Part shown: one piece after another, positions 1 through 64,000 of the stretch
Layout of the letters: every line of letters begins with the position of its first letter
How positions within the stretch are numbered: position 1 is the first letter of the stretch
Source of the DNA: Candidatus Moraniibacteriota bacterium
GTDB taxonomy: Bacteria > Patescibacteriota > Minisyncoccia > Moranbacterales > GWC2-37-73
Direction of reading: 5' to 3'
Length of the DNA: 64,000 nt
Assembly (NCBI GenBank): GCA_003507445.1
Contig: DNVR01000019.1
Coordinates: forward strand, 206,132 to 270,131
Position numbers and translations under genes: made by a program
Notes under the pieces: generated by a model
Told to the model about the DNA's origin: nothing
Databases searched by the model: none
The model's input: the letters and a program-made list of their open reading frames with translations, nothing else

Positions 1-26
1 GTAATTCTTTTTGTTTGAGATTGTCT

Positions 27-266
27 TTAACGGAATGCTCTGACGATTGCAATTGCAACGACTGCGCCGAAGATGGCGACGAGGAAACTGTAAAGGTTAA
101 ATCCTGTGACACCACCTTGGCCGAAAAAACTCATCAGCCAACCACCAAGCACCGCACCGATTATTCCAATAACAATGTCCCAAACAAGGCTACCGCTTGA
201 TCCCATAATCATAGATGCAATCCAGCCCACGATTGCTCCGAAGATGATCCAAATAAGAATGTCCAT
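27..266 (-). CDS. GlsB/YeaQ/YmgE-family small stress-response membrane protein
   Basis: 79 aa, Gly-rich TM helices (IFGAIVGWIASMIMG...GAVLGGWLMSFFG) typical of the transglycosylase-associated/YeaQ family. Confidence 0.6.
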   Translation of the reverse strand: MDILIWIIFGAIVGWIASMIMGSSGSLVWDIVIGIIGAVLGGWLMSFFGQGGVTGFNLYSFLVAIFGAVVAIAIVRAFR

Positions 267-495
267 ATTATTTTTTATTAATTAATTAGTTTGTTATAAT
301 TTTTTAAAGAGCATTGCTCGTTGTTTTTTGACGCAATTTGCGTTGTTTAATGTGCCTAGCTTGATATAATTTTATACAATGTTGCTAGTCACATATTTCA
401 TAATGATAATTTTTGATATTTAGAAATAGTATTGGAAACAAAACGTATTACAATAAGGTTGGTGTATGATTTCTAATATGACTTGCCAATAAGAT

Positions 496-2265
496 ATGAA
501 CAATGAAAAACAACAGATTAATATACGTGATTTGATGCCATATTTGAAGGTTTTTAAGGGCAGAATAATCGCTAGCATTTTTTTGGTCATAGTCTCAAAG
601 TTTTTGTTGGTGGCTGGACCATATGTGATGAAGAAGCTCATCGATTTGCTGGTAACATATGGAACAGCAGCCTCAATTGCAACCATCGCATTTTTGTTGG
701 CGTTGTTCTTTATGCTGCAGTGGGGTGGAAATGTTTTGGATGGTATAAAGGATTATGTTTTCGCCAAAGTGCAGGCCAACATCCGAAGGACAATTTCGCT
801 GAAAGTTTTTGAGCATTTAATTTCTTTGCCTTCATCCTTTCATGCTGATCGTTCAACTGGCAGAGTGTCTCGCAAAATAACACGTGGGACAAATGCGCTG
901 GAAACAATTTTTATGTTTATGTCTTTTAATATTGTTCCGACTGTCATTCAAATTATTTTTGTAAGCATCGTTTTTGTGATGCTTTTCCCACTTTCATTTT
1001 TTCTGACATTTTTGGTTTTTGTGATTGTATATGTTGCGTTTACAATTTATATCACTGAGCGTAGGCAACAATTGCTTTTGGAAACAAATAAGCTTGACGA
1101 CAAGGCAACTGGGCAATCTATTGATGCACTTTTAAATTATGACACGGTCAAATATTTTACCAATGAAAAATATGAATATCAAAGATATGATTCACAGTTG
1201 GGAGATTGGTCTGGTATGTTTATAAAATCAATCAGATCTGGCGCAAATTTGAATATGGGACAAGGCTTTATAATCACAGCGGGACTTGCAGCCATTTTGA
1301 TTTTGGCTGTCGAGCATTTTGTTAATGGAGATGCGACAATTGGTGATTTTGTTTTGGTCACAACTTATCTGGCCAACATCGCAGTCCCGCTTGGTTTCTT
1401 GGGTTTTACTTATCGCGCTATCAAAGAAGGACTAGCTAATGTTGATGAGATGATGAAATTACTAAAAGAAAAAAATACAATTCAAGATAAAGCGGATGCA
1501 AGAGAATTGCAGGATTGGGCGGGGGAGATAAAATTTGAAAATGTAAGTTTCAGTTATGCCGAGGAAAGGGAGGTGCTTAGCGACATTTCGCTGACCGTGC
1601 CATTTAAAAAGCGTGTTGCACTTGTTGGATATTCTGGCTCTGGAAAATCAACGGTGCCAAAATTATTGCTAAGATTGTATGATGTTAACAATGGAAAAAT
1701 CACAATCAATGGCACAGATATTAGAGATTTAAAATTGCAAAATTTGCGCAGTCATATTGGAATTGTTGCTCAAGACACAACTTTGTTTAATGATACTATT
1801 TTTCACAATATTGCTTATGGCAAACCAGATGCAACAAAGGAAGATGTTGAGCGTGCGGCAAAAATGGCAAACATTTTCGATTTCATCGTTAATGATTTGC
1901 CCAGTGGATTTGAAACTGTTGTTGGCGAACGTGGAGTGAAATTGTCAGGCGGAGAAAAACAACGAGTTGCAATTGCAAGAATGCTAATAAAGAATCCTGA
2001 AATTTTGATTTTTGATGAAGCCACAGCTTCGCTTGATACAAAATCAGAAAAAATAATACAAGAGGAAATTGAAAAACTTTCCAAAGGAAACATCACCACC
2101 ATTGTTATCGCGCACAGGCTTTCAACGATTGTTGATTTTGACAATATTGTTGTTTTGGAAAAAGGAAAAATAGTCGAACAAGGAAATCACAAAGAGCTTT
2201 TATCCAAAAAGGGTGTTTATTACAGCCTATGGCAAACCCAAAGCAAGGGAATTGCTGAAGCATGA
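496..2265 (+). CDS. ABC transporter, fused permease/ATP-binding exporter (MsbA-like)
   Basis: 589 aa; N-terminal 6-TM region, Walker A GYSGSGKST, ABC signature LSGGEKQRVAIAR, Walker B ILIFDEATASLD. Confidence 0.85.
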   Translation: MNNEKQQINIRDLMPYLKVFKGRIIASIFLVIVSKFLLVAGPYVMKKLIDLLVTYGTAASIATIAFLLALFFMLQWGGNVLDGIKDYVFAKVQANIRRTISLKVFEHLISLPSSFHADRSTGRVSRKITRGTNALETIFMFMSFNIVPTVIQIIFVSIVFVMLFPLSFFLTFLVFVIVYVAFTIYITERRQQLLLETNKLDDKATGQSIDALLNYDTVKYFTNEKYEYQRYDSQLGDWSGMFIKSIRSGANLNMGQGFIITAGLAAILILAVEHFVNGDATIGDFVLVTTYLANIAVPLGFLGFTYRAIKEGLANVDEMMKLLKEKNTIQDKADARELQDWAGEIKFENVSFSYAEEREVLSDISLTVPFKKRVALVGYSGSGKSTVPKLLLRLYDVNNGKITINGTDIRDLKLQNLRSHIGIVAQDTTLFNDTIFHNIAYGKPDATKEDVERAAKMANIFDFIVNDLPSGFETVVGERGVKLSGGEKQRVAIARMLIKNPEILIFDEATASLDTKSEKIIQEEIEKLSKGNITTIVIAHRLSTIVDFDNIVVLEKGKIVEQGNHKELLSKKGVYYSLWQTQSKGIAEA

Positions 2266-2351
2266 TTATTTATATTACAATATTTCAGTATATTGTAATT
2301 AAACGCATAGCACGCTTGTATCTTACTTTTGAACATACGTATCCTTTTTGT

Positions 2352-2373
2352 GTTACGTAGCAAGTTACGCAAC
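2352..2373. repeat. degenerate copy of tandem 10-bp TACGTA palindrome element (gttacgtagcaagttacgcaac)
   Basis: matches GYTACGTARC-AT-GYTACGTARC family seen at 22391, 33109, 33682, 38309, 40457, 41927. Confidence 0.5.
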
Positions 2374-2401
2374 AACATAAATTATAATCAAAAACTCCAA
2401 C

Positions 2402-2432
2402 CACTCACTCAACGTCGGCCGTGGAAGAGTGA
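2402..2432. repeat. GC-rich 31-bp repeat CACTCACTCAACGTCGGCCGTGGAAGAGTGA (copy 1 of 3)
   Basis: near-identical copies at 40534-40564 and 41184-41215; inverted termini cactca/tgagtg around CGGCCG core. Confidence 0.6.
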
Positions 2433-2558
2433 ATGCACATCTTTGCGGAGGACCGTCCTTGGGAATTTCCTGCGGGTTTTTATTTGTGTTGGCTTGAGTT
2501 ATGGCTAGTTGGATGATATTATAAAATCAGTTTAAAAACCTTAATATATGATAAAAAT

Positions 2559-3293
2559 ATGTTTAAAGACAAGGTGGTTGTTGTGACTGGGGCATCAAGT
2601 GGGATTGGAGCTGAAACAGCTTTGGCTTTTGCAAAAGAAGGTGCAAATCTTGTTATTACATACAAAGATAACAAGGTGGGAGCAGAAGAAGTTGCTGCCA
2701 AAATAATCCAAGCAGGAGGCGGAGCTATTGTTGTTCAAGCTGATTTGATCAATGAGTCAGATGCTAAGAATGTTATTGAAAAGGCTAAATCAGAATATGG
2801 TAAAGTTGATATTTTAGTTAATAACGCTGGCAGATATATTGATGGCGATGAATGGAATGGGAATTCTGAAATTTGGACAAAAAGCCTTTTGCAAAATCTT
2901 GTTTCAGTGATGAGTGTCTCAAAATATGCAATCGAAATTTTTCAGCAGCAAAAATCAGGAGTAATTGTGAACATTTCGTCGCGATATTCAACAGACGGAC
3001 AATATGATGCATTGGCTTATGCGGCGGCAAAAGCTGGCGTGGTAAACATAACTCAAGCATATGCAAAATTACTCGCACCATTTGGAAGGGCTAATGCAAT
3101 TTCTCCTGGAGCAGTTAATACTGGCTATTGGCTGCGAGCGCCGAAAGAAGAATTGGAAAAAAATTTGGCCGCAATCCCATCTGGAAAACTGGTTGAGCCG
3201 AAAGAAGTTGCTGAAAAAGTTTTATTCTTAGCTTCAGACGAATCTTCAAATATAAATGGGCAAAATATTTTTATAAATAATATTATAAAATAA
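2559..3293 (+). CDS. SDR-family oxidoreductase (3-oxoacyl-ACP reductase-like)
   Basis: 244 aa; TGASSGIG Rossmann motif, NNAG, YxxxK (YAAAK) catalytic motif. Confidence 0.8.
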   Translation: MFKDKVVVVTGASSGIGAETALAFAKEGANLVITYKDNKVGAEEVAAKIIQAGGGAIVVQADLINESDAKNVIEKAKSEYGKVDILVNNAGRYIDGDEWNGNSEIWTKSLLQNLVSVMSVSKYAIEIFQQQKSGVIVNISSRYSTDGQYDALAYAAAKAGVVNITQAYAKLLAPFGRANAISPGAVNTGYWLRAPKEELEKNLAAIPSGKLVEPKEVAEKVLFLASDESSNINGQNIFINNIIK

Positions 3294-3297
3294 AATT

Positions 3298-3615
3298 ATG
3301 ACAAATGAATTTCAAGAAAAAGTCAAAATGTTCATGGATGAAAATAAGATGAATAATCCTATTGAAAATAGGGTTCTTGATTTGTTTGATGAAGTTGGTG
3401 AAGTTGCAAAAGAAGTTAATAAAATGTCCAGCTATGGTACAAAAAAGCCTGAATTTAGAGAAGAAATAATAATGGAGCTTGGTGATGCTTTTTATTCACT
3501 GATAACAGTTGCCAATTATTATGATGTGGATTTATTGAATTCTCTTTCCATGGCTGTTGAAAAATATGAAAAACGAATCAAGAAAGGCGGTCATGCGGGA
3601 TCGGAAAATGATTAA
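3298..3615 (+). CDS. MazG-like nucleotide pyrophosphohydrolase domain protein
   Basis: 105 aa all-alpha; EVGEVAKEV / ELGDAFYSL helix motifs typical of the MazG NTP-PPase family. Confidence 0.55.
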   Translation: MTNEFQEKVKMFMDENKMNNPIENRVLDLFDEVGEVAKEVNKMSSYGTKKPEFREEIIMELGDAFYSLITVANYYDVDLLNSLSMAVEKYEKRIKKGGHAGSEND

Positions 3616-3635
3616 TTTTGAAATTTTAAACTTAT

Positions 3636-4100
3636 ATGTATAATCACGCACCGGAAAATTACAATTGCCCGATATGCTTGGGCGTCAATGGAATTGAGAG
3701 TGATGCAACAATGCTAAAACAGGCAGACATTGTTTATAAGGATGATTTAGTTTGTGCTTTTGTAAATTCAAAATTTGTTGGAAATAATCCTGGTCATGTA
3801 ATTGTTGTCCCAAATGAACATTTTGAAAATTTGTATGATATGCCGGAAGATGTTTTGAGTAGAGCAATTTCTGTGTCTAAGAAAATTGCAATTGCAATGA
3901 AAAAAGCTCGCAATTGTGATGGTGTGATGATTCAACAGAATAACGAGCCAGCAAGCAATCAACACGCTTTTCACTATCACATGCACGTTTTCCCTAGATT
4001 CGATGGCGACGAAATTTATCAGCACATGAACAGCGCGCGAGTTTCAGATCCACAAGAAAGAATCGCTTATGCAGAAGAATTAAAAAAGTATTTAAACTAA
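3636..4100 (+). CDS. HIT-family hydrolase
   Basis: 154 aa; histidine triad HYHMHVFPR, N-terminal CxxC. Confidence 0.8.
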   Translation: MYNHAPENYNCPICLGVNGIESDATMLKQADIVYKDDLVCAFVNSKFVGNNPGHVIVVPNEHFENLYDMPEDVLSRAISVSKKIAIAMKKARNCDGVMIQQNNEPASNQHAFHYHMHVFPRFDGDEIYQHMNSARVSDPQERIAYAEELKKYLN

Positions 4101-4110
4101 GAATAAAACT

Positions 4111-4659
4111 ATGAAAATTTTCATCGTCAGACATGGAGAAACAGATTCAAACAAAAATAAGAAACTCATGGGGCAGAGAATGAATGACCCATTGAATGCC
4201 GAGGGCATTGAACAGATCAAAAAGCTTTCCGAAGAAATTGACACAGATTTTGATGTTATTTTTACCTCGCCATTAGTGCGAGCAAAACAATCTGCACAAA
4301 TTCTCGCTGCAAAAATTGGTGCTCCTGTTGTTGAAAAGCAGGAGATTATGGAACGAGATTTTGGTGATTTTTCAGGTAAAACCTGGGATGAGATGATTAA
4401 AAAACTTGGAGAAGCGGCGAGTGATTTGAAAAAAGAAGATTTTGAACAAAATTATGATTATCGTCCTTATGGCGGAGAATGTGCGGCAGATGTTAAGGGA
4501 AGGTTTTTGAAATTTGTTGAAGAATTAAAAAAAGACTATGCAGACAAGAAAGTTTTAATTGTTGCTCATGGTGGAATATTGAAATTGGCACACTTTCTAT
4601 TTTCTGAAATAAGAGTTGAACATGTGCAAAATGCTGCAATTTGCGAATTTGATATTTAG
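4111..4659 (+). CDS. histidine phosphatase family protein (phosphoglycerate mutase-like)
   Basis: 182 aa; RHGETDSN catalytic motif at N-terminus, second His in VAHGG. Confidence 0.75.
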   Translation: MKIFIVRHGETDSNKNKKLMGQRMNDPLNAEGIEQIKKLSEEIDTDFDVIFTSPLVRAKQSAQILAAKIGAPVVEKQEIMERDFGDFSGKTWDEMIKKLGEAASDLKKEDFEQNYDYRPYGGECAADVKGRFLKFVEELKKDYADKKVLIVAHGGILKLAHFLFSEIRVEHVQNAAICEFDI

Positions 4660-4684
4660 ACTTTGTAAAATATTTTTTAAAAAT

Positions 4685-4882
4685 ATGACAAGTGAAAATG
4701 AAAATATTTTTGTGGAAGACATAATTGCAGAGGCGGAAAAGTCTTCCGGTGATATTCAAGATGGTGTGGTAGATAAACTTCAGTCTTTATTGAAAGATGA
4801 ATTTTGTTCAGAAGAATCAAGCAATGCAACTATCACACAAATTGCAAAGAATCTTATTGAAGAGCAAGTTAAAGAACTATAA
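4685..4882 (+). CDS. small acidic hypothetical protein, upstream partner of Rad50-like ATPase
   Basis: 65-aa ORF (inner ATG of 4616..4882 ORF, past the overlap with the upstream gene); stop 4 nt before the ATPase ATG at 4887; no SD seen. Confidence 0.35.
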   Translation: MTSENENIFVEDIIAEAEKSSGDIQDGVVDKLQSLLKDEFCSEESSNATITQIAKNLIEEQVKEL

Positions 4883-4886
4883 AAGA

Positions 4887-7223
4887 ATGAAAATCAATAA
4901 AATTAAAATTGCATGGTTTCGTGGAGCATCTGATCCTGTCGAAATGGAACTGAATTCCAAATCACTTGTTATTTATGGCGAAAATGGAGCAGGGAAATCA
5001 TCATTTGTTGATTCGATCGAATATATAATAAACAACGGCAGAATAACACACCTTGCGCATGAACATAGTGGACGAAGGCAAGAAAAAGCTATTGTAAATA
5101 CTCATACACCTGGCAGTCAAAAAGGAGAAATAAAAGTTACGTTAGATGATAATTCTGAAGTCTTGGTTGAAATACAGCGCAATGGCGCTTTTTCTATTTC
5201 ACCAGATAACTCAGAAATATCAAAATGGAATTATCGTCGAACAGTTCTCAGACAAAATGAACTTGCTGATTTTATCGCTCATACAAAAGGCGATAAATAT
5301 TCTGCATTGTTGCCCTTGCTTGGATTGAGCTACTTGGAAGTTGCAGCAGAAAATCTTAGAAAATTAGAAAATTCGATTCAATCGCAAACTAGTCTTTTAG
5401 TGAAGAGGGAGGAAATTAGAAAAATAGAAGAAAAGAGACGGCTAGCTTTTGGAGATTTAGATAGAGCTGGTATTGAAAAGGAGGCAAAAGTTTTATTTAA
5501 AAAATACTGCAGTGAAAAAGAGGTTCCAGAAGATATCGATGATGTTGTTCTGGAAGCAAGTTCATCTCTGAATGTATTAATTGGAAAATTAGCAGATGAT
5601 CAAAAAAAATATACTACTCAATTAGAAATTTCTAGCTTTGAAATAAAAAAGCAAGTGGAGGACATTAGAATTAGTGCCTCTAAACTTGCAGAATACACAG
5701 TCCCTTTGATTATCGAAAAGCTTAATGTCTTAAAAACAGCTTCTGTGTTTGTTAAAAAAATAGAAGGGGAATCATTGATTGACTGTCCTGCATGTGGGCA
5801 ATCCATCTCTCCATCCGACTTCTCGTCCCATGTTGAAACAGAAGAATTGAGATTAAAGGAGGCTTCTGAAAATTTGGAATTGCATAAGTCCAACATAGGA
5901 AAACTTTGTGATAATTTGCAAAATTTAAAAAGGGCATGTGCTAAGGATGAGGTAAAAGATTGGAAGGATAAATGTAGTCATATCTATATTGATTATGTTG
6001 AGTCCCTTAATATTGATAATGTTCGTTTCGCTTGCACGGAAGAAATTCTTGCGGAAATTGATGAAAAAATAATTCCAATTTTGGAATCTGCAAAATTAGC
6101 CAGCGGAACAGTTCCTTCTGAGGTGAGGGAATTACTAACTGATCAAGAAAAATTAAAAACTATTAATGAAATTATTAAAGGGGACGCATTGAGGAAGTAT
6201 GTTTTAAAAATAGAAAATCTTGCTAAATTTATAAATTCTATTCAAAAGATATATAGAGAGCGGATCCGTTCGCAGTCATCGGCTGTTATTGCTGTTATTT
6301 CTGCAGATATTGCAAGAATGTGGGGTATTCTGCATCCTAATGAGAAGATTGAAAATGTTCATTTATATTTTCCAGAAAATGTGGATAAGGCTATCGAGAT
6401 TGGATTAAAGTTTTATGGTGTAGATCAGGAATCCCCGCGTTTAACTTTATCAGAAGGACACAGAAATAGTCTTGGTTTGTGCATTTTTCTATCAATGGTA
6501 AAGCGTGATATAAGTGCTGATTGTCCTGTTTTTCTTGATGATGTTGTTGTAAGTTTTGACCGTAATCATCGTGGAATGGTTGCGAACTTACTTGAAAGTG
6601 AATTTGATGGTAAGCAAATTATTCTTCTGACACATGATCGCGAGTGGTATATAGAATTAAAACATCAATTGTCAGCTCAAAATTGGGAGTTTAAGGCGCT
6701 GATGCCATGGGAAAGTCCTGATATTGGAATAAGATTTTCCTCAAAGCAGTATGCATTTGATGATGCTAGATTTTTTCTAAGTGGAAATCCAGATTCAGCT
6801 GGCAATACTGCACGCAAGATAATGGACACTCAAATTGCTATATTGAGCGAGCCTCTAAAAATTAGTCTTCCATATTTACATCGCGAACGAAATGATCACA
6901 GAACTGCTCATGATTTTCTTCCGAAGATTATTGCTCTTAGTCCAACGTCATTTTATATCAAAGAAGACGGGGTAAATTATATACCTTTTATAGCAGCGAT
7001 AGATGTTTTTAAAAAGGCAGATCGCCTTATTTTGGCTTGGGCAAATCGGGCATCGCATAGTTTTGATTTAGCTCAAAATGAAGCTACTGAACTTATAGAC
7101 ACTTGCGAAAGTGCATTATCTCAATTCGTTTGTTCTAATTGTGGAAAGGATGTTACGCGTCTTGATGATAAAAGTGCAAAATTTCTTCAATGTGCATGTG
7201 GAAATTTAAAATGGAAATATTAA
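4887..7223 (+). CDS. Rad50/SMC/RloC-like ABC ATPase with coiled-coil CxxC hook-like motif and C-terminal zinc ribbon (candidate defense ATPase)
   Basis: start taken at MKINKIKIAWF (ATG 4887) after the upstream stop; Walker A GENGAGKSS; long coiled-coil insert containing CPACGQS; signature-like LSEGHRNSLGL; Walker B/D-loop VFLDDVVVSFD; H-loop LLTHDREW; ~200-aa C-terminal extension ending CSNCGK...CACGN. Confidence 0.7.
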   Translation: MKINKIKIAWFRGASDPVEMELNSKSLVIYGENGAGKSSFVDSIEYIINNGRITHLAHEHSGRRQEKAIVNTHTPGSQKGEIKVTLDDNSEVLVEIQRNGAFSISPDNSEISKWNYRRTVLRQNELADFIAHTKGDKYSALLPLLGLSYLEVAAENLRKLENSIQSQTSLLVKREEIRKIEEKRRLAFGDLDRAGIEKEAKVLFKKYCSEKEVPEDIDDVVLEASSSLNVLIGKLADDQKKYTTQLEISSFEIKKQVEDIRISASKLAEYTVPLIIEKLNVLKTASVFVKKIEGESLIDCPACGQSISPSDFSSHVETEELRLKEASENLELHKSNIGKLCDNLQNLKRACAKDEVKDWKDKCSHIYIDYVESLNIDNVRFACTEEILAEIDEKIIPILESAKLASGTVPSEVRELLTDQEKLKTINEIIKGDALRKYVLKIENLAKFINSIQKIYRERIRSQSSAVIAVISADIARMWGILHPNEKIENVHLYFPENVDKAIEIGLKFYGVDQESPRLTLSEGHRNSLGLCIFLSMVKRDISADCPVFLDDVVVSFDRNHRGMVANLLESEFDGKQIILLTHDREWYIELKHQLSAQNWEFKALMPWESPDIGIRFSSKQYAFDDARFFLSGNPDSAGNTARKIMDTQIAILSEPLKISLPYLHRERNDHRTAHDFLPKIIALSPTSFYIKEDGVNYIPFIAAIDVFKKADRLILAWANRASHSFDLAQNEATELIDTCESALSQFVCSNCGKDVTRLDDKSAKFLQCACGNLKWKY

Positions 7224-7285
7224 GTTTATTAAAATTTTGGAGTAAAAATTTCAAAATATTTTTTTCTTCAATTATTGCAAAATGA

Positions 7286-7342
7286 GCTTTTCGTCACTCA
7301 CTTGGAAATGAAAATAAGTTTTCATTTCGCTCGCTTCGCTAG
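7286..7342. repeat. 57-bp palindromic intergenic repeat (copy 1; inverted copy at 60250-60310)
   Basis: gcttttcgtcactcacttggaaatgaaaataagttttcatttcgctcgcttcgctag; reverse-complement near-identical at 60250. Confidence 0.55.
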
Positions 7343-7396
7343 AAAATAAACAACGAGACTGATTTGTTTTCGGGTTAATTGATAATTTAAAAATAT

Positions 7397-8059
7397 ATGA
7401 ACAAACAAGAAATTATAAACAATACTGCAAAATATGCACGTGAAACGCTAGAGGGTGAAACTTCTGGTCACGACTGGTGGCACGTCTATCGTGTTTGGAA
7501 GATGGCACAGAACATAGGACAAAAAGAAAACGCCGACATGTTTGTGGTTGAACTGGCTGCACTTCTTCATGACATTGCTGATTATAAAATGCATAGTGGT
7601 GACGACACGGTCGGGTCAGGGGTTGCAAGAGAGTGGCTCGAAAAGCAAGGAGTTGATGATGAAACTATTTTCCATGTTTGTGAAATTATAAAAGAAGCAT
7701 CATTTAAGGGTGAAAAAGTTGAATCAAAAATAAATACTGTTGAGGGAAAAGTTGTGCAAGACGCAGATCGCTTGGATGCTATCGGCGCGATTGGTATAGC
7801 TAGAGGATTCATGTTTGCGGGAAATAAAAGTTTACCCATGTATGATCCAGATATAAAACCATTGGAGATACATGACTTCGAGGTATATAAAAATATAAAA
7901 AGACCAACATACACACAAATAAATCATTTCTATGAAAAACTTTTACTGCTCAAGGATTTGATGAATACTGAAAGTGGAAAAGAAATTGCACAGGGTAGGC
8001 ATGTGATCATGGAGAACTATTTGAAAGATTTTTTTAATGAGTGGGAGGGCAAGGCTTAA
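7397..8059 (+). CDS. HD-domain phosphohydrolase
   Basis: 220 aa; H...HD motif (AALLHDIADYK), downstream D (VQDADRLDAIG). Confidence 0.75.
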   Translation: MNKQEIINNTAKYARETLEGETSGHDWWHVYRVWKMAQNIGQKENADMFVVELAALLHDIADYKMHSGDDTVGSGVAREWLEKQGVDDETIFHVCEIIKEASFKGEKVESKINTVEGKVVQDADRLDAIGAIGIARGFMFAGNKSLPMYDPDIKPLEIHDFEVYKNIKRPTYTQINHFYEKLLLLKDLMNTESGKEIAQGRHVIMENYLKDFFNEWEGKA

Positions 8060-8071
8060 ATTTGCTTTTCC

Positions 8072-8160
8072 AAAGCCATTGCGCGGTTCAATCTGCTCTC
8101 AACCGACTCCCAATTTTCAAGGATATTAGTTCGAAGCGTGTACCCTAGCCCGTGCATAGA
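8072..8160. repeat. island-boundary conserved block, copy A
   Basis: AAAGCCATTGCGCGGTTCAATCTGCTCTCAAC...CCCAATTTTC...GTTCGAAGCGTGTACCCTAGC; 4 copies (8072, 9472, 10731, 11909); followed by terminator-like hairpin 8176-8205 and TTGACA box (12-nt spacer to TATGCT) 8235-8262. Confidence 0.7.
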
Positions 8161-8351
8161 TGAAGCAAGGCTCAAGTGAGCCTTGTTTTTGATAGGGGAA
8201 AATACATCTTCGAACCGAAATCTAAAAAATATTGACATTTTCCTTCGAATATGCTAAAAAGATAAGTCCACTGTGGACGAGATTTATGAATAAATCTTCA
8301 GTTCTTCGCAGTATAAATAATGGTCGAGGGACCTAAACCCAGGAGGCAAAA

Positions 8352-8918
8352 ATGGGCATAATTGATGACATTAAAGCATGGATGGGTAAACATCGGATTT
8401 TCGCAACTCTTGTTGTTCTGACACTGGTTGTCGTCCTTGGCGGCGGAACCTTCCGGGTCCTGTTTTGTACCTTTGTAGACAAGCACGAAACATGCTTCAT
8501 CTACGACAGAATTTCCGGTCAGGTAGAAATTCCGGATCGAACAGGCTACATCGTCCGCGCGCCAATCATTTATTCGGTGCACACGCTTGATACGCGTCCG
8601 TACCAGCTTTCTATCACTGCCAACATTGGGTCTCCTGGTACGTCTAGCGTTTCTTCGCGGGTTCTTAATGCCAAGCTGGTCAGGTTTAATCCCAAGGGCA
8701 TATCAACATTCATTTCCTGGCATGGACGTGACGCCGGCGACAAATTGGCAAATTTGCTGGAAATCATGAAGTGTTATGCCTTCGACAAAGAGGGAGGAAG
8801 GGATTGCCCGTTCATAACAGTTCTTAATGAAATCAATCCCAGTCAAACCCCCTCCCAGCTGGGGGATACCACTGCTTCCTCGATTACACCCAGTGTTCAT
8901 ACTGGAGCAAAGCCATGA
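8352..8918 (+). CDS. hypothetical membrane-anchored protein, paralog 1 (higher GC, ~50%)
   Basis: 188 aa; N-terminal TM helix; shares DTRP...LNAKLVRFN / KCYAFDKEGGRDCPFITVLNE blocks with downstream paralog; weak resemblance to SPFH N-terminal region. Confidence 0.5.
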   Translation: MGIIDDIKAWMGKHRIFATLVVLTLVVVLGGGTFRVLFCTFVDKHETCFIYDRISGQVEIPDRTGYIVRAPIIYSVHTLDTRPYQLSITANIGSPGTSSVSSRVLNAKLVRFNPKGISTFISWHGRDAGDKLANLLEIMKCYAFDKEGGRDCPFITVLNEINPSQTPSQLGDTTASSITPSVHTGAKP

Positions 8919-9394
8919 AGGGACTCGACGATATTCTGACGAAACATCGACTGAGGATACCAGTCATTATCTCAAGTGTCATATTCATCGTTGCACTCTT
9001 CTTCTATCTCTGTTTTCTAAACTATAATGAACCGACGGAGATTGGAATAGCTAGAAACGTGTTCTCTGGAGAAGCATGGTCACAGGAAGGTGGGGGTTGG
9101 CATCGTACGGCGCCGTGGGTGTTTGTGTCTAAGATCGACACGAGACCTATGAAAGTTGGTGTGACGACTTCCGGACACGGATTCAGTGCTAAACTTGTGC
9201 AGTTCAACACCAGGGAATGGCAGGAGTTCATCATGACAGAGGGCTTCCGCTACTGGTGGTGGGACAATCGCATCTCTTTCAACTTCGGATACAGTGAAGA
9301 ATATCGCGGGATGAAGGACATTCTGCGCGGCTACGCTTACAGCGTGAAACGCTACCCCTTCATAACAATACTGGAAGAGTATCAGACACAATAA
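8915..9394 (+). CDS. hypothetical membrane-anchored protein, paralog 2
   Basis: 159 aa; ATGA start/stop overlap with upstream gene; N-terminal TM; DTRP...SAKLVQFN / RGYAYSVKRYPFITILEE blocks paralogous to 8352 gene. Confidence 0.5.
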   Translation: MKGLDDILTKHRLRIPVIISSVIFIVALFFYLCFLNYNEPTEIGIARNVFSGEAWSQEGGGWHRTAPWVFVSKIDTRPMKVGVTTSGHGFSAKLVQFNTREWQEFIMTEGFRYWWWDNRISFNFGYSEEYRGMKDILRGYAYSVKRYPFITILEEYQTQ

Positions 9395-9471
9395 CAACAT
9401 CTTGAAAATGCAGGATTATACTGGCATGTTCATCTCACACGAGAAGAATGTGTCAGTTTTTTTATTTCATT

Positions 9472-9565
9472 AAAGTCATTACTTGCTCCAATCTTGTCTC
9501 AACAACATACCAATTTTTAAGTATATTAGTTCGAAGTGCGTACTTTAGCCCGTACAGACTAAAAT
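9472..9565. repeat. island-boundary conserved block, copy B
   Basis: AAAGTCATTACTTGCTCCAATCTTGTCTCAACAACATACCAATTTTT...GTTCGAAGTGCGTACTTTAGC; then hairpin/T-run 9565-9592. Confidence 0.7.
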
Positions 9566-9736
9566 AAGTCTTTACAGAGCCTTATTTTTTGTATAGAGAG
9601 ATTGGAATTATAACTGTGATATAATATTAATATAAATTTATCTTTAATAAGATAAACAAAAAATCGCGTGATACATTTTTGAAATTTTTGACGCAAATTA
9701 GGTTGAGCTGGTATAACAATTTTTAGAAATAAAAAT

Positions 9737-10699
9737 ATGGCAAAGAGATTATTTGAGTCGGTAGGTAATGACGTTTCCGCTATTACTAAGGGATCACAAC
9801 CGGAAGAAATAAAAAAAATTACAAAAGAAGCGGGGGAAGATTCTAGGAAATTATTATTTGAGGAGATGGAATCTGATATTGAAAAAATTGCTCCCAGTCT
9901 CGTTGATATTTGCGAAAAAGTATTAGAAGAAAAACCAGATATAATAATTTTTCTTGATAAGAGCGCACGTATTTTTGCGGGTCCAATTAAAAAGTACCTT
10001 GGAGATTCAACTGAAGGCAAAAAAGATGTTTTGCCGAAATTTTATTTTTATAATAATGATACAATTAACCAAGAAATTACCAAATATAGAGGTGGAGTTT
10101 TTTGTGCTCAGGTTGATTTAGATCTGGAAAAGAAAATTGCCGATGAATTCAAAATATTGACAGGAAAGAAAATTTTTATAGTTGATGAAAATTATTCCTC
10201 TGGAAAGGTTTTACGTATGTGGATAGAAGTTAATAATGTGCTTAATGGTCTTGATCCGGAAACACAAATTCATTTCTTTGCTTTAACAAGAGATGAACAA
10301 GAAAGAGAGTATAAAGAGAGAGTTAAATTTTTTAAAAATGAAACATTAGAAAAGGCTGTTGCTGAGCCAAATTTTAAGTTTACAATTTATGACGCCGTAA
10401 AAACAAATGTTTTTTCTAAATCTGATCATTTTCAATATGTTCAAGATCGTGACTTAAACGGTAGTGTTATATCTGAAGGAATTAACAATTCTTTGAAAAG
10501 AAGCAAAATTGGTATAAATTCTCCCTTGGATTTGTCTAGTGCGAAGACAGATGATACACATCACACAAGGACAGGTACGTATGAAGAACGTGAAGAAGCA
10601 AATACTCGTATATTTGAAGCTGTAAAAATAGCGAAACAACGAACCTATGAAAAGATGAAGGAATTTTCAAATAATAAAAAAAATATTATTGGCACCTAA
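9737..10699 (+). CDS. hypothetical protein with phosphoribosyltransferase-like fold motifs
   Basis: 320 aa; IIIFLDKSARIFAGPI and KIFIVDENYSSGKVL resemble type I PRTase PRPP-binding loop; low GC unlike neighbours. Confidence 0.4.
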   Translation: MAKRLFESVGNDVSAITKGSQPEEIKKITKEAGEDSRKLLFEEMESDIEKIAPSLVDICEKVLEEKPDIIIFLDKSARIFAGPIKKYLGDSTEGKKDVLPKFYFYNNDTINQEITKYRGGVFCAQVDLDLEKKIADEFKILTGKKIFIVDENYSSGKVLRMWIEVNNVLNGLDPETQIHFFALTRDEQEREYKERVKFFKNETLEKAVAEPNFKFTIYDAVKTNVFSKSDHFQYVQDRDLNGSVISEGINNSLKRSKIGINSPLDLSSAKTDDTHHTRTGTYEEREEANTRIFEAVKIAKQRTYEKMKEFSNNKKNIIGT

Positions 10700-10730
10700 A
10701 TTTCTAGCAGTTGAGTATTATTGTTTTATC

Positions 10731-10808
10731 AAAGCCTTTGCTCGCTCTAATCTTGCCTCAACAACATCCCAATTTTCGATGATATCGGTACCCTAGCTTG
10801 TGCATGCT
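10731..10808. repeat. island-boundary conserved block, copy C (10-nt deletion relative to others)
   Basis: AAAGCCTTTGCTCGCTCTAATCTTGCCTCAACAACATCCCAATTTTCGATGATATCGGTACCCTAGC; followed by terminator-like hairpin 10811-10838 and TTGACA box (12-nt spacer to TATGCA) 10877-10905. Confidence 0.7.
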
Positions 10809-10984
10809 AAACAGAACTCAGTTGAACTCTGTTTTTGTATAGAGAAATGAGCCTTTGAACAAAAAATTTAATAAATATTGACATTTTGCTTTGGATATGC
10901 AAATATTTGATATTCCTTAACAATTGTAAGAAGTGTTCATTTTTTTCTGATAATATCGACTATATCAAGACAAAGGAGAATGCC

Positions 10985-11623
10985 ATGGCTGACAACAGAG
11001 AGCATGATAGAGATTTCCTTAAACACGTAGAAATAATTAAGCCACCTTTTGCTGACCTTGCGAATGTGGACAGAAATGCCGGATGCAATTCGTTTCCTGC
11101 TTGGGTCGGCGAAGCATGCGTTGGACTTATCTTTGATCCTGCAAGACTTGCTCCTGATGAAAAAAGAATCTCAATTCTTCCTGATGACTGGATACTGGCA
11201 CTCATGAGACAGGATCCCCAAGATCTTTCGAACATGGCTGCGCTTTGGATGCATTACAATGTGTTTTGGGGCGGGGGAATAAGTACTTCTATTGAAAATA
11301 TTAAAATTCTTGGAAAGGGGAGATTAATGGAGAAAGGTCAGAAATGTTATCTGCCGACAATACACATGAAAATCAGGTCTGCAGGTTCGGTAAATGCTTT
11401 CATTGACGGGGATGTCTGTGACGTCGATGAGTATGAGATTATCGAACTGATAGGTCGGCGTCTTCCTCCTCTTGAATATGAACATGCTTGCTTGCCGCTT
11501 GATACTCCACGGATGGATAGAGGTATGTCCAAGTGGGAAGTGATTCACAAGGAAGGAAATATTATAGACGAGTTTGCGGTACGTGCTCTTCAGAAAATGG
11601 ATGTTGAAATTATTTGCGTTTGA
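10985..11623 (+). CDS. hypothetical protein (mid/high GC)
   Basis: 212 aa from MADNREHD (ATG 10985) preceded by AAGGAGA RBS; the longer ORF from 10886 runs through the promoter-like repeat. Confidence 0.45.
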   Translation: MADNREHDRDFLKHVEIIKPPFADLANVDRNAGCNSFPAWVGEACVGLIFDPARLAPDEKRISILPDDWILALMRQDPQDLSNMAALWMHYNVFWGGGISTSIENIKILGKGRLMEKGQKCYLPTIHMKIRSAGSVNAFIDGDVCDVDEYEIIELIGRRLPPLEYEHACLPLDTPRMDRGMSKWEVIHKEGNIIDEFAVRALQKMDVEIICV

Positions 11624-11659
11624 TAGGATTCTTAAGTCTAGAGAGAAAAGGAGGATTTT

Positions 11660-11839
11660 ATGGACAAGGTGGAAGCGGATGTGTTGCATCCCAGTCATGT
11701 CACTCGTATTTCGGACGCATCTTCTTTTGATGAGATATGCATTAATTGTGGTGCGACCGATAATCCTCTTGGACTGAGGGGTGAAGGTATATGGGGAGAG
11801 TTGGCCAAGCCATGCTCCAAAGCTGCTAAGACGCAATAA
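11660..11839 (+). CDS. small Cys-containing hypothetical protein (59 aa)
   Basis: not in ORF track (<60 aa); strong RBS AAAGGAGGA 7 nt upstream; CINCG...PCSK; followed by canonical terminator. Confidence 0.4.
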   Translation: MDKVEADVLHPSHVTRISDASSFDEICINCGATDNPLGLRGEGIWGELAKPCSKAAKTQ

Positions 11840-11864
11840 AAAGACATAACGGCAAATGCCATGG

Positions 11865-11899
11865 AGACTCGCAAATCGAAAGATTTGCGAGTCTTTTTT
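11865..11899 (+). terminator. rho-independent terminator
   Basis: gagactcgcaaatc-gaaa-gatttgcgagtc followed by TTTTTT. Confidence 0.65.
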
Positions 11900-11908
11900 C
11901 ATTTCATT

Positions 11909-11993
11909 AAAGTTTTTGCGCGCTCCAATCTTGTCTCAACAACATCCCAATTTTCTATTATATCGGTTCGAAGCGTGTACCCTAGCTCTGTGC
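11909..11993. repeat. island-boundary conserved block, copy D
   Basis: AAAGTTTTTGCGCGCTCCAATCTTGTCTCAACAACATCCCAATTTTCTATTATATCGGTTCGAAGCGTGTACCCTAGC; followed by the ddl promoter (TATAAT at ~12036). Confidence 0.7.
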
Positions 11994-12073
11994 AGGTGAT
12001 AAGATGCATCAATGCGATGTGTTCTGTGTTTTTTGGTGGTATAATGGGGTTATAAGCATATTATATAAAACAT

Positions 12074-13057
12074 ATGAAAAAGGTAGGCTTGTTTTTTGGG
12101 GGCTTGGGAAATGAAGCGGAAGTTTCGGTAATTTCAGCAAGGAACGTTGCTGAAAATTTTGATCATAAAAAATATGAGCTTGTTTTGGTATATTGGAATA
12201 AAAATGGATATTTTTATATCGTGAAAAATTTTGCTGAAATAAAAAATCCAAAGAAGAAAATTAAGGAAGAGGATTTCGCAAAATATTTTGACATTGCACT
12301 GCTAATGACTCATGGGCGATATGGAGAAGATGGAATTTTGCAGGGAATTCTTGAAAGATTTAGTGTTAAATATTGCGGTTGTCGATTGTTGTCATCAGCT
12401 TTGTGTATGGATAAGGCAGTTTGTAAGAGATTTCTGGAAGGGTATAAAATTAAACAATCAAAATTTGAAGTTATTGATTTAAATATCTTAGGAAAAAAAG
12501 AAATAGGAAATGTGATTAAAAAAATTAAGAAAGAATTTAAACTGCCAATGTTTGTGAAGCCCGCAAATTCAGGATCATCAGTTGGAATTACAAAAATTGA
12601 AAAAATAAGTCAATTGGAAAAAGGTATTAAAATAGCAGCAATGCATGATCAAAAGATTGTTGTTGAAGAAGGTGTCTTGGGAATGAGGGAGGTGGAAGTT
12701 GGAGTTTTGGGAAACAACTTGTTGAATGTGTCGCGACCAGGAGAGTTGATTTTGTCCAAAGATTTTTATGATTTTGATGAAAAATATAAAAACAATAAAA
12801 CAGAAATTAAAATTCCTGCAAAGCTTGCTGCCAAACAAGAAAAGGAGATTGTGCGTCTAGCTGAAAAAATTTATCACCTTTGTGATTGCAGGGGTTTTTC
12901 AAGGCTGGATTTCTTTGTGACAAAAAATAAAGTTTATTTTAATGAAATAAACACCCTGCCTGGCTTTACCCAATTTTCTATGTATCCACAGCTTATGATG
13001 AATAAAGGTATGAGTTATAAGGAGCTTGTAAATAAGATAATAGAGTTGGCGCTTTAA
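12074..13057 (+). CDS. ddl: D-alanine--D-alanine ligase
   Basis: 327 aa; N-terminal GG...EVS motif, ATP-grasp core (KPANSGSSVGI), C-terminal NEINTLPG. Confidence 0.85.
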   Translation: MKKVGLFFGGLGNEAEVSVISARNVAENFDHKKYELVLVYWNKNGYFYIVKNFAEIKNPKKKIKEEDFAKYFDIALLMTHGRYGEDGILQGILERFSVKYCGCRLLSSALCMDKAVCKRFLEGYKIKQSKFEVIDLNILGKKEIGNVIKKIKKEFKLPMFVKPANSGSSVGITKIEKISQLEKGIKIAAMHDQKIVVEEGVLGMREVEVGVLGNNLLNVSRPGELILSKDFYDFDEKYKNNKTEIKIPAKLAAKQEKEIVRLAEKIYHLCDCRGFSRLDFFVTKNKVYFNEINTLPGFTQFSMYPQLMMNKGMSYKELVNKIIELAL

Positions 13058-13092
13058 ATATAAATTGTTAAATTGTTGAGCGATTTATAAAA

Positions 13093-13416
13093 ATGAGAAA
13101 TTATTCAAAAACTGGCGGAAAAGTTGGCAAGCCTGGGTACAGGACTTCTTCAATGTTTATCAATAAGGTTCTTGCTCAGGTGTCAAAAATACCAAAAGGA
13201 AAAACCTTAACTTACAAAGAAGTCGCTAGTCTTGTTGGCAGTCCAAAGGCTTATCGCGCGGTTGGCAATGTGCTTAATAAAAATCATGATCCCAATATCC
13301 CTTGCCACAGGGTTATTCGAAGCGATGGAAAAATTGGAGGATACAATAGGGGATCTGAAAAAAAGAAAAAACTTCTCCAGGCCGAAGGCGCAATTAAAAA
13401 AATCCACCATTCTTAA
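13093..13416 (+). CDS. ogt: methylated-DNA--protein-cysteine methyltransferase (MGMT/Ogt DNA-binding domain)
   Basis: 107 aa; active-site PCHRVI motif, YRAVGNV. Confidence 0.75.
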   Translation: MRNYSKTGGKVGKPGYRTSSMFINKVLAQVSKIPKGKTLTYKEVASLVGSPKAYRAVGNVLNKNHDPNIPCHRVIRSDGKIGGYNRGSEKKKKLLQAEGAIKKIHHS

Positions 13417-13456
13417 GTAGAAATAGTGGATTTTTTTGTATGTTTGAAGGCTTGTT

Positions 13457-14716
13457 TTATACAAAGGTCAAGGCTGTTCCGGTTTTGCCGGCGCGGCCTG
13501 TTCGTCCGATGCGGTGGATATAATCTTCATATGTTGCAGGCACATCAAAGTTGATCACGTGCGAAACATTTGGAATGTCCAGTCCGCGAGCAGCCACGTC
13601 GGTTGCCACCAAAATTTCAACGTAGTTTTCTTTGAAAAGTTTGAGTGCTTTTTGACGTTTAGCGTGAGATTTGTCTCCGTGAATTGATTGAGCCTTGAAT
13701 CCATTTTTACCCAAAATGATTGAAAGTTTTTCAGCTCCGTGTTTGGTGCGAGAAAAAATCAAAACTTTTGAGAAGTTTGCTTTGCGCAAAAGGTCTTGCA
13801 GGACTTCAATTTTGTCTTCGCCTGGTTTGACGCGCACAACATCCTGATCAATGTTAGCTGCAGTTTCTCGAGTTCGAATTGAAATTTTGATTGGGTCAAC
13901 CAAAAATTCTTGAATCAATTTTTCAATTTCAGGGGCAAGTGTTGCAGAGAAAAACAAAGTTTGTCTTTTTGGCGCAACAAGTGAAAGCAAATATCTAACG
14001 TCAGGCATAAATCCCATATCAAGCATACGGTCTGCTTCATCAAGAACCACATTTGCAAAAGTGTTGAGATGAAGATTTTTGCGTTGAATCAAATCCTTGA
14101 GTCGTCCTGGAGTTCCGATCACAACATTGTAACGTGAGCGAAGACATTCGATTTGAGTTCGAATGTTGGCACCACCAACAACCACCACTGACCCAATGCG
14201 AAGTCCAGCAGCAAAGGCGCGGAATTCTTCTTGAATCTGGATAGCAAGTTCGCGAGTTGGAACAACAACCAAAAGTTTTTCATGAGGATTTTTGATAATC
14301 TTATCAAGCATTGGAAGCAAAAATGCTCCAGTTTTTCCTGTGCCTGTGTTGGCTAGTCCAATTAAATCTTTTCCCTCAAGAATGTGGGGGATGGTTTTAT
14401 CTTGAATTGGAGTTGGGTGCTCAAAGCCACGAGCAGCAATATTTTTCTTGATTGATTCCTCTATTTTGAAATCAGCAAAAATAGTGTCTGGGACATATGC
14501 CTCAGCCTCGACGATTGGTGCCGCTTTATTAATAAATCGGCTGATATCAATATAATTTCCAGTGAAACGCTTTTTGCGACCACCTTGGTTATTGAATGAA
14601 TTTTTTTGTCCGCCTTGGAATGGCGCTCTTGAGCGCGTCGGGCGCGAACTGCCCGCTTTGAAGTTTCTGCTATGCATGTATATTTTAAACAAAACAAACT
14701 GGGAAGAAGCTTCCAA
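13457..14716 (-). CDS. DEAD-box ATP-dependent RNA helicase
   Basis: Q-motif/PTPIQ, Walker A ANTGTGKT, PTRELA, DEAD (VLDEADRML), SAT, HRIGRTGRAG; true start may be MHSRNF (14677). Confidence 0.85.
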   Translation of the reverse strand: MEASSQFVLFKIYMHSRNFKAGSSRPTRSRAPFQGGQKNSFNNQGGRKKRFTGNYIDISRFINKAAPIVEAEAYVPDTIFADFKIEESIKKNIAARGFEHPTPIQDKTIPHILEGKDLIGLANTGTGKTGAFLLPMLDKIIKNPHEKLLVVVPTRELAIQIQEEFRAFAAGLRIGSVVVVGGANIRTQIECLRSRYNVVIGTPGRLKDLIQRKNLHLNTFANVVLDEADRMLDMGFMPDVRYLLSLVAPKRQTLFFSATLAPEIEKLIQEFLVDPIKISIRTRETAANIDQDVVRVKPGEDKIEVLQDLLRKANFSKVLIFSRTKHGAEKLSIILGKNGFKAQSIHGDKSHAKRQKALKLFKENYVEILVATDVAARGLDIPNVSHVINFDVPATYEDYIHRIGRTGRAGKTGTALTFV

Positions 14717-14818
14717 GCAAGAATCGTATACACAAAAAATTAAATGTTTTTTATGTATAGATACGCTTGATGACCAAACAACTGAAGGGTATTAACATAA
14801 AAAACAATTGTAGCATCA

Positions 14819-14847
14819 TTGACAAATTCTGTCAATAGGAGTATAAT
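14819..14847 (+). promoter_or_regulatory. sigma70-type promoter of glyQS leader
   Basis: TTGACA-17 nt-TATAAT perfect consensus hexamers. Confidence 0.55.
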
Positions 14848-14854
14848 AGAGCTA

Positions 14855-15060
14855 TGTGAGGTTGAGAAAGGGGTGGCTCCTTTTCCCCTGTAATAAGGGA
14901 AAATCGAACTTGCATAAAAAAGAGTTGTCCCGTCACTCGTGAGTGACAGGAAAGTCGGGTGGAACCGCCCCGTAAACATTTCCGAGATTTTAAATTCGCA
15001 AGAAATGTTTCGAGGTCCCGTGATAACCAAGAAATTTTGGTATGATTTTTTGGGAAATGC
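14855..15060 (+). promoter_or_regulatory. T-box riboswitch leader (glycine-specific) upstream of glyQS
   Basis: T-box core AAGUCGGGUGGAACCGCC (14951-14972) matches the AGGGUGGNACCGCG consensus; UGGA bulge fits discriminator U73 of tRNA-Gly; ~300-nt structured leader after the promoter. Confidence 0.55.
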
Positions 15061-15168
15061 ACGGGGCAGGCGAGCTACTTATTTGAAACTCGTTTTGCTT
15101 ATATCAACTTAGTTGATGTGCGCGAAATGGGTTTTTTATTTATTTAAATTTGTAATTAGTAGAATCAT

Positions 15169-16539
15169 ATGGAAGAAAAAAAAGTGGCAAAGATGGAGGA
15201 CATTGTTTCGTTTTGCAAAAGAAGGGGATTTATTTTTCCAACTTCTGAAATTTATGGAGGGCTGGCAAATTCATATAGCTATGGTCCATATGGAACGGAA
15301 CTGAAAAACAACATCAAAAAGATGTGGTGGAAAAAGTTTGTGCAAAAACGCGAAGACATTGTCGGAATGGATGGACCAATTTTGCTCAACACTAAACTCT
15401 GGGAAGCTTCCGGTCACATTGGAGGATTTAATGATGCTTCAGTGGATTGCAAAAATTGCAAAAAAAGATTTCGCGCTGATCACATTGTAAAAGAATTGAC
15501 AGGAGAGGATATGGAAGGGGAATTGGAAAAAATGACCAAGACTTTGCAAGCTGGGCTTAAATGTCCTGAGTGTGGAAAGTCAGACTGGACTGAAGTGCGA
15601 AATATGAGTCAAATGTTTCAAACTGAAATGAATAGTGTTGATGGCCCAATATATCTTCGTCCGGAAACCGCAGGAGCAATTTTCTCTGATTACAAAAATA
15701 TTATTGATTCAATGCGCGTGAAAATTCCTTTTGGAGTTGCACAAATTGGAAAGGCTTTCCGCAATGAAATTGTGGCAAGAAATTTCATTTTCAGAATCAG
15801 AGAATTTGAACAAATGGAAATCGAATATTTTATTAAGCCTGAAACTGATTGGGAACCATTGTTTGAAAAATGGTTGGATGAGCAAGAAGAATTCGCGCTT
15901 TCGCTTGGTGCAAAAAAAGAAGACTTGCGTCGCTATGAGCATCCCAAGGCAAAACTTTCACATTATTCCAAAAAGACCATCGATACGGAATATAATTTTC
16001 CATTCGGATTCGGAGAGCTTTTTGGATTGGCACATCGCGGCGATTTTGACTTGACTCAACATTCAAAATTTTCAGGACAAAAACTTGAATATTTTGATCC
16101 AGTGACCAATGAGAGATTTACTCCGCACGTGCTTGAACCGACGGTTGGTTTGGATCGTTTAATTTTGACTGCGATTTGCGCGGGTTATACTGAGGAAAAA
16201 TTGGAGGATGGTGAGCGCATTGTGATGAAGTTTCCCAACACTGTTGCGCCAATCAAGGTTGCAGTTTTTCCATTGATGAAAAATAAGCCAGAGTTGGTTG
16301 CAAAGGCCAAAGAAATTTTCCAAAATCTGAGCGAGGATTTTATGTGTGAGTTTGATGATAATGGAAATGTTGGGAAAAGATATCGCAGACAAGATGAGAT
16401 TGGAACTCCATATTGTGTGACGGTTGATTTTGATTCACTTGAAGACAGCACTGTCACAGTTCGCGACCGTGACACAATGCAGCAGGAAAGAATTGCAATC
16501 TCCGAACTGCAGAAATATTTCGGAGAGAAGTTGAAATAA
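15169..16539 (+). CDS. glyQS: glycine--tRNA ligase (alpha2 dimeric class II type)
   Basis: 456 aa; FPTSEIYGG, class II motifs, Zn-knuckle CKNCKK...CPECG insertion, C-terminal anticodon-binding domain. Confidence 0.9.
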   Translation: MEEKKVAKMEDIVSFCKRRGFIFPTSEIYGGLANSYSYGPYGTELKNNIKKMWWKKFVQKREDIVGMDGPILLNTKLWEASGHIGGFNDASVDCKNCKKRFRADHIVKELTGEDMEGELEKMTKTLQAGLKCPECGKSDWTEVRNMSQMFQTEMNSVDGPIYLRPETAGAIFSDYKNIIDSMRVKIPFGVAQIGKAFRNEIVARNFIFRIREFEQMEIEYFIKPETDWEPLFEKWLDEQEEFALSLGAKKEDLRRYEHPKAKLSHYSKKTIDTEYNFPFGFGELFGLAHRGDFDLTQHSKFSGQKLEYFDPVTNERFTPHVLEPTVGLDRLILTAICAGYTEEKLEDGERIVMKFPNTVAPIKVAVFPLMKNKPELVAKAKEIFQNLSEDFMCEFDDNGNVGKRYRRQDEIGTPYCVTVDFDSLEDSTVTVRDRDTMQQERIAISELQKYFGEKLK

Positions 16540-16554
16540 ATTTTGCACACGCAC

Positions 16555-16588
16555 AAAAAACGCTCCGCGATGTTGGAGCGTTTTTTTT
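16555..16588 (+). terminator. rho-independent terminator after glyQS
   Basis: aaacgctccgcgatgttggagcgtttttttt. Confidence 0.7.
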
Positions 16589-16640
16589 GGTTTAATATCT
16601 ATGGTATAATAAAAGTGTTGAATTTTTAAAATTTTTTTCT

Positions 16641-17222
16641 ATGGATAAAAAAAGTAAAATATTACTTTGGTTTTTGGCGCTTTTAATTATTGCTTCAGTG
16701 GGGGCAACCTATTGGCGAATTATGGTCAAAAAGGATTACGTCATCGAAGCACAGATAGATTGCGATCCATATGAGGACGCGTGTTTTGTTTGGGAGTGTG
16801 ATCCTGAGTCGACAGTGGAGGGCGAGGCTTGCACTGGTGATCCTGAATTAGACGTTTGGTATTTTTCAGTGGCAGCAAGAAAAGCTGCGAACATTCCGCT
16901 TTGTAATCCTGAGACTGATGAAGATTGTGACCCATGGACTTGTGAAGATGGCGAGAAAAAGTGTTCAGAAACTTTTTGCAGCGAGGAACTTATGGCGGCG
17001 CAATATGCTTCAGCCTGTGTCGATCCGATTCAATTTGTTATAGATAATCCAGTGGAAGAAGATGTTGTTGAATGTGAAGAAAGTGATGAGGAATGCTTGG
17101 CACTCCAATCTGACGAAATTATTTGTGATCTTGAAGAAGATCCGACTTGTGTGATTGATGACATGGTGGCGACTGAGGATGAAGGTGAGAGTGAATCTGC
17201 AGAATTTGATGTGACTGAATAA
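16641..17222 (+). CDS. membrane-anchored, highly acidic, cysteine-rich hypothetical protein
   Basis: 193 aa; N-terminal TM (ILLWFLALLIIASVGATYW); about 16 Cys in CDP/CxP repeats (CDPYEDAC, CDPESTVEGEAC, CNPETDEDCDPWTC); about 25% Asp+Glu. Confidence 0.5.
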   Translation: MDKKSKILLWFLALLIIASVGATYWRIMVKKDYVIEAQIDCDPYEDACFVWECDPESTVEGEACTGDPELDVWYFSVAARKAANIPLCNPETDEDCDPWTCEDGEKKCSETFCSEELMAAQYASACVDPIQFVIDNPVEEDVVECEESDEECLALQSDEIICDLEEDPTCVIDDMVATEDEGESESAEFDVTE

Positions 17223-17268
17223 TTAGTGATAATTGTCCCAGCTGACAATTCAGATTTATATTTAACTT

Positions 17269-17811
17269 ATGAAATTTGGGTGGATAAAAAAATTCAACTT
17301 GAAAATTTTGGCAATTGGCCATATCGTTTTTCATTCTTTTGATTATGCTTTCGATTATTTGCTTTACCCATATGTTATATATGAGTTAGGTCCTATTTAT
17401 GGTGGAGTGACGATGGCGGTTCTTTCGGCCATTGTCTGTCTCGGTATTGTGTGGGTGTATGATTTCCTGGAAAAAGACTGGCTTGGTATTGAAACAGTCA
17501 AAGAATTAGTGGAAGATTTTTTTAAGGAAGAAGAAGAAATTGCTAGAAAAAAATGGAGGAAGAAAGGAAAAAAAATTATGTATTGGATTTTTCATAGAAA
17601 TAAAATTGGTCAGTTTATATTTTTATCCATAGCATTTGATCCACTCATTACGACCGTATATCTAAGACCCGGATATCATCTTTATAACGGTTTCAGTAAA
17701 CGAGATTGGAAAGTTTTTTGGGGAAGTATTTTTGTTTCAAATGTTTGGTGGACCGGAGTTGCTTTTGTGGCAGTTTCGTCACTAAAGGAGTTGGTTATGA
17801 GGTTTTTTTAA
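17269..17811 (+). CDS. hypothetical integral membrane protein
   Basis: 180 aa; 3-4 predicted TM helices; no recognisable motif. Confidence 0.45.
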   Translation: MKFGWIKKFNLKILAIGHIVFHSFDYAFDYLLYPYVIYELGPIYGGVTMAVLSAIVCLGIVWVYDFLEKDWLGIETVKELVEDFFKEEEEIARKKWRKKGKKIMYWIFHRNKIGQFIFLSIAFDPLITTVYLRPGYHLYNGFSKRDWKVFWGSIFVSNVWWTGVAFVAVSSLKELVMRFF

Positions 17812-17889
17812 AAACAATTCAGGAGTATAATATAAAAAGGTGGCAATCAAAAGCAGTTCAAGTTAAATGTTAAGAAGAGTTGTGATTTC

Positions 17890-18696
17890 ATGAATGTGAA
17901 TCAAAAAGAAAAAATTAAAAAAAATAAATTTTCAATAGAAGATATTTACACTCCACTATCTGTTGCAAAAGAAGAAGTCTGGAAAAGGTGGAATGATAAG
18001 GAATTAAGAAAGAAGGTAGATGATTTTTTGAATGGGGATGTGCCTGAATTTTTTCTTAAGGATCCATTTTCGGTTATAGTTAGGCATCTTGCAAGCCCAA
18101 ACTACGAATCACTTTATTTTGCTGATTTAGCTAAGCAGTCGGGACTCGATGTCAAATTTTTTGAATTTCCAGATGATAAGTTTATAGCGAAAAACAGAGA
18201 TAAGTATAATTTATGCAGAATGTCTTTTTTTAATGGATTGGGAAAGAATTTTTACGAAATTATTGATGTTAAGAAGATAGTAAACATACAGGATTGTGAG
18301 GGAAAAAGATTTTGCGATATAAAAACTTTATGGGATGAAAACTTAGTTGATTTTCATCATAGATCATTATTTGAACTTTTGCCAGATGCAGACGGAAAAG
18401 TTTTTGATATATCGCCCTGGTTCAGAAGAAAAGGTAGCAAGCCAAAAGATTTCTATCTATATTATCTGGCACTTTTTGTTTGTTATGGAATTCTTTTTGA
18501 AAATTTTTCAGCAAAGGAGGAAATGGCAGAAAATAATTTTAATAAAGAAATAGTTTTTCCTGCGATTAATAAGCTGATTGATATTTTTGGCGTAAAGCCT
18601 TTGATTGTGCCTGCAATACCAGTTGAAAGCGAATCTCATTCTCATTGGTGGCATTATCCATCGGAAATAAAAAAAGTAATTCCACGAAATAACTAA
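17890..18696 (+). CDS. hypothetical protein
   Basis: 268 aa; soluble; no recognisable motif. Confidence 0.45.
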   Translation: MNVNQKEKIKKNKFSIEDIYTPLSVAKEEVWKRWNDKELRKKVDDFLNGDVPEFFLKDPFSVIVRHLASPNYESLYFADLAKQSGLDVKFFEFPDDKFIAKNRDKYNLCRMSFFNGLGKNFYEIIDVKKIVNIQDCEGKRFCDIKTLWDENLVDFHHRSLFELLPDADGKVFDISPWFRRKGSKPKDFYLYYLALFVCYGILFENFSAKEEMAENNFNKEIVFPAINKLIDIFGVKPLIVPAIPVESESHSHWWHYPSEIKKVIPRNN

Positions 18697-18718
18697 TTTT
18701 TTTTAAAAAACAAAAAAT

Positions 18719-20452
18719 ATGGACATATATCTGACGAGCCTTGAAGCTTGCGGTGAGGCAGTGGCAGAAGCATCAAAATTGCTTTATTATTCTCATGTGC
18801 CAACAGCCCTGGTGGCCTTGTTAATTGGGACGTTTGTTTTTTTTAAGGATAAAAAAAGTTTGATTAGCAAATTGTTGCTTTTGATAACAATATTTTTTTC
18901 ATTATGGTCTTTGGCTGATATTACTGTTTGGTTGTTTTATGATAGCAGTAATGTTGTGATGTTTGCATGGTCATTTTTTGGTTTTTTGTATCTCTCTATA
19001 TATGTATTAAGTCTGTATTTTTTTTATGTCTTTATTGAAAAGAAAGATCTGTCTATTCACAAAAAAATAGTGTTATTGTTGATATTGTTGCCAACTATTT
19101 TGTTTTTGCCAACTAGATTTAATCTTGGAGGATTCGATGGGACTGCCTGCGAAGCTTTTGAAGGTCAATATTTTACAAATTATTATTATTTGGCAAGCCT
19201 GGTGATTTTTTTATGGATTTTTTTATTGTCTCTTATAAAAATAAAAAAAGCTGAACAAGGCGAAAAAAGACAAATAATATTTCTTACTATAGGTATTGAA
19301 TTTTTTCTGTTTCTTTTTTTGAGCACGGGTTTCATTGTGAGTTATTTAAATGAAAAAGGTATAATAGAAAATTATAATTTTGAGCAGTATGGCTTGTTTG
19401 GAATGCCTATTTTTCTGGGGTTTCTTGCTTATCTTATTGTTAAATTTGGGGCATTCCATATTAAGCTTGTCGGAGCTCAAGCTCTAGTACTGTCGCTCGT
19501 TGCTCTTGTTGCTTCTCAATTTTTCTTTGCTCAGAATCTTACTAGCAATGTTTTGACAGGTGTAACATTGGTAATTGTAGGTGGAATTGGGATAGCATTG
19601 ATCCGTAGTGTAAAACACGAAGTTGAACGTAAAGAACAGCTTCAAGAAATGGCAACAAGGTTGGCGCAAGCGAATGATCAGCTTAGGACATTGGACAATG
19701 CAAAGACGGAGTTTATTTCGATTGCGTCGCATCAATTGCGCACACCAATCACGGCAATTAAGGGTTTTTCTTCGCTTTTGCTAGAAGGATCATATGGAGA
19801 AGTAAGTGAGAGTGTGCATGGTGCGCTGGAAAAAGTGTATTCTTCGGCAGAACGCTTGGTAAATTTGGTTGAGGATCTTTTAAATGTTTCGCGCATCGAA
19901 TCTGGCAGAATGCAATTTACTTTTGAAAAAGCTAGCGTTGAAAAACTGATCAAGGAGCTTTATGACAATTTTATTTTGATTGCTAAAAACAAAAAGCTTT
20001 ATTTGGATATTAAGTTGCCTGAAAATCCTTTGCCGGAGATTGTGATGGATTATTCCAAGATTCGAGAATTGGTTTCCAATTTTATTGATAATGCGCTTAA
20101 ATATACTGAAAAAGGAGGAGCAACAGTCAAAGCTGAACTTAGAGAAGAAGGTGTTGTGATTGATGAGAACGGGTTTGTTATTGTTGGAAAAAAATCGGAA
20201 TTTGGAACAATGATTCGTATCACAGTTTCCGACACCGGCATCGGCATTCCAAAAGAGGAAATCCCATATCTTTTCAAAAAGTTTTCTCGTGGCAAGGATG
20301 TGTCACGTCTTCACGTCGGTGGCACCGGCTTGGGACTATATGTCGGCAAAGCCATCGCCGAAACACACCACGGCCAAGTCTGGGTTGAATCTGATGGCGC
20401 CGGCAAGGGTTCAAGATTTATTATTGAAATACCGGTAGAGCATATATCATAA
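18719..20452 (+). CDS. sensor histidine kinase with multi-TM N-terminal sensor
   Basis: 577 aa; about 7 TM helices, coiled-coil, H-box SHQLRTPITAIKG, HATPase N/G boxes (NALKYT, DTGIGIP, GGTGLGL). Confidence 0.8.
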   Translation: MDIYLTSLEACGEAVAEASKLLYYSHVPTALVALLIGTFVFFKDKKSLISKLLLLITIFFSLWSLADITVWLFYDSSNVVMFAWSFFGFLYLSIYVLSLYFFYVFIEKKDLSIHKKIVLLLILLPTILFLPTRFNLGGFDGTACEAFEGQYFTNYYYLASLVIFLWIFLLSLIKIKKAEQGEKRQIIFLTIGIEFFLFLFLSTGFIVSYLNEKGIIENYNFEQYGLFGMPIFLGFLAYLIVKFGAFHIKLVGAQALVLSLVALVASQFFFAQNLTSNVLTGVTLVIVGGIGIALIRSVKHEVERKEQLQEMATRLAQANDQLRTLDNAKTEFISIASHQLRTPITAIKGFSSLLLEGSYGEVSESVHGALEKVYSSAERLVNLVEDLLNVSRIESGRMQFTFEKASVEKLIKELYDNFILIAKNKKLYLDIKLPENPLPEIVMDYSKIRELVSNFIDNALKYTEKGGATVKAELREEGVVIDENGFVIVGKKSEFGTMIRITVSDTGIGIPKEEIPYLFKKFSRGKDVSRLHVGGTGLGLYVGKAIAETHHGQVWVESDGAGKGSRFIIEIPVEHIS

Positions 20453-20466
20453 AACATATAACATGT

Positions 20467-20988
20467 ATGAAAATTATTAAAACTAAAAGATTTATTTTAA
20501 GACCAATGGTTTTGAAAGATGCAAAAGATATTGCAAGAAATATTAATAATTGGAATGTTATTAAAAATCTATCACAGTTGCCTTTTCCGTATGAGCTCAA
20601 ACATGCAAAGCAATTTGCTAGAAGAAAAGAGATGGAAATGAAAAAGGAAAAGCCAGAAGATTATGTTATGATGATTGAAATTGACGGAGAGGTTGTGGGT
20701 GCTGTTGGTGCACATAAAATTGTGCACGGGCATAAGGCGGAGATTGGTTATTGGTTGGCTGAAAAACACTGGGGGAAAGGAATTATGCCTGAAGCAGTGA
20801 AAAAATTTATGACTCATATTTTTTCCGAGTTTAGGCTTCGTCGCATTTGTGCTTTTGCTCATGCTGACAATGTTAAATCAATGAATGTTATGAAAAAAGT
20901 TGGTATGCAATTTGAGGGAATCCATAAAAAATATACAATTAAAGATGGAAAATACATAGACTGTCACATGTATGCCAAGGTTAAATGA
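20467..20988 (+). CDS. GNAT-family N-acetyltransferase (RimJ/RimL-like)
   Basis: 173 aa; acetyl-CoA motif VGAVG...GKGI, YWLAEKHWGKGIMPEA. Confidence 0.7.
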   Translation: MKIIKTKRFILRPMVLKDAKDIARNINNWNVIKNLSQLPFPYELKHAKQFARRKEMEMKKEKPEDYVMMIEIDGEVVGAVGAHKIVHGHKAEIGYWLAEKHWGKGIMPEAVKKFMTHIFSEFRLRRICAFAHADNVKSMNVMKKVGMQFEGIHKKYTIKDGKYIDCHMYAKVK

Positions 20989-21000
20989 ATATCTTAATCA

Positions 21001-21029
21001 AAAAACAGCCTTTTAATGAGGCTGTTTTT
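21001..21029 (+). terminator. rho-independent terminator
   Basis: aaaacagcc-ttttaatga-ggctgttttt. Confidence 0.6.
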
Positions 21030-21104
21030 GCTTGCAATAAAGCAAAAATTTGATACAATAGATTTATGAACCTTATAACTTTATGAACTTTATAACTGAC
21101 CCAT

Positions 21105-22346
21105 ATGAAACAATCACAACTTTTTACTAAAACTAAAAAAGATGCGCCATCTGATGAAGTTGCCAAAAATGCACAGCTGTTGATTCGGGCTGGTTTTATT
21201 CATAAGGAAATGGCGGGCGTATATGCATATATGCCACTTGGTCTTAGGGTTCTTGAAAATATTAAAAAAATTGTTCGCGAAGAAATGAACGGTGTTGGTG
21301 GACAAGAGCTTATGATGACAACACTTCAGCCTAAGGAGATTTGGGAAAAAACTGATCGTTGGGATGATGCCAAGGTGGACAATTGGTTTAAAACCAAACT
21401 TGTAAATGGGACAGAGCTTGGAGTAGGGTTGACCCATGAAGAACCAATTGTGGACGCTGTTAGCAATTATCTTGGTTCATATAAAGATATGCCTTTTGCT
21501 GTGTATCAGATTCAAAATAAATTTAGAAATGAAAAACGTGCCAAAAGTGGACTTTTGCGAGGTCGCGAATTTTTGATGAAGGATATGTATACTTTTTCTC
21601 GTGATCAAAAGCAGCATGAAGAGGAATATGAAAAAATCGTAAAAGCTTATTTCCGAGTGTATGACAGACTGGGATTGGGAGAAATCACTTATCGAACTTA
21701 TGCTGATGGCGGAATTTTCACGCCACGATTTAGTGATGAATTTCAAACATTGAGTGAGGTGGGAGAGGACAAGATATATGTTGACGAGAAAAAGAAGATT
21801 GCAATTAATGATGAAATATTCACAGATGAAAATCTTGAGAAGCTTGGACTTAAGCGCGAAGATTTGGTAGAGAAAAAAGGTGTTGAGGTTGGCAATACTT
21901 TTCATTTGGAAAGTAAATATACTGATGCTCTTGAATTATTTTACAGTGATGAAAAAGGTGAGAAGCAATCAATCATTATGGGATGTTATGGTATTGGTGT
22001 CAGTCGTTTAATGGGAGTAATCGCAGAATTATTTGCTGATGATAAAGGCTTGGTGTGGCCAGAAAATATTGCGCCATTTTCTGTGCATCTTTTGAGTTTG
22101 GGTGAAAATGAGGAGGCGGAAAAAATTTATGCGCAGCTTTTGGAAAAAGGCATTGAAGTTCTCCTTGATAACAGGGAAGTGCAAGCAGGCGAAAAATTTG
22201 CTGACAGTGATTTGATCGGAATTCCATATCGCGTCGTGATCAGTAAAAAAACTTTGGCTGCTGGCGGGATTGAAGTTAAAAAACGCAATGAAAGCGAAAG
22301 TAAGATAATGACAGTTGAGGAATTTCTGCAATTATTGAAAAAATAA
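21105..22346 (+). CDS. proS: proline--tRNA ligase (short form lacking editing insertion)
   Basis: 413 aa; N-terminal QLF...LIRAGFI...YMPLGLRVLENI, class II motifs, C-terminal anticodon-binding domain. Confidence 0.85.
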   Translation: MKQSQLFTKTKKDAPSDEVAKNAQLLIRAGFIHKEMAGVYAYMPLGLRVLENIKKIVREEMNGVGGQELMMTTLQPKEIWEKTDRWDDAKVDNWFKTKLVNGTELGVGLTHEEPIVDAVSNYLGSYKDMPFAVYQIQNKFRNEKRAKSGLLRGREFLMKDMYTFSRDQKQHEEEYEKIVKAYFRVYDRLGLGEITYRTYADGGIFTPRFSDEFQTLSEVGEDKIYVDEKKKIAINDEIFTDENLEKLGLKREDLVEKKGVEVGNTFHLESKYTDALELFYSDEKGEKQSIIMGCYGIGVSRLMGVIAELFADDKGLVWPENIAPFSVHLLSLGENEEAEKIYAQLLEKGIEVLLDNREVQAGEKFADSDLIGIPYRVVISKKTLAAGGIEVKKRNESESKIMTVEEFLQLLKK

Positions 22347-22390
22347 TTTGCAACACAAAATCCTTCGTTGTCACAGGCGGAGGATTTTAT

Positions 22391-22412
22391 GTTACGTAGC
22401 ATGCTACGTAAC
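22391..22412. repeat. tandem TACGTA palindrome element (gttacgtagc-at-gctacgtaac)
   Basis: two 10-bp self-palindromes GYTACGTARC separated by AT; 32 nt upstream of ABC ATPase gene. Confidence 0.7.
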
Positions 22413-22443
22413 ATAAAATTATTTTCTGAAAAAAAGGAATTTT

Positions 22444-23424
22444 ATGAAAAAACCAATAATTGAGGTAAAAAAATTGTGCAAGACATATGAATATGTAGAA
22501 AAAAATCCAGGGATCAAGCATTCTCTGCGAAATCTTTTTGCAAGAGAAAAAAAGCAAAAAGAAGCCGTGAAAGATGTTAGTTTCAAGATTGAAGAAGGGG
22601 AACTTGTGGGCTTTTTGGGTCCAAATGGAGCAGGTAAAACTACAACCTTAAAAATGTTGGCTGGAATTTTGACACCAACAAGTGGAGAAGTGGAAGTCTC
22701 GGGATATGAGCCGATTAAAAGACAAAAGGAATATCAAATGCAATTTGCTTTTGTGATGGGTCAAAAGATGCAACTTTGGTGGGATTTGCCACCAATGGAA
22801 AGTTTTTTGCTCAACAAAAAAATATATGAAGTTAATGATGAGGATTTTGAAAAAAATCTGTCTGAAATGATTGAGTTGCTTGATGTTGGCGGGATCGTGA
22901 ACAAACAGGTGCGTCAACTTTCTCTTGGTGAACGTATGAAATGTGAACTTATTGCTGCTCTTTTGCATAGTCCAAAAGTTCTCTTTTTGGATGAACCAAC
23001 AATTGGCTTGGATGTGGTGGCACAAAAAAAGATTCGTGATTTTATCAAAAAATATAATCAAGAAAGAAAGACCACGATCATTTTGACTTCGCATTATATG
23101 GAAGATATCGCCCAGCTTTGCAAACGCATTGTGATTATAGATATGGGAAAAATTATCTATGATGGGTCATTGGAAGATTTGATTTCAAAATATGTGCCCA
23201 ATAAAAAGATAACAATTTATTTTGAAAAAGAAGTTTCGAGAGAGGATGTGGAACAATTTGGCGCGTTGGTCGAATTTGATTTTCTTAAGCTCGTTTTTGA
23301 AATTCCACGTGAAAAGGTTAAGGATGTGGTTGGAAAAATTCTATCTTCAAATTTGGAAGTCAAAGATCTCGAAATTGATGAAGAGGATATCGAAAGTATT
23401 ATTAGAAATATTTTTACAAAATAA
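22444..23424 (+). CDS. ABC transporter ATP-binding protein (ABC-2 type)
   Basis: 326 aa; Walker A GPNGAGKTT, signature LSLGERMK, Walker B LFLDEPTIGLD. Confidence 0.85.
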   Translation: MKKPIIEVKKLCKTYEYVEKNPGIKHSLRNLFAREKKQKEAVKDVSFKIEEGELVGFLGPNGAGKTTTLKMLAGILTPTSGEVEVSGYEPIKRQKEYQMQFAFVMGQKMQLWWDLPPMESFLLNKKIYEVNDEDFEKNLSEMIELLDVGGIVNKQVRQLSLGERMKCELIAALLHSPKVLFLDEPTIGLDVVAQKKIRDFIKKYNQERKTTIILTSHYMEDIAQLCKRIVIIDMGKIIYDGSLEDLISKYVPNKKITIYFEKEVSREDVEQFGALVEFDFLKLVFEIPREKVKDVVGKILSSNLEVKDLEIDEEDIESIIRNIFTK

Positions 23425-23427
23425 CAA

Positions 23428-24219
23428 ATGGGGAAATATCTTGCGGTAGCAGCAAACAGTATAAAAAAGAATCTTGCATATCGGATGAATAATTTCATCA
23501 CGATGGTTTCAGTCTTCATTTCATTTATCGTTCTTTTTTATTTCTGGAACTCCATTTATAGGCAAGGAAATCAAATAGGAACATATTCTCTTGAAGAAAT
23601 GATTTCATATTATGTTTTTGTGACCATATTTCATTTATTGGTAATTGGTGATAACACTGCTTGGAGCGTTGGCGATGAAATAAACAATGGACAAATAACA
23701 TCCAGTGTATTAAGGCCTATAAATTATTTGAAATACAAGTTTTCCCAGCATATGGGAAATCTTGCTTATCGACTTATGATTTTTTTACCGATTATTCTGG
23801 TTGTTTTGTTTGTGCTCAGGAATTATATTACGCATGCGCAAAATTATACGACATATGCAATCTTTGCTCTCTGTGCAATGCTGAGTTATGGGTTGTATTT
23901 TTTGGTGTATTTCATTGTAGGGATAGTCGCTTTTTGGACAGCTGAAGCTAAAGGTTTTTTCTATACATGCTGGGTTGTAATCAACTTTATGCAGGGAGGA
24001 TTGATCCCATTGGATCTTTTGCCAAAATGGTTCTCATTAATTAGCGATTCTTTGCCGTTCAAATATCTGTTTTTTGTGCCAGTTAGTTTGGCATCGGGAA
24101 GAGTAAATTTCGATTATAAAATGATAGTAGTCCCAGTTTTGTGGTGCATTGGTATGTATTTTCTCGCTCAACTATTATATAAGAAAGGTTTAAAAAAATA
24201 CGAAGGATATGGTTTATAA
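23428..24219 (+). CDS. ABC-2 family transporter permease
   Basis: 263 aa; 6 predicted TM; adjacent to ABC ATPase. Confidence 0.55.
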   Translation: MGKYLAVAANSIKKNLAYRMNNFITMVSVFISFIVLFYFWNSIYRQGNQIGTYSLEEMISYYVFVTIFHLLVIGDNTAWSVGDEINNGQITSSVLRPINYLKYKFSQHMGNLAYRLMIFLPIILVVLFVLRNYITHAQNYTTYAIFALCAMLSYGLYFLVYFIVGIVAFWTAEAKGFFYTCWVVINFMQGGLIPLDLLPKWFSLISDSLPFKYLFFVPVSLASGRVNFDYKMIVVPVLWCIGMYFLAQLLYKKGLKKYEGYGL

Positions 24220-25012
24220 AAACTTTAAAAAATATTTTCTTATTTTTTTGCATTTGCAAAAAATAAATATTATGAGATGGGTGGCATATCCCGCATCATT
24301 CTTTATGAATTTCGTGGCAACCTTGTTAGTTATGATGCTTAGCATTTTATTTATAAAAGTTAATTTCGGTTATATTGATTCAATAGCAGGATGGTCATAT
24401 TATCAGGTTTTGGGCGTGGTCGGTAGCTATATGATTGTGGAGGGTATAATGTGGGTTTTATTTTCGATGCTTAATGCTATCAATGTTCATATTAAAGACG
24501 GAACACTGGATGGAATTTTGCTGAAACCAATCAATTCTCAATTCCTTGTTTCCTTTTGGAAAGGTGATCCTGAAGATAGTTTGCGCATTGTGACTGGAAT
24601 TATTTTGATAATTTTGGCTATGAGAAATACCATTGGTTTTGATTTGGGACATTTCATTTTATTTTTAATGCTCCTTATTAACGGAGTAATAGCTTTGTAT
24701 AGTTTTGATATATTCTTTCGTTCATTTTCCTTTTGGATTATTGATGGGTCTGGTCTGTGGCTTTTGATGGAAAGAATCACAATAAATTCTCAATATCCTG
24801 TTGATATTTACTATAATAAAATTGTGCGAGGAGTTTTTACTTTTATTGTCCCTCTGGCTTTTGTGGCAACAGTTCCTGCTAAGATTTTGACCAATATTGA
24901 TATTGATTGGCAATTCACTGCACTTTCATTTGTAGTGGCGTTTGTTTTTTTCTTTGGATCGCGCTGGTTCTGGGAGTTTTCCTTGAAACACTATTCAAGT
25001 GCAAGCAGCTGA
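24209..25012 (+). CDS. ABC-2 family transporter permease (second subunit)
   Basis: 267 aa; 6 predicted TM; alternative start at 24272 (MRWVAYP). Confidence 0.55.
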   Translation: MVYKNFKKYFLIFLHLQKINIMRWVAYPASFFMNFVATLLVMMLSILFIKVNFGYIDSIAGWSYYQVLGVVGSYMIVEGIMWVLFSMLNAINVHIKDGTLDGILLKPINSQFLVSFWKGDPEDSLRIVTGIILIILAMRNTIGFDLGHFILFLMLLINGVIALYSFDIFFRSFSFWIIDGSGLWLLMERITINSQYPVDIYYNKIVRGVFTFIVPLAFVATVPAKILTNIDIDWQFTALSFVVAFVFFFGSRWFWEFSLKHYSSASS

Positions 25013-25077
25013 CCCCCCGATTGCTTTTTTTGCTGATGATGGATATAATTTAGCGAATTGAATAATATATAAAAATT

Positions 25078-25956
25078 ATGGAAATTACACTTAGCCAGTA
25101 TGCTGGTTTTTGCGAGGGAGTGGAGCGGGCATATGATATTGTGGAAAAAATCGCCAAGGATCCGAAAGTAAAGAGGCCTATTTTTGTGCTGGGCTCGCTT
25201 GTTCATAATGAGGACGTGGTGGAAAAAATTGAAAAAATGGGAATTCAAAAAGTGCACGTTGAGGGTCCGCTTGAGGATTTTTTTGAAAAAATAAAAGACG
25301 AAGTTGGGACGCTCGTCATCACGTCTCACGGCATCGGACCAAGACTTTATGAGCTTGCCAAGGAATATGAAGTTCCACTGGTTGACGCCACTTGTCCGCG
25401 TGTAATTAAAGTGCAGAGATTGGCAAAAACATTTTTCGATCGGGATACTCAGATCGTTCTTATTGGCGAAAAAAATCATAAAGAAGTGAGGGGAATTTTT
25501 GAATGGGCGCAGAAAATTGCCGTGCTCATAGAAAGTGATGAGGATTTGTGCGGGCTTGTGCTTGACCCAAAAAAGAAAATCGCAGTTTTGTCGCAAACGA
25601 CACAAGATCAAGAATTTGTTGACAGAGCTGCCGCTCAAATTTCACGAAAATATCCAAAAGCAGAAGTCGTTGATTCTATTTGTTTGACCACACATCATCG
25701 CCAAACAGAAATAAAACAGTTGGCGCAAGAAAACGATGTTGTTATTGTTATCGGATCGCCAGAAAGTGCAAATTCAAAACGTCTTTGGGAAATCGCCAAG
25801 CGCGTCAATGAGTCATCATATTTTGTTCAGCGAGCTTCAGAGCTTGAAAGTAAATGGTTTGCTAATTGCAAAAAAGTGGCAGTAACCGCCGGAGCAAGCA
25901 CACCAGGGTGGATAATAGATGAGGTTATCGCAAAACTTGAAACATTGAGCACATAG
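25078..25956 (+). CDS. ispH: 4-hydroxy-3-methylbut-2-enyl diphosphate reductase
   Basis: 292 aa; GFCEGVERA N-terminal motif, conserved Cys at ~96 and ~193 (ATCPRV; DSICLTTHHRQ). Confidence 0.85.
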   Translation: MEITLSQYAGFCEGVERAYDIVEKIAKDPKVKRPIFVLGSLVHNEDVVEKIEKMGIQKVHVEGPLEDFFEKIKDEVGTLVITSHGIGPRLYELAKEYEVPLVDATCPRVIKVQRLAKTFFDRDTQIVLIGEKNHKEVRGIFEWAQKIAVLIESDEDLCGLVLDPKKKIAVLSQTTQDQEFVDRAAAQISRKYPKAEVVDSICLTTHHRQTEIKQLAQENDVVIVIGSPESANSKRLWEIAKRVNESSYFVQRASELESKWFANCKKVAVTAGASTPGWIIDEVIAKLETLST

Positions 25957-26114
25957 CATGGAACATAGGTACAAGTTGATTTTTTATGGAGAGTCTTTAT
26001 TTTTTTGTTTTATGTTTTATGTTTAGTGATCCATGATTGGGTTGCTTTTTACCCTTGAATTGGTTATACTTCAAATATTAAAAAATAGTAAAAATAACAA
26101 AAAAAGTTCAATTT

Positions 26115-26912
26115 ATGGCTAAGATAATGTTGGTGGAGGATGATCCAATGATTGCTGAAATATATCAAAAAAAATTCGAATCGGCTGGCTTTGATGTTGT
26201 TAATGCTGTGACAGGAAAAGAAGTTTTAAAATTTGCATTAGAAGACAAATTCGATCTTATTCTTTTGGATATGGTTTTGCCTGAAATGAGTGGAATGGAT
26301 GTGTTGAAAGAACTTCGCAGCAACACGCAATATGACAGCGATTTGAAAATAATCATTTTGAGCAATCTTAATAAGACTGAAAATGAAAAGGAAGCAATGG
26401 CAAATGGTGCCAATGATTTTATAGGCAAGACGCAGTTTAGTCCTTCTGAGCTTGTGGTTGAAGTGCAAAGACTTTTGAATGAATATGGAGAACAGAAAAA
26501 AAACAAACAGCGTTTGTCTAGCAAGAAAGAAGACGATGCTTGTGTTGGAAAGAAAATTCTTTTTATTGAAGATGAAGAAATTTTTTTGGAAATGTTTGGA
26601 AAAAAATTGGAAAACGAAGGGTTCTGTCTTGAATATGCCAAAAATGGTGCTTGGGGAAGTAAGCTTGCAACTGAAAACCAATACGATTTGATTATCACTG
26701 ATATGGTTATGCCTGCGATGGGTGGAGAGGAAATTATCAAGCGTCTTAAGTTGGATGACAAAACCAAAAACATTCCTATAATTGTGATTTCAGCATCATT
26801 GATCGAAGGGGATATCCAGCCGGTGCGAGATATGGGAGTGACTGATTTTTACGAAAAAACACGCCTAGTCCCCAGCGATCTTGCCCGGCGAGTAACAGAA
26901 CTGTTGAGTTAA
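26115..26912 (+). CDS. response regulator with two tandem receiver (REC) domains, no output domain
   Basis: 265 aa; REC1 VEDD...DLILLDMVLP; REC2 IEDE...DLIITDMVMP; conserved Asp/Lys positions. Confidence 0.75.
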   Translation: MAKIMLVEDDPMIAEIYQKKFESAGFDVVNAVTGKEVLKFALEDKFDLILLDMVLPEMSGMDVLKELRSNTQYDSDLKIIILSNLNKTENEKEAMANGANDFIGKTQFSPSELVVEVQRLLNEYGEQKKNKQRLSSKKEDDACVGKKILFIEDEEIFLEMFGKKLENEGFCLEYAKNGAWGSKLATENQYDLIITDMVMPAMGGEEIIKRLKLDDKTKNIPIIVISASLIEGDIQPVRDMGVTDFYEKTRLVPSDLARRVTELLS

Positions 26913-26920
26913 AAAGAAAT

Positions 26921-27676
26921 ATGAGAAAAATTATTGCGATTGGTGGTGGGGAGATAGGCAGGGCTGGTGTTAAAAATGAAACATTGGCTATTGATCGTGA
27001 AATAGTAAAACGTTCAGGAAAAGAAAATCCAAAGCTACTTTTTATTCCTACGGCTAGTGGAGATGCACTTGGGTATATTGAATCTGTTCAAAATCACTTT
27101 GGAAAGAAATTGGGATGCAAAATCGATTCACTTGAATTGATAATTAAAAAATATTCAAAAAAAGAAATTTCAGATAAAATATTAAATTCTGACATAATTT
27201 ATGTAGGAGGTGGAAACACATTGAAGATGATGAAGGTTTGGAGGAAATTCGGAGTTGATGCTTTATTGGAAAAAGCAATGAAAAAGGGTATTGTTTTGTC
27301 TGGATTGTCGGCTGGTTCTATTTGCTGGTTTCGATATGGCAACTCTGATTCTGCCAGATTTGGAAAAAACAAAGAGGCGAGTATGATTCGCGTGAAAGGT
27401 TTGAATATGATTCCAGCTCTGCATTGTCCTCATTATGATATTGAAAAGGGTCGCGAAGAATCACTTAAGGAAATGATGAAGAAAAACAGAGGAGTGGCCA
27501 TCGCGATTGATAATTGCTGCGCTATTGAAATTATTGACGATGAATATAAGATTTTGAAATCCAAAAAAACTGCCAATGCGTATAAAGTTTATTGGAAGAA
27601 TGGGAAATACTTCAAGGAGTTAATCCCAGTAAAAAAGAATTTACAATCACTAAGTGAAATATTGAATTTTTCATAA
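26921..27676 (+). CDS. peptidase S51 family (dipeptidase E/cyanophycinase-like)
   Basis: 251 aa; VGGGNT, Ser nucleophile context LSGLSAGSI, His in HCPHYD. Confidence 0.65.
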   Translation: MRKIIAIGGGEIGRAGVKNETLAIDREIVKRSGKENPKLLFIPTASGDALGYIESVQNHFGKKLGCKIDSLELIIKKYSKKEISDKILNSDIIYVGGGNTLKMMKVWRKFGVDALLEKAMKKGIVLSGLSAGSICWFRYGNSDSARFGKNKEASMIRVKGLNMIPALHCPHYDIEKGREESLKEMMKKNRGVAIAIDNCCAIEIIDDEYKILKSKKTANAYKVYWKNGKYFKELIPVKKNLQSLSEILNFS

Positions 27677-27890
27677 CAGTAGAAGCAAAAGAAGATCAAA
27701 AATACTATATTTGTGAATATAAAGAATAATATTGAAGGTGCTGAGACGATTTCCCTCGCGGAATTGCCTTTTTTGGTATATTGAGCTACAATCTCTAGGT
27801 AGATTAGGGGTTATATTAATATATATAATGAATAAAATGTGGTTGGTATTGAAATGTTTTGTTTCAAAATCAAACGTTAAAAGCTGAATT

Positions 27891-29678
27891 ATGATGCGAA
27901 CACACACATGCGGAGAATTAAATGAAAAATTGGTTGGGCAAAAAGTGGTTTTGACTGGATGGGTACATCGTCGAAGAGATCATGGCGGCATCGCTTTTAT
28001 CGATCTTCGAGATCGTTATGGAATAACTCAAATTAAATTTGATCCTGTTAAAAATGGCGACATAATGGATGAGGTTGATAAGATAAGAAACGAATGGGTT
28101 ATTAAAGTTACTGGAAATGTCATAGCTCGACCAGAAAGCATGATTAACTCAAAATTAAAGACTGGAGAAATAGAAATTGAAGCCATTGAACTTGATATTT
28201 TAAACAAATCTCAAACACCTCCTTTTGAAATTGATGGAGAAAAAAATGGGGAAGCAAATGAAGCACTCAGGTTGCAATATCGCTTTGTCGACCTTAGACG
28301 ACCAGAAGTTCAATCTCTTTTGGAACTTAAGGCTAAATATTTTCAATGCATGAGGGATTATTTTCAGAAATTGAATTTCGTTGAAATACAAACTCCAATT
28401 TTGGCAAATTCATCTCCAGAGGGAGCTCGTGATTTCTTGGTTCCTTCTCGTTTGCACCCAGGAAAATTTTATGCCTTGCCTCAAGCGCCACAGCAATTTA
28501 AACAGCTGCTTATGGTTGGTGGAATGGATAGATATTTTCAGATTGCCCCATGTTTTCGAGATGAGGACCCAAGAATGGACAGGCATTATGGCGAATTTTA
28601 TCAGCTAGATATGGAAATGAGTTTTGTTGGTCAGGATGATATTTTTAAGGTTATGGAGCCGTTGATGATTGAACTTACAGATAAATTTTCCAACAAGGAA
28701 ATTGTAAATATGGGAGAAAATGGAAGATTCAGGCAGATTCCATGGAAAGAGGCTTTGACAAGATATGGTAGTGATAAACCAGATCTCCGCTTCGAAATGG
28801 AAATTAAACCAATAACCGAGCTTGTTAAAGATTGTGGTTTTTCAGTTTTTACTGATGCTATTAAAAACGACGGGGTTGTGCATGCTTTGAAAGTTGAAGG
28901 AGGGGCGAAATTTAGTCGAAAAGAAATCGATGAAATTGTGGAAATTGCAAAAAGCAAAGATGCAAAAGGATTGGCATACATCGTGATTAAAGAAGATGGA
29001 GAATTGCAATCGCCGATCATTAAATTCTTGGGAGATGATTTGACTAAAAAAATTACAGATGAAGTTGAAGCTAAATCAGGGGATATTATTTTCTTTGGAG
29101 CTGATGTATGGAAAACTGTTTGCAGCGCCTTGGGAGCCGTCAGAAGTGAATGTGCGAAAAAATTAGGACTCAAAGACAATACAAAAGCAGCATGGTGTTG
29201 GATTGTTGATTTCCCAATGTATTCATATTCAGAAATAGAACCGGGGAAAATTGATTTTGAGCATAACCCATTTTCAATGCCACAAGGAGGGCTCAAAGCA
29301 TTGGAGGAAAAACAACCATTAGACATCTTGGCTTATCAGTATGATTTAGTGATTAATGGTTTTGAGGCTTCAAGTGGGGCAATCAGAAACCATGATCCAG
29401 AAATTATGTATAAAGCCTTTGAAATTGCTGGATACACAAAGGAACAAGTTGATGCTCGTTTCGGAGGATTGATTAATGCGTTTAAATTCGGTGCTCCTCC
29501 TCATGGTGGAAATGCTCCTGGAATAGATAGAATTCTTATGGTTCTTCATGATCTTGATTCTATTCGCGATATTTATGCTTTCCCGAAAGATGGTAGCGGC
29601 AGAGACTTGATGATGAATAGCCCAAGTGAAGTGGATGAAAAGCAATTGAAAGATTTGCATATAAAACTTGTCAAATGA
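27891..29678 (+). CDS. aspS: aspartate--tRNA ligase
   Basis: 595 aa; N-terminal OB (GWVHRRRDHGGIAFIDLRD), class II motifs (FRDEDPRMDRHYGEFYQLD; GGAPPHGGNAPGIDR). Confidence 0.9.
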   Translation: MMRTHTCGELNEKLVGQKVVLTGWVHRRRDHGGIAFIDLRDRYGITQIKFDPVKNGDIMDEVDKIRNEWVIKVTGNVIARPESMINSKLKTGEIEIEAIELDILNKSQTPPFEIDGEKNGEANEALRLQYRFVDLRRPEVQSLLELKAKYFQCMRDYFQKLNFVEIQTPILANSSPEGARDFLVPSRLHPGKFYALPQAPQQFKQLLMVGGMDRYFQIAPCFRDEDPRMDRHYGEFYQLDMEMSFVGQDDIFKVMEPLMIELTDKFSNKEIVNMGENGRFRQIPWKEALTRYGSDKPDLRFEMEIKPITELVKDCGFSVFTDAIKNDGVVHALKVEGGAKFSRKEIDEIVEIAKSKDAKGLAYIVIKEDGELQSPIIKFLGDDLTKKITDEVEAKSGDIIFFGADVWKTVCSALGAVRSECAKKLGLKDNTKAAWCWIVDFPMYSYSEIEPGKIDFEHNPFSMPQGGLKALEEKQPLDILAYQYDLVINGFEASSGAIRNHDPEIMYKAFEIAGYTKEQVDARFGGLINAFKFGAPPHGGNAPGIDRILMVLHDLDSIRDIYAFPKDGSGRDLMMNSPSEVDEKQLKDLHIKLVK

Positions 29679-29729
29679 TCAATATTTTTTAAAAAAGTAT
29701 AACGGCTTTTATATTTTAATTGATATTGT

Positions 29730-30071
29730 ATGGCTGATAATATAGAGATAGAAAAACTTGAACAATACAAAGGGAAACAAGTTAAAGTCAGAGGTATTGT
29801 TGAAAAAATAGAAGATCATGGGGGCATTTTGTTTTTGGAAATAAGTCATTCTTCATCTTTAGCCAAGGCTATTATTATCCCTGACAGGGAAAATGTTTTT
29901 TTGGTGGCGAAGAATATTAAAAAGGGTTACATTGTTGAAATGGTTGGGTTTGTTAAGGAATGTCCTTTGAGCAATGGTCACGCCTTGTGTGAGGTTGATG
30001 TTGAGATGTTGTCTATCATTTCCGCCAGAACAAGATTGGAAAATATGATAAAAATTGCCAGAGAGAATTAA
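29730..30071 (+). CDS. stand-alone AspRS/LysRS-type anticodon-binding OB-fold protein
   Basis: 113 aa; GKQVKVRGIVEKIEDHGGILFLEI parallels the aspS N-terminal GQKVVLTGWVHRRRDHGGIAFIDL. Confidence 0.5.
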   Translation: MADNIEIEKLEQYKGKQVKVRGIVEKIEDHGGILFLEISHSSSLAKAIIIPDRENVFLVAKNIKKGYIVEMVGFVKECPLSNGHALCEVDVEMLSIISARTRLENMIKIAREN

Positions 30072-30102
30072 GCGCAAAATAATAATTCAAAAATAAAAAT
30101 AA

Positions 30103-30140
30103 CCCCAGTTAAATGATTACAAAAAGCTAATTTAACGGGG
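30103..30140 (+). promoter_or_regulatory. SD-sequestering 5'-leader hairpin (CCCCAGUUAAAU...AUUUAACGGGGUAAAA) upstream of MFS gene
   Basis: 12-nt inverted repeat; 3' arm GGGG lies 10 nt before ATG at 30150. Confidence 0.45.
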
Positions 30141-30149
30141 TAAAAATTA

Positions 30150-31367
30150 ATGGCAAATAAAAAACACAAGGAAAAGCTTAATGATGGTAAATTGAAATTG
30201 ATAACGTTTGTTTCTTTTTTGTTGGGTTTTTCTCAATCGCTTCTTGTTTATGTTGAATCGTCATATTTCAAATTGTCTTTGGGCAGCGAAAATGTGAGTG
30301 TTTTTTATTTCTTGGCGTATGTCGTGTCGCTGCTTGGTCTTTTGAATATGCATAAATTCATCAAGCGTTTGGGAAAATCAACAACTTTTTTCCTGCTTTT
30401 CTTTTTGCAAATTTTTGCTATGGCGGTGCTTATTATGGTTCCGCCGTCAATGTTTGGAATATTTTTATTGATGATAAACATCATCACGTCATATTTGATG
30501 TATGTGGTGTTGGACATCATTATGGAATCGTATTCTGAAGACAGGAAATCAGGCAGAATACGCGGACTTCACTTGATGATCATCAGCGCTGGTTTTATGC
30601 TTGGACCAATTCTTTCTACTCGCATCTTGGAAGTGTATGATTATTCCGGACTTTTCTTTTTGTCGATGCTTATCAGTATGGTGATTTTTGTGATTGGTCT
30701 TGTTGGTTTGCGTGGCGGGAATAATAAATTTAATGGAAACATAACCATTCGGGATTTGGTAAAAAAAATATTTGTGAACAAGAATTTGATGCGCATATAT
30801 TGGGTGTCATTTGTGCTGGAATTTTTTTATGCGCTAATGACCGTGTACACTCCTTTGTATCTGCTTGACTTGGGAATGTCTTGGAGTCAGATTGGAGTAA
30901 TCTTTACCATAATGCTGATACCTTTTATTTTGATTAATTATCCCGTGGGAGCGCTTGCGGATAAAAAACTTGGAGAAAAAGAAATGATAATTTTTGCTTT
31001 GTTTGTGATGGCTATTTCAACCTTGAGTATTTTTTTCGTGACAAGCACATCAGTTTTCATTTGGGGAATGGTACTTTTTATGACGAGAATAGGTGCAGCA
31101 ATGATCGAAACATTGCGCGATTCTTATTTTTACAAAAGAATTGATGGCGACGATATGGATATTATAAGTTTTTTTAGAACCTCTCGAAGTGTCGCATATA
31201 TTGCCGCAACAGCCATTTCTGCAATGCTGCTGGTTGTCTTTCCAGTCAAAGCAATGTTTATTTTCCTCACGTTGGTTATTCTGCTTGCGCTGTATCCTGC
31301 TTTTACCTTGGTGGATAATAAAAGTGAAGAAGAAATTGAATTAGAAAAAAAATATTTGCGTAGTTAG
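30150..31367 (+). CDS. MFS transporter
   Basis: 405 aa; 12 predicted TM helices. Confidence 0.75.
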   Translation: MANKKHKEKLNDGKLKLITFVSFLLGFSQSLLVYVESSYFKLSLGSENVSVFYFLAYVVSLLGLLNMHKFIKRLGKSTTFFLLFFLQIFAMAVLIMVPPSMFGIFLLMINIITSYLMYVVLDIIMESYSEDRKSGRIRGLHLMIISAGFMLGPILSTRILEVYDYSGLFFLSMLISMVIFVIGLVGLRGGNNKFNGNITIRDLVKKIFVNKNLMRIYWVSFVLEFFYALMTVYTPLYLLDLGMSWSQIGVIFTIMLIPFILINYPVGALADKKLGEKEMIIFALFVMAISTLSIFFVTSTSVFIWGMVLFMTRIGAAMIETLRDSYFYKRIDGDDMDIISFFRTSRSVAYIAATAISAMLLVVFPVKAMFIFLTLVILLALYPAFTLVDNKSEEEIELEKKYLRS

Positions 31368-31374
31368 TCGGTTA

Positions 31375-32112
31375 TTGATTATTGAAATTATTATGTCTTA
31401 TCATTTTAAACTCGAACAATTTGAAGGGCCGCTGGATTTGCTTTTGCAACTGACTCAGCAGGAAAAGCTTGATATTACTCGAGTAAGTTTGGCGAAAATT
31501 GCAGATCAATATTTGGCATATATCGCTGAGGCCAAAGACATCACGCTTGCTCATCTGGCTGATTTTTTGTCAGTGGCATCTCGTCTTATTTTGATCAAAT
31601 CCAAAGCCTTGCTTCCGATGTTGGAATTTACTGAAGAGGAAGAGGAGGAAATTAAAGATTTGGAATATCAATTGGCAGAGTATAAAAAATTTAAAGATGC
31701 TTCGGCAAAGATTGCGCCCATTTTTGATTCGCCAAAAGCAAGTTTTGCGCGCGAAGGATTTTTGGGCTTGGCAACACTTTTTTATCCGCCAGAAAATATT
31801 GTTGCTTTTGATTTGCAAAAAGCTTTTGCCAAAGTGTTGGGCGAAATTCCGGTTCAAGAAAAATTGGAAGAAGAAATGGTAAAAGAAGTTCTAACTTTGG
31901 AAGACAGAATTGTCCATTTGCAAAACACCTTGAGAGACCGAGTGCAAACATCATTTTCCGAACTTGTTGCAAATGCAAAAGACAAAGTTGAAATTGTGGT
32001 TTCTTTTCTTGCAATGCTCGAATTGGTAAAACAACGAATCATCCACGTGGAGCAAGGAGAACTATTTTCCGAAATACATCTTAAACACAAAGATCATAAA
32101 AGTGCTACGTAA
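31375..32112 (+). CDS. scpA: segregation and condensation protein A
   Basis: 245 aa; FEGPLDLLLQL N-terminal motif, C-terminal winged helix; likely true start MSYHF (31393). Confidence 0.8.
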   Translation: MIIEIIMSYHFKLEQFEGPLDLLLQLTQQEKLDITRVSLAKIADQYLAYIAEAKDITLAHLADFLSVASRLILIKSKALLPMLEFTEEEEEEIKDLEYQLAEYKKFKDASAKIAPIFDSPKASFAREGFLGLATLFYPPENIVAFDLQKAFAKVLGEIPVQEKLEEEMVKEVLTLEDRIVHLQNTLRDRVQTSFSELVANAKDKVEIVVSFLAMLELVKQRIIHVEQGELFSEIHLKHKDHKSAT

Positions 32113-32130
32113 TTATAGTTCAAAAAAAGC

Positions 32131-32243
32131 TTTTGTTTTGCCTGCTTCCTTTCTCGGCACGCTTCGCAATCGAAGAACTATGATTGCTCGCTAAGAGTTC
32201 GCTGTCGCTCTCTGTTGCCTCGAAAGAAAACAGGCAAAACAAA
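32131..32243 (+). repeat. ~115-nt structured intergenic element E1 (MITE-like or sRNA; second copy at 46104-46222)
   Basis: imperfect 25-bp terminal inverted repeats TTTTGTTTTGCCTGCTTCCTTTCTCGG / CTCGAAAGAAAACAGGCAAAACAAA; internal hairpin gcaatc-GAAGAACUAU-gauugc covaries with the E2 copy. Confidence 0.5.
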
Positions 32244-32436
32244 TTGAACTTTTGAGACTTAGAGTCATAACTTGCATATGATTTGTCAAAAGTGAGTTGG
32301 GTAAAACCAGCTCGTTTTTTATATCCAAAAATCCTGTTTTCCCAGCAGGAAGAGGTTTCTGATTATTGTGTATTAATATTTATAAGATGAAAGAATGTCG
32401 CAAAAAAGTGGGAAAATATCATAATAATTAATATTC

Positions 32437-32477
32437 ACTCAAGTTAAATGGCGGGAGGTTTTGCAATTTAACTGGGT
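32437..32477 (+). promoter_or_regulatory. SD-region leader hairpin (variant of CCCAGUUAAAU/AUUUAACUGGG family) upstream of VOC gene
   Basis: CTCAAGTTAAAT...ATTTAACTGGGTAAAA then ATG 32486. Confidence 0.4.
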
Positions 32478-32485
32478 AAAATCAT

Positions 32486-32902
32486 ATGAAAAATCCAAGA
32501 CCCATACATTTTGAAATCAACGCAATTGATCCTGCGCGCACCGCCAAATTCTATGCGGATGTGTTCGGGTGGGAGTTTGAAAAGTGGGAGACGCCAGAAG
32601 CCAACATGGACTATTGGATGGTTATGACAGGCGACAAGGAAACCATGGGAATCAACGGTGGTATGAGCAAGCAAGACCAGCCTCCTGCCAAAGGAGGAGC
32701 CAATTCATTCATCCCAACAATGGGAGTTTCCAATTTTGACGAATATCACCAAAAGATTCTTTCAGCCGGTGGAACAGTGCAAATGGAAAAGCACGAGATT
32801 CCAACTGTCGGTTTGCATGGATATTACCATGACACCGAAGGCAACATCTTCGGCATCCTCGAACCATCAGAGGAGATGAAAAAAATGGAAGAAACGATGT
32901 AA
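32486..32902 (+). CDS. VOC/glyoxalase/bleomycin-resistance family protein
   Basis: 138 aa; paired beta-alpha-beta-beta-beta modules, HFEINAIDPART N-terminus. Confidence 0.7.
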   Translation: MKNPRPIHFEINAIDPARTAKFYADVFGWEFEKWETPEANMDYWMVMTGDKETMGINGGMSKQDQPPAKGGANSFIPTMGVSNFDEYHQKILSAGGTVQMEKHEIPTVGLHGYYHDTEGNIFGILEPSEEMKKMEETM

Positions 32903-33054
32903 TGATTTCAAAAAGAAATTTCCTGTCACCAGCGCAGGGAATTTTTTTAACTGAAAATTAGAAAAAAGCGTGAATTTGGGAAATTGAAGAATGATTTCGG
33001 GCTTAAAGTAGGTATTCTGCTCCATGCTCCATGTTTCATGTTTTATGATTTCGA

Positions 33055-33130
33055 GCTTGAATTATGGGTAAAATGAGAGTAGAATGGAAATATAAGTCAA
33101 CTGACGTTGTTACGTAGCATGTTACGTAAC
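33055..33130. repeat. 76-bp direct repeat, left flank of GNAT cassette
   Basis: about 95% identical to 33628-33703; ends in the TACGTA tandem palindrome. Confidence 0.75.
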
Positions 33131-33142
33131 AAAATTATATGT

Positions 33143-33601
33143 ATGGAAATCGTGATTAGAAAAACAAATGAATTCGAAAAAGCTTTGGGAATTGCGAAAA
33201 CATTGCCGGAGTTTTTCACGCAGCAAGGGCTGGATGAAATCAAGGTGCAGCTTCCTGATCAAGCAGTATATGGAGCATATGACGGCGAGGAATTGATCGC
33301 CTGCATTAGCTATAAGAAAGTCAATGACTCAACAATTGATATTGCTTTCCTTTTTATGCTGGAGACTTATCATGGAAAGGGCATTGGCACGCGACTTGTT
33401 GAAGAGAGTCTTGCTGTTGAAGGCGGGGAATTCAAGGTTTGCCAGGTTAATACTTTGGCAGAGACTGTTGAAGATGCAGGATATGCAAGAACAAGAAAAT
33501 TTTATGAAAAATTGGGTTTTATTCCAATTGAAATCATCCACCCCTATCCCGGTTGGGGCATGGAAAATCCGTGTCAGATTTATGTGAGATTTTTGAAATA
33601 A
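33143..33601 (+). CDS. GNAT-family N-acetyltransferase
   Basis: 152 aa from MEIVIRK; acetyl-CoA motif HGKGIGTRLVE; the ORF-track start 33107 lies inside the palindrome. Confidence 0.7.
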   Translation: MEIVIRKTNEFEKALGIAKTLPEFFTQQGLDEIKVQLPDQAVYGAYDGEELIACISYKKVNDSTIDIAFLFMLETYHGKGIGTRLVEESLAVEGGEFKVCQVNTLAETVEDAGYARTRKFYEKLGFIPIEIIHPYPGWGMENPCQIYVRFLK

Positions 33602-33627
33602 AGCAGGCCTTGAGTCTGTTTTATTGT

Positions 33628-33703
33628 GCTTGAATTATGGGTGGAATGAGAGTAGAATGGAAATATAAGTCAACTGATGTTGTTACGTAGCATGTTACGT
33701 AAC
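33628..33703. repeat. 76-bp direct repeat, right flank of GNAT cassette
   Basis: gcttgaattatgggtggaatgagagtagaatggaaatataagtcaactgatgttgttacgtagcatgttacgtaac. Confidence 0.75.
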
Positions 33704-33793
33704 AAGGTTTTATTTTTGAAAAATAAGTTATGCACAGTTGTGTTTGAATTTATTGAATGATATAATATCACTGTAAGAGTTTAAAATAAAAAT

Positions 33794-34765
33794 ATGACAC
33801 AAAAAATAATACAAGATATGGCCGTCAGTTTGAATATTCATCCAATTCATCTGCGGGTTTTTATGTCGAACTTTAAAAATGTATCAGCTGAAAATATCGT
33901 ATCGGCATACAAAGAATTCAAAGATGAAAATCCAAAACCGTTTGTAAAGTGGGTTGGAGGAAAAAGGCAATTGCTCAAACAATTTAGAGAGAGAGATTTG
34001 TATCCGCCCTATGATTTTGATCCGAAAACTGCAACTTACTTTGAGCCTTTTGTCGGTGGTGGAGCAATGTTTTTTGATTTGTTACCAAAAAAAGCTGTTT
34101 TGTCTGATATGAATGCCGAATTGGTAACAACTTATAATGTTATTAAAAATGACGTTGAAGGATTAATAAAAAAATTAAAAGAATATCAAAAGAAAAATAA
34201 TAAAGAATATTTTCTCAAAGTTCGTGCGCAAGATTTTAAAAAACTTTCCGATGTTGATGTTGCTGCTCGTTTTATATATCTAAATAGAACTTGTTTCAAT
34301 GGAATGTTTCGCGTTAATGGTAGTGGTCAATTTAATGTTCCATTTGGGGATAACAAGAATCCGCTTATTTGTGATGAAGAAAATTTGCGGAAAGCTCATG
34401 ATGCAATGAAGTATACTAAAATCTTGCATCAGGACTATGGAAAAGTTTTAGAAAAAGCAAAAAAAGGAGATTTTGTTTATTTTGATCCACCTTATTGTCC
34501 GGTTAACGCAACGTCTAGTTTTACGAGTTATACCAAGGAGGGATTTCTTGAAAAACAACAAATAGAATTGAAGGATGCCTTTATGGAGCTCCACAAGAGA
34601 GGTTGCTATGTTATGCTTTCAAATTCTGATACGCCATTTATCAATGAATTATATTCTGGACTAGGCAAAAAAATAAAAATTCACACTGTTGATGCTGGGC
34701 GTTCTATTAATTCAAAGGGAACAGGAAGAGGAAAAATTAAGGAGGTTGTCGTGATAAATTATTAA
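33794..34765 (+). CDS. dam: DNA adenine methyltransferase (Dam/D12 class N6-adenine MTase)
   Basis: 323 aa; KWVGGKRQLL, EPFVGGGA, YLNRTCFNGMFRVN, catalytic DPPY (VYFDPPYCP). Confidence 0.85.
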   Translation: MTQKIIQDMAVSLNIHPIHLRVFMSNFKNVSAENIVSAYKEFKDENPKPFVKWVGGKRQLLKQFRERDLYPPYDFDPKTATYFEPFVGGGAMFFDLLPKKAVLSDMNAELVTTYNVIKNDVEGLIKKLKEYQKKNNKEYFLKVRAQDFKKLSDVDVAARFIYLNRTCFNGMFRVNGSGQFNVPFGDNKNPLICDEENLRKAHDAMKYTKILHQDYGKVLEKAKKGDFVYFDPPYCPVNATSSFTSYTKEGFLEKQQIELKDAFMELHKRGCYVMLSNSDTPFINELYSGLGKKIKIHTVDAGRSINSKGTGRGKIKEVVVINY

Positions 34766-34774
34766 AAAATAATT

Positions 34775-36481
34775 ATGGCAAATTTTACAAAAACAGAGCC
34801 TTATACATTTGCAGCCCTTTGTGATTCTTTTAAAATGTTTAAGATACCAAATTTTCAGAGACCATATAAATGGACAAATAAAAATATCCAAGAATTTTGG
34901 AGCTCAATTATTTCAAATCAGAGTCCATATTTCATTGGGAATATAGTTGCAGTAAGTGACGAAAGTCTTCTTGTTATTGATGGGCAACAGAGATTAACAA
35001 CAATTAATTTGTTGTTAATAGCCCTAAGGGATACATATTCAAATATAAAAGTAAAAAAAAGCGATAAAACTAAAGTCAGTAGAACTATTGCAAGAATAGA
35101 TAAATATCTGAAGGATGATGATCTTTCGAAATCGGTAGAGTCTGAATATAAACGATTAGAACTTGGCAAAGATATGTATCAGAAAATTTTCAACATGTTG
35201 GTTGATAACGAAATCGATAACATTGATATAAAAAAGTTAACTGATAACCAAAAACGATTAATAAACAACTATGAAATATTAAAAAAATTTATACTATCAG
35301 AAATTAAGGGATCAGAGCTGAATAGTTTGGATGGTATTTTAAACAAAGTTTTAAATTTGCAGTTTATTGTTATTGTTTGTGCAACTGAAAATGATATATA
35401 TGGTATTTTCGAAGGATTTAATTCTACAGGATTGGGCTTGTCGGTAGCAGATCTTGTAAAAAATTCTATTTTAAAAGGAAGTGCGAGAGATACAAAAATG
35501 CAATCATTAATTGAGGAATTATGGAATGAAATGGAGTTAATGTTTGATGAAACAATTGCTTCAAAATTTCCTAAATTTCTTAGGCACCAATGGATTTCAG
35601 TTTATGGCCATGTTTCTATGTCCAACCTTTATAGGGAAATAAAGTCTGAGAAGATTGATAATAAGACACCGCAGATAATTAAGGAATATGTGGAATCAGT
35701 TTTATTTGATGCTAAGATATATCTTGGGATGCTATATTGGAAACACGAAAAAAACCTGGACTTGCCAAAAGATATATTGGAAGAAATATTTAAATTCAGA
35801 TTTTTGCAAAATGACCAGGTTTATGAGGTGTTGTTGACTTATCATCGGGCATTTAAAGAAAAAAGGATAACCCAATCTTTTTTTAAAAAATTTCTTAAAC
35901 GACTCTGGATTTTTACTGTTAGAGCTAGGTTCGTATCTGTAAATCCTTCTAAATATGAAAAAATCTTTTCAACACAATGTAAAGAAATTTACGAATGCAA
36001 AAATATTGAAGAAGTTTCTGCTGAAACTGAACGTTTTTTTTCAAAATTAAAAAAACTTGTTTCATCTGATGAGCAGTTTGTTGAGAATTTTATTGCAGAT
36101 GTTAAGTATGGGAAGGATAATAAATTAATATCTCTAGCAATTTCAGACTTAATGAGTTATGATAATCCAGAAATAAGCATAAAAGAGCCAGAAATAGAAC
36201 ACATTTTACCTCAAGAACCTAAAAAATGGGGATTTGCCAAGAGTGAAGTAAAAGATTATGTTGATAAAATTGGAAATTTAACTTTATTATTTAGTGATTT
36301 TAATAAAAAAAATAGCAATGAAACCATGTCATTTAAAAAAGCTATATTTAAAAAATCAAAACTTAAGTTCAACGTTGATATAGCAGATAAATGGGGCGAT
36401 ATTTTCGTTAAAGACTTCAAGAATGCTATTGAGCGGAGAAGTATTGATATGACAAAAAGAATTGAAAAAATTTGGAAATAA
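34775..36481 (+). CDS. GmrSD-like type IV restriction enzyme (DUF262 N-terminal / DUF1524 HNH-like C-terminal)
   Basis: 568 aa; DUF262 DGQQRLTT motif, C-terminal His-Me finger EIEHILPQ...IGNLTLL. Confidence 0.8.
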   Translation: MANFTKTEPYTFAALCDSFKMFKIPNFQRPYKWTNKNIQEFWSSIISNQSPYFIGNIVAVSDESLLVIDGQQRLTTINLLLIALRDTYSNIKVKKSDKTKVSRTIARIDKYLKDDDLSKSVESEYKRLELGKDMYQKIFNMLVDNEIDNIDIKKLTDNQKRLINNYEILKKFILSEIKGSELNSLDGILNKVLNLQFIVIVCATENDIYGIFEGFNSTGLGLSVADLVKNSILKGSARDTKMQSLIEELWNEMELMFDETIASKFPKFLRHQWISVYGHVSMSNLYREIKSEKIDNKTPQIIKEYVESVLFDAKIYLGMLYWKHEKNLDLPKDILEEIFKFRFLQNDQVYEVLLTYHRAFKEKRITQSFFKKFLKRLWIFTVRARFVSVNPSKYEKIFSTQCKEIYECKNIEEVSAETERFFSKLKKLVSSDEQFVENFIADVKYGKDNKLISLAISDLMSYDNPEISIKEPEIEHILPQEPKKWGFAKSEVKDYVDKIGNLTLLFSDFNKKNSNETMSFKKAIFKKSKLKFNVDIADKWGDIFVKDFKNAIERRSIDMTKRIEKIWK

Positions 36482-37107
36482 ATTTTAAAAATATGAATAA
36501 TTACAATTTAAGATTACTTGATAACTCGGAGGTTATTAAATGGTGCTATGAGGGTGTTACGGATATTTCTTTGAAGAATACTGAAAGTGAAAAAAAATTA
36601 AAAGAATCAAAGGAGATAGAAAAAGAATGGGGCAATAGCGTTATGAATACCACAGATGGAAAGCAGTGGACAACTTTGCTTTGTCAAAATTTAGTCATGG
36701 AGGCACTTGTTAGGCTTGGTAGAAAAAATGTCAGACAAACTACTGCAAAAAAAAGTACTCTTAGGGATAAAAAATACGATCCAGATTTAGAATGTGACGA
36801 ATTTGTTTATGAGGTGAAGGGCAGAAGTTGGTCTACCCCTGGAACTGCTGGTGAAAAAATACTTGGAGTGCCCTTGAAATATGGTGAATTGCCACGTTTA
36901 TACAAAAAACCACTTCAAATAGTTTTGGTAGGATATCAGGAATATGAAGCTCGAGAAAAATTCGCTTTCGGTGATTTATTAGACAAAAATAATCAAACAA
37001 CTGAATTACGAGACAGCCTAGCTTTTTACAAGGAGCACAATATTGAATATGTTGCCTTTACAGATATTTTGAAAAAAATAGGTTTTGATTATGGCTGTTG
37101 GAATTAA
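36472..37107 (+). CDS. putative type II restriction endonuclease (PD-(D/E)xK)
   Basis: 211 aa; YDPDLECDEFVYEVKGR fits PD...ExK; immediately upstream of MTase; alternative start 36493. Confidence 0.45.
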   Translation: MEINFKNMNNYNLRLLDNSEVIKWCYEGVTDISLKNTESEKKLKESKEIEKEWGNSVMNTTDGKQWTTLLCQNLVMEALVRLGRKNVRQTTAKKSTLRDKKYDPDLECDEFVYEVKGRSWSTPGTAGEKILGVPLKYGELPRLYKKPLQIVLVGYQEYEAREKFAFGDLLDKNNQTTELRDSLAFYKEHNIEYVAFTDILKKIGFDYGCWN

Positions 37108-37122
37108 AGATGATTTAAAAAA

Positions 37123-37869
37123 ATGAAAACAAAAATAAAATTGCATCCAGATGAATTTGAAATGGAATGTACCACTGTGTGGTCATTCCCTAGGCGTGGA
37201 AACTGGGCAACACATAAATCAGATTGGCGAGGAAATTGGGCACCAGAAGTGGTGCGTAATTTAATCCTGCGTTACTCAAAGGAAAGCGATCACATTCTTG
37301 ATTGTATGATTGGCGGTGGAACAACCGCAATAGAGGCAAAAATATTAAATCGTCACATCACTTGTATTGATGTTAATGAAGAGGCACTAGAACGTACGAA
37401 AAAATCATTAGAATTTGAGGTTGAAAACAATTCCAAACAAAGAATAATGAAGTGCGACGCTCGCAATATGGCATTCATTAAAAATGAGGAAATAGATTTT
37501 GTTCTTACTCATCCACCGTATGTTGATATTATAAAGTATAGCGAAGGAAAAATTAAAGAAGATTTATCTGGCATTCATAGTCTGGATGAATTTTGTGATG
37601 AAATTGAAAAAGTTGCCAGTGAATTATTTCGCGTTTTGAAAAAAGGAAAATATTGTGCAATTTTGATGGGGGATACTAGAAGAGAAAAAATGTATCAACC
37701 GTTGGCCTTTAAGGTTATGGAACGATTTTTAAAACAAGGTTTTGTATTAAAAGAGGATATTATTAAAAAACAACATAACTGCAAAGCCACCGGCTTTTGG
37801 GTAAAACGTTCCCAAGAAAGTAATTTTCTCTTGATTATGCATGAGCATCTTTTTGTATTTCAGAAATGA
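37123..37869 (+). CDS. DNA methyltransferase (N4-C/N6-A, gamma-like motif order)
   Basis: 248 aa; motif I DCMIGGGTTAIEA precedes motif IV LTHPPY. Confidence 0.75.
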   Translation: MKTKIKLHPDEFEMECTTVWSFPRRGNWATHKSDWRGNWAPEVVRNLILRYSKESDHILDCMIGGGTTAIEAKILNRHITCIDVNEEALERTKKSLEFEVENNSKQRIMKCDARNMAFIKNEEIDFVLTHPPYVDIIKYSEGKIKEDLSGIHSLDEFCDEIEKVASELFRVLKKGKYCAILMGDTRREKMYQPLAFKVMERFLKQGFVLKEDIIKKQHNCKATGFWVKRSQESNFLLIMHEHLFVFQK

Positions 37870-37879
37870 TTTTTTTATT

Positions 37880-38305
37880 ATGAAAACAAAGAAAGAAAAA
37901 AAGTTATCAGAAGAGTTTGTGAAAAACTCTGTTATTAAATATCTCTCCTCTAACGGCTGGGGTCATTTTAAATTTGGTGGATTAAGAGAGCATGGTGTTG
38001 ATATAAAAGCAAAAAAACAAAATTATGATCGGTATTTTCTTATTGAGGCAAAAGGCGAAGGAAGTCGTAGGGAAATGAATGAAAATTATTTTGTTTATTC
38101 ATTAGGGCAAATAATAACTCGTATGACTTCTGGCGGAACAACAAGAAATTATTATGGACTTGCACTTCCGGATTCAATAGCAAAAATTGCGCTTAGGCGC
38201 ATTCCATGGCAAGTAGCAAAAAAGTTGCTGCTGTATGTTTTTTCTGTTGATTCAAAAGGACAAGTGAAACAAAATTCTTGGCAGGATATAAAAAACAAAA
38301 AATAA
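37880..38305 (+). CDS. PD-(D/E)xK nuclease-like hypothetical protein
   Basis: 141 aa from MKTKKEKK; HGVDIKAK...YFLIEAKGEG fits D...ExK core. Confidence 0.4.
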   Translation: MKTKKEKKLSEEFVKNSVIKYLSSNGWGHFKFGGLREHGVDIKAKKQNYDRYFLIEAKGEGSRREMNENYFVYSLGQIITRMTSGGTTRNYYGLALPDSIAKIALRRIPWQVAKKLLLYVFSVDSKGQVKQNSWQDIKNKK

Positions 38306-38308
38306 TTT

Positions 38309-38330
38309 GCTACGTAACATGCTACGTAAC
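38309..38330. repeat. tandem TACGTA palindrome element (gctacgtaac-at-gctacgtaac)
   Basis: same family; 60 nt upstream of AbrB-like gene. Confidence 0.7.
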
Positions 38331-38357
38331 AAAATAAAAAATAAAAATTAATCTAGA

Positions 38358-38378
38358 TTCCGGATTTGCTGTCCGGAA
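38358..38378. promoter_or_regulatory. candidate operator: perfect inverted repeat TTCCGGA-N7-TCCGGAA
   Basis: 13 nt upstream of the AbrB/MazE-like ORF start; typical autoregulatory operator geometry. Confidence 0.4.
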
Positions 38379-38390
38379 TGATAAAGAAGT

Positions 38391-38555
38391 ATGAAAAAGA
38401 AAGAAGAACTTGTTCGCAAAGTGACTGGAGTTGGGAAGCGAAGCCTCTCAATCGTCATCCCATCCGAAATCGTCGCCGAACTCGGGATTAAAGAACGCCA
38501 AAAAATGACCTTCAAAATCGACCGCAAGAAAATAATTATAAGTGATTGGAAATAA
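38391..38555 (+). CDS. AbrB/MazE/SpoVT-family small DNA-binding protein (antitoxin-like)
   Basis: 54 aa, not in ORF track; KRSLSIVIPSEIVAELGIKERQKMTF matches swapped-hairpin AbrB/MazE domain. Confidence 0.55.
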   Translation: MKKKEELVRKVTGVGKRSLSIVIPSEIVAELGIKERQKMTFKIDRKKIIISDWK

Positions 38556-38567
38556 TTCTATTTATAT

Positions 38568-39995
38568 ATGCGTGAAAAACACATAACACAGGAATCATCA
38601 AAATTGCAAAATTCTAATTTATCTGGGATAAAATTTGAAAACGATCAAACTTATTCCAAGAGCATTTCGCAAGAGTTGGCTGAAATGAGGATACAACAAG
38701 AAAAAAAAGATATTGACGAAATAGATAAAATTATGGGATTTTTTCGTGTACCTGAAAGAAATAATGAAGTACATGTTTTTGATGCTGGCGAAAAATTTGA
38801 TCCATATTCTGAAATTGATAAAATTAGGGTTGGAAGTAAAAAAGAAAAAAGACATAATCTGGAAATATATAAGAAGAAATTAATATTTCAGCGTAAGGGG
38901 ATTACTGAAATGCAAACTCATTTGTACGAGTTAATGCAAAAGAAAGAGACAATGACGGTTGAAATGCTTAAGCAATCCATTGCCGACCTTGAAGATAAAT
39001 ATGCATTATGCGATGAGCAAAGACGTATTTTTGATTCTGCAATAAAAATATATGCCGAAAGACATAATGGTATAGTTGAAAATACTCGAGATTGCATTGA
39101 TGAAGAAGGGAACATTGATGGAAAAAAATTATATGAGAAAATTTTTGGTAGACAACCTTATGGGGATGTTAATGTTGAAATATTGCCAATTACTATATAT
39201 CTAAGAACTTTTGATTTTGAAGATTATGCGTATGTTCATTCAAATGCATATAAAAACAAAAGAGAAATTGATGATGATGAATTTAAAAATGCTAGTATGT
39301 CAGGAGGAGTAAAATTGTGGAACTCTGGATTTTCTGGTCTGGAAAGCGTTGTAACACTTCAAAACGCTAATAATGTCGTTAAAAGAATGTTTAAGAGTAT
39401 TTCTGATGAAACACGTGATCATGAAGATCAGCATAATTTTAATGATCTTATCGATGAAGCGTTTATAAATAACGGTAGCGCATCATCTCCTATTGGCGAA
39501 AACGAGGAAATATTACGGGATGTGGATGAAAAAGAAAAAAAGAAACAAGACGCTGAAAGTCGTGACATAGGCATTGAAATGATGATAGGGGATGAGATGT
39601 GCGCATTTTTTAAAACCGGTAATTCAGCTCAATATATTCATGACGCAATATTAAAAAAAGATACTATATATGAATATGGGAAGAATTATAGAAAAGAAAA
39701 AAGGAAACATGGAGAGCAATTTTCTCAAAATTACAAAGACCTTGTTGATGGAGGAATTGTTGCTATGTTTGATTTACTCGATCATGGTTATTCGCGAAAA
39801 GAGGTTATAGCCTTGCTATTTTTTGATCTTCCTTCACAGTGGGGAAAAGTTGTTTCTAGAGTTTTGGAAAGAAGAAAAACAACAACAGAAGAAAAACAAG
39901 ATAGAAAAAAAATTGTGAATATTATTGATAGAATCAGTAGACATATTACTGGGAAGTTTAGTGATATCTATGATTTTTTTAGGGTAAGATTATAA
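38568..39995 (+). CDS. hypothetical 475-aa protein, candidate effector paired with AbrB/MazE-like gene
   Basis: starts 13 nt after the AbrB-like stop; charged, Lys/Glu-rich; no recognisable catalytic motif. Confidence 0.5.
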   Translation: MREKHITQESSKLQNSNLSGIKFENDQTYSKSISQELAEMRIQQEKKDIDEIDKIMGFFRVPERNNEVHVFDAGEKFDPYSEIDKIRVGSKKEKRHNLEIYKKKLIFQRKGITEMQTHLYELMQKKETMTVEMLKQSIADLEDKYALCDEQRRIFDSAIKIYAERHNGIVENTRDCIDEEGNIDGKKLYEKIFGRQPYGDVNVEILPITIYLRTFDFEDYAYVHSNAYKNKREIDDDEFKNASMSGGVKLWNSGFSGLESVVTLQNANNVVKRMFKSISDETRDHEDQHNFNDLIDEAFINNGSASSPIGENEEILRDVDEKEKKKQDAESRDIGIEMMIGDEMCAFFKTGNSAQYIHDAILKKDTIYEYGKNYRKEKRKHGEQFSQNYKDLVDGGIVAMFDLLDHGYSRKEVIALLFFDLPSQWGKVVSRVLERRKTTTEEKQDRKKIVNIIDRISRHITGKFSDIYDFFRVRL

Positions 39996-40030
39996 AATAA
40001 TATGGGTATTGAAAAAATAATGATTTCAGA

Positions 40031-40453
40031 TTGGAAATAAAAAATATGAGAATTGTGGTTAGGGCTATAATTAAAAATGACGATTCACTGTTGGTAATTA
40101 AGAGAATTAAAAATGGGAAAACATATTTTGTTTTTCCTGGCGGCGGGGTTGATGATGGAGAAAGTCATCCCATTGCACTAAAAAGAGAATGCAAAGAAGA
40201 ATTGGGCCTAGATGTTTCAGTATTGGAATTTATGTATGATTTTGATTTTATCAAAAAGGATAATGAGCCACAGAAAGAATATTTTTATCAATGCGATATA
40301 TTAGGAGGAAAACTCGGAAGTGGTGAAGGAGAAGAATATAGCCCAGACCGCAATAGTGGAATTTATGAGCCAATGTGGATAAAGTTAGAGGAACTTTCAG
40401 ATTTGGATTTGAGACCAATCGAAATAAAAAATAAATTAATAGCTGAATTATAA
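40031..40453 (+). CDS. NUDIX hydrolase
   Basis: Nudix box GGGVDDGESHPIALKRECKEELGL; likely true start ATG 40046 (MRIVV). Confidence 0.75.
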   Translation: MEIKNMRIVVRAIIKNDDSLLVIKRIKNGKTYFVFPGGGVDDGESHPIALKRECKEELGLDVSVLEFMYDFDFIKKDNEPQKEYFYQCDILGGKLGSGEGEEYSPDRNSGIYEPMWIKLEELSDLDLRPIEIKNKLIAEL

Positions 40454-40456
40454 TTA

Positions 40457-40478
40457 GCTACGTAACATGTTACGTAGC
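40457..40478. repeat. tandem TACGTA palindrome element (gctacgtaac-at-gttacgtagc)
   Basis: same family. Confidence 0.7.
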
Positions 40479-40533
40479 ACTCCAGAGAAATAGAAGAGAT
40501 TTTACGGGGTAAAAAATAACCAATCAAACATAG

Positions 40534-40564
40534 CATTCACTCAACGTCGGCCGTGGAAGAGTGA
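40534..40564. repeat. GC-rich 31-bp repeat CATTCACTCAACGTCGGCCGTGGAAGAGTGA (copy 2)
   Basis: upstream flank of PaaX-like gene. Confidence 0.6.
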
Positions 40565-40622
40565 TGTAAGGTGGGATATTATTAAGATGGAGATCTTTAT
40601 TTTTTTATAGTATAATCGTGGT

Positions 40623-41210
40623 ATGTATAGGCCAGGAGTTGTTCAAAAGAAAATATTGTTGGCGCTTTTAGGTGGGGTTGCTTTGGGTGTGTCTTCATCG
40701 CCTCGACAATATTTTAGTACTTTGCGAAAATTGAAAAAAGAATGGGTAAAAATAAATCCACAGAATTTTAATCGCTCCATCAAGAGTCTTTCGAAGGAAA
40801 AACTTATAAGCGAGATCGAGCTTCCTGATGGTTCTTTTAAATTGACCTTAACTGAAAAAGGCAAGAAGCAGGCTCGCGTGCTGAATATCTTCGGAAAGTC
40901 GATAGATTTCAAGAAGCCGAAGAAATGGGATGGCAAGTGGCGAGTTGTTATGTTTGATATCCCTGAAAAAGATAGACTTTTTCGCGACGTGCTCAGAAAT
41001 CACTTGAAGGATTTGAAATTTAGGAAATTGCAGCACAGCGTTTTTGTTTCACCTTATCCTTTCGAGAAACCTATCTTGGAATTGGTCGCTCTGTATTCGG
41101 CGGAAAAATTTGTCAGAGTCATAACTGCACAGAAATTGGATAATGGTAAATATCTCGAAAAAATGTTTTTCAAAAAAAACAAACACTCACTCAACGTCGG
41201 CCGTGGATGA
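40623..41210 (+). CDS. PaaX-like winged-helix regulator domain protein
   Basis: 195 aa; N-terminal wHTH-like region; C-terminal WDGKWRVVMFDIPEKDRLFRDVLRNHLKDLKFRKLQHSVFV resembles the PaaX C-terminal (also Cas2-like) fold motif; last 9 codons run into repeat copy 3. Confidence 0.4.
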   Translation: MYRPGVVQKKILLALLGGVALGVSSSPRQYFSTLRKLKKEWVKINPQNFNRSIKSLSKEKLISEIELPDGSFKLTLTEKGKKQARVLNIFGKSIDFKKPKKWDGKWRVVMFDIPEKDRLFRDVLRNHLKDLKFRKLQHSVFVSPYPFEKPILELVALYSAEKFVRVITAQKLDNGKYLEKMFFKKNKHSLNVGRG

Positions 41211-41215
41211 GTGAG
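41184..41215. repeat. GC-rich 31-bp repeat CACTCACTCAACGTCGGCCGTGGATGAGTGAG (copy 3)
   Basis: downstream flank of PaaX-like gene. Confidence 0.6.
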
Positions 41216-41240
41216 TTAATAACAAATAAATAATTTCAGA

Positions 41241-41918
41241 TTGGAAATAAAAAATATGGAAAAAAGTAAGATAAAAGCAATAATATTTGATATGGATGGT
41301 GTGTTGGTTAATTCTGAACCAATACATGAAAGAGCGGAAATGGAGATTTGTCTTGAGTTTGGTATGAAGGTTTCAAAACGTGAATGGGATGGTTTTCGGG
41401 GCAAGAAGCTTGAAGACATCTTTTCATACGCCAGCAAAAAATATGGAACTGGAAATGAGCCTATTGAGGAGATGATTGAGCGTAAGATTGCTCGGTATTT
41501 GTCATTGGCACTTGCTGAAATGGATCTCGTCCCCGGTGCATATGATTTTCTGCAGAAGCTAAAAAAGAATGGAAAATATAGCTACGCGCTGACGACCTCA
41601 GGCAGGAAGGTACAGCAGGAAAAAATTCTTTCAAAATTCAAACTTGCTGATTATTTTGAAATCATGATTACTTCGGATGATGTGAAGAATGGCAAGCCTC
41701 ATCCAGAGCCATATGCAATCACAGTGCAAAAACTGAATGAGCTGCCCGAGGCATGCTTGGTTATCGAAGATTCTGATAATGGAATTTTGTCTGCCAAGGC
41801 TGCAGGATGTTTTGCTTGCGGGATCACGACGACATTTGGTCGCGAGAAATTGGAAGGTGCAGGCGCAGACATGGTAGTTTCTGATTTTTTTGAATTATCA
41901 AAAATATTATTCGATTAG
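41241..41918 (+). CDS. HAD-superfamily hydrolase (beta-phosphoglucomutase-like, subfamily IA)
   Basis: motif I IIFDMDGVL, motif III K, motif IV EDSDNG; likely true start ATG 41256. Confidence 0.8.
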   Translation: MEIKNMEKSKIKAIIFDMDGVLVNSEPIHERAEMEICLEFGMKVSKREWDGFRGKKLEDIFSYASKKYGTGNEPIEEMIERKIARYLSLALAEMDLVPGAYDFLQKLKKNGKYSYALTTSGRKVQQEKILSKFKLADYFEIMITSDDVKNGKPHPEPYAITVQKLNELPEACLVIEDSDNGILSAKAAGCFACGITTTFGREKLEGAGADMVVSDFFELSKILFD

Positions 41919-41926
41919 TATTACAT

Positions 41927-41948
41927 GCTACGTAACATGCTACGTAGC
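41927..41948. repeat. tandem TACGTA palindrome element (gctacgtaac-at-gctacgtagc)
   Basis: same family; last copy before scpB. Confidence 0.7.
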
Positions 41949-42094
41949 AACCCAATGAAATAATATTAAATTTCATGGGTTAAAAAATAAAAAGCATTTA
42001 AACAATCTCACATCCCATAGGGAATTACGTAGCTAATTACATAATTCCGAAAAAGCTGGTATACTTTCAGTAAGTAATAAAAAAATTAAAAGCT

Positions 42095-42643
42095 ATGGAA
42101 TTGGAAAAATTACAAGGGGTTATTGAAAGCATTTTGTTTGTTAGTGGGGAGCCGATTAAGAGGGCGAAGTTGGCAAAGATCGTGGGGCTTGGGGCTGAAG
42201 AAGTTGATGCTGCTTTGGCTGTGTTGAGCGAGAAATATGCTTTGGCGGGCAGCGGGCTTAGTTTGCTTGTTAAGGGCGAGGAAGTGCAATTGGTTTCTAA
42301 TCCTGAAAATGCTGAGTTTATTGAAAAATTGGTTAAAAGTGAACTTCAAGATTCGCTTTCTAATGCTGCTTTGGAAGTCGTTTCAATCATTGCATATCGC
42401 GGTCCAATTTCGAAAACTGAAATTGAGGCAATTCGAGGTGTTAATTGCGCTTATACACTCAGAAATCTGCTTTTGAGAGGGCTTATTGAGCGAAGTGACA
42501 ATCCAAATGATTCTCGAGGCTATGTTTATGCGATTACATTTGATTTTCTTAAAAAGTTGGGGATTGAATCCGTGAAAAATCTTCCAGAGTATGGTATACT
42601 TTCAGCAGATGAGAGAATTAATTCAATAATCTCAAAAGAATAA
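42095..42643 (+). CDS. scpB: segregation and condensation protein B
   Basis: 182 aa; two winged-helix repeats, ILESILFVSGEPI N-terminal motif. Confidence 0.8.
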   Translation: MELEKLQGVIESILFVSGEPIKRAKLAKIVGLGAEEVDAALAVLSEKYALAGSGLSLLVKGEEVQLVSNPENAEFIEKLVKSELQDSLSNAALEVVSIIAYRGPISKTEIEAIRGVNCAYTLRNLLLRGLIERSDNPNDSRGYVYAITFDFLKKLGIESVKNLPEYGILSADERINSIISKE

Positions 42644-43686
42644 TGGGTATAGGGGCAACCATTTTAATGATCGCATTTTTCCCGCTTAATTCCTTTTTGC
42701 TTTTTCACGAAAGTTGGGCAGGAGGAAGGCAAGTGCAGGCTGATTTTTCGACTGAAAATAAAAGTATTCAAGGATTGGCTCAGGGTGTGGAAACTGAAAA
42801 GAAACCGGAAGCGATTAAATTGTTGAAAGCGCAAGCTGTTGATGATCCACAATATCAACCTGTGCGCAAAGAAGGGGTTAGTGATCTTGTTTTGCCGAAT
42901 GCTCATGCATCGGTTGTTATTGACGGAGACACGGGAACGATTTTGCATTACAATGAAGGACGCACTCAAAGGCAAATTGCATCACTCACAAAAATAATGA
43001 CAGCTGTTTTGGTGATGGAAAATGTTAAGGATTTGAATGAAGCGGTTACTATTGATGAGGAAGCTGTTTATATTGAAGGCACAAAAATAGGTTGTCCTCG
43101 CAGCGGATATTGCATAAGCCCGCGTCTTAAGGTTGGCGAAAAAATCAGTGTTAAAAGTTTGCTTCAGGCAATGTTGATGAACAGTGCAAATGATGCGGCA
43201 CTCGCACTCGGAAAACATATTTCAGGAACAGAAGAAGAATTTGCTGATTTGATGAACAAAAAAGCCAAAGAATTGGGATTGGTGGACACAAAATTTTGCA
43301 CAGCCTCAGGACTTGATCTTGATGATGAAGAAGCTGCTGCCAAATGTTATTCTTCTGCATATGACATTGCTCGCATCGGTGCATATTCACTTCGTTATGA
43401 CACTATTTGGAAAATGTTTCGTATGCCAAACAATTCAATCGTGACTTCATTGGATGGAAAAATTGAGCACACGATTTTGAACACAGATCTTGCGCTTGAT
43501 CAGATTTCAAATGTATACGGTGGAAAAACCGGATTTACTCCAATGGCTGGGTATTCTCTCTTGATGGCTGTTTCTGATCCTAGTACAAAACATCGCATCA
43601 TTGTGGTTGTTTTGGATGACCCTCAACGTTGGCAGGATATTCGCACCGCAATTGATTGGACACTTAATTCCTACAGTTGGCGATAG
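42643..43686 (+). CDS. D-alanyl-D-alanine carboxypeptidase (peptidase S11)
   Basis: 347 aa; signal/TM; SxxK (ASLTK), SxN (SAN), KTG (GGKTGFT). Confidence 0.75.
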   Translation: MGIGATILMIAFFPLNSFLLFHESWAGGRQVQADFSTENKSIQGLAQGVETEKKPEAIKLLKAQAVDDPQYQPVRKEGVSDLVLPNAHASVVIDGDTGTILHYNEGRTQRQIASLTKIMTAVLVMENVKDLNEAVTIDEEAVYIEGTKIGCPRSGYCISPRLKVGEKISVKSLLQAMLMNSANDAALALGKHISGTEEEFADLMNKKAKELGLVDTKFCTASGLDLDDEEAAAKCYSSAYDIARIGAYSLRYDTIWKMFRMPNNSIVTSLDGKIEHTILNTDLALDQISNVYGGKTGFTPMAGYSLLMAVSDPSTKHRIIVVVLDDPQRWQDIRTAIDWTLNSYSWR

Positions 43687-43782
43687 CGCAACTAATAATA
43701 AATAACTAATAACAAACAACAAACAACTAGGATTACGAACGAAAAGTTGTGAGTTGTGAGTTGTAGGTTATAAGTTAATATT

Positions 43783-44883
43783 ATGCAATTTGCTCAAATT
43801 CAAACAATTCCGGAAGTCGTTAATGTTCTCAAGATTCTCATCACGGGACTCCTTGCTTTTTTGTTGGCTTTTGGGATCACACCTCTTTGGACGCACTTGC
43901 TTTATAAATATAAATTTGGAATTAAAATTAAAAGCAATGATGTTAGTGGTGGAAAACTGACATTTGTCAGTAAGTTGCACGCTCATAAATCAGGAACTCC
44001 CACGATGGGCGGAGTTATTATGTGGGTAACGATTATTATTTTGGTTTTTTCTTCACATTTTATTTTTCCTTGGATTGGAAAACTTTTGGATATTGATTTT
44101 ATTGCTAGACTTGATTTTTTGAGTCGTAAACAAGTTTGGCTGCCACTTTTTGCATTAGCTTCCGCTGGAATTCTTGGTCTTTTTGATGACGTGATGAGTG
44201 TTCGTGGCTGGGGAAGCAACAAGGGTGGAGGAATGCGTTTTGCAATGAGATTTGGCTGGCTGATTGTTATTGCTTTGGCTGGTGGCTGGTGGTTTTTTTA
44301 TAAACTTGGTTGGGATGTTTTGCATATTCCTGCTTTTGGGGATTTCTCAATTGGTTTTTGGTACATTCCACTTTTTGTTTTTGTGATTTTATTTTCCGCA
44401 GTGTCTTCAAATGAAACAGATGGTTTAGATGGGTTGAATGGTGGGGTACTGCTACTTGCTTTCTTTTCTTTTACAATCATTGCTTTTTTTCAAAACAAAG
44501 TTGATCTGGCTTCATTTTGCAGCGCTATGTCTGGCGTGCTGCTGGCTTTCTTGTGGTTCAATATTGCACCTGCGCGCTTTATGATGGGCGATACGGGTGC
44601 GATGGCACTTGGAACAACGCTTGGTGTTGTTGCTATGCTTACAAATTCAGCGTTGGCCCTTTTCTTTATTGTGTTTATATATGTGCTTGAATCTGGAAGT
44701 GTGGTGATTCAGCTTACTAGTAAAAAGTTTTTTCATCGTAAAGTTTTTTTGGCGGCGCCACTTCACCATCATTTTGAGGCAAAAGGTTGGCCTGAATGCA
44801 AAATTGTTATGCGTGCTTGGATTTTCACAATGATCACCGCTCTGGTGGGCGTCGTGATTGCCATTTTCGGCATGGGAAGATAA
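43783..44883 (+). CDS. mraY: phospho-N-acetylmuramoyl-pentapeptide transferase
   Basis: 366 aa; 10 TM; GLFDDVMS, NETDGLDGL, HHHFE motifs. Confidence 0.8.
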   Translation: MQFAQIQTIPEVVNVLKILITGLLAFLLAFGITPLWTHLLYKYKFGIKIKSNDVSGGKLTFVSKLHAHKSGTPTMGGVIMWVTIIILVFSSHFIFPWIGKLLDIDFIARLDFLSRKQVWLPLFALASAGILGLFDDVMSVRGWGSNKGGGMRFAMRFGWLIVIALAGGWWFFYKLGWDVLHIPAFGDFSIGFWYIPLFVFVILFSAVSSNETDGLDGLNGGVLLLAFFSFTIIAFFQNKVDLASFCSAMSGVLLAFLWFNIAPARFMMGDTGAMALGTTLGVVAMLTNSALALFFIVFIYVLESGSVVIQLTSKKFFHRKVFLAAPLHHHFEAKGWPECKIVMRAWIFTMITALVGVVIAIFGMGR

Positions 44884-44964
44884 ATTCATATAACATAAAA
44901 CATATAACATGTAACAAATAAAAACAGATAGTGAGTAGCGCATAGTATTAATTTTTTTTGCTAT

Positions 44965-46047
44965 ATGCTATATGCTATATGTTTCATGAACAACGTGAGT
45001 ATTAAAAAAATACAGGAAGGGGTTTTTTTGGATAAGAAAATTTTGGTTAGAGCAGATTTCAATGTTGCGCTTGAGGATGGAAAGATAAAGGAAAAATTCA
45101 AATTGGAAGCATGCAAAAAAACGATTGACCACCTGTCAGCTCAGAGTGGTTCTAAAGTTGCACTAATATCTCATCTTGGACGCCCAGAAGGGAAAAAGAA
45201 TCCAGAATTTTCACTTGAGCAGATTAAAGACGAACTTGAAATAATTTTGGAAAGAAAAATTGTTTTTGTGAATGATTGTGTTGGCAGTGAAGTTTCAAAA
45301 GCACTGGACGCACTTAATGTTGGCGAGATTATTCTTTTGGAAAACGTTCGTTTTTATGAGGGAGAAGAAAAAAATGATGTTGAATTTTCCAAAAAACTTG
45401 CTGAAAATTTTGATGTTTATATTAATGACGCATTTAGTGTTTGTCATCGCAATCAGGCATCGGTAACTGGAATTACTGCTCACATTGAAAGCTATGCTGG
45501 TCTTCGTCTTCAAGAAGAAATCAAAAATCTCAATCGTGTTATTCATGAACCAGAAAGTCCCGCAACTGCTATTATTGGTGGCGCCAAAATTGAAACAAAA
45601 TTGCCGCTTATAAATAATTTTGAAAAAGCATATTCGCACATTTTGGTTGGCGGAAAAATAGCCAATGAAGCAATTGATCAGAAATTGGCATTTTCGCCAA
45701 AAGTTATTTTGCCTTTTGATTTTGCCAAAGATCGTTTTGATATTGGCCCCAAGACAATCAGAAGATTTAAAGAAATTATTGCGCAATCCAAAGTTATTGT
45801 TTGGAATGGTCCGATGGGCAAATTCGAAGAGCAGCCATATGACATAGGAACGCGTGAAATTTTAGACGCAATTGTGGAGAGCGATGCTTTCACATTAATC
45901 GGCGGTGGAGAATCAGTTCAGGTTTTGGAAGAGAATAATCTTATGAACAAGATTTCTTTTGTCTCAACGGGTGGTGGTGCAATGCTAGAATATCTCAGTG
46001 GAAATCAAATGCCTGGAATTGAGGCTTTGCGCATGAAAAAGGAATAA
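44965..46047 (+). CDS. pgk: phosphoglycerate kinase
   Basis: RADFNV, SHLGRPEG, GGGA/GGGES hinge motifs; true start probably MNNVSIKK (44989). Confidence 0.85.
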   Translation: MLYAICFMNNVSIKKIQEGVFLDKKILVRADFNVALEDGKIKEKFKLEACKKTIDHLSAQSGSKVALISHLGRPEGKKNPEFSLEQIKDELEIILERKIVFVNDCVGSEVSKALDALNVGEIILLENVRFYEGEEKNDVEFSKKLAENFDVYINDAFSVCHRNQASVTGITAHIESYAGLRLQEEIKNLNRVIHEPESPATAIIGGAKIETKLPLINNFEKAYSHILVGGKIANEAIDQKLAFSPKVILPFDFAKDRFDIGPKTIRRFKEIIAQSKVIVWNGPMGKFEEQPYDIGTREILDAIVESDAFTLIGGGESVQVLEENNLMNKISFVSTGGGAMLEYLSGNQMPGIEALRMKKE

Positions 46048-46103
46048 TAATATTTTGGGAAATGATGCGACAATGTGGTATACTGAAGTAGTCGTAAGGA
46101 GTT

Positions 46104-46222
46104 GTTTTTTTGTTTCGCCTGTTTCCTCTTTCGGCACGCTCTTGGCCGAAAGCTATGGCCAATCGCTCTTGCCTGCTATTTCGCAGCCAACGGCCTCAAG
46201 AGAAAACAGGCTCACAAAAAAC
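46104..46222 (+). repeat. structured intergenic element E2 (paralog of E1 at 32131-32243)
   Basis: same terminal arms; internal hairpin uuggcc-GAAAGCUAU-ggccaa differs from E1 by compensatory changes; ORF 46055..46279 overlapping it is judged spurious. Confidence 0.5.
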
Positions 46223-46282
46223 CACATGTTATATATGATCCTTAGTTTCATTGATATTTTTTTAAAAAAACAAAAATAAATT

Positions 46283-46894
46283 ATGAAAAGTCCTCAATTT
46301 AAGGCGGGCGATATAGGTGTATTTAACAAAAAAGTATCATTAATTGAACTTAGGAAAGTTGATCCAATTTCAATAGTTGGGCTGTATGTTTCAGAGGCTT
46401 TGTTGTTTTTGGGGATCTTGCTTATTTTGCTTAACAATTTAAATGTTGTTGCTCCAGGGAGTTATTTTGGTGCATATAACTGGGTAACTGTTACGGTTTT
46501 TTCCATTGGGCTTGTTATTAATTTTATTTCCATTCCATTTTTATATTTTTCCAGTTTGAGAAATTTTGTAAAAGAAAGTGAATTTTGGGACAAGGAAACA
46601 TTTTGGATTTTGCCATTGTTTTTTTTCGGAACATTTTTTCTATACAATAGTCTTATAGCTCCGGCGCTGGTTTTGCTTATTTTGTCGATTATGACCATCG
46701 CATCTATCCATATCAAATTTATATTCAAGGCTCGAAAAATAAATATGGAAAATGAAAAAGGTTTATATGCTAGCAGGGAGCAATATGTAATAACCTTAAA
46801 ATATCTTTCGGCTTATTACGTCTTATTGTTGGCATTGCTTGTTTCTTTTGATCCATTGTATCAAGTGTTCTTTTGGATTCGTTTACATACTTAA
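46283..46894 (+). CDS. hypothetical integral membrane protein
   Basis: 203 aa; 5-6 TM helices. Confidence 0.45.
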   Translation: MKSPQFKAGDIGVFNKKVSLIELRKVDPISIVGLYVSEALLFLGILLILLNNLNVVAPGSYFGAYNWVTVTVFSIGLVINFISIPFLYFSSLRNFVKESEFWDKETFWILPLFFFGTFFLYNSLIAPALVLLILSIMTIASIHIKFIFKARKINMENEKGLYASREQYVITLKYLSAYYVLLLALLVSFDPLYQVFFWIRLHT

Positions 46895-46912
46895 AATAAG
46901 TTTGAGTTAAAC

Positions 46913-46949
46913 CCCAGTTAAATACTCGCCAAAGGCGAATTTAACGGGG
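46913..46949 (+). promoter_or_regulatory. SD-sequestering 5'-leader hairpin upstream of eno
   Basis: CCCCAGTTAAAT-actcgccaaaggcga-ATTTAACGGGGTAAAA then ATG 46958; near-identical arms to 30103 copy. Confidence 0.45.
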
Positions 46950-46957
46950 TAAAATAT

Positions 46958-48253
46958 ATGATGAAAATTACAAATATTGTCGGCAGGGAAATTTTGGATT
47001 CACGAGGAAATCCCACGGTGGAAGTGGAAGTTTTTTTGAGTGGCGGTGAAAGCGCTGCGGCAGCTGTTCCTTCGGGAGCTTCAACTGGAAAATTTGAAGC
47101 ACTTGAACTTAGGGATGGCGATGAAGCACGTTATGGTGGTTTGGGTGTTTTGAAAGCTGTAAAAAATATCAACACAGAAATTAAGGAAGCCCTTGTTGGC
47201 AAGGATGCAAGTCAGCAGTTTACTATTGATGAGATTATGCTTGAGCTTGATGGCACGGAAAATAAATCGCATTTGGGAGCAAATGCCATTTTGGGTGTTT
47301 CTCTTGCAGTTTGTCGCGCAGTTGCAAAGGCAAAAAAAATTCCTCTTTACGAATATATTAATGAAATTTCCAATCTTAACGTGAAGCCAAAACTTCCTGT
47401 GCCAATGTTTAATGTGCTTAATGGTGGAATGCATAGTGACAGTGGACTTAGCATTCAAGAATTTAAAGTTATTCCAACCGGAATTAAAACATTCAAGGAA
47501 CAATTAAGAGCGGGAAGTGAAATATTTCATAAACTTAAAAAGATTATTGAAGCAGGCCGCCATAGTAGTGGTGTTGGCGATGAAGGAGGTTTTTCTCCGA
47601 AGTTGGAAAGCAACACGCAAGCCTTGGAACTTATTAATCAAGCGATCTCAGAAAGCGGTTACAGACTTGGAACCGAGGTTAATTTGGGCATTGATGCCGC
47701 CGCCAGTAATTTTTATGAAGAAGATGAGAAACATTATTTGGTTAAGCCGGAAGGTGTACACTTGGAACGCGAGCGCTTGATTAACATGTACAAGGAATGG
47801 ATTGATAAATATCACGTTGTTTCAGTGGAAGATGGTTTGGCTGAGGATGATTGGGAAGGATGGAAAATTATGACTGAAAAAATTGCAGGCAAACAAATTT
47901 TGAATGGAATTCCTAAAAATGTTTTAAGTGAAAATTTGTTGGTCGGAGATGATTTGTTGGTCACAAATGTGAAGCGCGTTGAGCGGGCAATCAAGGAAAA
48001 AGCTTGCAATGCAGTTTTGATTAAAGTTAATCAAATTGGCAGTCTTTCTGAAACACTTGAATGCATACGTTTGGCCAAAAAGAATAAAATGAAAATTATG
48101 ATTTCGCATCGCTCCGGAGAAACCACTGATGATTTTATTGCTGATTTGGCGGCAGGCACTGCAGCTGAATTTATAAAATCTGGATCACTTTCAAGAGGAG
48201 AAAGACTTTGCAAATATAATCGACTTATGAAAATCGAGCAAGAATTAAGATGA
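46958..48253 (+). CDS. eno: enolase
   Basis: 431 aa; ILDSRGNPTVEVEV, SHRSGETTD, active-site Lys (LIKVNQIGSL). Confidence 0.9.
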   Translation: MMKITNIVGREILDSRGNPTVEVEVFLSGGESAAAAVPSGASTGKFEALELRDGDEARYGGLGVLKAVKNINTEIKEALVGKDASQQFTIDEIMLELDGTENKSHLGANAILGVSLAVCRAVAKAKKIPLYEYINEISNLNVKPKLPVPMFNVLNGGMHSDSGLSIQEFKVIPTGIKTFKEQLRAGSEIFHKLKKIIEAGRHSSGVGDEGGFSPKLESNTQALELINQAISESGYRLGTEVNLGIDAAASNFYEEDEKHYLVKPEGVHLERERLINMYKEWIDKYHVVSVEDGLAEDDWEGWKIMTEKIAGKQILNGIPKNVLSENLLVGDDLLVTNVKRVERAIKEKACNAVLIKVNQIGSLSETLECIRLAKKNKMKIMISHRSGETTDDFIADLAAGTAAEFIKSGSLSRGERLCKYNRLMKIEQELR

Positions 48254-48260
48254 AAAATAA

Positions 48261-49268
48261 ATGTACAATATAATTTGCATTGGCTCCACCTCTAAAGATA
48301 TTTTTTTCCCAACAAATGAGGGTGTTATTTTTGATACTCCTTTGGAAATTACTTCGCAAAAAAAAATCGCATTTGAGTTGGGTGCGAAATATCAAGTGAA
48401 AGAGCGCTTTGAAGCGCTGGGTGGCTGCGCTGCTAATGTTGCGCAAGGGTTAACAAAACTTGGCGAACAGTCGGAATGTTATTCCAAGATTGGCGATGAT
48501 GAACTTGGACACTGGATAAAAAAAACGCTTATTAATGGAGGCGTTGGCGTGGAGGCGCTTGAAATTGAAAAAGAATGCAAGAGTGATCTTTCCTTGATTA
48601 TAGTGAATATGAATTCTGGAGAGAGAACTGTTTTTTCCGATAGGGATGCTAATAATAAGCTTACTATACTGCCAGAAAAACTTAAGCATGCACATTGGAT
48701 TTTCATCAGTTCACTCAATGGTGATTGGCAGCAGCATTTAAGAACAATATTGGTTATAGCAAAAGAGAAAAACATTCGTGTTGCATTTAATCCTGGTCAA
48801 AAAAATATTAAAACCGATCTTCTTGAAGTTACTAATGCAATAACTGCAAGTGAAATATTTTTTATAAATAAAGATGAGGCAATTGAAATAGTTGGTGGCT
48901 TGGGGGATAATATGATTTCTGAACTTTTAGAAAATGAAGAATATTTGGCTAAAGTTTTGTATCGACTTAGTCGTGGGATTATTGTTATTACAGATGGAGA
49001 AAGAGGTGCTTGGTGTTATAATGGAGATAGTTTTTTTCATGGTGATGCTTTGATACAAAAAGCTGTTGATACTACGGGCGCAGGTGACGCATTCACCAGT
49101 GGATTTTTTGCAGCATATTTGAAAGGAAAGGATCCTGAGGAATGTTTGAGCTGGGGGATTGTGAATTCGAGTAGTTCAGTTAAGGAATATGGTGGACAAA
49201 AAGGATTGTTAACGCAAGAAGAAATAGAGAAGATGCTTTCTCAAATTAAAATAAAAAAAGTGAACTAA
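48261..49268 (+). CDS. PfkB-family carbohydrate kinase (ribokinase-like)
   Basis: 335 aa; GG motif (ALGGCAANVA), DTTGAGDAF ATP-binding motif. Confidence 0.75.
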   Translation: MYNIICIGSTSKDIFFPTNEGVIFDTPLEITSQKKIAFELGAKYQVKERFEALGGCAANVAQGLTKLGEQSECYSKIGDDELGHWIKKTLINGGVGVEALEIEKECKSDLSLIIVNMNSGERTVFSDRDANNKLTILPEKLKHAHWIFISSLNGDWQQHLRTILVIAKEKNIRVAFNPGQKNIKTDLLEVTNAITASEIFFINKDEAIEIVGGLGDNMISELLENEEYLAKVLYRLSRGIIVITDGERGAWCYNGDSFFHGDALIQKAVDTTGAGDAFTSGFFAAYLKGKDPEECLSWGIVNSSSSVKEYGGQKGLLTQEEIEKMLSQIKIKKVN

Positions 49269-49286
49269 TGTATTTCAAGTTTCATT

Positions 49287-50546
49287 ATGTCTATTTTTTC
49301 TAAAATATTTTCAAAAAACAACGCTGAATATTATTTGGCGCTGGACATTGGAACTGAAGTTGCCAAGGCTTTGGTTTTTCAGATTAATGCTGAAGAAAAG
49401 GTTGGCTATGTTGTTGGTGTTGGAAAAGAAAGACAGAAAAAAGGGAATATGCAAAGCGGCGCAGTCTCTGATATTTCAGGTGTAATTGAAACTTGTCAGA
49501 TTTCCATAAGCAAAGCTCTTGAGAAAGCTAATATAAAAAAAGTTAAAAAGGCAATCGTTGGTATTGCTGGAGAATTGGTGAAGGGAACCACCACAACAGT
49601 GCATTATGAACGTGGAAATCCTGATTCGCGCATTGATTTTCCTGAACTGAAAAATATTATTGCAAAAGTTCAAACTAAAGCATATGAAAGAATCCAAGAG
49701 CAGATTGCTTGGGAAACAGGACAGGATATTGAAGTAAAATTAATAAACGCGGCCATTGTTGATGTCAGAATTGATGGTTATCAAGTAACTAATCCGATTG
49801 GTTTTCAAGGTAAGGATGTTTCGGTTAGTATTTTCAATGCATATGCGCCGATGATTCATTTGGGAGCACTTCAAGCTATTGCTGATGAACTTAATATTGA
49901 TTTGCTTAGTATTGCAGCAGAACCTTATGCTGTGGCGCGAAGCGTTGATTATGACGACGCCCTTGATTTTAGTGCTATATTTATTGACATAGGAGGTGGA
50001 ACAACGGATATTGCAGTTGTGAGAAATGGTGGACTTGAGGGCACTAAAATGTTTGCATTTGGTGGACGAGCTTTTACTAAAAAACTAGCGCAAGAACTGC
50101 GAATTGATTTTGAAGAAGCTGAAGAATTGAAAATAAAATATGCCGAAGGAAAATTGGGCGCTGATGTGAGCTCAAAAGTGGAACAAATTTTGCAAAGTGA
50201 TGCATCAGTGTGGCTGAGTGGTGTTGAACTTTCACTTTCTGAATTTGCTGGCAGCGATGTTTTGCCATCAAAAATATTGCTTTGTGGTGGTGGTAGCGGC
50301 TTGCCGGGTATAAAAAAAATATTGCTGACAAAGGAATGGGCTGCTAATTTGCCTTTCTCAAAACCCCCGAGTGTGAATTATTTGCAGCCGCGAGATGTAG
50401 TACGAATTGTGGATCAAACAAATGAACTTAAAAATCCTCAAGATGTTACTCCAATGGGCTTGGCTAATTTGGTGATGGATGTGACAGGTGAAGAAAAAGT
50501 AATGGCTGGAATACTCAGAAGAGTTTTACAAACAATGCAAGACTAA
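49287..50546 (+). CDS. ftsA: FtsA-like actin-fold ATPase (cell division protein FtsA/PilM-like)
   Basis: 419 aa; LALDIGTEVAKALV phosphate-1, DIGGGTTDIAVV phosphate-2, GGG adenosine motif. Confidence 0.6.
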   Translation: MSIFSKIFSKNNAEYYLALDIGTEVAKALVFQINAEEKVGYVVGVGKERQKKGNMQSGAVSDISGVIETCQISISKALEKANIKKVKKAIVGIAGELVKGTTTTVHYERGNPDSRIDFPELKNIIAKVQTKAYERIQEQIAWETGQDIEVKLINAAIVDVRIDGYQVTNPIGFQGKDVSVSIFNAYAPMIHLGALQAIADELNIDLLSIAAEPYAVARSVDYDDALDFSAIFIDIGGGTTDIAVVRNGGLEGTKMFAFGGRAFTKKLAQELRIDFEEAEELKIKYAEGKLGADVSSKVEQILQSDASVWLSGVELSLSEFAGSDVLPSKILLCGGGSGLPGIKKILLTKEWAANLPFSKPPSVNYLQPRDVVRIVDQTNELKNPQDVTPMGLANLVMDVTGEEKVMAGILRRVLQTMQD

Positions 50547-50643
50547 GATAGTTATAAAGTTATAAAGTTATAAAGTCGCAAGGTCTGTAAGGAAATATTT
50601 TCTTTAAGAACCTTAAGAACTTTAAAAACTTGGAACTAATGTT

Positions 50644-52497
50644 ATGCATCAGACATTTTACATCGATTTGGAAGAGGAAATCTCATCAGTGATTGACCGA
50701 CTGAATAAATCTATGGCTACGGATAATTATTTCGTGGTGCCAAAGCGTGCAATTTTTCTGCAAAGCGTTGTTAATTTGAAACTTTTGAAACGTGAAGCTG
50801 ACAAAGTTGGAAAGCATATAATTATTATTACGCAAGATGAGATTGGAGCATCGATGGCTCAGCGATGCGGGATTGATACTCGCAGCACAACTGATGGTTT
50901 GGAATCAATTATGGACAATGAGGATGAAGAAATGGAAGATGAACTTGAATATGAAACTCCTGAAGTTGTTATTAAAGCTGAACAAAAAAAACAAAACAGA
51001 TTGAGAGGTGTTGGATCAAATGATTTTTATGATTTGGCTACGAGTATTGATGAGAAAGATTCTCAATCGGATGTAACTTTTTCTAATTCGAAACGTGCTC
51101 ATATTAATTCAGTTTCATCTGCGAATAAAAAAAGAGAAGCTTCATATGCGGAGCCATCTCGAGTTCCTGTTTATAAAAATGTTCAACCAAGAATGAATGC
51201 TGCCCGCAGGCCCCAGGTTGTTACTGGTTTGGGAAATAAAAATCGTCTTGATTTTGAAAAAGAAAAAACTCTTGAAAAAATGTATGCAGTAAAGGAAAAA
51301 AATGTAAAAGAGCCTGCAGCTCCAGTTTCGAGCAGTGAAAGAAAAATTAAAAAAATATTCCTGATGTTTATAGGGCTTTGCGCGCTTGTCTTTGTTGGTG
51401 TGGCAGTATATTTATTTTTACCAAGTGCAAAAATAATCATCGAGCCAAATATTACGAAAAATAAAATAGATCTTGATTTGAATGGTGTGGCTGGTTCTGC
51501 TGAAACCAATCAAACCAGCATTCCGATTCGTGTAATCAGCAAAGAAGAAAGTGTTGCTCTTTCTTATGAAGTGAAAGGTGGCTCTGCGGTGGCGGGCAAA
51601 AAAGCTCACGGCAATGTTGTGATTTATAATGAATATGATTCTTCTCCTCAAACATTGATCGCCACAACAAGATTTGAATCAAAAGATGGCAAAATATTTC
51701 GTCTTGTGAAAAACATCGTTGTTCCTGGAACAAGTGCCATTGCAGGGGAAATTAAGCCAGGTGCAATTACTGCCGAGATAATTGCTGATGAGCCCGGACC
51801 ATCTTATAATATTGAGCCTACAGATTTTACCATTCCCGGCTTCAAGGGTGGACCGAAATATACAAAATTTTATGCCAAATCAACGGAGCCAATGGCGGGA
51901 GGCTCTATTGAAGGTGAAACTGCAGGAGGTGCGGTTAGTCAAAATGATATTGATGGTGCAAAACAAAAAACAGAAACCAGTCTTAAAGAGCAGCTCATTA
52001 AAGCTGTTAATGATGAGTTAAAGAATGATGAAGTAGCTCTTGAGCAGACTCAAAAAATTACAATCACAAAATCTAGCGCCGGTGTGAAGGTGGGAGATAT
52101 GGTGGGAGAGCTTGAATACACTGCAGTTGCATCCGTCTACGTTTTGGTATTTTCAGAAAATGACGTAAGAACTGTAATTGAGCAGTCTTTGGCGAGTGAG
52201 CAAACACAAGATGTCAAAAAAGATATTTCCAAAATAGAATATGGAACAGCCGATGCTGATTTCGAGAAAAACACCCTTAAATTGAAGGTATATGGTGAGA
52301 TAACATCCACTCCTATTATTGATAAAGAACAAATAAAGAAGGAATTATTGGGCAAAACCGATGAGCAATTGCCAGCAATTTTAAGAAAATATTCAACAGT
52401 AAAGAGTGTTAATGTTGAATTTCAGCCAAAATTTGTTTCGCGTATACCTCAATATTCACAGAGAGTAAGCGTCGAAATCAAAAATATAGCAAATTAG
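50644..52497 (+). CDS. hypothetical bitopic membrane protein (617 aa)
   Basis: about 240-aa N-terminal cytoplasmic region, acidic linker, single TM (IFLMFIGLCALVFVGVAVYLFL), large extracytoplasmic domain. Confidence 0.5.
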   Translation: MHQTFYIDLEEEISSVIDRLNKSMATDNYFVVPKRAIFLQSVVNLKLLKREADKVGKHIIIITQDEIGASMAQRCGIDTRSTTDGLESIMDNEDEEMEDELEYETPEVVIKAEQKKQNRLRGVGSNDFYDLATSIDEKDSQSDVTFSNSKRAHINSVSSANKKREASYAEPSRVPVYKNVQPRMNAARRPQVVTGLGNKNRLDFEKEKTLEKMYAVKEKNVKEPAAPVSSSERKIKKIFLMFIGLCALVFVGVAVYLFLPSAKIIIEPNITKNKIDLDLNGVAGSAETNQTSIPIRVISKEESVALSYEVKGGSAVAGKKAHGNVVIYNEYDSSPQTLIATTRFESKDGKIFRLVKNIVVPGTSAIAGEIKPGAITAEIIADEPGPSYNIEPTDFTIPGFKGGPKYTKFYAKSTEPMAGGSIEGETAGGAVSQNDIDGAKQKTETSLKEQLIKAVNDELKNDEVALEQTQKITITKSSAGVKVGDMVGELEYTAVASVYVLVFSENDVRTVIEQSLASEQTQDVKKDISKIEYGTADADFEKNTLKLKVYGEITSTPIIDKEQIKKELLGKTDEQLPAILRKYSTVKSVNVEFQPKFVSRIPQYSQRVSVEIKNIAN

Positions 52498-52728
52498 GTC
52501 TAATTTAAGCCAAAAAGTAAAAGAATAGGAATCTGAAAAGAAAGGAGGTATTTTAGGGTGCACACTGGGGTTGACAATAAAACAATACTTTGTTAAGATT
52601 GCTATACGTTTTAGAAAAACTTAATAAAGCCTACAGATTAGAGGAACTTACTATTTGAATTTCAAGAATGAGGATAGTGTGTGGCAAGTAAATCCCCTCT
52701 ATTTTTATGTTGTAATTGAAAGTAAAAT

Positions 52729-52953
52729 ATGGCCCCAAAACAGGAAAAAGAATTGATAAAACTTGAGGGAACTATCATTGAAACGTTGCCAAGCACGACG
52801 TTTCGAGTGCGTTTGGACAATGGCCATGAAGTGCTTGCACATATTTCAGGAAGAATGAGAGTGAACTATATCAGATTACTCCCCGGTGATCGTGTACTTA
52901 TGGAAATGAGTCCATATGATCTAACAAAGGGACGAGTAACTCAAAGAATGTAA
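52729..52953 (+). CDS. infA: translation initiation factor IF-1
   Basis: 74 aa S1-like OB; [31 protein letters not shown]. Confidence 0.85.
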
Positions 52954-53044
52954 TAACTAATAACTAAAGACTCACAACTAATGACAATTGCCACGTTGGC
53001 GATTGGAGAAAAAGTTATAAGTAGTTGGGTAGTGGATAAATTTT

Positions 53045-53158
53045 ATGAAAGTACGAGCATCAGTTAAGAAAATGTGTGCTAAATGTAAAATTGTTAGACG
53101 TAGAGGGCGAGTCTATGTGGTTTGTTCTACGCCAAAACATAAACAACGACAAGGCTAA
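53045..53158 (+). CDS. rpmJ: 50S ribosomal protein L36
   Basis: 37 aa [37 protein letters not shown]; not in ORF track; zinc ribbon C-x2-C...C. Confidence 0.8.
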
Positions 53159-53242
53159 TTTCCCAAGAATTTCGTCCGCCAGCCGGCGGATCAAATTTCG
53201 TTTTTCGTTATAATTCAAAATTCTAAAATTTATTAAATCTAT

Positions 53243-53629
53243 ATGATACGTATTGCCGGAATAAATCTTCCTGATGAAAAAAGAATAGAAATTGCTTTGA
53301 CATATGTCTTTGGAATTGGACCTTCAACTAGTCGTAAGCTTTTGAAGCTTCTTGAAATTGATATGACTACTCGCACGAAAGATTTGTCAGCTGAGGATGC
53401 AAATCGACTACGCGACGAAATTGAAAAAAAATATAAAGTTGAAGGAGAACTGAAACACGAGGTGAAGATGAATATCAAACGACTTAAAGAAATTGGAAGC
53501 TATCGCGGAAGTCGACATCAAAAAGGACTTCCAGTGAACGGTCAGCGAACAAAGACCAATAGTAGAACAGTTCGAGGAAACGTTCGAAGAACTATGGGAA
53601 GTGGACGAAGATCAGAATCAAAGACATAG
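53243..53629 (+). CDS. rpsM: 30S ribosomal protein S13
   Basis: MIRIAGINLPDEKRIEIALTYVFGIG. Confidence 0.9.
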   Translation: MIRIAGINLPDEKRIEIALTYVFGIGPSTSRKLLKLLEIDMTTRTKDLSAEDANRLRDEIEKKYKVEGELKHEVKMNIKRLKEIGSYRGSRHQKGLPVNGQRTKTNSRTVRGNVRRTMGSGRRSESKT

Positions 53630-53742
53630 ATCCAAATAATGATGCGAATTATATCCGAATATAATCCGAATCATAAATATAAAAATTCAATTAAAAATAA
53701 TTCGGATGTAATTGGGATATAATTTGGATAAAAAATTAGGAT

Positions 53743-54222
53743 ATGGCAGATGAAATTAAAACAACTGAAGAAGTGATGGCTGAAGTTTCTTTGGAAACTG
53801 AGGTTGTTGGTGCTGCTGAAGCTGAACAAGCTACAGAAGCTGAAACAAAGAAGAAAAAGAAGAAATTGAAGAGACAAATCTTGAAAGGGCAAGCTCACAT
53901 CAAATGCACCTATAATAATACCATGGTGATGATTTCTGATGCTAATGGTGCAATGTTGGGATGGTCAAGTTCTGGATTATTGGGATTTAAGGGCGCAAAA
54001 AAAGCGACTCCATATGCAGCAACGCAAGTTGTGCACGATGTTTCAGAAAAAGTTAAGAAATATGGTATGCACGAATTGGACGTTTTTGTTAGAGGCGTTG
54101 GCAGCGGTCGTGAATCATCAATTCGATCATTGGCAAACAAAGGTTTTGAACTTACTGCAATCAAAGATGTGACACCAATTCCTCATAACGGATGCAGAGC
54201 GAAAAAACCGCGACGAGTATAA
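53743..54222 (+). CDS. rpsK: 30S ribosomal protein S11 (with ~45-aa acidic/Lys N-terminal extension)
   Basis: core GQAHIKCTYNNTMVMISDANGAML...GFKGAKKATPYAA. Confidence 0.9.
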   Translation: MADEIKTTEEVMAEVSLETEVVGAAEAEQATEAETKKKKKKLKRQILKGQAHIKCTYNNTMVMISDANGAMLGWSSSGLLGFKGAKKATPYAATQVVHDVSEKVKKYGMHELDVFVRGVGSGRESSIRSLANKGFELTAIKDVTPIPHNGCRAKKPRRV

Positions 54223-54225
54223 TTT

Positions 54226-54307
54226 CCACATAACATAGAACATAAAACACATAACATGAATACGGATTAGGAATTTTTGTTCCATGCTCCATGTTCCATG
54301 TTCAATG
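54226..54307. repeat. CATG-rich intergenic hairpin element (rpsK-rpsD spacer)
   Basis: arms cacataacatagaacataaaacacataacatg / catgctccatgttccatgttcaatg around conserved loop GAATACGGATTAGGAATTTTTGTTCCATG. Confidence 0.6.
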
Positions 54308-54314
54308 ACAAGAT

Positions 54315-54950
54315 ATGGCACGAGATTTATTAGGGTCAAAATGTAAGAGATGTCGCAGAGCTCAAGAAAAGCTTTTCTTGAAAGGCGACCGATGTAACAG
54401 CGCAAAATGTGCTATTTCACGGCGTCCATATGCACCTGGTGTTCATGGTAAGAACATTTCCAGAGGATTGAGCGAATTTGGAAAACAACTTGCAATGAAG
54501 CAACGCATTAAAAGAATGTATGGAGTCTTGGAGAGACAATTTCGTAAGCACTATGACGAAATTAGCAACAAACCTGGCGTTACTGGAGACTTGCTAATGA
54601 CACGACTTGAAATGCGATTGGATAATGTTGTTCGCAAAATGGGACTCGCATCTTCTCCAATTCAAGCAAGACAGTTGGTAACTCACGGAGCATTTTTGGT
54701 TAACGGCAAAAAACTTACAATTCCTTCTTGTTTGGTTAAGATTGGCGACGTTATTTCAGTTAAAGAATCAAAGAAGGGAAATGCATATTTTGTAAATCAA
54801 ATTCAAACTCTCGCTAATAAGAAAGATTTTCCGCGTTGGATTCAATTTGATCAATCAAAGTTGGAAGGCAAGGTTATTTCATTGCCAACCCGCGAAGATG
54901 TGGGAGTGCATGTTGATCCACAAATGGTTGTTGAATCATATTCACGTTAA
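54315..54950 (+). CDS. rpsD: 30S ribosomal protein S4
   Basis: N-terminal Zn-finger-like CKRCRR...C...C, S4 RNA-binding domain. Confidence 0.9.
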   Translation: MARDLLGSKCKRCRRAQEKLFLKGDRCNSAKCAISRRPYAPGVHGKNISRGLSEFGKQLAMKQRIKRMYGVLERQFRKHYDEISNKPGVTGDLLMTRLEMRLDNVVRKMGLASSPIQARQLVTHGAFLVNGKKLTIPSCLVKIGDVISVKESKKGNAYFVNQIQTLANKKDFPRWIQFDQSKLEGKVISLPTREDVGVHVDPQMVVESYSR

Positions 54951-55044
54951 TATTGTTTTTGTTTAGAAATTATTTAACTTTTTTAATTGAAAAACGCTTT
55001 TCTTGTTCCGCCCAGCGGGATGATTAATGTGTTAGAAAGAGGAT

Positions 55045-56010
55045 ATGCAAATAGTGTCGCTTCCTCAAAAGCCAAAATACACCCCAATTGATGAGAATAG
55101 TGGGAAATTCGAAATCATGGGATGTTATCCGGGTTATGGTATGACCCTTGGTAATGCGCTTAGGCGTGTTCTTTTAGCATCTTTGGAAGGTGCAGCAGTT
55201 ACATCAGTGAAAATTAAAGGTGTTTCTCATGAATTTTCAACTCTTGATGGAGTTATGGAAGATGCAGTACAAATCATTTTGAATCTTAAGAAGATTCGTT
55301 TTAAAATGCACAGCGAAGAACCAGTAAAGGTTAGTCTTAAATTCAAAGGAGAAGGAAAGGTTACTGCAAAGGAAATCAAATGTCCTTCAAGCGTGGAAGT
55401 TGTTAATACTGATCAAATTATTGCTACTGTTACTGACAAGAAAGTTGAATTTGAAATGGAATTGGAAATCTCTCGCGGCTTGGGATATGTACCAATTGAT
55501 CAACAAGATAGACCAGAAAAGGAAATTGGTGTTATTGCAATTGATGCAGTTTACACACCGATTCGTCGCGTGAACTATGAAGTTGAAAATATGCGCGTTG
55601 GAAAAAGAACTGATTATAACAAAATTACACTTGATATTGTTACTGATGGAAGCATTACTCCTGAGGAAGCATTTAAAAAAGCTGTTGTTATTTTGGTAGA
55701 ACAGTTTTCAGTGCTTGGTGGTATTGAAATGGTTGAAGAAGTTAAGGAAGTTGAAGCAAAAGAAGCTGTGATTGTTGAGGAAAAAGCTGCTGAGCAGGAG
55801 GCTGTTGATCCTTTGAAGATTAAAGTCACTGAGCTGAAAAATCTTTCAACAAGAACGCTTAATGTGCTTGAAGCAAGTAAAATTGTTAAAATCAAGGACA
55901 TTGCAAAACTAAACGAAGAAGGATTGCTCGCATTGGAAGGTATGGGCGACAAAGGAGTAAAGGAAATTAAAAAAGCTATAGGAGAATTTGGAATAACATT
56001 AAAACAGTAA
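55045..56010 (+). CDS. rpoA: DNA-directed RNA polymerase subunit alpha
   Basis: 321 aa; NTD GYGMTLGNALRRVLL, alpha-CTD with HhH. Confidence 0.9.
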   Translation: MQIVSLPQKPKYTPIDENSGKFEIMGCYPGYGMTLGNALRRVLLASLEGAAVTSVKIKGVSHEFSTLDGVMEDAVQIILNLKKIRFKMHSEEPVKVSLKFKGEGKVTAKEIKCPSSVEVVNTDQIIATVTDKKVEFEMELEISRGLGYVPIDQQDRPEKEIGVIAIDAVYTPIRRVNYEVENMRVGKRTDYNKITLDIVTDGSITPEEAFKKAVVILVEQFSVLGGIEMVEEVKEVEAKEAVIVEEKAAEQEAVDPLKIKVTELKNLSTRTLNVLEASKIVKIKDIAKLNEEGLLALEGMGDKGVKEIKKAIGEFGITLKQ

Positions 56011-56116
56011 GTAGAAAGTTATAAAGTAGAAAGTTATAAGGTCAATAGAGTCGCTTTAGCGACATGCAAAGCAACTTTATGAACTTTAAAACTTTATGAA
56101 CTTTTAACTAATAGAT

Positions 56117-56482
56117 ATGAATCATCTTGGAAGAACAAGAAAATTTAGCAGAGTGAAAAAACAACGAGTAGCGCTTCTTAAAACGCTCTTGGGTAGTTTT
56201 ATTATGAAAGAAAAGATAACAACCACAGAAGCAAAGGCAAAAGAAATCAAGCCAATGATGGATAAGCTTATCACGAAAGTGAAAAAGATTTCTAATGATG
56301 AGACGAAAAAGGTTGCTGTGCTTAGAGATTTGAGAAAAAACCTTCCTTTGGTTGCTGTTAAAAAGCTTTCTGGTGAGTTTGCCCAGAAGTTTTCTCAGCG
56401 TCAAAGCGGTTATACTCGAATTATGAAAATCGCACAAAGAAAGAGCGATGGAGCACAAATGGCAGTAATAGAATTTGTATAA
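56117..56482 (+). CDS. rplQ: 50S ribosomal protein L17
   Basis: MNHLGRTRKFSR...SGYTRIMKIAQRKSD. Confidence 0.85.
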   Translation: MNHLGRTRKFSRVKKQRVALLKTLLGSFIMKEKITTTEAKAKEIKPMMDKLITKVKKISNDETKKVAVLRDLRKNLPLVAVKKLSGEFAQKFSQRQSGYTRIMKIAQRKSDGAQMAVIEFV

Positions 56483-56487
56483 ATAAA

Positions 56488-56587
56488 CTCATAGAACATA
56501 CAGCATAGAACATAGAGCATTGGAATTATAAAAAGAAATCGTGAGAAAGTAGATTTTTGTTCCATGTTATGTGTTACGTGTTTCATG
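56488..56587. repeat. CATG-rich intergenic hairpin element (rplQ-rplM spacer)
   Basis: catagaacatacagcatagaacatagagcat ... tttttgttccatgttatgtgttacgtgtttcatg. Confidence 0.6.
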
Positions 56588-56595
56588 AAATAGTT

Positions 56596-56988
56596 ATGAA
56601 CAGACAATATCATCTCTTTGATGCTCAGGGAAAAGTGCTAGGAAGGCTGGCAACTGAAATTGCAAAGATATTAAGTGGCCGAAATAAAGTTGACTACGTT
56701 CCTCATATTGATGGAGGGGATTTTGTTATTGTTATCAATGCGGACAAAGTTCGTGTTACTGGTAACAAAATGGAAGGAAAGATTTACCACAAATACAGTG
56801 GATATCCTGGTGGAATTTCATCAATTGCGCTTAAGGATTTGTTGGTTAAGGATGCTGGTAAAGTTATCCAAAACGCTGTATATGGAATGCTTCCAAAAAA
56901 CAAACTTAGAGACAAGATGATGCTTCGCTTGACTGCTGTCGCCGGAGAAGATCATGGATGTAAAACGACTATTAATATAACACATTAA
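56596..56988 (+). CDS. rplM: 50S ribosomal protein L13
   Basis: start at MNRQYHLFDA (the ORF-track start lies in the hairpin repeat); GKVLGRLATEIAKIL. Confidence 0.85.
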   Translation: MNRQYHLFDAQGKVLGRLATEIAKILSGRNKVDYVPHIDGGDFVIVINADKVRVTGNKMEGKIYHKYSGYPGGISSIALKDLLVKDAGKVIQNAVYGMLPKNKLRDKMMLRLTAVAGEDHGCKTTINITH

Positions 56989-57071
56989 TCATAAAACATA
57001 GAACATAAAGCATATAACATGAAATGCGGATTCAGAATTTTTGTTCCATGATCCATGTTCCATGTTCTGTG
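56989..57071. repeat. CATG-rich intergenic hairpin element (rplM-rpsI spacer)
   Basis: tcataaaacatagaacataaagcatataacatg-aaatgcggattcagaatttttgttccatg-atccatgttccatgttctgtg. Confidence 0.6.
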
Positions 57072-57079
57072 ACCAAGAT

Positions 57080-57667
57080 ATGGCAGTAAAAAAAGTAGAG
57101 AAAACTGAAAAAGTTGTAAAACCTAAGACAGCCAAGGTTGCAAAGCCAAAGGCTGAGAAGGTTGTTAAGGCTGCAAAAAAAGTTGTCAAAAAAGAAGTGG
57201 CTCCGGTGGCTGTTGAAAAGGTTGCTGCCGTTCCGGTTGTTAAGGAAAAGGTTGCAAAGAAGATCGCTGGTGTTTATTTTTATGCTGTTGGACGAAGAAA
57301 AACTTCTGTTGCTCAAGTACGCTTGTATGAAAATGACAAAGCTACAGAAAATGATATTATTATCAATGACAAGAAATTGAAAGATTATTTTCCAACAATT
57401 TCACTTCAGAACAATTTGCTTTCACCGCTTAAGGCTGTTGGAATGCACAACAAATTTTCAATGACAGTATTGGTGCGAGGAGGAGGAGTGACTGGTCAAG
57501 TTGAAGCAGTTCGCTTGGGAATCGCTCGCGCATTGGTTGTTTTCAATGCTGAACTCAAAAAGACTTTGAAAGATCTTGGACTTATGACTAGAGATGCCAG
57601 AGAGGTTGAACGAAAGAAAGCCGGACTCAAAAAAGCCCGCAAAGCTCCACAGTGGGCAAAACGATAA
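57080..57667 (+). CDS. rpsI: 30S ribosomal protein S9 with ~60-aa Lys/Ala/Val-rich N-terminal extension
   Basis: core GRRKTSVAQVRL...RGGGVTGQVEAVRLGIARAL...KKARKAPQWAKR; extension of KVVKPKTAKVAKPKAEK repeats. Confidence 0.85.
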   Translation: MAVKKVEKTEKVVKPKTAKVAKPKAEKVVKAAKKVVKKEVAPVAVEKVAAVPVVKEKVAKKIAGVYFYAVGRRKTSVAQVRLYENDKATENDIIINDKKLKDYFPTISLQNNLLSPLKAVGMHNKFSMTVLVRGGGVTGQVEAVRLGIARALVVFNAELKKTLKDLGLMTRDAREVERKKAGLKKARKAPQWAKR

Positions 57668-57684
57668 CAAAAAAATTCAAAAGG

Positions 57685-57707
57685 CTCCCATTTCGGGAGT
57701 TTTTTTG
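57685..57707 (+). terminator. rho-independent terminator after rpsI
   Basis: ctcccatttcgggag followed by TTTTTTT. Confidence 0.7.
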
Positions 57708-57715
57708 TTTCGTTT

Positions 57716-57930
57716 TGCATACTGTGGACAGAAAAGGGGTCGGGAAAAACTGGGTTTTCCCGCGGCGGAAGTTTGAAACCGCTGGGTTTCAAGGAGCGAA
57801 GCGACTCCACATCGGGCAAAACGTTAGGGCACGAATTTTCACGGATTTGGGCTCACGGATTTTCACGAATCACGGATCAAAATACTTTACATATCAATAC
57901 TCAAAAAACGCCTCAAACAAGGCGTTTTTT
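57716..57930 (+). ncRNA. candidate GC-rich small RNA bounded by two terminators
   Basis: about 215 nt, GC far above local average; hairpins CGGGAAAAC-ugg-GUUUUCCCG and GCGG...CCGC; three CACGGAU repeats; ends in terminator aaaacgcctcaaacaaggcgtttttt (57903-57930); no ORF with RBS. Confidence 0.3.
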
Positions 57931-58039
57931 GTATGTGGAAAATTTACTATTGACTTTTAGCTGAAAAAGGAGTATAATAGCAGGTTGTTTAAAATAAATG
58001 TTTGCAAATGCAAACTTCATAAGAAAGAGGGGTAAAATC

Positions 58040-58468
58040 ATGAAATCATTGGCTCAGCAGTTAATCGAAAAGGGATTGGCTCCAAAAGATTCTCTCAAAA
58101 AGTCCAAAATTACAGAGAGGATGATTGAAGGTCAGCATCTTAAATCGTCTGGATTCCAAAGAATAACTTCAATTGTCAGATCAATCGATGATTTGGAGAA
58201 ATGCCAGAGCGTGAGGGAATTCAAGGAGGCAGCAAGAGAAATAGTGTTGTCTGATATCTCCAGCATTAGCGCCATCGTAAAAAAAGCTCATATGCTTAAG
58301 GATGGGGATGGTGGCAAGCGGTTAATTGGTATGATGTATGCTCTCAGGGAAGGGCTTAGTAGGGCGCCAACCTCAGATCATGACCGCATGATCAGGCAAG
58401 CTTTTCGAAAAGCAGGGGGAGTGGTTAATCTACCTGGTAATGAAAGAAAAAAGAAAGGCAAAAAATAA
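58040..58468 (+). CDS. hypothetical protein
   Basis: 142 aa from MKSLAQQL, preceded by AGAGGGGT RBS; no recognisable motif. Confidence 0.4.
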   Translation: MKSLAQQLIEKGLAPKDSLKKSKITERMIEGQHLKSSGFQRITSIVRSIDDLEKCQSVREFKEAAREIVLSDISSISAIVKKAHMLKDGDGGKRLIGMMYALREGLSRAPTSDHDRMIRQAFRKAGGVVNLPGNERKKKGKK

Positions 58469-58491
58469 AATAGTTGTCTTATTAAGACCAG

Positions 58492-58530
58492 CCGTTACAT
58501 TTCGTAGATTCGAAGTGTAACGGTTTTTTT
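58492..58530 (+). terminator. rho-independent terminator (long hairpin + T7)
   Basis: ccgttacatttcgtagattcgaagtgtaacgg ttttttt; lies between convergent genes. Confidence 0.7.
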
Positions 58531-58607
58531 ATACCAAAAAACGCACCTCACAATACGTTTTTTCTTTTTGCATTTTTTCCTAACACCTAAAACCTAGAAC
58601 CTAACAC

Positions 58608-60110
58608 CTAGTTCTGCACTGTGCTGGTCCCAGTCGTAGGGAAGAAGTTTTGTAGGAATGTTGTGCGTTCGGGGAAATAGATGGCGTGGAGAGAATTTTG
58701 TCCTTGTTCGTTCTTTTCAGTGTAATACAGCTTACCATCTGTAAAGTTGTTTACCAAAAGGGAAGTGCTATCGTTGAGTGAAAGCACGTCCATCATATTG
58801 CGTTGATCGCGGTTGTCGATTTCGATTAATTTGATTTTGTTGTTGTTTGTAAAGAGTATATGCTCATAATCTCTGGTCCATTGAACATTTCCAATTGTGT
58901 CTGAGAATTTGGTGATGGACATTGTTTCATCTTCATTTCGAATTGGTTGCACTTCCCATTTTCTGACAAAATAGGCGGAAATTTCATTTTTGTTCCAAAA
59001 GAGCAATTTTTTGCCATCGTCGGAAAATTGACTGCCCGTGGCATTATCGGAGAGTTGTTTGAAATAAACATCGCCTTCTTCGCCTTTGTTATATGTGTAT
59101 AAATCGTTGCTCTTGTTGAGGAACACGATGCGGTCTTCGTCATATATGATGATTTGATATGAAGGGTCGTTCATATTGGAAGGACCAGAAGTGGTGATTT
59201 GAGTTGGAGTGTTGGTGGCATCAAAACTTGTTTCATATATGATGCCTTCAGGCAGCTGGAAGTAAAAAAGATTTTTTGGTGTCAGGTCATAGCTGGCAAT
59301 ATTTTGAGCTACAAGTTTTTTATTTTGCAGGTCATTAAGATCCAATCTATATAAATTGTTGTCTGACATATAGAAAAGCACATCTTTGCTTTTTGGATCC
59401 CAGCGCGAATGAGAAAGATTGTTGTCGCCCGTCAAATCTCTGAGATTGACAGTGTCCTGTGAATTATCGACTGAGGCGATAAAATAATTTTTTTCGTTTT
59501 CTTTATTGATAGCGGGAATGATAAGTCTGTGCGCCTCAGGAGACCATTCAATGTTTTCTTTTTCATTGGTTGTAAAAATGTAATCATCTGCGGCAAAAAC
59601 TTGAGTCATCGCAAGTGTTTCAGGGTCAAAAATTTTCACGAAAAAGACATTTTCAACCTGCTGAGAAAAAGCTGCCAAATTTTTACGAGGTGAAATGAAG
59701 AATTTCTGAATACCAGCGGATTCATAGTCTTCGCGAGCATAAGAATCTTGAGTAAGAACAATGTTCCAAAATTCTGTGGAAATTCCGCTGTGCACTGATA
59801 TTTTTTTTGACCAACTTTTATAACCAGGAGATTTTACTTCAAGCAGATAATTCCCAGGGTTGACGCCTCCTATGTGATAAGAGTTATTGATGCGATTGAA
59901 CGATTTTGAAGGCATCAATATTCCATCTACATATACATCGACTTGTTGAGGGGTTGTTTTCATCGTGATAGATCCGGCATATACAAAAATTCCACTTTCA
60001 AAATTGAAGCGGTATCCAAAGGCATATCCTATAATAGAGGCTGCAGTAAGCCAAAAAAGGACCACAAGTGTCCAGAAAAAGATTGTTTTAGGCATTTCTG
60101 ATTTGTCCAT
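58608..60110 (-). CDS. PEGA-domain / TolB-like beta-propeller membrane-anchored protein
   Basis: 500 aa; N-terminal TM; PEGA-like VYVDGILMPSKS...GNYLLEVKSPGYKSW; WD40/TolB-like repeats downstream. Confidence 0.55.
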   Translation of the reverse strand: MDKSEMPKTIFFWTLVVLFWLTAASIIGYAFGYRFNFESGIFVYAGSITMKTTPQQVDVYVDGILMPSKSFNRINNSYHIGGVNPGNYLLEVKSPGYKSWSKKISVHSGISTEFWNIVLTQDSYAREDYESAGIQKFFISPRKNLAAFSQQVENVFFVKIFDPETLAMTQVFAADDYIFTTNEKENIEWSPEAHRLIIPAINKENEKNYFIASVDNSQDTVNLRDLTGDNNLSHSRWDPKSKDVLFYMSDNNLYRLDLNDLQNKKLVAQNIASYDLTPKNLFYFQLPEGIIYETSFDATNTPTQITTSGPSNMNDPSYQIIIYDEDRIVFLNKSNDLYTYNKGEEGDVYFKQLSDNATGSQFSDDGKKLLFWNKNEISAYFVRKWEVQPIRNEDETMSITKFSDTIGNVQWTRDYEHILFTNNNKIKLIEIDNRDQRNMMDVLSLNDSTSLLVNNFTDGKLYYTEKNEQGQNSLHAIYFPERTTFLQNFFPTTGTSTVQN

Positions 60111-60249
60111 ACTGGTAAGTATTATATCTTTTATTTATAATTTTGTCCACTGTGAAAAATCCTTGCGAATACTGATAAATACGAGTAAAATATACACATA
60201 AGCTGACAAATTTAATATTGTAGGACTTACGCATTTTCTCAACAATTTT

Positions 60250-60310
60250 CTAGCGAAGCCGAGTGAAATGAAAGTACTCTTTCAATTTCCGAGCGAGCGA
60301 CGAAAAGCTC
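60250..60310. repeat. inverted copy of the 57-bp palindromic repeat seen at 7286-7342
   Basis: ctagcgaagccgagtgaaatgaaagtactctttcaatttccgagcgagcgacgaaaagctc. Confidence 0.55.
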
Positions 60311-60432
60311 ATTTCTTTTTTGGCACGCTTTTGGATAAATACTCAATATCCAAAAGCTCAAAGAGTCGCTGTCGCCAACTATTGGCCAAAAAAGAAATGT
60401 TTCGAAACGCGTAACCCCTTTATTTATACTTT

Positions 60433-60930
60433 ATGCAATTGGACAAACTTTTTTCAAATTTTGGGCTGGCGAGCAGTGCTGCTGAGTTGGTAACCTTGAT
60501 CTTGGTTCTCTTGGTTTTGAGCACACTTTTTTGGCTTTTGGTTGGGCGTTTTCGTTTGCACAATTTTTTGATTAATATGTATATTTCTCTTGCAATTTTG
60601 CAAGTTATCCCAAAAGACGTGATGGCTTTTTCTAAAAATTCTTCTATTTTAGTTTTTCTTATTTCCGTTGTTTTGCTTACTTTGCTGAACAAATATTTGT
60701 TTGATATTCATCAATCAGGCAGTGGTCTTGCACTTTGGCAAGTTTTTGTGATGAGTTTTTTTGAAGTGGTTCTTTTGCTTAGCATTGTTATTTCGTTTTT
60801 GCCAGCCAAAGAGGTTACATCGTATATTTCTAAAAATTCCCTGAATTACTTCATTGATCCTATATGGCGCTTGGTCTGGATGATTGCACCTCTAGCCTTC
60901 TTGGTATTTGTCAGAAAAAGAGAGAGATAG
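60433..60930 (+). CDS. hypothetical integral membrane protein
   Basis: 165 aa; 4-5 TM helices. Confidence 0.4.
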   Translation: MQLDKLFSNFGLASSAAELVTLILVLLVLSTLFWLLVGRFRLHNFLINMYISLAILQVIPKDVMAFSKNSSILVFLISVVLLTLLNKYLFDIHQSGSGLALWQVFVMSFFEVVLLLSIVISFLPAKEVTSYISKNSLNYFIDPIWRLVWMIAPLAFLVFVRKRER

Positions 60931-61000
60931 GGTAGGGGTTGACCTTAATTTTTATATCAGATATAATTAACAGCGTTGACTTAATATTTCAAAAATGAGC

Positions 61001-61073
61001 GGGCACATAGCTCAGTTGGTAGAGCAGCGGCCTTTTAAGCCGATGGTCGGGGGTTCGAATCCCTCTGTGCCCA
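61001..61073 (+). tRNA. tRNA-Lys (anticodon UUU)
   Basis: manual fold: 7-bp acceptor GGGCACA/UGUGCCC, D-arm GCUC/GAGC, anticodon loop CUUUUAA, T-arm GGGGG-UUCGAAU-CCCUC, discriminator A; no encoded CCA. Confidence 0.9.
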
Positions 61074-61112
61074 CAAAAACGAAAATCCCTTTTGGGATTT
61101 TTTTGTTTTTGT
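61067..61112. repeat. 46-bp direct repeat 1 (tRNA-Lys 3' end + terminator hairpin)
   Basis: gtgcccacaaaaacgaaaatcccttttgggatttttttgtttttgt; identical copy at 61268-61313; followed by inverted tRNA fragment gcacagagggattcgaac (61113-61130). Confidence 0.7.
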
Positions 61113-61267
61113 GCACAGAGGGATTCGAACGGGCAGAAGCTAAGCAAGTTGACTTTCAGCAGAAAGGCAACGCAGCGTGCGTCGATGAATGCGAGGAATA
61201 CGAGCATTCAGCGCTGCCCAGGACAAGGAGCACGTGAGCGGCGGCGAACGAGCGACGCGCGCAGAGT

Positions 61268-61313
61268 GTGCCCACAAAAACGAAAATCCCTTTTGGGATT
61301 TTTTTGTTTTTGT
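61268..61313. repeat. 46-bp direct repeat 2 (att-like duplicate of tRNA-Lys 3' end + terminator)
   Basis: brackets a 155-bp GC-rich segment (61113-61267). Confidence 0.7.
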
Positions 61314-61396
61314 ACTAAACCAACACTTCTGGATTCTTTCTGATTTCTTTGCTATAATTCAAATATTAAGGGGCGATTATAAACATAAAAAATTCA

Positions 61397-61536
61397 CCCT
61401 GTTAAATAATTTTAAAAAATAGTAATTTTTTAAAATTAAGATTTGGGTGATAAGCAGCTTCTGTATTAGCATAAAAAAGCTTAAATTTGAATAAGTTGGT
61501 TCTATAGATGATAGACCCAAATCTTATTTAACAGGG
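61397..61536 (+). promoter_or_regulatory. long structured 5' leader (nested inverted repeats CCCTGTTAAAT...ATTTAACAGGG) upstream of lipoprotein gene
   Basis: 11-bp perfect arms 118 nt apart; inner arms aagatttgggt/acccaaatctt; 3' arm abuts ATG 61540. Confidence 0.4.
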
Positions 61537-61539
61537 TAA

Positions 61540-62604
61540 ATGATAAAAAAAATATTATTAGTCATTCCAATAATTGCAATGACAACTCTTCTTTCTGGTT
61601 GTAGTTTTGGCGAGAGTTTTACGCCAGCCAAGATTACAATGGAAAATGCCACTGTGATTAAAACTGAAGATGGTGGTGCAAGTTGGAATCCAAAAATAAG
61701 AATTGATGACAAAAAAACCATCTCGGGAGTGGATGTTTTATCAATGGCAATACACCCAAACAATCCAAATATAATTTATATCGGAACAATGTCTAATGGG
61801 TTGTTCGTTTCAAAGGATGCGGGAGAAAGTTGGACTGCAGTGGCATATCCTGGCAAAGCATATGGCTTGGTTTTTGATCCAGCAAATCCTGATGTGATGT
61901 ATGGCAGTGGTGTTTTCAATGGACGAGCAAAAATATTCAAACGACTTGCTGAGGGTCAAGAATGGAAAGAGGTTTATACTGAACCAGCAGATGGCACCGT
62001 CATTTCTTCACTTGCAATTAGCAAAGTTAATTCTAATATTCTTTATGCGGGAACAAATGCAGGGATTATTATAAAAACAACTGATGGCGGACAAACTTGG
62101 GTTAATTTGAAAATCAATCAAGACATCAACTCGCCAATCACGAGCATCGTTTTCGATCAGGCAAATGACCAACACGTGTTCTTTGCTCTTTTTCAAGAAG
62201 GAGTTTTGGAAACAAAAAATGCTGGAGCAACCATTGAAAATATCACTGATCAAATTGACACAAAAGGTAACACCACAAGCGTATATAGTCTTGTGGCTGA
62301 TCCATATTTGGGCGGAGTTGCATATGCTGGCACGGAAGCGGGAATTTTTCGCAGAAATGCGGATGGTTCTTGGAGTTCAATGAATTTGATTGAAAGTTCA
62401 AAAGCTTTTGCAATCAGATCAATTGCAGTAAATCCAAAAAATTCCAAGGAAATTATGTATTCTTCGGCTAAGGCGATTTATAAATCAACAGATGGTGGAG
62501 CAAAATGGGCAACATTTCAATTGGATACTGCCAAGGAAATTAGTATTTTGAAATATGATGTAACAGATCCTGCAAAAATTTATGCCGGACTTAGGAGTTT
62601 TTAA
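61540..62604 (+). CDS. BNR/Asp-box repeat (Ycf48-like beta-propeller) lipoprotein
   Basis: 354 aa; lipobox LLSGC; repeated DGG.sW motifs (TEDGGASWN, KDAGESWT, TTDGGQTWV, STDGGAKWA). Confidence 0.65.
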   Translation: MIKKILLVIPIIAMTTLLSGCSFGESFTPAKITMENATVIKTEDGGASWNPKIRIDDKKTISGVDVLSMAIHPNNPNIIYIGTMSNGLFVSKDAGESWTAVAYPGKAYGLVFDPANPDVMYGSGVFNGRAKIFKRLAEGQEWKEVYTEPADGTVISSLAISKVNSNILYAGTNAGIIIKTTDGGQTWVNLKINQDINSPITSIVFDQANDQHVFFALFQEGVLETKNAGATIENITDQIDTKGNTTSVYSLVADPYLGGVAYAGTEAGIFRRNADGSWSSMNLIESSKAFAIRSIAVNPKNSKEIMYSSAKAIYKSTDGGAKWATFQLDTAKEISILKYDVTDPAKIYAGLRSF

Positions 62605-62654
62605 TAATATTCAGAACCTAAAACCTAATAACTAAAACCTAATAACTAAAAAAT

Positions 62655-63212
62655 ATGTACAATGAAATTATAAACCTGCATAAAGAAGACTTGAAAAAGT
62701 CAGTTGAACATTTTAAAAATGAAGCGGGAAAAATTAGAACTGGTCGTGCTAATCCATCTTTGGTGGAGGATTTGTTGGTGGACTATTATGGAGCAAAAAC
62801 TCCGCTTAAGCAGATCGCTAGTATCAACACTCCTGAGCCGAGAACTATTGCCATTCAACCGTGGGACAGAGGTGCTCTCGGCGCCATTGAAACAGCTATT
62901 CGAAATTCTGATTTGAATATGAATCCTACTAACGATGGAGTGTTGGTGCGAATCAACATCCCAATGCTTACAGAAGAACGAAGAAAGGAAATGGTAAAAA
63001 TGCTCAATCAAAAAGGCGAGGAAGCTCGTATTGCTGTTCGTTCGATTCGCGAAGAAATTTTAAAAGAAATTAAAGATGCTGAAAAAGCAGGCGAAATTTC
63101 TGAGGACGATGAGTTTGCTGGCAAAGAAAAATTGCAAGTAGTTGTTGATGAATATAACAAAAAAATTGAAGAACTCCGCGCCAAAAAAGAAGTGGAGATA
63201 ATGACAGTGTAG
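62655..63212 (+). CDS. frr: ribosome recycling factor
   Basis: 185 aa; KTGRANPSLVEDLLVDYYG, three-helix bundle C-terminus. Confidence 0.9.
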   Translation: MYNEIINLHKEDLKKSVEHFKNEAGKIRTGRANPSLVEDLLVDYYGAKTPLKQIASINTPEPRTIAIQPWDRGALGAIETAIRNSDLNMNPTNDGVLVRINIPMLTEERRKEMVKMLNQKGEEARIAVRSIREEILKEIKDAEKAGEISEDDEFAGKEKLQVVVDEYNKKIEELRAKKEVEIMTV

Positions 63213-63373
63213 GTATAAAATATCCAATATCTAATATCTAATTTCCAATAAAAAAAATAATTCTAAATTTCAAAAACTTAGAAATTGAATAATTGGAAAT
63301 TTTGTTAGAAATTAGGAATTAGTAATTAGATATTAAAATCCTTAATTGGTATAAAAAATAATAATAAAAAATC

Positions 63374-64000
63374 ATGTTGACTTTAATAGTGTTTTTAATA
63401 ATCTTGGGTCTTTTGGTTTTTGTTCACGAGCTTGGTCATTTTGTGGTGGCACGCAGGAATGGTATTAAATGTGAAGAATTTGGTTTTGGTTTTCCACCCC
63501 GCGCGGTCGGTTGCTATTTTAATGAGAAAAGTAAAAAGTGGGAAATTGTTGCTGGCAATAAGCATATTGAATCAAAAAATACTGTTTATTCTTTGAACTG
63601 GTTTCCGTTGGGAGGTTTTGTGCGCATTAAAGGCGAAGATGGAACAGGGAAAGTGGACAAGGATAGTTTTGCAAGCAAATCAGCATGGATTAGGATTAAA
63701 GTTTTGGCTGCTGGTGTAATTATGAATTTCATCTTGGCTTGGGTTTTGTTTTCATTCCTTTTATTTTTGGGTATAAACCAAGAAGTTGATCAAAATGACA
63801 CAACAATAAAAGACGCTAAAATTCAAATTGTTACTGTCGCGCCAAAAAGTCCTGCCTATGAAATGGGAATTCGTGAAGGGGATACGGTGGTTAAATGTGT
63901 TGGCGATGATTCGAGATGCGCTCAATCGTTTTCCAACATTGCTCAGCTACAAAATTTTGTGATTGACAACAAAGGCAAGCAAATTACTTTTGAAGTTTTA
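63374..64000 (+). CDS. rseP: RIP metalloprotease RseP (site-2 protease), 3'-truncated at window edge
   Basis: N-terminal TM with HELGHF zinc motif, PDZ-like region; ORF runs off the window end. Confidence 0.8.
   Translation, partial: MLTLIVFLIILGLLVFVHELGHFVVARRNGIKCEEFGFGFPPRAVGCYFNEKSKKWEIVAGNKHIESKNTVYSLNWFPLGGFVRIKGEDGTGKVDKDSFASKSAWIRIKVLAAGVIMNFILAWVLFSFLLFLGINQEVDQNDTTIKDAKIQIVTVAPKSPAYEMGIREGDTVVKCVGDDSRCAQSFSNIAQLQNFVIDNKGKQITFEVL

Follow-up and report, generated by a model that had tools for sequence, protein, structure and literature searches.

We found that a small acidic reading frame and the gene directly behind it, in a window of 64,000 nucleotides (the whole stretch of DNA analysed) from a Candidatus Moraniibacteriota bacterium, encode a two-protein module. 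The larger protein joins an SMC/Rad50-type ABC ATPase with a zinc-hook-like insertion to a C-terminal HEPN-fold domain and a zinc ribbon. We favour, with modest confidence, the reading of this pair as a rare ABC-HEPN module of two genes that has spread horizontally and is probably an anti-phage or anti-plasmid system without a name, with an RloC-like architecture and an LmuB-like ATPase ancestry.

Results

A small acidic reading frame is coupled to the ATPase gene

The coordinates of both genes and of the features of the large protein are given in Table 1. The product of the large gene (ATG at 4887, TAA at 7221-7223) is 778 aa, one residue fewer than the 779 aa of the initial annotation. That annotation had also described a 65-aa acidic ORF ending 4 nt upstream, and this is what we observed; the small protein has 16 D+E against 5 K+R, and the spacer between the two ORFs is positions 4883-4886.

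The initial annotation had proposed that co-occurrence of the small ORF be checked across homologues. We found a homologous small ORF of 61-80 aa in 65 of 65 complete loci examined from bacteria, CPR and archaea. In complete loci its stop codon overlaps or abuts the start of the ATPase gene, typically with a 4- or 11-nt overlap, and two distant clades have the identical two-gene layout. Judged from this arrangement of reading frames, the small ORF and the ATPase gene are a translationally coupled pair in every complete locus examined. We then used a profile made from the counterparts elsewhere, with the window sequence left out, and found that it matched a single one of the 1046 six-frame segments of the window, namely the small ORF (E 1e-10). 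Since this leave-one-out profile picks only that segment, the small ORF is real.

Hydrophobic periodicity in the family alignment suggests that the small protein forms three helices. No significant match to it was found in Pfam, in PADLOC or by sequence in the PDB. When 5.8 billion proteins were searched by word index, its homologues were all stand-alone hypothetical proteins of 54-83 aa, with no fusions and no names. A scan for promoters and terminators around the pair did no better than on shuffled sequence.

Table 1. Positions in the window of the two genes and of the features of the large protein.
Feature	Residues	Positions	Strand	Basis or remarks
Small partner gene		4685..4882	+	65 aa, pI 4.05; ATG 4685, TAA 4880-4882
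Large gene, SMC/Rad50-like ABC ATPase with zinc hook, HEPN-fold domain and zinc ribbon		4887..7223	+	Stop codon included
ATPase head, N-terminal lobe	1-147	4887..5327	+	AF2 model, conservation, motifs
Walker A GENGAGKS	31-38	4977-5000	+	
Q-loop LRQ	121-123	5247-5255	+	
Ascending helical arm	148-296	5328..5774	+	Helices 148-291 in AF2 model
Zinc-hook-like apex LIDCPACGQSIS	297-308	5775..5810	+	C300, P301, C303, G304 invariant
Descending helical arm	309-482	5811..6332	+	Helices 309-482 in AF2 model
ATPase head, C-terminal lobe	483-605	6333..6701	+	
Signature LSEGHRN	521-527	6447-6467	+	
Walker B PVFLDD	547-552	6525-6542	+	hhhhDD type
D-loop SFD	556-558	6552-6560	+	
H-loop LTHDR	581-585	6627-6641	+	
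HEPN-fold four-helix bundle	606-745	6702..7121	+	
Polar cluster GNTARKIMD		6801-6827	+	Conserved
Polar cluster ERNDHRTAHDF		6885-6917	+	Conserved
Polar cluster WANRASHSFD		7038-7067	+	Conserved
Four-Cys zinc ribbon C749-x2-C752 ... C769-x-C771	746-778	7122..7220	+	Invariant Cys; short strands in AF2 model

The large protein is a hook-bearing ABC ATPase closest to LmuB

The window protein has all the motifs of an SMC/Rad50-type ABC ATPase, and a long helical insertion divides its head (AF2 model of the 778-aa protein, mean pLDDT 82). The initial annotation had placed the Walker A motif near the N-terminus and the remaining head motifs after residue ~520; we found all motifs intact, with the signature starting at 521. 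It had also pointed to a Rad50-like hook motif in the middle of the insertion. Consistent with this, the two helical arms flank a CPACG (residues 300-304), as in the CxxC zinc hook of Rad50/SbcC, and zinc binding is predicted.

In 56 homologues with 45-59% identity to the window protein, K37, Q123, S522, G524, D551, D552 and H583 of the ATPase are invariant, as are C300, P301, C303 and G304 of the hook and the four ribbon cysteines. Because these key residues are invariant in all 56 sequences, the ATPase, hook and ribbon features are not chance occurrences. Two distant clades have CPFC and CPLC at the same hook position.

The 778-aa protein was matched by Pfam SMC_N with an E-value of 1.5e-18 (67.5 bits, cutoff 40), and Foldseek matches for the ATPase heads were to SMC, Rad50, LmuB and JetC, with E-values down to 2.6e-12. 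The best PADLOC profile was that of LmuB, PDLC03859, which aligned residues 1-608 with profile positions 3-596 of 611 (E 1.4e-25), and LmuB was also the best PADLOC profile for the Aliiroseovarius/Brucella plasmid clade (3.2e-27); these LmuB HMMs carry no curated cutoff. The nearest relative of the ATPase in sequence is LmuB, not RloC. We rejected PDC-S06, HEC-01, PtuA, GajA, AriA and MADS as family assignments since their matches cover generic head motifs only.

A HEPN fold with a non-canonical motif at the C-terminus

The C-terminal extension spans residues 606-778, about 173 aa where the initial annotation had ~200 aa. Its bundle consists of helices 635-657, 674-688, 702-719 and 726-745, with a beta-hairpin at 689-700. 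It thus has the four-helix up-down bundle and the insert between helices 2 and 3 by which the HEPN superfamily is recognised, and the domain is a HEPN fold, of the superfamily that holds the RloC and PrrC nuclease domains (PMC3710099). We infer that it acts as an RNase. Behind the bundle, the spacer of the ribbon between CSNCGK and CACGN is 14 residues where 17 had been annotated, and the ribbon is retained in both distant clades. Absence of the C-terminal domain from homologues had been named at the outset as counting against the initial annotation; we found the domain in all full-length homologues.

The residues N669, D670, R672, N720 and H724 are invariant. The window's family lacks the canonical HEPN Rx4-6H motif, in which a polar residue follows the Arg at the start of helix 4. 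Its motif is W718-[A/G]-N720-[R/K]-x-S-H724, with W718 and A/G719 at the positions of the Arg and the Asn. In a sister family the aligned position carries R-N-x-x-G-x-H (iRNxvGaH), at least 90% conserved, and H724 aligns with the His of this canonical HEPN motif. Some HEPN families that lack the Arg keep the His and use another conserved basic residue (PMC3710099), and R672 is a candidate for such an alternative basic catalytic residue. Because Rx4-6H is absent from the window's family, the domain could also be a non-catalytic binder.

Searches with the C-terminal domain gave little. Comparison with the PDB by sequence, single and profile, returned chance-level matches only, and Foldseek of the C-terminal model against the PDB gave no significant match. 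In Pfam nothing was over threshold and no HEPN model passed, with weak DUF4145 matches in 5 of 27 members; the isolated domain had 0 matches in PADLOC at E<=10. With the Pfam AAA_13 and PADLOC PrrC models we detected no likeness in sequence to the nuclease domain of PrrC/RloC. The best stretch of AAA_13 was profile positions 487-584 of 713 only, in the ATPase part, and the PrrC model likewise aligned to the ATPase part only.

The pair is sparse, mobile and has no third conserved gene

The family comprises 196 clusters among 1.84 billion representatives, and when 185,579 species genomes were scanned with a pattern restriction, 93 matches were confirmed. Cultivable carriers include Sphingopyxis macrogoltabida, Hyphomicrobium sp. 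GJ21 and Aminobacter aminovorans. Identity between members from CPR bacteria, Proteobacteria and archaea is 45-47%; identity of at least 45% across domains of life implies recent transfer. No homologue was found in the phage collection.

All-vs-all BLAST of flanking ORFs from about 80 loci showed that the only conserved neighbour of the ATPase gene is the small ORF. There was no third conserved gene, the largest true neighbour cluster being 7 loci, and a separate LmuA gene was absent from all loci examined. In a targeted BLAST, none of the neighbours SNF2, Mtase, ResIII, RmuC, DUF2779 and AIPR turned up in more than 4 of the searched loci (0-4 for each), so these are not core components. Neighbours elsewhere include BREX, type III R-M with SNF2, GmrSD, SIR2-HerA and RmuC, together with integrases, Tn3, IS and Tn7-like elements, a relaxase and repABC plasmids. 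Among about a dozen annotated loci, most of those outside the window are defence islands or mobile elements.

In the window, Pfam labels bear out the MazG-like, HIT, histidine phosphatase (His_Phos_1) and HD genes that the initial annotation had seen on the flanks. We rejected these as parts of the module because they are conserved at no other loci; since no neighbour but the small ORF is conserved, they are bystanders. No defence gene lies near the pair in the window, where the neighbours encode ordinary small hydrolases, and composition at the locus gave no sign of a foreign island. The initial annotation had also remarked on the lack of an sbcD context, and no conserved sbcD/mre11 partner was found across the roughly 80 loci.

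Discussion

Other explanations

We weighed our preferred reading against three others. The pair could be a toxin-antitoxin or addiction module, with the HEPN-ATPase as toxin and the small acidic protein as labile antitoxin, whose main role would be to stabilise plasmids, transposons and islands and not to sense phage. Type II pairs have the gene order seen here, in which a small acidic gene comes first and its stop codon runs into the start of the large one, many HEPN toxins come with a small partner (PMC3710099), and members are found on plasmids by repABC and beside Tn7-like and IS elements. However, a fully conserved SMC-type ATPase of 600 residues with a hook goes far beyond the sensing apparatus that a simple toxin would require, the small protein lacks the DNA-binding domain typical of autoregulating antitoxins, and many copies are chromosomal, inside R-M or BREX loci. 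We therefore consider this account unlikely, although toxin-antitoxin and defence roles are compatible with each other. A housekeeping or accessory repair protein, or an SMC-like protein for chromosome or plasmid maintenance (an SbcC/RecN/RecF analogue) with a nucleic-acid-binding C-terminus, seems very improbable. Such a protein would account for the generic SMC_N, RecF and Rad50 profile matches, for homologues annotated as RecF or SbcC ATPase and for the place of the window gene within a co-directional run of ordinary metabolic genes, but not for an extremely sparse and patchy family that keeps such high identity across domains of life in variable, often mobile or defence-related neighbourhoods. 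SbcD/Mre11 or another repair partner is nowhere conserved. The initial annotation had allowed that clear SbcC/RecN orthology with housekeeping synteny would count against it; the missing repair partner and the patchy distribution speak against such orthology. Its own reading, a Rad50/RloC-like defence candidate and not a housekeeping SbcC/RecN, gains support from the HEPN fold, the small-ORF linkage and the defence and mobile loci.

The third alternative bears on the C-terminus. It holds that the pair is a fused minimal Lamassu acting on DNA, with an LmuB ATPase, a small protein equivalent to LmuC and a C-terminus that is an LmuA-like docking or DNA-binding module and not an RNase, the effector being supplied in trans, for example by the adjacent R-M or SNF2 genes. 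LmuB is the best match over the full profile, and the hhhhDD Walker B, the single CxxC and the position of the small gene, as LmuC stands just before LmuB (PMC12663957), are as this account expects. So are the helical bundles of short LmuA C-terminal domains, the existence of one Lamassu clade without an effector domain, the location of the pair inside SNF2/Mtase/ResIII operons at several loci and the loss of the canonical HEPN Arg in the window's family. Nevertheless, the sister family retains a canonical HEPN RNxxxxH, and the main family retains an invariant His and polar cluster, as an enzyme would. Moreover, no locus has an LmuA gene, the small protein is acidic, shorter and without an LmuC match, and R-M linkage occurs in only a few of the 80 loci. 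On balance this account is also improbable.

Proposed mechanism

Our preferred reading, a mobile defence module, suggests the following course of events. The ATPase would dimerise through its zinc hook and through ATP-dependent engagement of the heads, and it may monitor DNA as Rad50, LmuB and RloC do, for instance free ends, or replication intermediates, that an incoming phage or plasmid exposes. HEPN RNases normally act as dimers. The ATPase cycle would control the HEPN domains that lie right behind the heads, probably by pairing two of them, and the active domains would then cleave cellular RNA (tRNA, rRNA or mRNA) and halt growth, as in abortive infection. Translational coupling would set a fixed proportion of the small acidic partner. 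This protein may be a silencer, like an antitoxin, or an adaptor of the head or coiled coil, at the gene position that LmuC holds before LmuB and the SbcD C-terminal domain before SbcC.

If this function holds, the pair is a compact two-gene ABC-HEPN system in which a single chain unites the DNA-sensing scaffold of Lamassu or Rad50 and an effector directed at RNA. It would then offer a natural experiment on how a signal passes from an SMC-like sensor to an attached effector, a HEPN domain whose rearranged active site is informative on HEPN catalysis, and a new family of small partner proteins. It would also add a candidate immune system for Patescibacteria (CPR) and several archaeal lineages, where few defence systems have been tested. 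The recurrent embedding in SNF2/methylase/ResIII operons would suggest a back-up role to restriction, like that of PrrC. A bolder version, which we hold only tentatively and on the doubtful side of even, is that the pair is a stand-alone immune system linking Lamassu and RloC in CPR, archaea and ordinary bacteria. Here an LmuB-type sensor of DNA ends would carry a HEPN RNase in cis, with a new small acidic gating subunit, and in the window's clade the catalytic Arg would have moved from helix 4 to a new N-D-x-R on helix 2.

Comparison with known systems

With Rad50-Mre11 and SbcCD the window protein shares an SMC-type head, for which Foldseek returned Rad50 heads, an antiparallel-type helical arm and a CP-x-CG hook. 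It differs from them in its far shorter arms, its HEPN domain and ribbon, and its sparse, mobile distribution. The adjacent Mre11/SbcD and broad vertical inheritance that mark Rad50/SbcC are both lacking, with no Metallophos among the frequent neighbour families. PrrC and the ABC-HEPN groups APECO1_4465 and ERFG_01251 (PMC3710099) likewise have an ABC ATPase N-terminal to the HEPN domain and lie in or near R-M systems. However, PrrC lacks the insertion that forms the coiled coil and hook, ERFG_01251 proteins have an extra N-terminal HEPN/Toprim-NTD1 domain, and the HEPN part had no sequence-level match to the PrrC type.

The likeness to Lamassu, the LmuA-LmuC-LmuB or DdmABC system, lies in the ATPase and in the gene order. 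Both the hhhhDD Walker B and the single CxxC are found in 'long' LmuB (PMC12663957), the coiled coil is shortened, the small gene, like LmuC, directly precedes the SMC-like gene, and the setting is that of defence islands. In contrast to Lamassu, the candidate effector is fused to the C-terminus of the ATPase and not encoded by a separate LmuA gene, and its HEPN fold is absent from the nine effector classes that PMC12663957 names for LmuA. The small gene occupies the position of LmuC with no PADLOC LmuC or Pfam match; its acidic product of 61-80 aa is unrelated to LmuC by sequence and 2-3 times shorter.

RloC (restriction-linked ORF C) is an anticodon nuclease that excises the wobble nucleotide; its C-terminal HEPN nuclease domain is under the control of a zinc hook and of an ATPase that depends on DNA (PMC3458546). 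The window protein differs from it in that its ATPase scores far better against LmuB, its main family has the non-canonical motif W-[AG]-N-[RK]-x-S-H, and it has in addition a zinc ribbon and a small partner, encoded upstream, that is obligatory. The overall architecture is nevertheless that of RloC, a single chain of about 800 aa in which an ABC head split by a CxxC-hook coiled coil is followed by a nuclease-type domain of the HEPN superfamily, with occasional linkage to R-M systems. We propose that the likeness extends to mechanism, and that in both a DNA-responsive ATPase and its hook may gate the nuclease (PMC3458546, PMC3710099).

Architecture and conservation of the large protein

The large gene of the pair encodes a protein in which the set of ABC-ATPase motifs is complete and lies in two separate blocks. 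Between the blocks are ~335 residues, mostly helical, with LIDCPACGQSIS mid-way (residues 297-308), and the 173 residues beyond the ATPase head end in C749-x2-C752-x16-C769-x-C771. The initial annotation had described a split head with an N-terminal Walker A and with the signature, Walker B, D-loop and H-loop after residue ~520, a mid-coil cysteine motif, and a C-terminal extension ending in CSNCGK and CACGN. Since we located every motif of the split set, the hook within the insert and the cysteines that end the extension, this description is right except on three minor points: the protein has 778 rather than 779 residues, the extension ~173 rather than ~200, and the spacer between CSNCGK and CACGN 14 rather than 17. 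The 65-aa acidic ORF and its spacing were as described.

Coordinates of the two genes (window nucleotides) and of motifs and predicted structural elements of the large protein (residues)
Feature	Position	Strand	Remarks
Small ORF	ATG 4685 to TAA 4882	+	65 aa; pI 4.05; 16 D+E against 5 K+R
Large ORF	ATG 4887 to TAA 7223	+	778 aa; starts four nucleotides past the small-ORF stop
Walker A, GENGAGKS	31-38		N-terminal block
Q-loop, LRQ	121-123		N-terminal block
Signature, LSEGHRN	521-527		block past residue 520
Walker B, PVFLDD	547-552 (window 6525-6542)		block past residue 520
D-loop, SFD	556-558		block past residue 520
H-loop, LTHDR	581-585		block past residue 520
Head N-lobe	1-147		AlphaFold2 model
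Ascending helices	148-291		AlphaFold2 model
Short hairpin with CPACG motif	between ascending and descending helices		AlphaFold2 model
Descending helices	309-482		AlphaFold2 model; final one a single 70-residue helix
Head C-lobe	483-605		AlphaFold2 model
Four-helix bundle	635-657, 674-688, 702-719, 726-745		AlphaFold2 model; beta-hairpin between helices 2 and 3
Zinc-ribbon region	after the four-helix bundle		AlphaFold2 model; small, beta-rich

The AlphaFold2 model of the full-length protein (mean pLDDT 82, pTM 0.62) places the cysteine motif between the two helical arms. When the full model was compared with the PDB using Foldseek, it matched the heads of SMC, cohesin, condensin, Rad50, LmuB (9hqx_B) and JetC (best E 2.6e-12).

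A search of 5.8 billion proteins retrieved 564 relatives of the large protein. The best 120 of these cover 97-100% of the query at 45-58% identity; their lengths are 759-855 aa, mostly 771-793 aa. We aligned 56 of these proteins and found that the catalytic residues of the ATPase (K37, Q123, S522, G524, D551, D552, H583), the hook residues (C300, P301, C303, G304), all four C-terminal cysteines and the polar residues R643, D647, N669, D670, R672, N720, H724 and E732 of the C-terminal domain were invariant. This argues that the features of the large protein are under selection. Walker B has an Asp where the catalytic Glu usually follows the Asp, without exception in the family or in either of its distant clades; such an hhhhDD Walker B may be a sign of slow ATP hydrolysis.

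A small acidic protein accompanies the ATPase

We examined 65 loci with a complete large gene and sufficient upstream DNA. Each of the 65 has a small ORF on the + strand with its stop codon overlapping or adjoining the start of the ATPase gene, in most cases with an overlap of 4 or 11 nt. The co-occurrence raised in the initial annotation was therefore seen at every complete locus. The small proteins share the hydrophobic pattern W-I-x6-A ... P-x-V ... L-L-x-G-x-L-x-E ... L-x3-A-x2-L-L, and their median pI is 5.1. With the window sequence left out, a profile of the family had the window ORF as its sole match among 1046 six-frame segments (E 1e-10). Nothing in Pfam, PADLOC or the PDB matched the small protein, and its sole homologues are stand-alone hypothetical proteins of 54-83 aa. 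One of these, labelled Candidatus Moranbacteria, is identical to the window protein and so places the window in a CPR bacterium. Judged from sequence, the small ORF is a genuine and obligatory partner of the ATPase.

Two further clades with the same layout were found by tblastn of plasmids. The Aliiroseovarius/Brucella clade (799 and 798 aa) is ~27% identical across the C-terminal lobe of the head plus the C-terminal domain, and the Hymenobacter/Fibrella/Sphingopyxis/Treponema clade, or sister family (54 proteins, ~770-800 aa), is ~22% identical over the ATPase. In both, an acidic ORF of 61-80 aa overlaps the ATPase gene in the same way, with no detectable sequence likeness to the main-family small protein. 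One 470-aa protein (P0280), 70% identical to the Hymenobacter sister-family ATPase, is labelled as from the plant Tanacetum cinerariifolium and is most likely bacterial contamination of the plant assembly.

The C-terminal domain is a predicted HEPN fold

We assign the C-terminal domain to a predicted HEPN fold, for which the backing from Foldseek and Pfam is weak. No Pfam HEPN model scored above threshold for this domain. DUF4145 is a HEPN family, and it gave weak Pfam matches in five of 27 family members (best E 0.0011), spanning helix 4 and the last part of helix 3 in the single member examined. Foldseek of the C-terminal model against the PDB returned no significant match; the top one, SsR10 (E 0.23), belongs to the PaREP1-type HEPN group (PMC3710099).

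The distant clades provide independent support for the assignment. The sister-family domain has i-R-N-x-v-G-a-H-f, with R, N, G and H each at least 90% conserved, and fits the canonical HEPN motif, defined as Rx4-6H, with Asn after the Arg (PMC3710099). Profile-profile comparison matched the two families' domains (probability 91%, E 1.1e-6), aligning H724 with the motif His, and W718 and A/G719 with the canonical Arg and Asn; the motif of the window's family is thus W-[A/G]-N-[R/K]-x-S-H, a rearranged and putatively catalytic site. This family has also gained N669-D670-x-R672 where helix 2 starts, a motif that is invariant there (H675 is conserved at 95%) and absent from the Hymenobacter-type clade. 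The Aliiroseovarius/Brucella clade retains N669, an acidic residue at 670, R672, N720, S723 and H724 and lacks R721 and H675. Because helices 2 and 4 of an up-down four-helix bundle start from the same end, R672 and H724 could plausibly form a candidate composite polar site. Some HEPN families keep the His and lack the Arg, with another conserved basic residue (PaREP1-type; PMC3710099).

An exhaustive search of 1.84 billion representative proteins with the C-terminal-domain profile found only 196 clusters, all of them ~770-795-aa proteins with the domain C-terminal, or obvious fragments. Within the sensitivity of this search, the domain is confined to the ATPase-fused architecture.

Distribution and genomic contexts of the pair

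A pattern-based scan of one genome per species across 185,579 species gave at least 93 confirmed matches, a lower bound because the scan is limited by its pattern. Bacterial carriers were Patescibacteria, Alphaproteobacteria, Dehalococcoidia, Acidobacteriota, Planctomycetota, Nitrospirota, Gemmatimonadota, Cyanobacteria, Spirochaetota and Bacteroidota; archaeal carriers were Bathyarchaeia, Methanophagales and Thermoplasmatota. Identity between CPR and archaeal copies is still 46-47%, which together with the scattered lineages indicates spread by horizontal transfer. No homologue was found in the phage genomes searched.

In an all-vs-all comparison of flanking ORFs from ~80 loci, no flanking family occurred in more than seven. 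The MazG, HIT, histidine-phosphatase and HD genes reported beside the window pair are present and do not recur across these loci; the best reading is that they are unrelated genes of a compact CPR genome with co-directional genes. Among loci with gene annotation, the pair variously adjoins a GmrSD-type enzyme, has BREX genes and IS elements beside it, is flanked by two integrases or is surrounded by Tn3, IS110, Fic, ParB and relaxase genes. Elsewhere it follows SNF2, N6_N4 methylase and ResIII genes or is found beside SIR2-HerA and RmuC; plasmid-borne pairs adjoin Tn7-like genes or repABC. The surroundings were unremarkable at one other locus and in the window itself.

In Sphingopyxis and Treponema, of the Hymenobacter-type clade, the pair sits inside SNF2 / pair / (AIPR) / methylase / ResIII operons, and such R-M linkage is occasional in the main family (a few of 80 loci). 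This operon embedding recalls prrC, which sits within a type I R-M locus, and points to a possible PrrC-like role as a back-up linked to restriction. Operons of this kind, with an SNF2 helicase, an N6_N4 methyltransferase and a ResIII helicase/restriction subunit, hold the pair at loci L094 (4964-16450), L095 (4946-16647) and L003/L087, with AIPR added in Sphingopyxis.

In the closely related loci L086 (8252-9754), L088 (8123-9750) and L090 (6711-8027), the gene immediately upstream of the pair is of the RmuC family, and three genome loci (L015, L039, L079) have such a gene no more than 8 kb away. It may be a linked component particular to one sub-clade, or a nearby defence gene based on RmuC. 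Locus L085 (5576-16206) looks like a small integrative island with two SMC-like systems: the pair stands between two phage-integrase genes, beside a 74-aa ScpB-like ORF and a further SMC_N/AAA_15 ATPase that is unrelated and split into pieces of 426 and 135 aa. Just downstream of the HD gene, window 8001-11900 has raised GC (0.413 at 8001-10000 against ~0.35 around), and ORFs 8352-8918, 8915-9394, 9737-10699 and 10886-11623 have no Pfam match on record; these ORFs may form a block of their own, either foreign or specific to the lineage. Across window 1-64000 nearly all ORFs of at least 180 aa are on the + strand, GC skew is positive in all 2-kb bins, and the single tRNA is Lys-TTT (61001-61074).

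Proposed mechanism and comparison with known systems

In the mechanism that we infer, which covers DNA sensing, RNase activity and its target, the role of the partner and a defence phenotype, an LmuB/Rad50-like DNA sensor would dimerise through its hook and ATP. The ATPase cycle would govern the pairing and activation of two head-attached HEPN domains, and these would then cleave RNA, leading to growth arrest. The small acidic partner would serve either as inhibitor or as adaptor for the head or coiled coil. What we observed directly are the anatomy, conservation, linkage and contexts of the pair.

The best defence-profile match of the window ATPase was Lamassu LmuB (E 1.4e-25), which spans the whole 611-position model and stops exactly where the C-terminal domain starts; LmuB is also the best match for the plasmid clade. 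In having a Walker B of hhhhDD type and one CxxC hook, the window ATPase resembles the LmuB reported for 'long' Lamassu (PMC12663957). LmuC directly precedes LmuB, as the SbcD C-terminal domain precedes SbcC (PMC12663957). Lamassu differs in having an LmuA gene, which the pair lacks, and the sequence of the small protein shows no resemblance to LmuC.

The closest precedent in architecture is RloC, in which an ABC ATPase carries a coiled-coil/zinc-hook insert and ends in a HEPN anticodon nuclease; the hook and a DNA-dependent ATPase control this nuclease (PMC3458546). Comparison of the C-terminal domain itself with the PrrC/RloC-type profiles (Pfam AAA_13, PADLOC PrrC) gave no match, as these align to the ATPase only. 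The RloC-like interpretation of the initial annotation is supported with refinements, the ATPase being LmuB-type and the HEPN motif non-canonical in the window's family. A limited literature search found no description of this family, although an earlier one is possible. 'ABC-HEPN' proteins are a recognised theme (PMC3710099), and the window's family forms one more group among them, apparently without a name, the pair being a predicted ABC-HEPN, RloC-like variant with an LmuB-type ATPase.

Follow-up and report, generated by a model that had tools for sequence, protein, structure and literature searches.

Repeats bordering a patescibacterial cassette array are probably detached 3' ends of a large serine recombinase gene

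Large serine recombinases (LSRs) normally recombine only attP with attB. In SCCmec, the Ccr enzymes, which are LSRs, build tandem cassette arrays in which many cassettes have no recombinase of their own, and the SCC cassettes are bounded by direct repeats holding the 3' end of a gene; this gene is the host gene rlmH, which is intact at one end of the array. The closest analogues of the locus described here are the Mx8 IntP and SSV integrases, both of them tyrosine recombinases. In the archaeal SSV-type 'suicidal' integrases the gene is split and inactivated by integration. For Mx8 IntP, a passage of PMC6070905 (citing Tojo 1996 and Magrini 1999) describes an attP within the integrase coding sequence, and an integration beside a tRNA gene that gives the integrase gene, now recombinant, a new 3' end. 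The Islander signature, in turn, is an island with an intact tRNA gene on one side, the integrase gene next to it, and on the other side a direct repeat of the tRNA 3' end (PMC4383910).

In this work, we have analysed a 64-kb stretch of DNA from a Candidatus Moraniibacteriota bacterium (the window), which carries four direct, co-oriented copies (A to D) of a 93-nt repeat, found by a repeat search at 8057, 9457, 10716 and 11894 and 62-83% identical. Our results indicate that these repeats are probably the detached 3' ends (about 30 codons plus the stop) of the gene of an LSR of CPR bacteria, with attP inside the reading frame, and that they border small cassettes. As in Mx8, an old C-terminal coding piece would stay at the other end of the integrated element, although Mx8 Int is a tyrosine recombinase and the enzyme here is an LSR by its Pfam domains, and the detached piece here is only about 30 codons long and recurs in arrays of recombinase-less cassettes. 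Unlike in SSV, only the extreme tail would be exchanged, with all catalytic domains intact; and unlike in SCC, the repeat would be the 3' end of the recombinase itself, the chromosomal target in relatives being a tRNA. In contrast to Islander islands, no more than 6-10 nt of tRNA sequence is shared, and neither a covariance model nor local alignment found any longer tRNA homology in the repeat. Integrons and CALINs resemble the locus in their one-orientation arrays of short cassettes of one or two genes with no nearby integrase, each cassette ending in a repeated site that may overlap a stop codon; here, however, the repeat is conserved in sequence and not in fold, it bears a coding signature, and several cassettes appear to have promoter-like sites and terminators of their own.

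Table 1. Features of the array in the window. 'Tail' denotes the putative recombinase 3' end and 'core' the proposed attachment core.
Feature	Position	Strand	Description
Element A	8056-8157	-	Intact orphan tail, translation MHGLGYTLRTNILENWESVESRLNRAMALEKQI then stop; nhmmer 98.6 bits
Attachment core of A	8149-8156	+	CCCGTGCA
P' module after A	8162-8262	+	Hairpin 8162-8189 and T-run (terminator for the + strand); box ..GATAGGGGAAAATACATCTTCGAAC
Cassette 1 cargo	8352-9394	+	Two overlapping ORFs, 188 and 159 aa
Cassette 1 own terminator hairpin	9420-9457	+	
Element B	9462-9557	-	Tail in frame, LYGLKYALRTNILKNWYVVETRLEQVMTLMK then stop; CTG at start position
Core of B	9549-9556		CCCGTACA
P' module after B	9558-9630	+	Weak hairpin and T-run; box GTATAGAGAGATTGGAATTATAAC; extended -10 TGTGATATAAT
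Cassette 2 cargo	9737-10699	+	320-aa protein; weak phosphoribosyltransferase match below the Pfam cut-off
Element C	10718-10805	-	Decayed tail; deletion of 10-11 nt, frameshift
Core of C	10797-10804		CTTGTGCA
P' module after C	10806-10907	+	Hairpin; box GTATAGAGAAATGAGCCTTTGAAC; promoter-like site TTGACA-18-AATATT (10878-10907)
Cassette 3 cargo	10985-11839	+	212-aa and 59-aa ORFs; no family match
Cassette 3 own terminator	11863-11896	+	Stem of 15 bp
Element D	11899-11997	-	Intact tail, (LMHLI)TCTELGYTLRTDIIENWDVVETRLERAKTLMK then stop; end ..ELGYTLRTDIIENWDVVETRLERAKTLMK then stop
Junction to ddl	11998-12073	+	Weak hairpin, T-run; GGTGGTATAATGGGGTTATAAG, resembling a P'-type box and promoter

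A 29-nt consensus of the repeat matches the window at the same four places and nowhere else, where none is expected by chance. The original prediction held that every copy reads on the minus strand as a conserved C-terminal peptide with its stop at the same place. The common translation is ..LGYTLRT(N/D)I(L/I)ENWxxVExRLERAxxLxK followed by a stop, and it is read in copies A, B and D; copy C is frameshifted by the predicted 10-nt deletion (11 alignment columns) and reads ..DIIENWDVVEARLERAKALIKQ and a stop past it, just as had been written. The stops are not at one place, differing by 0-2 codons among the window copies and by 0-4 codons among relatives. The stop of element A overlaps that of a convergent HD-domain gene (7397-8059). 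In element D the xTG-CAC register is shifted by one extra base at the core, and an upstream ATG lets the ORF extend as far as 12012.

At the codon level, the peptide frame is constrained. Among 24 intact copies from the window and from other genomes, variation is concentrated at third codon positions (mean column entropy 0.61, 0.50 and 1.11 for positions 1, 2 and 3), and the four-fold degenerate sites are nearly saturated while the amino acids are kept. Of the six frames, the peptide frame is the one whose amino acids are best conserved (identity 0.66, BLOSUM 3.3 per residue), and it contains no stops; the antisense frame, whose wobble positions coincide with those of the peptide frame, scores lower (0.61 and 2.6). 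Replacements are also more conservative in the peptide frame, 30% of them having positive BLOSUM scores against 13% in the antisense frame. Tallies of substitutions that are synonymous in just one of these two frames fail to tell them apart. Conservation begins exactly at xTG-CAC-GGG. No ribosome-binding site or Shine-Dalgarno sequence for the tail ORF was found in 33 copies, and in about 29 of them an A-run/hairpin/T-run terminator lies 5-15 nt upstream. Codon constraint, with no ribosome-binding site and a terminator just upstream, fits a fragment of a longer gene.

The window most likely contains three cassettes in an array, none with a recombinase, their borders formed by four orphan tails together with core, terminator and promoter. 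A Pfam scan covered the ORFs near the array. Neither Pfam nor PADLOC gave a match for the two ORFs of cassette 1, which have N-terminal hydrophobic stretches and by eye look like putative paralogous membrane proteins; this cargo has 45% GC, against about 35% in the flanks. The P' module after A has a TTGACA..TATGCT promoter-like box in common with the module after C, and its minus strand reads ..FEDVFSPIKNKAHLSLASSMHG, which resembles recombinase C-terminal regions at a level that is not statistically significant; the same holds for the window's own junctions as a whole. As had been predicted, the integrase is absent from the window, where tblastn with 120 recombinase homologues found no LSR gene. 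There is no tRNA-Trp in the window either, its only tRNA being a tRNA-Lys 49 kb away, so that the array occupies a different site from the one found in other lineages.

What, then, links the repeats to LSRs? The reverse complement of the core CCCGTGCA is the xTG-CAC-GGG start of the tail, and the tRNA-Trp genes of related genomes end in precisely this core sequence. The M-H-G codons that end the conserved part of the CPR LSR family are the same codons with which the repeat starts. In these LSR genes the reading frame crosses the 3' end of tRNA-Trp (CCCGTGCA) or tRNA-Asp, and their present tails are antisense tRNA. A recombinase near other copies, which had been proposed as something to look for, was found in an island of about 11 kb (L031). 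Its LSR (2662-4287; Pfam Resolvase, Recombinase and Zn_ribbon_recom) ends ..KTAPSRETVSIMHG-WKELNPRQSFWRAPFYR and a stop, the portion past MHG being antisense tRNA-Trp in the frame of the element, and the repeat element lies at the opposite end (13448-13556), on the same strand and in the same CAC-GGx frame. With the repeat at the far end of the island, excision would join it in frame to the recombinase. This detached tail at the far end was seen for one complete island; the layout of L008 is alike, its recombinase running off the locus. A recombinase ORF also overlaps the 3' end of tRNA-Trp in L038 and of tRNA-Asp in L039.

Among the 120 best of 2843 recombinase homologues, at least 62 have an antisense T-arm as tail, 34 stop at the core, four start like the element and two have an ENW-type tail. 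One of the latter, P0058 (567 aa, full LSR domains), ends ..NDFSLTYEGILGNWELVEAKLERTRALLAQR and a stop; its residues 537-565 match the peptide profile (E=6.4e-10), and its tail aligns to element C of the window by tblastn. The tails of P0058 and of P0069 are ENW-type but divergent, and no recombinase with the canonical ENW tail was found among 1.84 billion representative proteins. At the junctions of three other locus families, remnant and tail form a single reading frame, ..KTAPxRExVSxMHG-RLDDLRTNILENW... A profile built on the final 48 residues of the recombinase, ending at MHG, matches directly upstream of the peptide and in its frame in L010 (6.7e-6), in the L020/L011 family (2e-5) and in L020_5040 (2e-3), and it also matches beside tRNA-Trp in L002 (5.9e-8). 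The reading frames upstream at the junctions are generally no longer than the other two frames.

Our sequence sets, 33 in number (the window and loci L001-L032), hold 53 copies, and no gene body precedes the peptide in any of these. Arrays have two to five co-oriented copies, at one locus per contig; a contig of 558 kb yielded only two. In eight loci tRNA-Trp precedes the element by 0.5-10 kb, with the same polarity, and the terminal CCCGTGC(A) common to both measures 7-10 nt in seven of these loci and 6 nt in L031. The cassettes are shuffled between genomes: the same Fic and HD cargo genes recur in different genomes and orders, and 17 of 60 internal homology breakpoints between loci fall in elements, clustering at the core and the stop end. 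Some of the mosaic breakpoints are inside the tail near AGATT, away from the core, suggesting that homologous recombination is also involved.

We propose that the recombinase of the free circular element would end ..KTKTAPxRExVSxMHG-(LGYTL/RLDDL)RTNILENWxxVExRLERAxxLxKQ and a stop, and that the element would insert by recombining at the core ATGCACGGG (CCCGTGCAT when read from the opposite strand), a match to the tRNA-Trp 3' end. After insertion the recombinase frame would enter the antisense tRNA and thereby gain a new tail, while the old tail, then the core, would stay behind at the island's far end, as attR. In the window a unit would consist of the core, a recombinase 3'-end remnant with a terminator hairpin, a promoter, one or more cargo genes and an orphan tail. 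The three tandem cassettes would have lost their recombinase and would presumably be moved by a recombinase in trans, being also shuffled through homologous recombination between tails; the window's own array would have arisen by tail detachment on integration. Since LSRs are normally limited to attP x attB, tandem arrays need a relaxed site choice or later rearrangement.

Could the repeat be a gene in itself? We consider it unlikely that it is a complete, independently expressed mini-gene of 31-35 aa, helical in structure, which serves as the integration target and of which each cassette brings a fresh copy while the surplus decays. The limits of the ORF do coincide with the conservation, an AlphaFold model gives two helices (pLDDT 82), 19 of 33 copies have a canonical start codon (ATG, TTG or GTG) at the first, conserved position, and about 40% of the copies are degenerate, leaving roughly two intact ones per array. 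However, in the other 14 copies this position holds CTG, CAG, TCG or another non-start codon, the upstream terminator leaves no space for a promoter, and there is no Shine-Dalgarno sequence, whereas the neighbouring genes have strong ones; moreover, at several junctions the frame runs upstream into significant recombinase C-terminal sequence, and a full-length recombinase, P0058, has the peptide as its tail. The original prediction, that the copies are displaced or replaced 3' ends of a host protein gene into which integrative elements insert (a situation comparable to that of SCC and rlmH), is the least probable of the readings considered. The footprint of site-specific integration and the C-terminal coding fragment stand, with variable cassettes flanked by co-oriented coding fragments with in-frame stops, but the host target gene does not. 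No full-length host protein for which an incoming element could supply a replacement 3' end was found in 5.8 billion word-indexed proteins, nor with HMMER in 1.84 billion representatives: the proteins ending in the peptide were ORFs of 29-104 aa and one junk ORF of 183 aa. In addition, a terminator precedes the fragment in most copies, and no array has a gene body at the end where the gene would be expected, copy D of the window being followed by ddl on the opposite strand.

Two further readings are both very improbable. If the repeat were a non-coding recombination site or RNA, be it akin to the attC of integrons, a miniature transposable element, or an sRNA or 3'-UTR element belonging to the gene before it, the codon-like pattern would be incidental. 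This would agree with the integron-like layout, in which each cassette has a single repeat at its 3' end, in many cases overlapping the stop codon, with transcription of the repeat in the 3' UTR of the preceding gene, ahead of the terminator, and with an outer inverted repeat around the terminator in five of 33 copies (z below -2). Yet Rfam gave no match, either at the gathering score or with E up to 10, neither strand has a fold that is conserved (alifold energy about 0, z -0.8 and +0.4), the copies are restricted to one locus and not dispersed, and the near-saturated degenerate sites and the cassettes' own apparent promoter-like sites and terminators also speak against it. Alternatively, a diverged, displaced 3' fragment of tRNA-Trp itself would be the classic mark of a tRNA-targeting island, and the repeat has the terminal CCCGTGC(A), a T-loop-like GGTTCGAA and, at about the anticodon-complement distance from it, an invariant TGG codon; by eye, copies of the L002 type match the tRNA 3' 23 nt at 15 of 23 positions, ungapped. 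However, local alignment to tRNA-Trp is significant for the terminal core only, the tRNA covariance model gave no match at E up to 10, and conservation follows codons rather than stems. Mimicry of a tRNA half-site would extend over the first ~25 nt of the repeat at most.

If the repeats are recombinase tails, as we think probable, the puzzling conserved 'ORFan' mini-proteins called in CPR metagenomes are explained as integrase tails rather than genes. The mobile elements of Patescibacteria are poorly charted, and the tail with its core provides a sequence marker for locating where integrated islands and cassette arrays end in this group. Our results also point to serine recombinases with tRNA targets, whose natural attP/attB pairs can be read directly from genomes; in 2015, tRNA genes as targets of serine recombinases were reported as unknown (PMC4383910). 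We further hypothesize, as a possible but doubtful extension, that a CPR-wide LSR family targets tRNA 3' ends with an attP in its own 3' coding end, that integration swaps the conserved helical ENW tail for a tRNA-antisense tail and so forms a built-in switch marking, and possibly controlling, the integrated versus the excised state, and that recombinase-less mini-cassettes with both att arms could be mobilised in trans and would gather accessory and defence genes into integron-like arrays within these reduced genomes. The tail may have a function, and if its swap alters activity, this would be a new way to control the direction of serine-recombinase reactions.

Our results show that the four direct repeats of the window (elements A to D, see the table) carry on their minus strand a C-terminal peptide, the ENW-type tail. 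The translations agree with those of the original prediction, which had also described the deletion in copy C that shifts its frame. Besides A to D, the 64-kb window holds no further copy, and a search of it found outside the array neither an additional core (the short attachment sequence xTG-CAC-GGG on the peptide strand, whose complement is the 3' end of tRNA-Trp) nor an additional P' module (the terminator hairpin, box and promoter-like sequence after each copy, a putative remnant of a recombinase 3' end). On the + strand, a hairpin and T-run, weak for B and D, lie 3' of every copy, and a promoter-like box is common to the modules after A and C. The terminator-plus-box module is 75-85% identical across unrelated cassettes and genomes, whatever tail type adjoins it. 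In two of the three cassettes the GC content is above that of the host.

The genes flanking the array all lie on the + strand, with an LmuB-like ATPase and an HD-domain gene upstream and ddl downstream. The ATPase, an SMC-like protein, matches PADLOC Lamassu LmuB profiles (E=3.9e-26), and no LmuA partner was identified adjoining it. A neighbourhood of histidine phosphatase and glycyl-tRNA synthetase genes houses the array in three genomes (the window, L005 and L032) with differing cassettes, and is a conserved hot spot away from tRNA-Trp. A second accessory block of the window, recognized by eye, is possibly a restriction-modification island.

Coordinates of the repeats, cassettes and associated features in the window and in related loci (L numbers) from other genomes
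Feature	Position	Description
Element A	8056-8157	One of four direct copies, ~95-nt block
Element B	9462-9557	Direct copy, ~95-nt block
Element C	10718-10805	Direct copy, ~95-nt block; 10-11 nt deletion
Element D	11899-11997	Direct copy, ~95-nt block
Cassette 1		Two overlapping ORFs, N-terminal stretches hydrophobic; paralogous membrane proteins by eye only
Cassette 2		One protein; weak phosphoribosyltransferase match
Cassette 3		Two ORFs without family match
Shared terminator-plus-box module	window 8218-8257, 10864-10903; L001 4197-4453; L004 about 6560-6614	
Copies with palindromic insertions	L004 1887-2014; L005 3883-4010; L006 1385-1508 and 2749-2869	
SMC-like ATPase	window 4797-7223 (+)	808 aa; directly upstream of HD gene
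Second accessory block	window 33794-39995 (+)	Dam-like methyltransferase motif (..KWVGGKRQL), large ORFs
Truncated element	L009 1953-2162	Lacks core and first ~30 nt; 3' of tRNA-Leu(CAA)
Related serine recombinase	L039 10001-11634	Overlaps tRNA-Asp(GTC), not tRNA-Trp

In the 24 intact copies, entropy at the third codon position is about twice that at the first and second positions, and four-fold degenerate sites are near saturation while the amino acids stay. No stops interrupt the peptide frame, which ranks first among the six in conservation and shows the most conservative replacements; the antisense frame with shared wobble positions is a close second in conservation, as expected of a by-product. 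Counts restricted to changes that are synonymous in just one of these two frames fail to separate them, but amino-acid conservation does. The repeats had no match in Rfam, either at the gathering score or at E up to 10, and Alifold found no conserved structure on either strand. This codon-level constraint, together with the lack of a conserved RNA fold and of an Rfam match, argues that the block evolved as protein-coding DNA. Structure prediction gives a helical tail (pLDDT 82). An attC-like structure, with an outer inverted repeat around the terminator, was rejected, only 5 of 33 copies having a z below -2.

To which gene does the peptide belong? The original prediction took it for the 3' end of a host gene, with target gene and integrase possibly elsewhere or lost. 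No recombinase was indeed found in the window; the peptide ORF, for its part, is not a host gene, two exhaustive protein searches having returned only short ORFs whose N-termini are unrelated. Pfam gave no family for the peptide, and a weak PDB profile match (E=0.07) to the C-terminus of Fe/Mn superoxide dismutase (NWDDVEKRLEQA) was judged to be chance, as proteins of this kind were absent from the results of the full HMMER scan. Nor is the ORF obviously a gene of its own. Conservation sets in at xTG-CAC-GGG, and 19 of 33 copies have ATG, TTG or GTG in the first position; no Shine-Dalgarno sequence was found ahead of the ORF, and a terminator (A-run/hairpin/T-run) lies 5-15 nt upstream of the peptide start in about 29 of the 33.

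With a degenerate DNA pattern, the block was located in 7 stretches from GTDB species genomes and 16 from metagenomes, the named sources being mostly MAGs of Parcubacteria, Patescibacteria or Moranbacteria, with one labelled Bdellovibrionales and two unclassified. A profile search recovered 53 copies in 33 sequence sets (the window and L001-L032), which are either single or grouped in arrays of 2-5 (five in L004, four in L005, three in L032). Copies are invariably co-oriented and antisense to all neighbouring genes, and in many of them the stop codon of the peptide adjoins or overlaps that of the convergent gene. A 558-kb contig contains two copies only, adjacent to each other, so that the element is bound to a single locus, without dispersal. 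Viral contigs gave no matches in one search and then one match judged to be chance, and the block had no match in phage and plasmid collections. About 40% of the copies are disrupted, either by indels or by small insertions of GC-rich hairpins. The GC-rich palindromic insertions, e.g. CCGCCAGCTGGCGG and CTGCCGATGAGGCAG, occupy recurrent positions within some copies and look like tiny hairpin elements placed into AT-rich DNA. In P0018, a 183-aa ORF of the representative library, ..FCRTEILSNWDSVELR.. occurs three times in tandem, which suggests that a part of the element was triplicated. In L009, tRNA-Leu(CAA), its bidirectional terminator and a truncated element follow one another on one strand, and the 67-aa 'protein' P0005 is a gene-caller fusion of this tRNA and element.

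In eight loci, a tRNA-Trp(CCA) of equal polarity lies 0.5-10 kb upstream of the element. On the gene strand, the element end ..CCCGTGC(A) followed by a terminator equals the 3' end of tRNA-Trp followed by its own; core identity amounts to 7-10 nt in seven of these loci and 6 nt in L031, and in L028 identity with the tRNA-Trp region extends to the box after the terminator. Past the core, neither whole-element alignment to tRNA-Trp nor a tRNA scan at E up to 10 gave significant similarity, and tRNA-Trp is absent from the window.

The sole complete island showing both ends, L031, points to a large serine recombinase (LSR) of candidate-phyla-radiation (CPR) bacteria. Here an LSR of 542 aa adjoins tRNA-Trp on the peptide strand, and its frame runs across the core into the antisense tRNA, ending ..KTAPSRETVSIMHG-WKELNPRQSFWRAPFYR at the stop; its codons ATG-CAC-GGG (M-H-G) are those that open the element, in the identical frame. 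Since the element lies ~11 kb away, at the opposite end of an island with a restriction-modification system, excision at the core would give ..SIMHG-GLDDLRTNILENWDKVEIRLERAMVLLKQN and the stop. L008 has the same arrangement. A junction profile, built from the final 48 residues of the recombinase up to MHG, matches directly upstream of the peptide and in frame in three independent locus families (e.g. KMKTATKMATVSSMHG-MLDDIRTNILEN, KPKTAPQREPVSLMHG-RLDDLRTNILEN and PSRETVSVMHG-LGYTLRTNILEN), and also next to tRNA-Trp in L002, a locus without the recombinase body. The 567-aa recombinase P0058 has the full set of three domains and the C-terminus ..NDFSLTYEGILGNWELVEAKLERTRALLAQR. At its extreme end it matches the peptide profile (E=6.4e-10), and its tail is alignable to element C. 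In intact recombinases the terminator hairpin belongs to the coding region (..K-T-A-P-S-R-E-T-V..).

The L031 recombinase has 2843 homologues, those with named sources being mostly from Moranbacteria. Among the best 120, 62 carry plain antisense tRNA T-arm tails (..ESNL.., ..RDSNP..), 34 stop at the core, four have an element-like tail start and two have ENW-type tails. Direct inspection showed the overlap in L038 with tRNA-Trp and in L039 with tRNA-Asp. The core of L039 differs (GTGCGGGGC), other antisense-tRNA tails are frequent among the homologues, and repeated switches of tRNA target seem to have occurred in the family. A full HMMER scan of 1.84 billion representative proteins found no recombinase with the canonical tail, and the junction remnants of the window are too decayed to score against the recombinase. 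Upstream of the core, the frame of the tail does not stay open further than the others, indicating that most P' remnants have decayed.

We propose that attP would sit in the final ~35 codons of the recombinase, the 3' end of its gene, ..ATGCACGG, being joined there to ..CTAGATGAC..GAAAATTGG... Integration at the tRNA 3' end would provide the recombinase with a new tail and strand the old tail, then the core, at the far junction. The order at in-array junctions is recombinase 3' remnant, core and tail, as tandem insertion would yield. The three cassettes of the window retain both arms without a recombinase and are thus non-autonomous. This model would explain why the repeats bear a coding signature yet lack expression signals, why conservation has so exact a left edge, and why copies share one orientation, are confined to a single locus and are frequently decayed. 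Serine recombinases are usually strict for attP x attB, so array growth requires an extra assumption.

The elements are also rearrangement hot spots. Comparison of the loci gave 60 internal breakpoints of homology, of which 17 map to elements, either to the core or the stop end or, in some cases, to the interior. The same cargo genes (Fic and HD) recur across genomes in varying order, and the hairpin-side sequence is unlinked to tail type. Besides site-specific events, homologous recombination between tails probably contributes.

The arrays of recombinase-less cassettes are reminiscent of SCC elements and integrons, although the repeat described here is different in nature. We searched the literature for CPR integrons, for cassette arrays and for serine recombinases that target tRNA genes, without finding a specific account. 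In 2015 it was stated that serine recombinases were not known to target tRNA genes (PMC4383910), and we found no description of such enzymes in the later literature. In phage Mx8 (PMC6070905), the integrase frame spans attP and the C-terminus is altered on integration; in the SSV-type archaeal integrases attP also lies within the frame and integration alters the C-terminus (PMC8371274, PMC4383910). These enzymes are tyrosine recombinases, whereas the enzyme here is a large serine recombinase.

Follow-up and report, generated by a model that had tools for sequence, protein, structure and literature searches.

Integron arrays, including cassette arrays without a nearby integrase (CALINs), are the described systems closest to the locus reported here, which lies in a 64 kb window (the whole stretch of DNA analysed). 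In both, short co-oriented cassettes of one to three genes are each followed by a conserved element of ~100–150 nt with palindromic potential, the repertoire consists mostly of GNAT, NUDIX, Fic/toxin-like, defence and orphan genes, cassettes are common to arrays in different contexts and the chromosomal location is fixed. On the other hand, our array has neither IntI nor attI, its repeated block departs from the attC consensus and carries a protein-coding signature on the opposite strand, most of its cassettes bring their own promoter and terminator, its junctions fall after a terminator and not at the G/TT core, and its repeats are heterogeneous within one array. Phage 'morons' and defence-island hot spots are similar in being autonomous units with a sigma-70-like promoter and an intrinsic terminator, in their host-foreign GC and Shine-Dalgarno use, in the defence genes found in and beside the array, and in their conserved flanks (here the glyS side and the PSP1-TPR-HTH side), but no conserved repeat punctuates them; moreover, in contrast to morons, our array is chromosomal and not part of a prophage, and an IMG/VR search returned no match. 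Tandem accretion with att direct repeats is known from the SCC composite islands at the 3′ end of rlmH and from ICE/CIME elements at the 3′ end of fda, where, as in our array, direct repeats copying the 3′ end of a coding sequence separate the acquired segments. Those att repeats measure 15–30 bp and can be traced to a target gene that is still intact, and at least one of the elements encodes recombinases, whereas the block measures 100–190 nt and has no intact gene and no linked recombinase.

We tentatively read the region as a chromosomal array of exchangeable cassettes, integron-like but distinct, in Moranbacteria and related Parcubacteria. Each unit would be a self-contained expression module, with a sigma-70-type promoter, one to three genes and an intrinsic terminator, closed by a conserved cassette-end module. 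Recognition, capture and reshuffling of cassettes at the hot spot may all depend on this module as a shared handle, an analogue of the attC site on which a recombinase encoded elsewhere in the genome would act, while the hairpins would insulate each acquired unit transcriptionally.

The window matches a Candidatus Moranbacteria MAG at 100% identity. A repeat search and a MAFFT alignment placed the block in the window in four direct copies, as claimed by an earlier note made from the DNA letters, with the true start ~15 nt to the left of where that note had set it. The profile search (nhmmer) recovered these copies with E-values from 1e-43 to 1e-29 and no fifth copy in the 64 kb, the leftover weak matches being generic terminator hairpins, in agreement with a cassette array. 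Block length ranges across copies from ~100 to 190 nt, and pairwise identity among the window copies is 62–83%. All four modules lie on the plus strand. Module A (8050–8221; E 9e-43) consists of the block, a hairpin (8166–8185) with its T-run (8186–8190) and a right arm, CTTCGAAC (8208–8215); in the single-stranded DNA fold GTTCGAAG pairs with CTTCGAAC around the hairpin (z −4.3). Module B (9441–9610; E 1.5e-29) is a decaying copy whose own hairpin is degenerate, and a hairpin and T-run at 9457–9463 precede it. Module C (10712–10868; E 6e-32) has a hairpin (10812–10831), a T-run (10832–10836) and a right arm, CTTTGAAC (10853–10860), and module D (11880–12065; E 9e-34) has on its 3′ side the ddl promoter TGgTATAAT (12037–12045, plus strand). 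Thus, the hairpin and T-run reported earlier after the first and third copies are present, and at the second the hairpin has degenerated.

Two parts can be distinguished in the module. The first, of ~65 nt, behaves as the 3′ two-thirds of a convergent micro-ORF (ending in NILENWDRIEVRLERAMALMKQI and a stop) and holds the nucleotide-invariant cores TCCCAATTTTC and CCAATCT; the second is a variable linker of ~30 nt with the terminator hairpin, extended in about a fifth of copies to an imperfect palindrome of ~95 nt. A compensatory change in the single-stranded palindrome, GTTCGAAG/CTTCGAAC against GTCCGAAG/CTTCGGAC (z −3.5 to −8), speaks for the cassette-array reading; the presence of the right arm in only ~22% of copies speaks against it. 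No conserved RNA structure was found in the block. It could be asked whether the blocks are simply the attC sites of a classical CALIN, as the matching architecture of short co-oriented cassettes with a 3′ repeat, the repertoire rich in GNAT, NUDIX, Fic and orphan genes and the folding of some copies into outer and inner stems would suggest. However, the boxes run 5′-GTTCGAAG...CTTCGAAC-3′ on either strand, the reverse of attC (5′-RYYYAAC...GTTRRRY-3′), and each fits the attC consensus at only 5/7 positions, so that the block is not an integron attC. Moreover, most copies miss the right arm, the cassettes bring their own promoters, an IntI-like protein is missing from the window and from the first 79 fetched loci, and a coding signature such as that of the block is not known for attC sites; we regard a CALIN as very improbable.

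In the window, the array probably begins with the HD-domain phosphohydrolase gene (7397–8059, plus strand; Pfam HD, E 1.5e-11) as its first cassette, judging from related contigs: a homologue 79% identical in L076 (3145–3807) has block copies on both sides, and L048 also has the homologue, followed by a block. Unit 1 (8352–9394, plus strand) contains two paralogous genes, u1a and u1b (188 and 159 aa; blastp E 2e-10, 25% identity), overlapping by ATGA at 8915–8918, which bears out the coupled paralogue pair proposed before. Each protein has an N-terminal transmembrane helix and an SPFH-like domain. The SPFH resemblance, also suspected earlier, was borne out by an AlphaFold model (pLDDT 89) whose 30 best fold matches in the PDB comprise SPFH proteins only, with TM-scores of only 0.3–0.43; no match to Pfam Band_7 was obtained. 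For this unit alone, the comparison with SPFH/Band-7 paralogue pairs (HflK/HflC, prohibitin 1/2, erlin 1/2) applies: two adjacent paralogous genes encode a membrane anchor followed by an SPFH-like alpha/beta domain, but the unit 1 proteins are much shorter and do not have the long coiled coil at the C-terminus from which the SPFH cage is assembled. They have more than 135 homologues, and occur as pairs elsewhere. The 320-aa protein of unit 2 (u2, 9737–10699, plus strand) was said to have a phosphoribosyltransferase fold, a call that stands only weakly (Pfam Pribosyltran, E 3.2e-4, below the gathering score), and PADLOC and NCBIfam gave no match for it. Unit 3 (10985–11839, plus strand) encodes proteins of 212 and 59 aa (u3a and u3b) without a family match; for u3a, 5.8 billion proteins yielded only two homologues.

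The GC content is 0.485 in u1a, 0.473 in u1b, 0.430 in u3a and 0.478 in u3b, and 0.314 in u2, against a window mean of 0.363; therefore, the 'higher-GC island' of the earlier note holds for units 1 and 3, and not for unit 2. Strong Shine-Dalgarno sequences precede u1a, u3a and u3b, and none was found in u2 or in native genes. The low GC of unit 2 and the opposite-strand coding signature of the block had both gone without mention in that note.

Unit 1 is preceded by a promoter read from the sequence (8232–8260, plus strand) with TTGACA (8232–8237), a 17 nt spacer and an extended −10, TGcTAAAAA (8252–8260); its promoter region is 85% identical to that of unit 3, forming a second repeat family. 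A promoter scan found for unit 3 (10878–10907, plus strand; 10/12 matches) TTGACA (10878–10883), an 18 nt spacer and AATATT. The 'non-canonical 12-nt spacer' previously described is thus better read as a canonical spacer of 17–18 nt to the −10. Downstream of the blocks, promoter-like sites occur on the cassette strand in 37/71 regions against 16.7 ± 3.5 in shuffles, as expected of a cassette array. Strong separate terminators, missed before, lie just 5′ of blocks B and D, and therefore the block is often bracketed by two terminators; that of unit 3 (11863–11896, plus strand), directly 5′ of block D, has a 15-pair stem and a T-run.

Beyond the window, the profile gave 108 matches in 59 loci (~100 in ~55 metagenome contigs), with four of the loci matching the pattern only at chance level. 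Up to ~10 copies stand in 10 kb of an array (L046), and within each locus all copies lie on one strand; blocks are spaced by 190–6835 nt, mostly 0.4–1.7 kb, and 72/76 inter-block ORFs are co-oriented with the block. The 84 representative cassette proteins include Fic/SoFic (6), GNAT (5), NUDIX (4) and HD (3), together with methyltransferases, ASCH, a Pycsar cyclase and effector, permeases and many orphans. The location of the array is conserved: in the window, L076 and L079 glyS lies a few kb downstream of it, and in five loci the array follows PSP1-TPR-HTH genes. Copy number, spacing, orientation, content and location all favour the cassette-array reading. That the repeats partition cassette-like units, as first proposed, is confirmed by dozens of related contigs in which the same block flanks unrelated variable genes, and a relative with a 75%-identical Ddl has different genes upstream of ddl; neither a ubiquitous block nor the five genes in synteny without the repeats was found. 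The likeness to defence modules holds for the cassette families, which include SoFic, Pycsar and restriction-modification, and an LmuB-like ATPase is found with these genes in and beside the array; it does not hold for the five cassette proteins of the window, none of which matches a known defence family.

A dispersed intergenic repeat or MITE (REP/BIME/ERIC-like) landing behind terminators, with no tie to cassette mobility and enriched locally by chance or by local duplication, would explain why many copies start right after a terminator T-run, and why the block is short, non-autonomous and partly palindromic. We consider this improbable: the window has four copies within a 4-kb island and none after its ~55 other genes, all loci combine variable accessory genes with one fixed orientation, and terminal inverted repeats and target-site duplications were looked for in the block copies and none was seen. 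The copies within an array are diverged and, therefore, do not derive from a local duplication.

Reshuffling of the cassettes is observed directly, since one Fic unit follows four unrelated block/hairpin contexts and in each begins precisely at its −35 TTGACA. Also in favour of the cassette array, contig pairs 91–100% identical (L020/L029, L025/L070, L042/L048) diverge at the terminator T-run or 0–17 nt past it, and in L042/L048 the block evolves more slowly than the neighbouring gene (1 mismatch in ~105 nt, against 91% identity over the whole 850-nt alignment). Several results weigh against the cassette array. The observed junctions lie outside the block, at the T-run end and at the next −35, with unrelated filler in between, and one (L047/L069) falls within the left part of the block, so there is no single crossover point; the same Fic gene (81–83% identity) has differing block variants behind it, or other genes with no block in between; neither the window nor the first 79 fetched loci (434 kb) gave a tyrosine recombinase, and serine recombinases occur in only a few loci; and the array is identical across five samples of the same population, so that no ongoing mobility is seen.

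The earlier note had the units serially integrated at one site, which implies self-mobile elements or att-site duplications. In that case, elements bearing an integrase would have integrated one after another in tandem, duplicating the 3′ end of their target gene as attL/attR-type direct repeats (the blocks), and would later have lost their mobility genes to become cis-mobilisable remnants. The stop codon that terminates the coding-like repeat, the L002/L053 array abutting the 3′ end of a tRNA-Leu gene, the large serine recombinases at the edge of L001 and L078, and the foreign GC and Shine-Dalgarno use of units 1 and 3 are consistent with this. It is, however, an unlikely origin, because neither end of any array has an intact target gene, among 1.84 billion representatives the block peptide closes no protein of more than 183 aa, units of 0.4–1.7 kb carry no mobility-gene remnants, block divergence within arrays equals that between arrays (62–83%), the junctions do not fall inside the repeat, and the window and the first 79 fetched loci have no integrase. 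Serial integration was therefore not upheld.

The minus strand of the block reads as a peptide of ~21–33 aa, (MHG..)NILENWDRIEVRLERAMALMKQI and a stop. In module A the putative micro-ORF (8056–8157, minus strand) has 33 codons, MHGLGYTLRTNILENWESVESRLNRAMALEKQI; the minus frame of module B translates to LKYALRTNILKNWYVVETRLEQVMTLMK, an 11-bp deletion (GTTCGAAGCGT) breaks the frame in module C (DIIENWDVVEARLERAKALIKQ), and that of module D (11899–12012, minus strand) ends in LGYTLRTDIIENWDVVETRLERAKTLMK, each before a stop. Over the last 21 codons pN/pS is 0.37, and non-synonymous changes are conservative (mean BLOSUM62 +0.28, against −0.65 to −1.37 in every other frame). A single stop was observed against 35.4 ± 5.7 under neutral substitution, and column shuffling gave 7.9 ± 2.0 stops, with 0/2000 shuffles as low. 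The stop lies 19–21 codons past the Glu in 57/72 copies, Leu is encoded by TTR and CTR and Arg by all four CGN codons, and an NTG codon (ATG, TTG or GTG) stands at the MHG position in 20/28 copies. A pure DNA site leaves this protein-level selection unexplained, which is against the cassette array; in its favour, the invariant cores include wobble positions (AAT in 28/28 copies, AGA in 27/28) and point to an additional constraint at the DNA level.

The block could instead be a multi-copy gene for a putative micro-protein of ~26–33 aa, an amphipathic helix ending in NILENWDRIEVRLERAMALMKQI, convergent to each accessory gene. The peptide, its translation or an antisense transcript would act on the neighbouring unit or on cassette maintenance, and arrays would result from the co-transfer of 'gene plus micro-gene' pairs. 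Besides the coding signature, the failure to find a longer parent protein among the 1.84 billion representatives agrees with such a gene. We hold it to be rather unlikely, given that the minus strand is not enriched in promoters (14/71 regions against 16.7 ± 3.5 in shuffles), the ORF starts 5–10 nt past a hairpin, often with terminators on both sides, and its N-terminal third has no coding signal and contains hairpin-like insertions and compensating frameshifts. Moreover, indels break the frame in ~7% of copies and a truncation immediately ahead of ENW affects ~11%, the cores are invariant at wobble positions, and the rationale for up to ten repeats of a gene in 10 kb is not obvious. On the side of the micro-protein, the diverged block that follows one of the two u3a homologues (L168) keeps the peptide while differing in DNA, and still encodes ...WDRIELKVERM....

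A repeat search of the region 8050–12065 returned a single family of four direct 93-nt copies, spaced by 1400, 1259 and 1178 nt, in agreement with the four-copy repeat described in the earlier note, and a profile built from many copies placed the conserved block at 8050–8221 (copy A), 9441–9610 (copy B), 10712–10868 (copy C, in which 11 bp are missing) and 11880–12065 (copy D), with E-values from 1e-43 to 1e-29. All four copies lie within 4 kb, and a profile search of the 64 kb window revealed no fifth, the leftover weak matches being generic terminator hairpins. The copies delimit three cassettes, units 1–3, between an HD gene to the left of A and ddl to the right of D. A hairpin and a T-run follow copy A (8166–8190) and copy C (10812–10836), the hairpin of copy B is degenerate, and copy D leads into the ddl promoter (TGgTATAAT at 12037–12045); blocks B and D are each preceded by a strong terminator, e.g., at 11863–11896. 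The TTGACA boxes noticed previously at 8232 and 10878 are real, but the 12-nt spacer assigned to them is not, the −10 elements lying instead at the canonical 17–18 nt. Three phased direct motifs of the general form YYCAAY, (T/C)CCAATCT, CTCAAC/T and CCCAATTT, were also read within the block (8087–8118, 9487–9518, 10746–10777 and 11924–11955); being 10–11 nt apart, about one helical turn, they resemble, and may be, the sites of a DNA-binding protein. Contig DOKX01000004.1 from the Candidatus Moranbacteria MAG GCA_003510165.1 matches the window at 100% identity. No polymorphism of the window's array was seen in the population, which is present in aquifer samples such as JGI 3300001242, five samples being identical.

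The scan of JGI metagenomes with AATCTNNNNNMAAYNNNNTCCCAATTTTC, a single 29-nt pattern, gave 63 loci, to which contigs found through the encoded peptide were added; by nhmmer, 108 copies were counted in 59 loci, four of which are chance-level pattern matches. Copies of one locus are all on the same strand, 190–6835 nt apart (mostly 0.4–1.7 kb), and 72 of the 76 inter-block ORFs are oriented as in the window. Locus L046 carries about ten copies in 10 kb, and L069, L076, L079 and L051 four or five each. Arrays stand a few kb away from glyS in the window, L076 and L079, and behind PSP1-TPR-HTH genes in five other loci, and thus occupy conserved chromosomal hot spots. A dispersed repeat of the REP/BIME/MITE type, which would also account for many similar copies, is hardly probable, given that the four window copies are confined to 4 kb and that copies always stand beside variable genes in a fixed orientation. 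An exact 21-mer of the block was absent from the GTDB representatives, and among 80 glyS-anchored loci of related genomes none had the block and none had synteny. A phage origin was rejected, two IMG/VR scans having given chance matches or nothing. Among the texts covered by a full-text literature search, none was found to describe arrays of this kind for CPR/Patescibacteria, which is absence of evidence.

Some observations concern the surroundings of the arrays. A protein of about 200 aa whose N-terminus carries an HTH (a weak match to Pfam HTH_23; cluster c10, in L051, L056, L078 and L020) recurs immediately upstream of arrays, after the PSP1 and TPR genes, and in L078 a large serine recombinase (2662–4287) is inserted directly behind it. 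In L002 (2014–2181) and L053 (5385–5552) the end of the array abuts the 3′ end of a tRNA-Leu, beside parAB, with the tRNA terminator in place of the right half of the block.

Comparison of contig pairs 91–100% identical to each other indicated where units are exchanged. In L025/L070, L042/L048 and L020/L029 the divergence begins at the end of the T-run or at most 17 nt past it, and in L047/L069 the break falls inside the left part of the block. One Fic unit was seen in four upstream contexts unrelated to each other, its start falling each time exactly on its −35 TTGACA, and promoter-like sites on the cassette strand are enriched after the block (37 of 71 regions vs 16.7 ± 3.5). It follows from the junctions and promoters that what is exchanged is a whole transcription unit, and that the sequence between the T-run and the next promoter is short, unrelated filler. 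In one contig pair the block moves together with its upstream gene, and the same Fic gene, at 81–83% identity, has now one block variant, now another, or else other genes behind it. A crossover at the invariant TCCCAATTTTC core was rejected, since 41 of the 57 significant breakpoints fell at the boundary between block and hairpin and almost none at the core, in a scan of the maximum-chi-square type that does not separate recombination from rate differences.

The co-oriented cassettes, of about 0.5–1.5 kb, of integrons are matched here in orientation and size. On the other hand, integron cassettes are mostly promoterless, whereas about half of the regions behind our blocks carry a promoter-like site. 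In an integron the array adjoins the gene of IntI, a tyrosine recombinase with an extra IntI domain, and attC sites have the order 5′-RYYYAAC (R″) ... imperfect palindrome ... GTTRRRY (R′)-3′. The boxes of the block, GTTCGAAG ... CTTCGAAC, agree with the attC consensus at only 5 of 7 positions each, and on either strand GTT comes first and AAC last, the reverse of attC; on box order and consensus alike, attC identity was rejected. The second box, or right arm, follows the terminator in only about 22% of copies; those that have it would fold as single-stranded DNA into an imperfect palindrome of about 95 nt (z between −3.5 and −8; one variant is compensatory). Jackhmmer, with XerD and IntI1 sequences as seeds, detected neither a tyrosine recombinase nor an IntI, the search taking in the 64 kb window and the 434 kb of the first 79 fetched loci. 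A true integron or CALIN is, all considered, very unlikely. Serine recombinases are sporadic (only in L001, L078, L041/L062 and L004), either outside the units or atypically inside them, and neither an integrase nor an excisionase occurs among the representative cassette proteins. That the blocks are att-site remnants left by serial integration is also improbable: no intact target gene with the repeated 3′ end was found at the ends of the arrays, and the longest ORF upstream of any copy, of 78 codons, is unconserved. Among other identities, a structured RNA was discarded on Rfam results (only chance matches at E ≤ 5) and on RNAalifold, which gave zero consensus pairs for 46 copies read on the plus strand; the terminator hairpins alone form structure, each individually and by its own sequence. 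A tRNA-derived repeat was discarded as well, ARAGORN finding only the tRNA-Lys at 61001.

On the minus strand each window copy is an open frame closing with a stop (8056–8157 for A, 9462–9560 for B and 11899–12012 for D), and the translation before the stop reads ...MHGLGYTLRTNILENWESVESRLNRAMALEKQI in copy A, ...LKYALRTNILKNWYVVETRLEQVMTLMK in copy B, DIIENWDVVEARLERAKALIKQ in copy C and ...LGYTLRTDIIENWDVVETRLERAKTLMK in copy D; the predicted peptides of this micro-ORF include TNILENWESVESR, LNRAMALEK and TDIIENWDVVETR. The stop lies 19–21 codons past the Glu of the motif ENW in 57 of 72 distinct copies, and across these 72 the information per codon reveals wobble degeneracy, with Leu written as TTG, TTA, CTG and CTA and Arg as all four CGN. 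Over the last 21 codons pN/pS is 0.37 and replacements are conservative (mean BLOSUM62 +0.28). The mirror frame, which has its wobble columns in common with the minus frame, gave 0.46 and −0.87, and the remaining four frames 0.79–1.65 and −0.65 to −1.37. A single stop was found in 65 distinct sequences, against 35.4 ± 5.7 expected by random (neutral) substitution and 7.9 ± 2.0 in column-preserving shuffles, none of 2000 being as low. A conserved stop, purifying selection and stop avoidance, the marks of a small gene, are thus all present over the C-terminal 21 codons. The coding signal is absent from the N-terminal third (MHG...RTN), where hairpin-like insertions and compensating frameshifts separate the variants, and an NTG start-like codon is present in 20 of 28 copies. 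Some positions (GAA AAT TGG; AGA TTG) do not vary even where the codon would allow wobble, which points to an additional constraint at the DNA level.

These strong coding statistics argue for the main rival explanation, in which the module is chiefly the gene of an expressed micro-protein; it is nevertheless somewhat doubtful, because the N-terminus is degenerate and a promoter is lacking, with no enrichment upstream of the micro-ORF (14 of 71 regions vs 16.7 ± 3.5 in shuffles), whose start lies a few bases past the hairpin directly upstream. If true, this would be a small gene of unusually high copy number, clearly recognisable by its computational signature. No longer parent protein emerged: a word-indexed search of 5.8 billion proteins returned 4 short ORFs only, HMMER run exhaustively over 1.84 billion representatives only 19 ORFs of 29–183 aa, and no model for the micro-peptide was found in Pfam or NCBIfam. 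The 183-aa match, the called protein P0011, contains three tandem copies of RFCRTEILSNWDSVEL, pointing to a locus in which the block core is tandemly triplicated. A role as Fic antitoxin was rejected: TNILEN fits the inhibitory motif [ST]xxxE[GN], but its S/T position is not conserved, the cassette Fic proteins have their own motif and the block stands behind genes of all kinds. In L168, a block too diverged to be picked up by the DNA profile (about 1330–1400) lies downstream of a homologue, 75% identical, of the 212-aa unit 3 protein; the core of this block reads CCCAATGCAAC, and its minus frame, still ...LHWDRIELKVERMQNMLNRFQN before the stop, keeps ...WDRIELKVERM.... The count of roughly 100 copies does not take in the whole block family.

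The reading best supported, which we hold tentatively because neither a recombinase nor a single crossover point was found, is that of a cassette array integron-like but distinct. Autonomous promoter-gene-terminator units, many of foreign composition, are stacked at a hot spot, each closed by a conserved module under constraint at both protein and DNA level; an enzyme encoded elsewhere would use this module as a shared handle to capture or exchange units, and the hairpins of the module may insulate the units from each other. The module as handle and as micro-protein gene are not mutually exclusive. A more speculative proposal, which we consider rather unlikely in its entirety, is that of a new CPR cassette-capture system, integron-like in working but unrelated, whose tag is both a recognition/recombination site and a translated micro-gene, and which is moved by a putative, possibly terminator-targeting enzyme to supply a hot spot of the chromosome with genes for defence and stress. 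If true, a recombination site that is also translated would be a new answer to cassette capture, which integrons solve by attC and IntI. Candidate-phyla-radiation bacteria have tiny genomes, are otherwise thought poor in mobile elements, and how they acquire accessory and anti-phage genes is little understood. A conserved element that marks exchangeable units and is easily searchable, a 29-nt pattern and a profile having recovered about 100 copies, offers a way to catalogue the flexible genes of the lineage, to pick out defence candidates and to seek the enzyme that moves the units.

Of 84 cassette proteins taken as representatives, the families met most often are Fic (which PADLOC also matches as SoFic), GNAT, NUDIX, HD, methyltransferases and ASCH; a Pycsar cyclase and effector, permeases and hydrolases occur as single examples, and many proteins have no family. 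In L076 the HD gene that precedes copy A in the window is a cassette with blocks on both sides, and where a contig encodes a Ddl 75% identical to that of the window, other genes stand upstream of ddl. The higher-GC island proposed in the earlier note holds for unit 1 (0.47–0.49) and unit 3 (0.43–0.48), but not for unit 2 (0.31; window mean 0.363); strong Shine-Dalgarno sequences are likewise found in units 1 and 3 and are absent from native genes and unit 2. Unit 1 (8352–9394) encodes two overlapping, paralogous, membrane-anchored proteins, whose suspected SPFH-like resemblance was confirmed at the level of fold, AlphaFold and Foldseek indicating an SPFH alpha/beta domain after the membrane anchor. 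For the first protein (pLDDT 89.3) Foldseek ranks 1–30 in the PDB were all SPFH, with probabilities of 0.47–1.00 (at least 0.9 in 24 of 30) and E-values from 3e-4 to 0.3; at sequence level the two proteins did not fall within Pfam Band_7. The family has more than 135 members, which in other lineages stand in pairs without blocks. For the PRTase fold suggested for the unit 2 protein Pfam gave a weak match, and the 212-aa protein of unit 3 has only two homologues. None of the five cassette proteins matched PADLOC at E ≤ 0.01 or any NCBIfam model. The SPFH-like pair, the PRTase-like protein and the two-gene orphan unit are new defence candidates.

As side observations, the two genes of the unit 1 pair form a conserved module, encoding short SPFH-like membrane proteins without the coiled-coil region, that is present in many lineages (L165–L167): in L166 it stands amid dozens of small same-strand ORFs, a phage-like setting, and in L167 its neighbours are a tyrosine integrase and a DUF559 endonuclease. 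Directly upstream of the array, 4797–7223 (plus strand) encodes an 808-aa SMC-like ATPase with zinc-ribbon motifs, a full-length match to the LmuB profile of Lamassu (PADLOC E 3.9e-26); no LmuA partner was recognisable beside it. The region of a histidine-phosphatase gene (4092–4658) is 88% identical in nucleotides to positions 542–1105 of L065, another block-bearing locus, so the exchangeable island may reach to the left of the HD gene, though without a block there. Finally, in L168 the gene next to the homologue of the 212-aa protein is a gyrB (2007–5390) with an intein (Pfam Intein_splicing), which is unrelated to the array.
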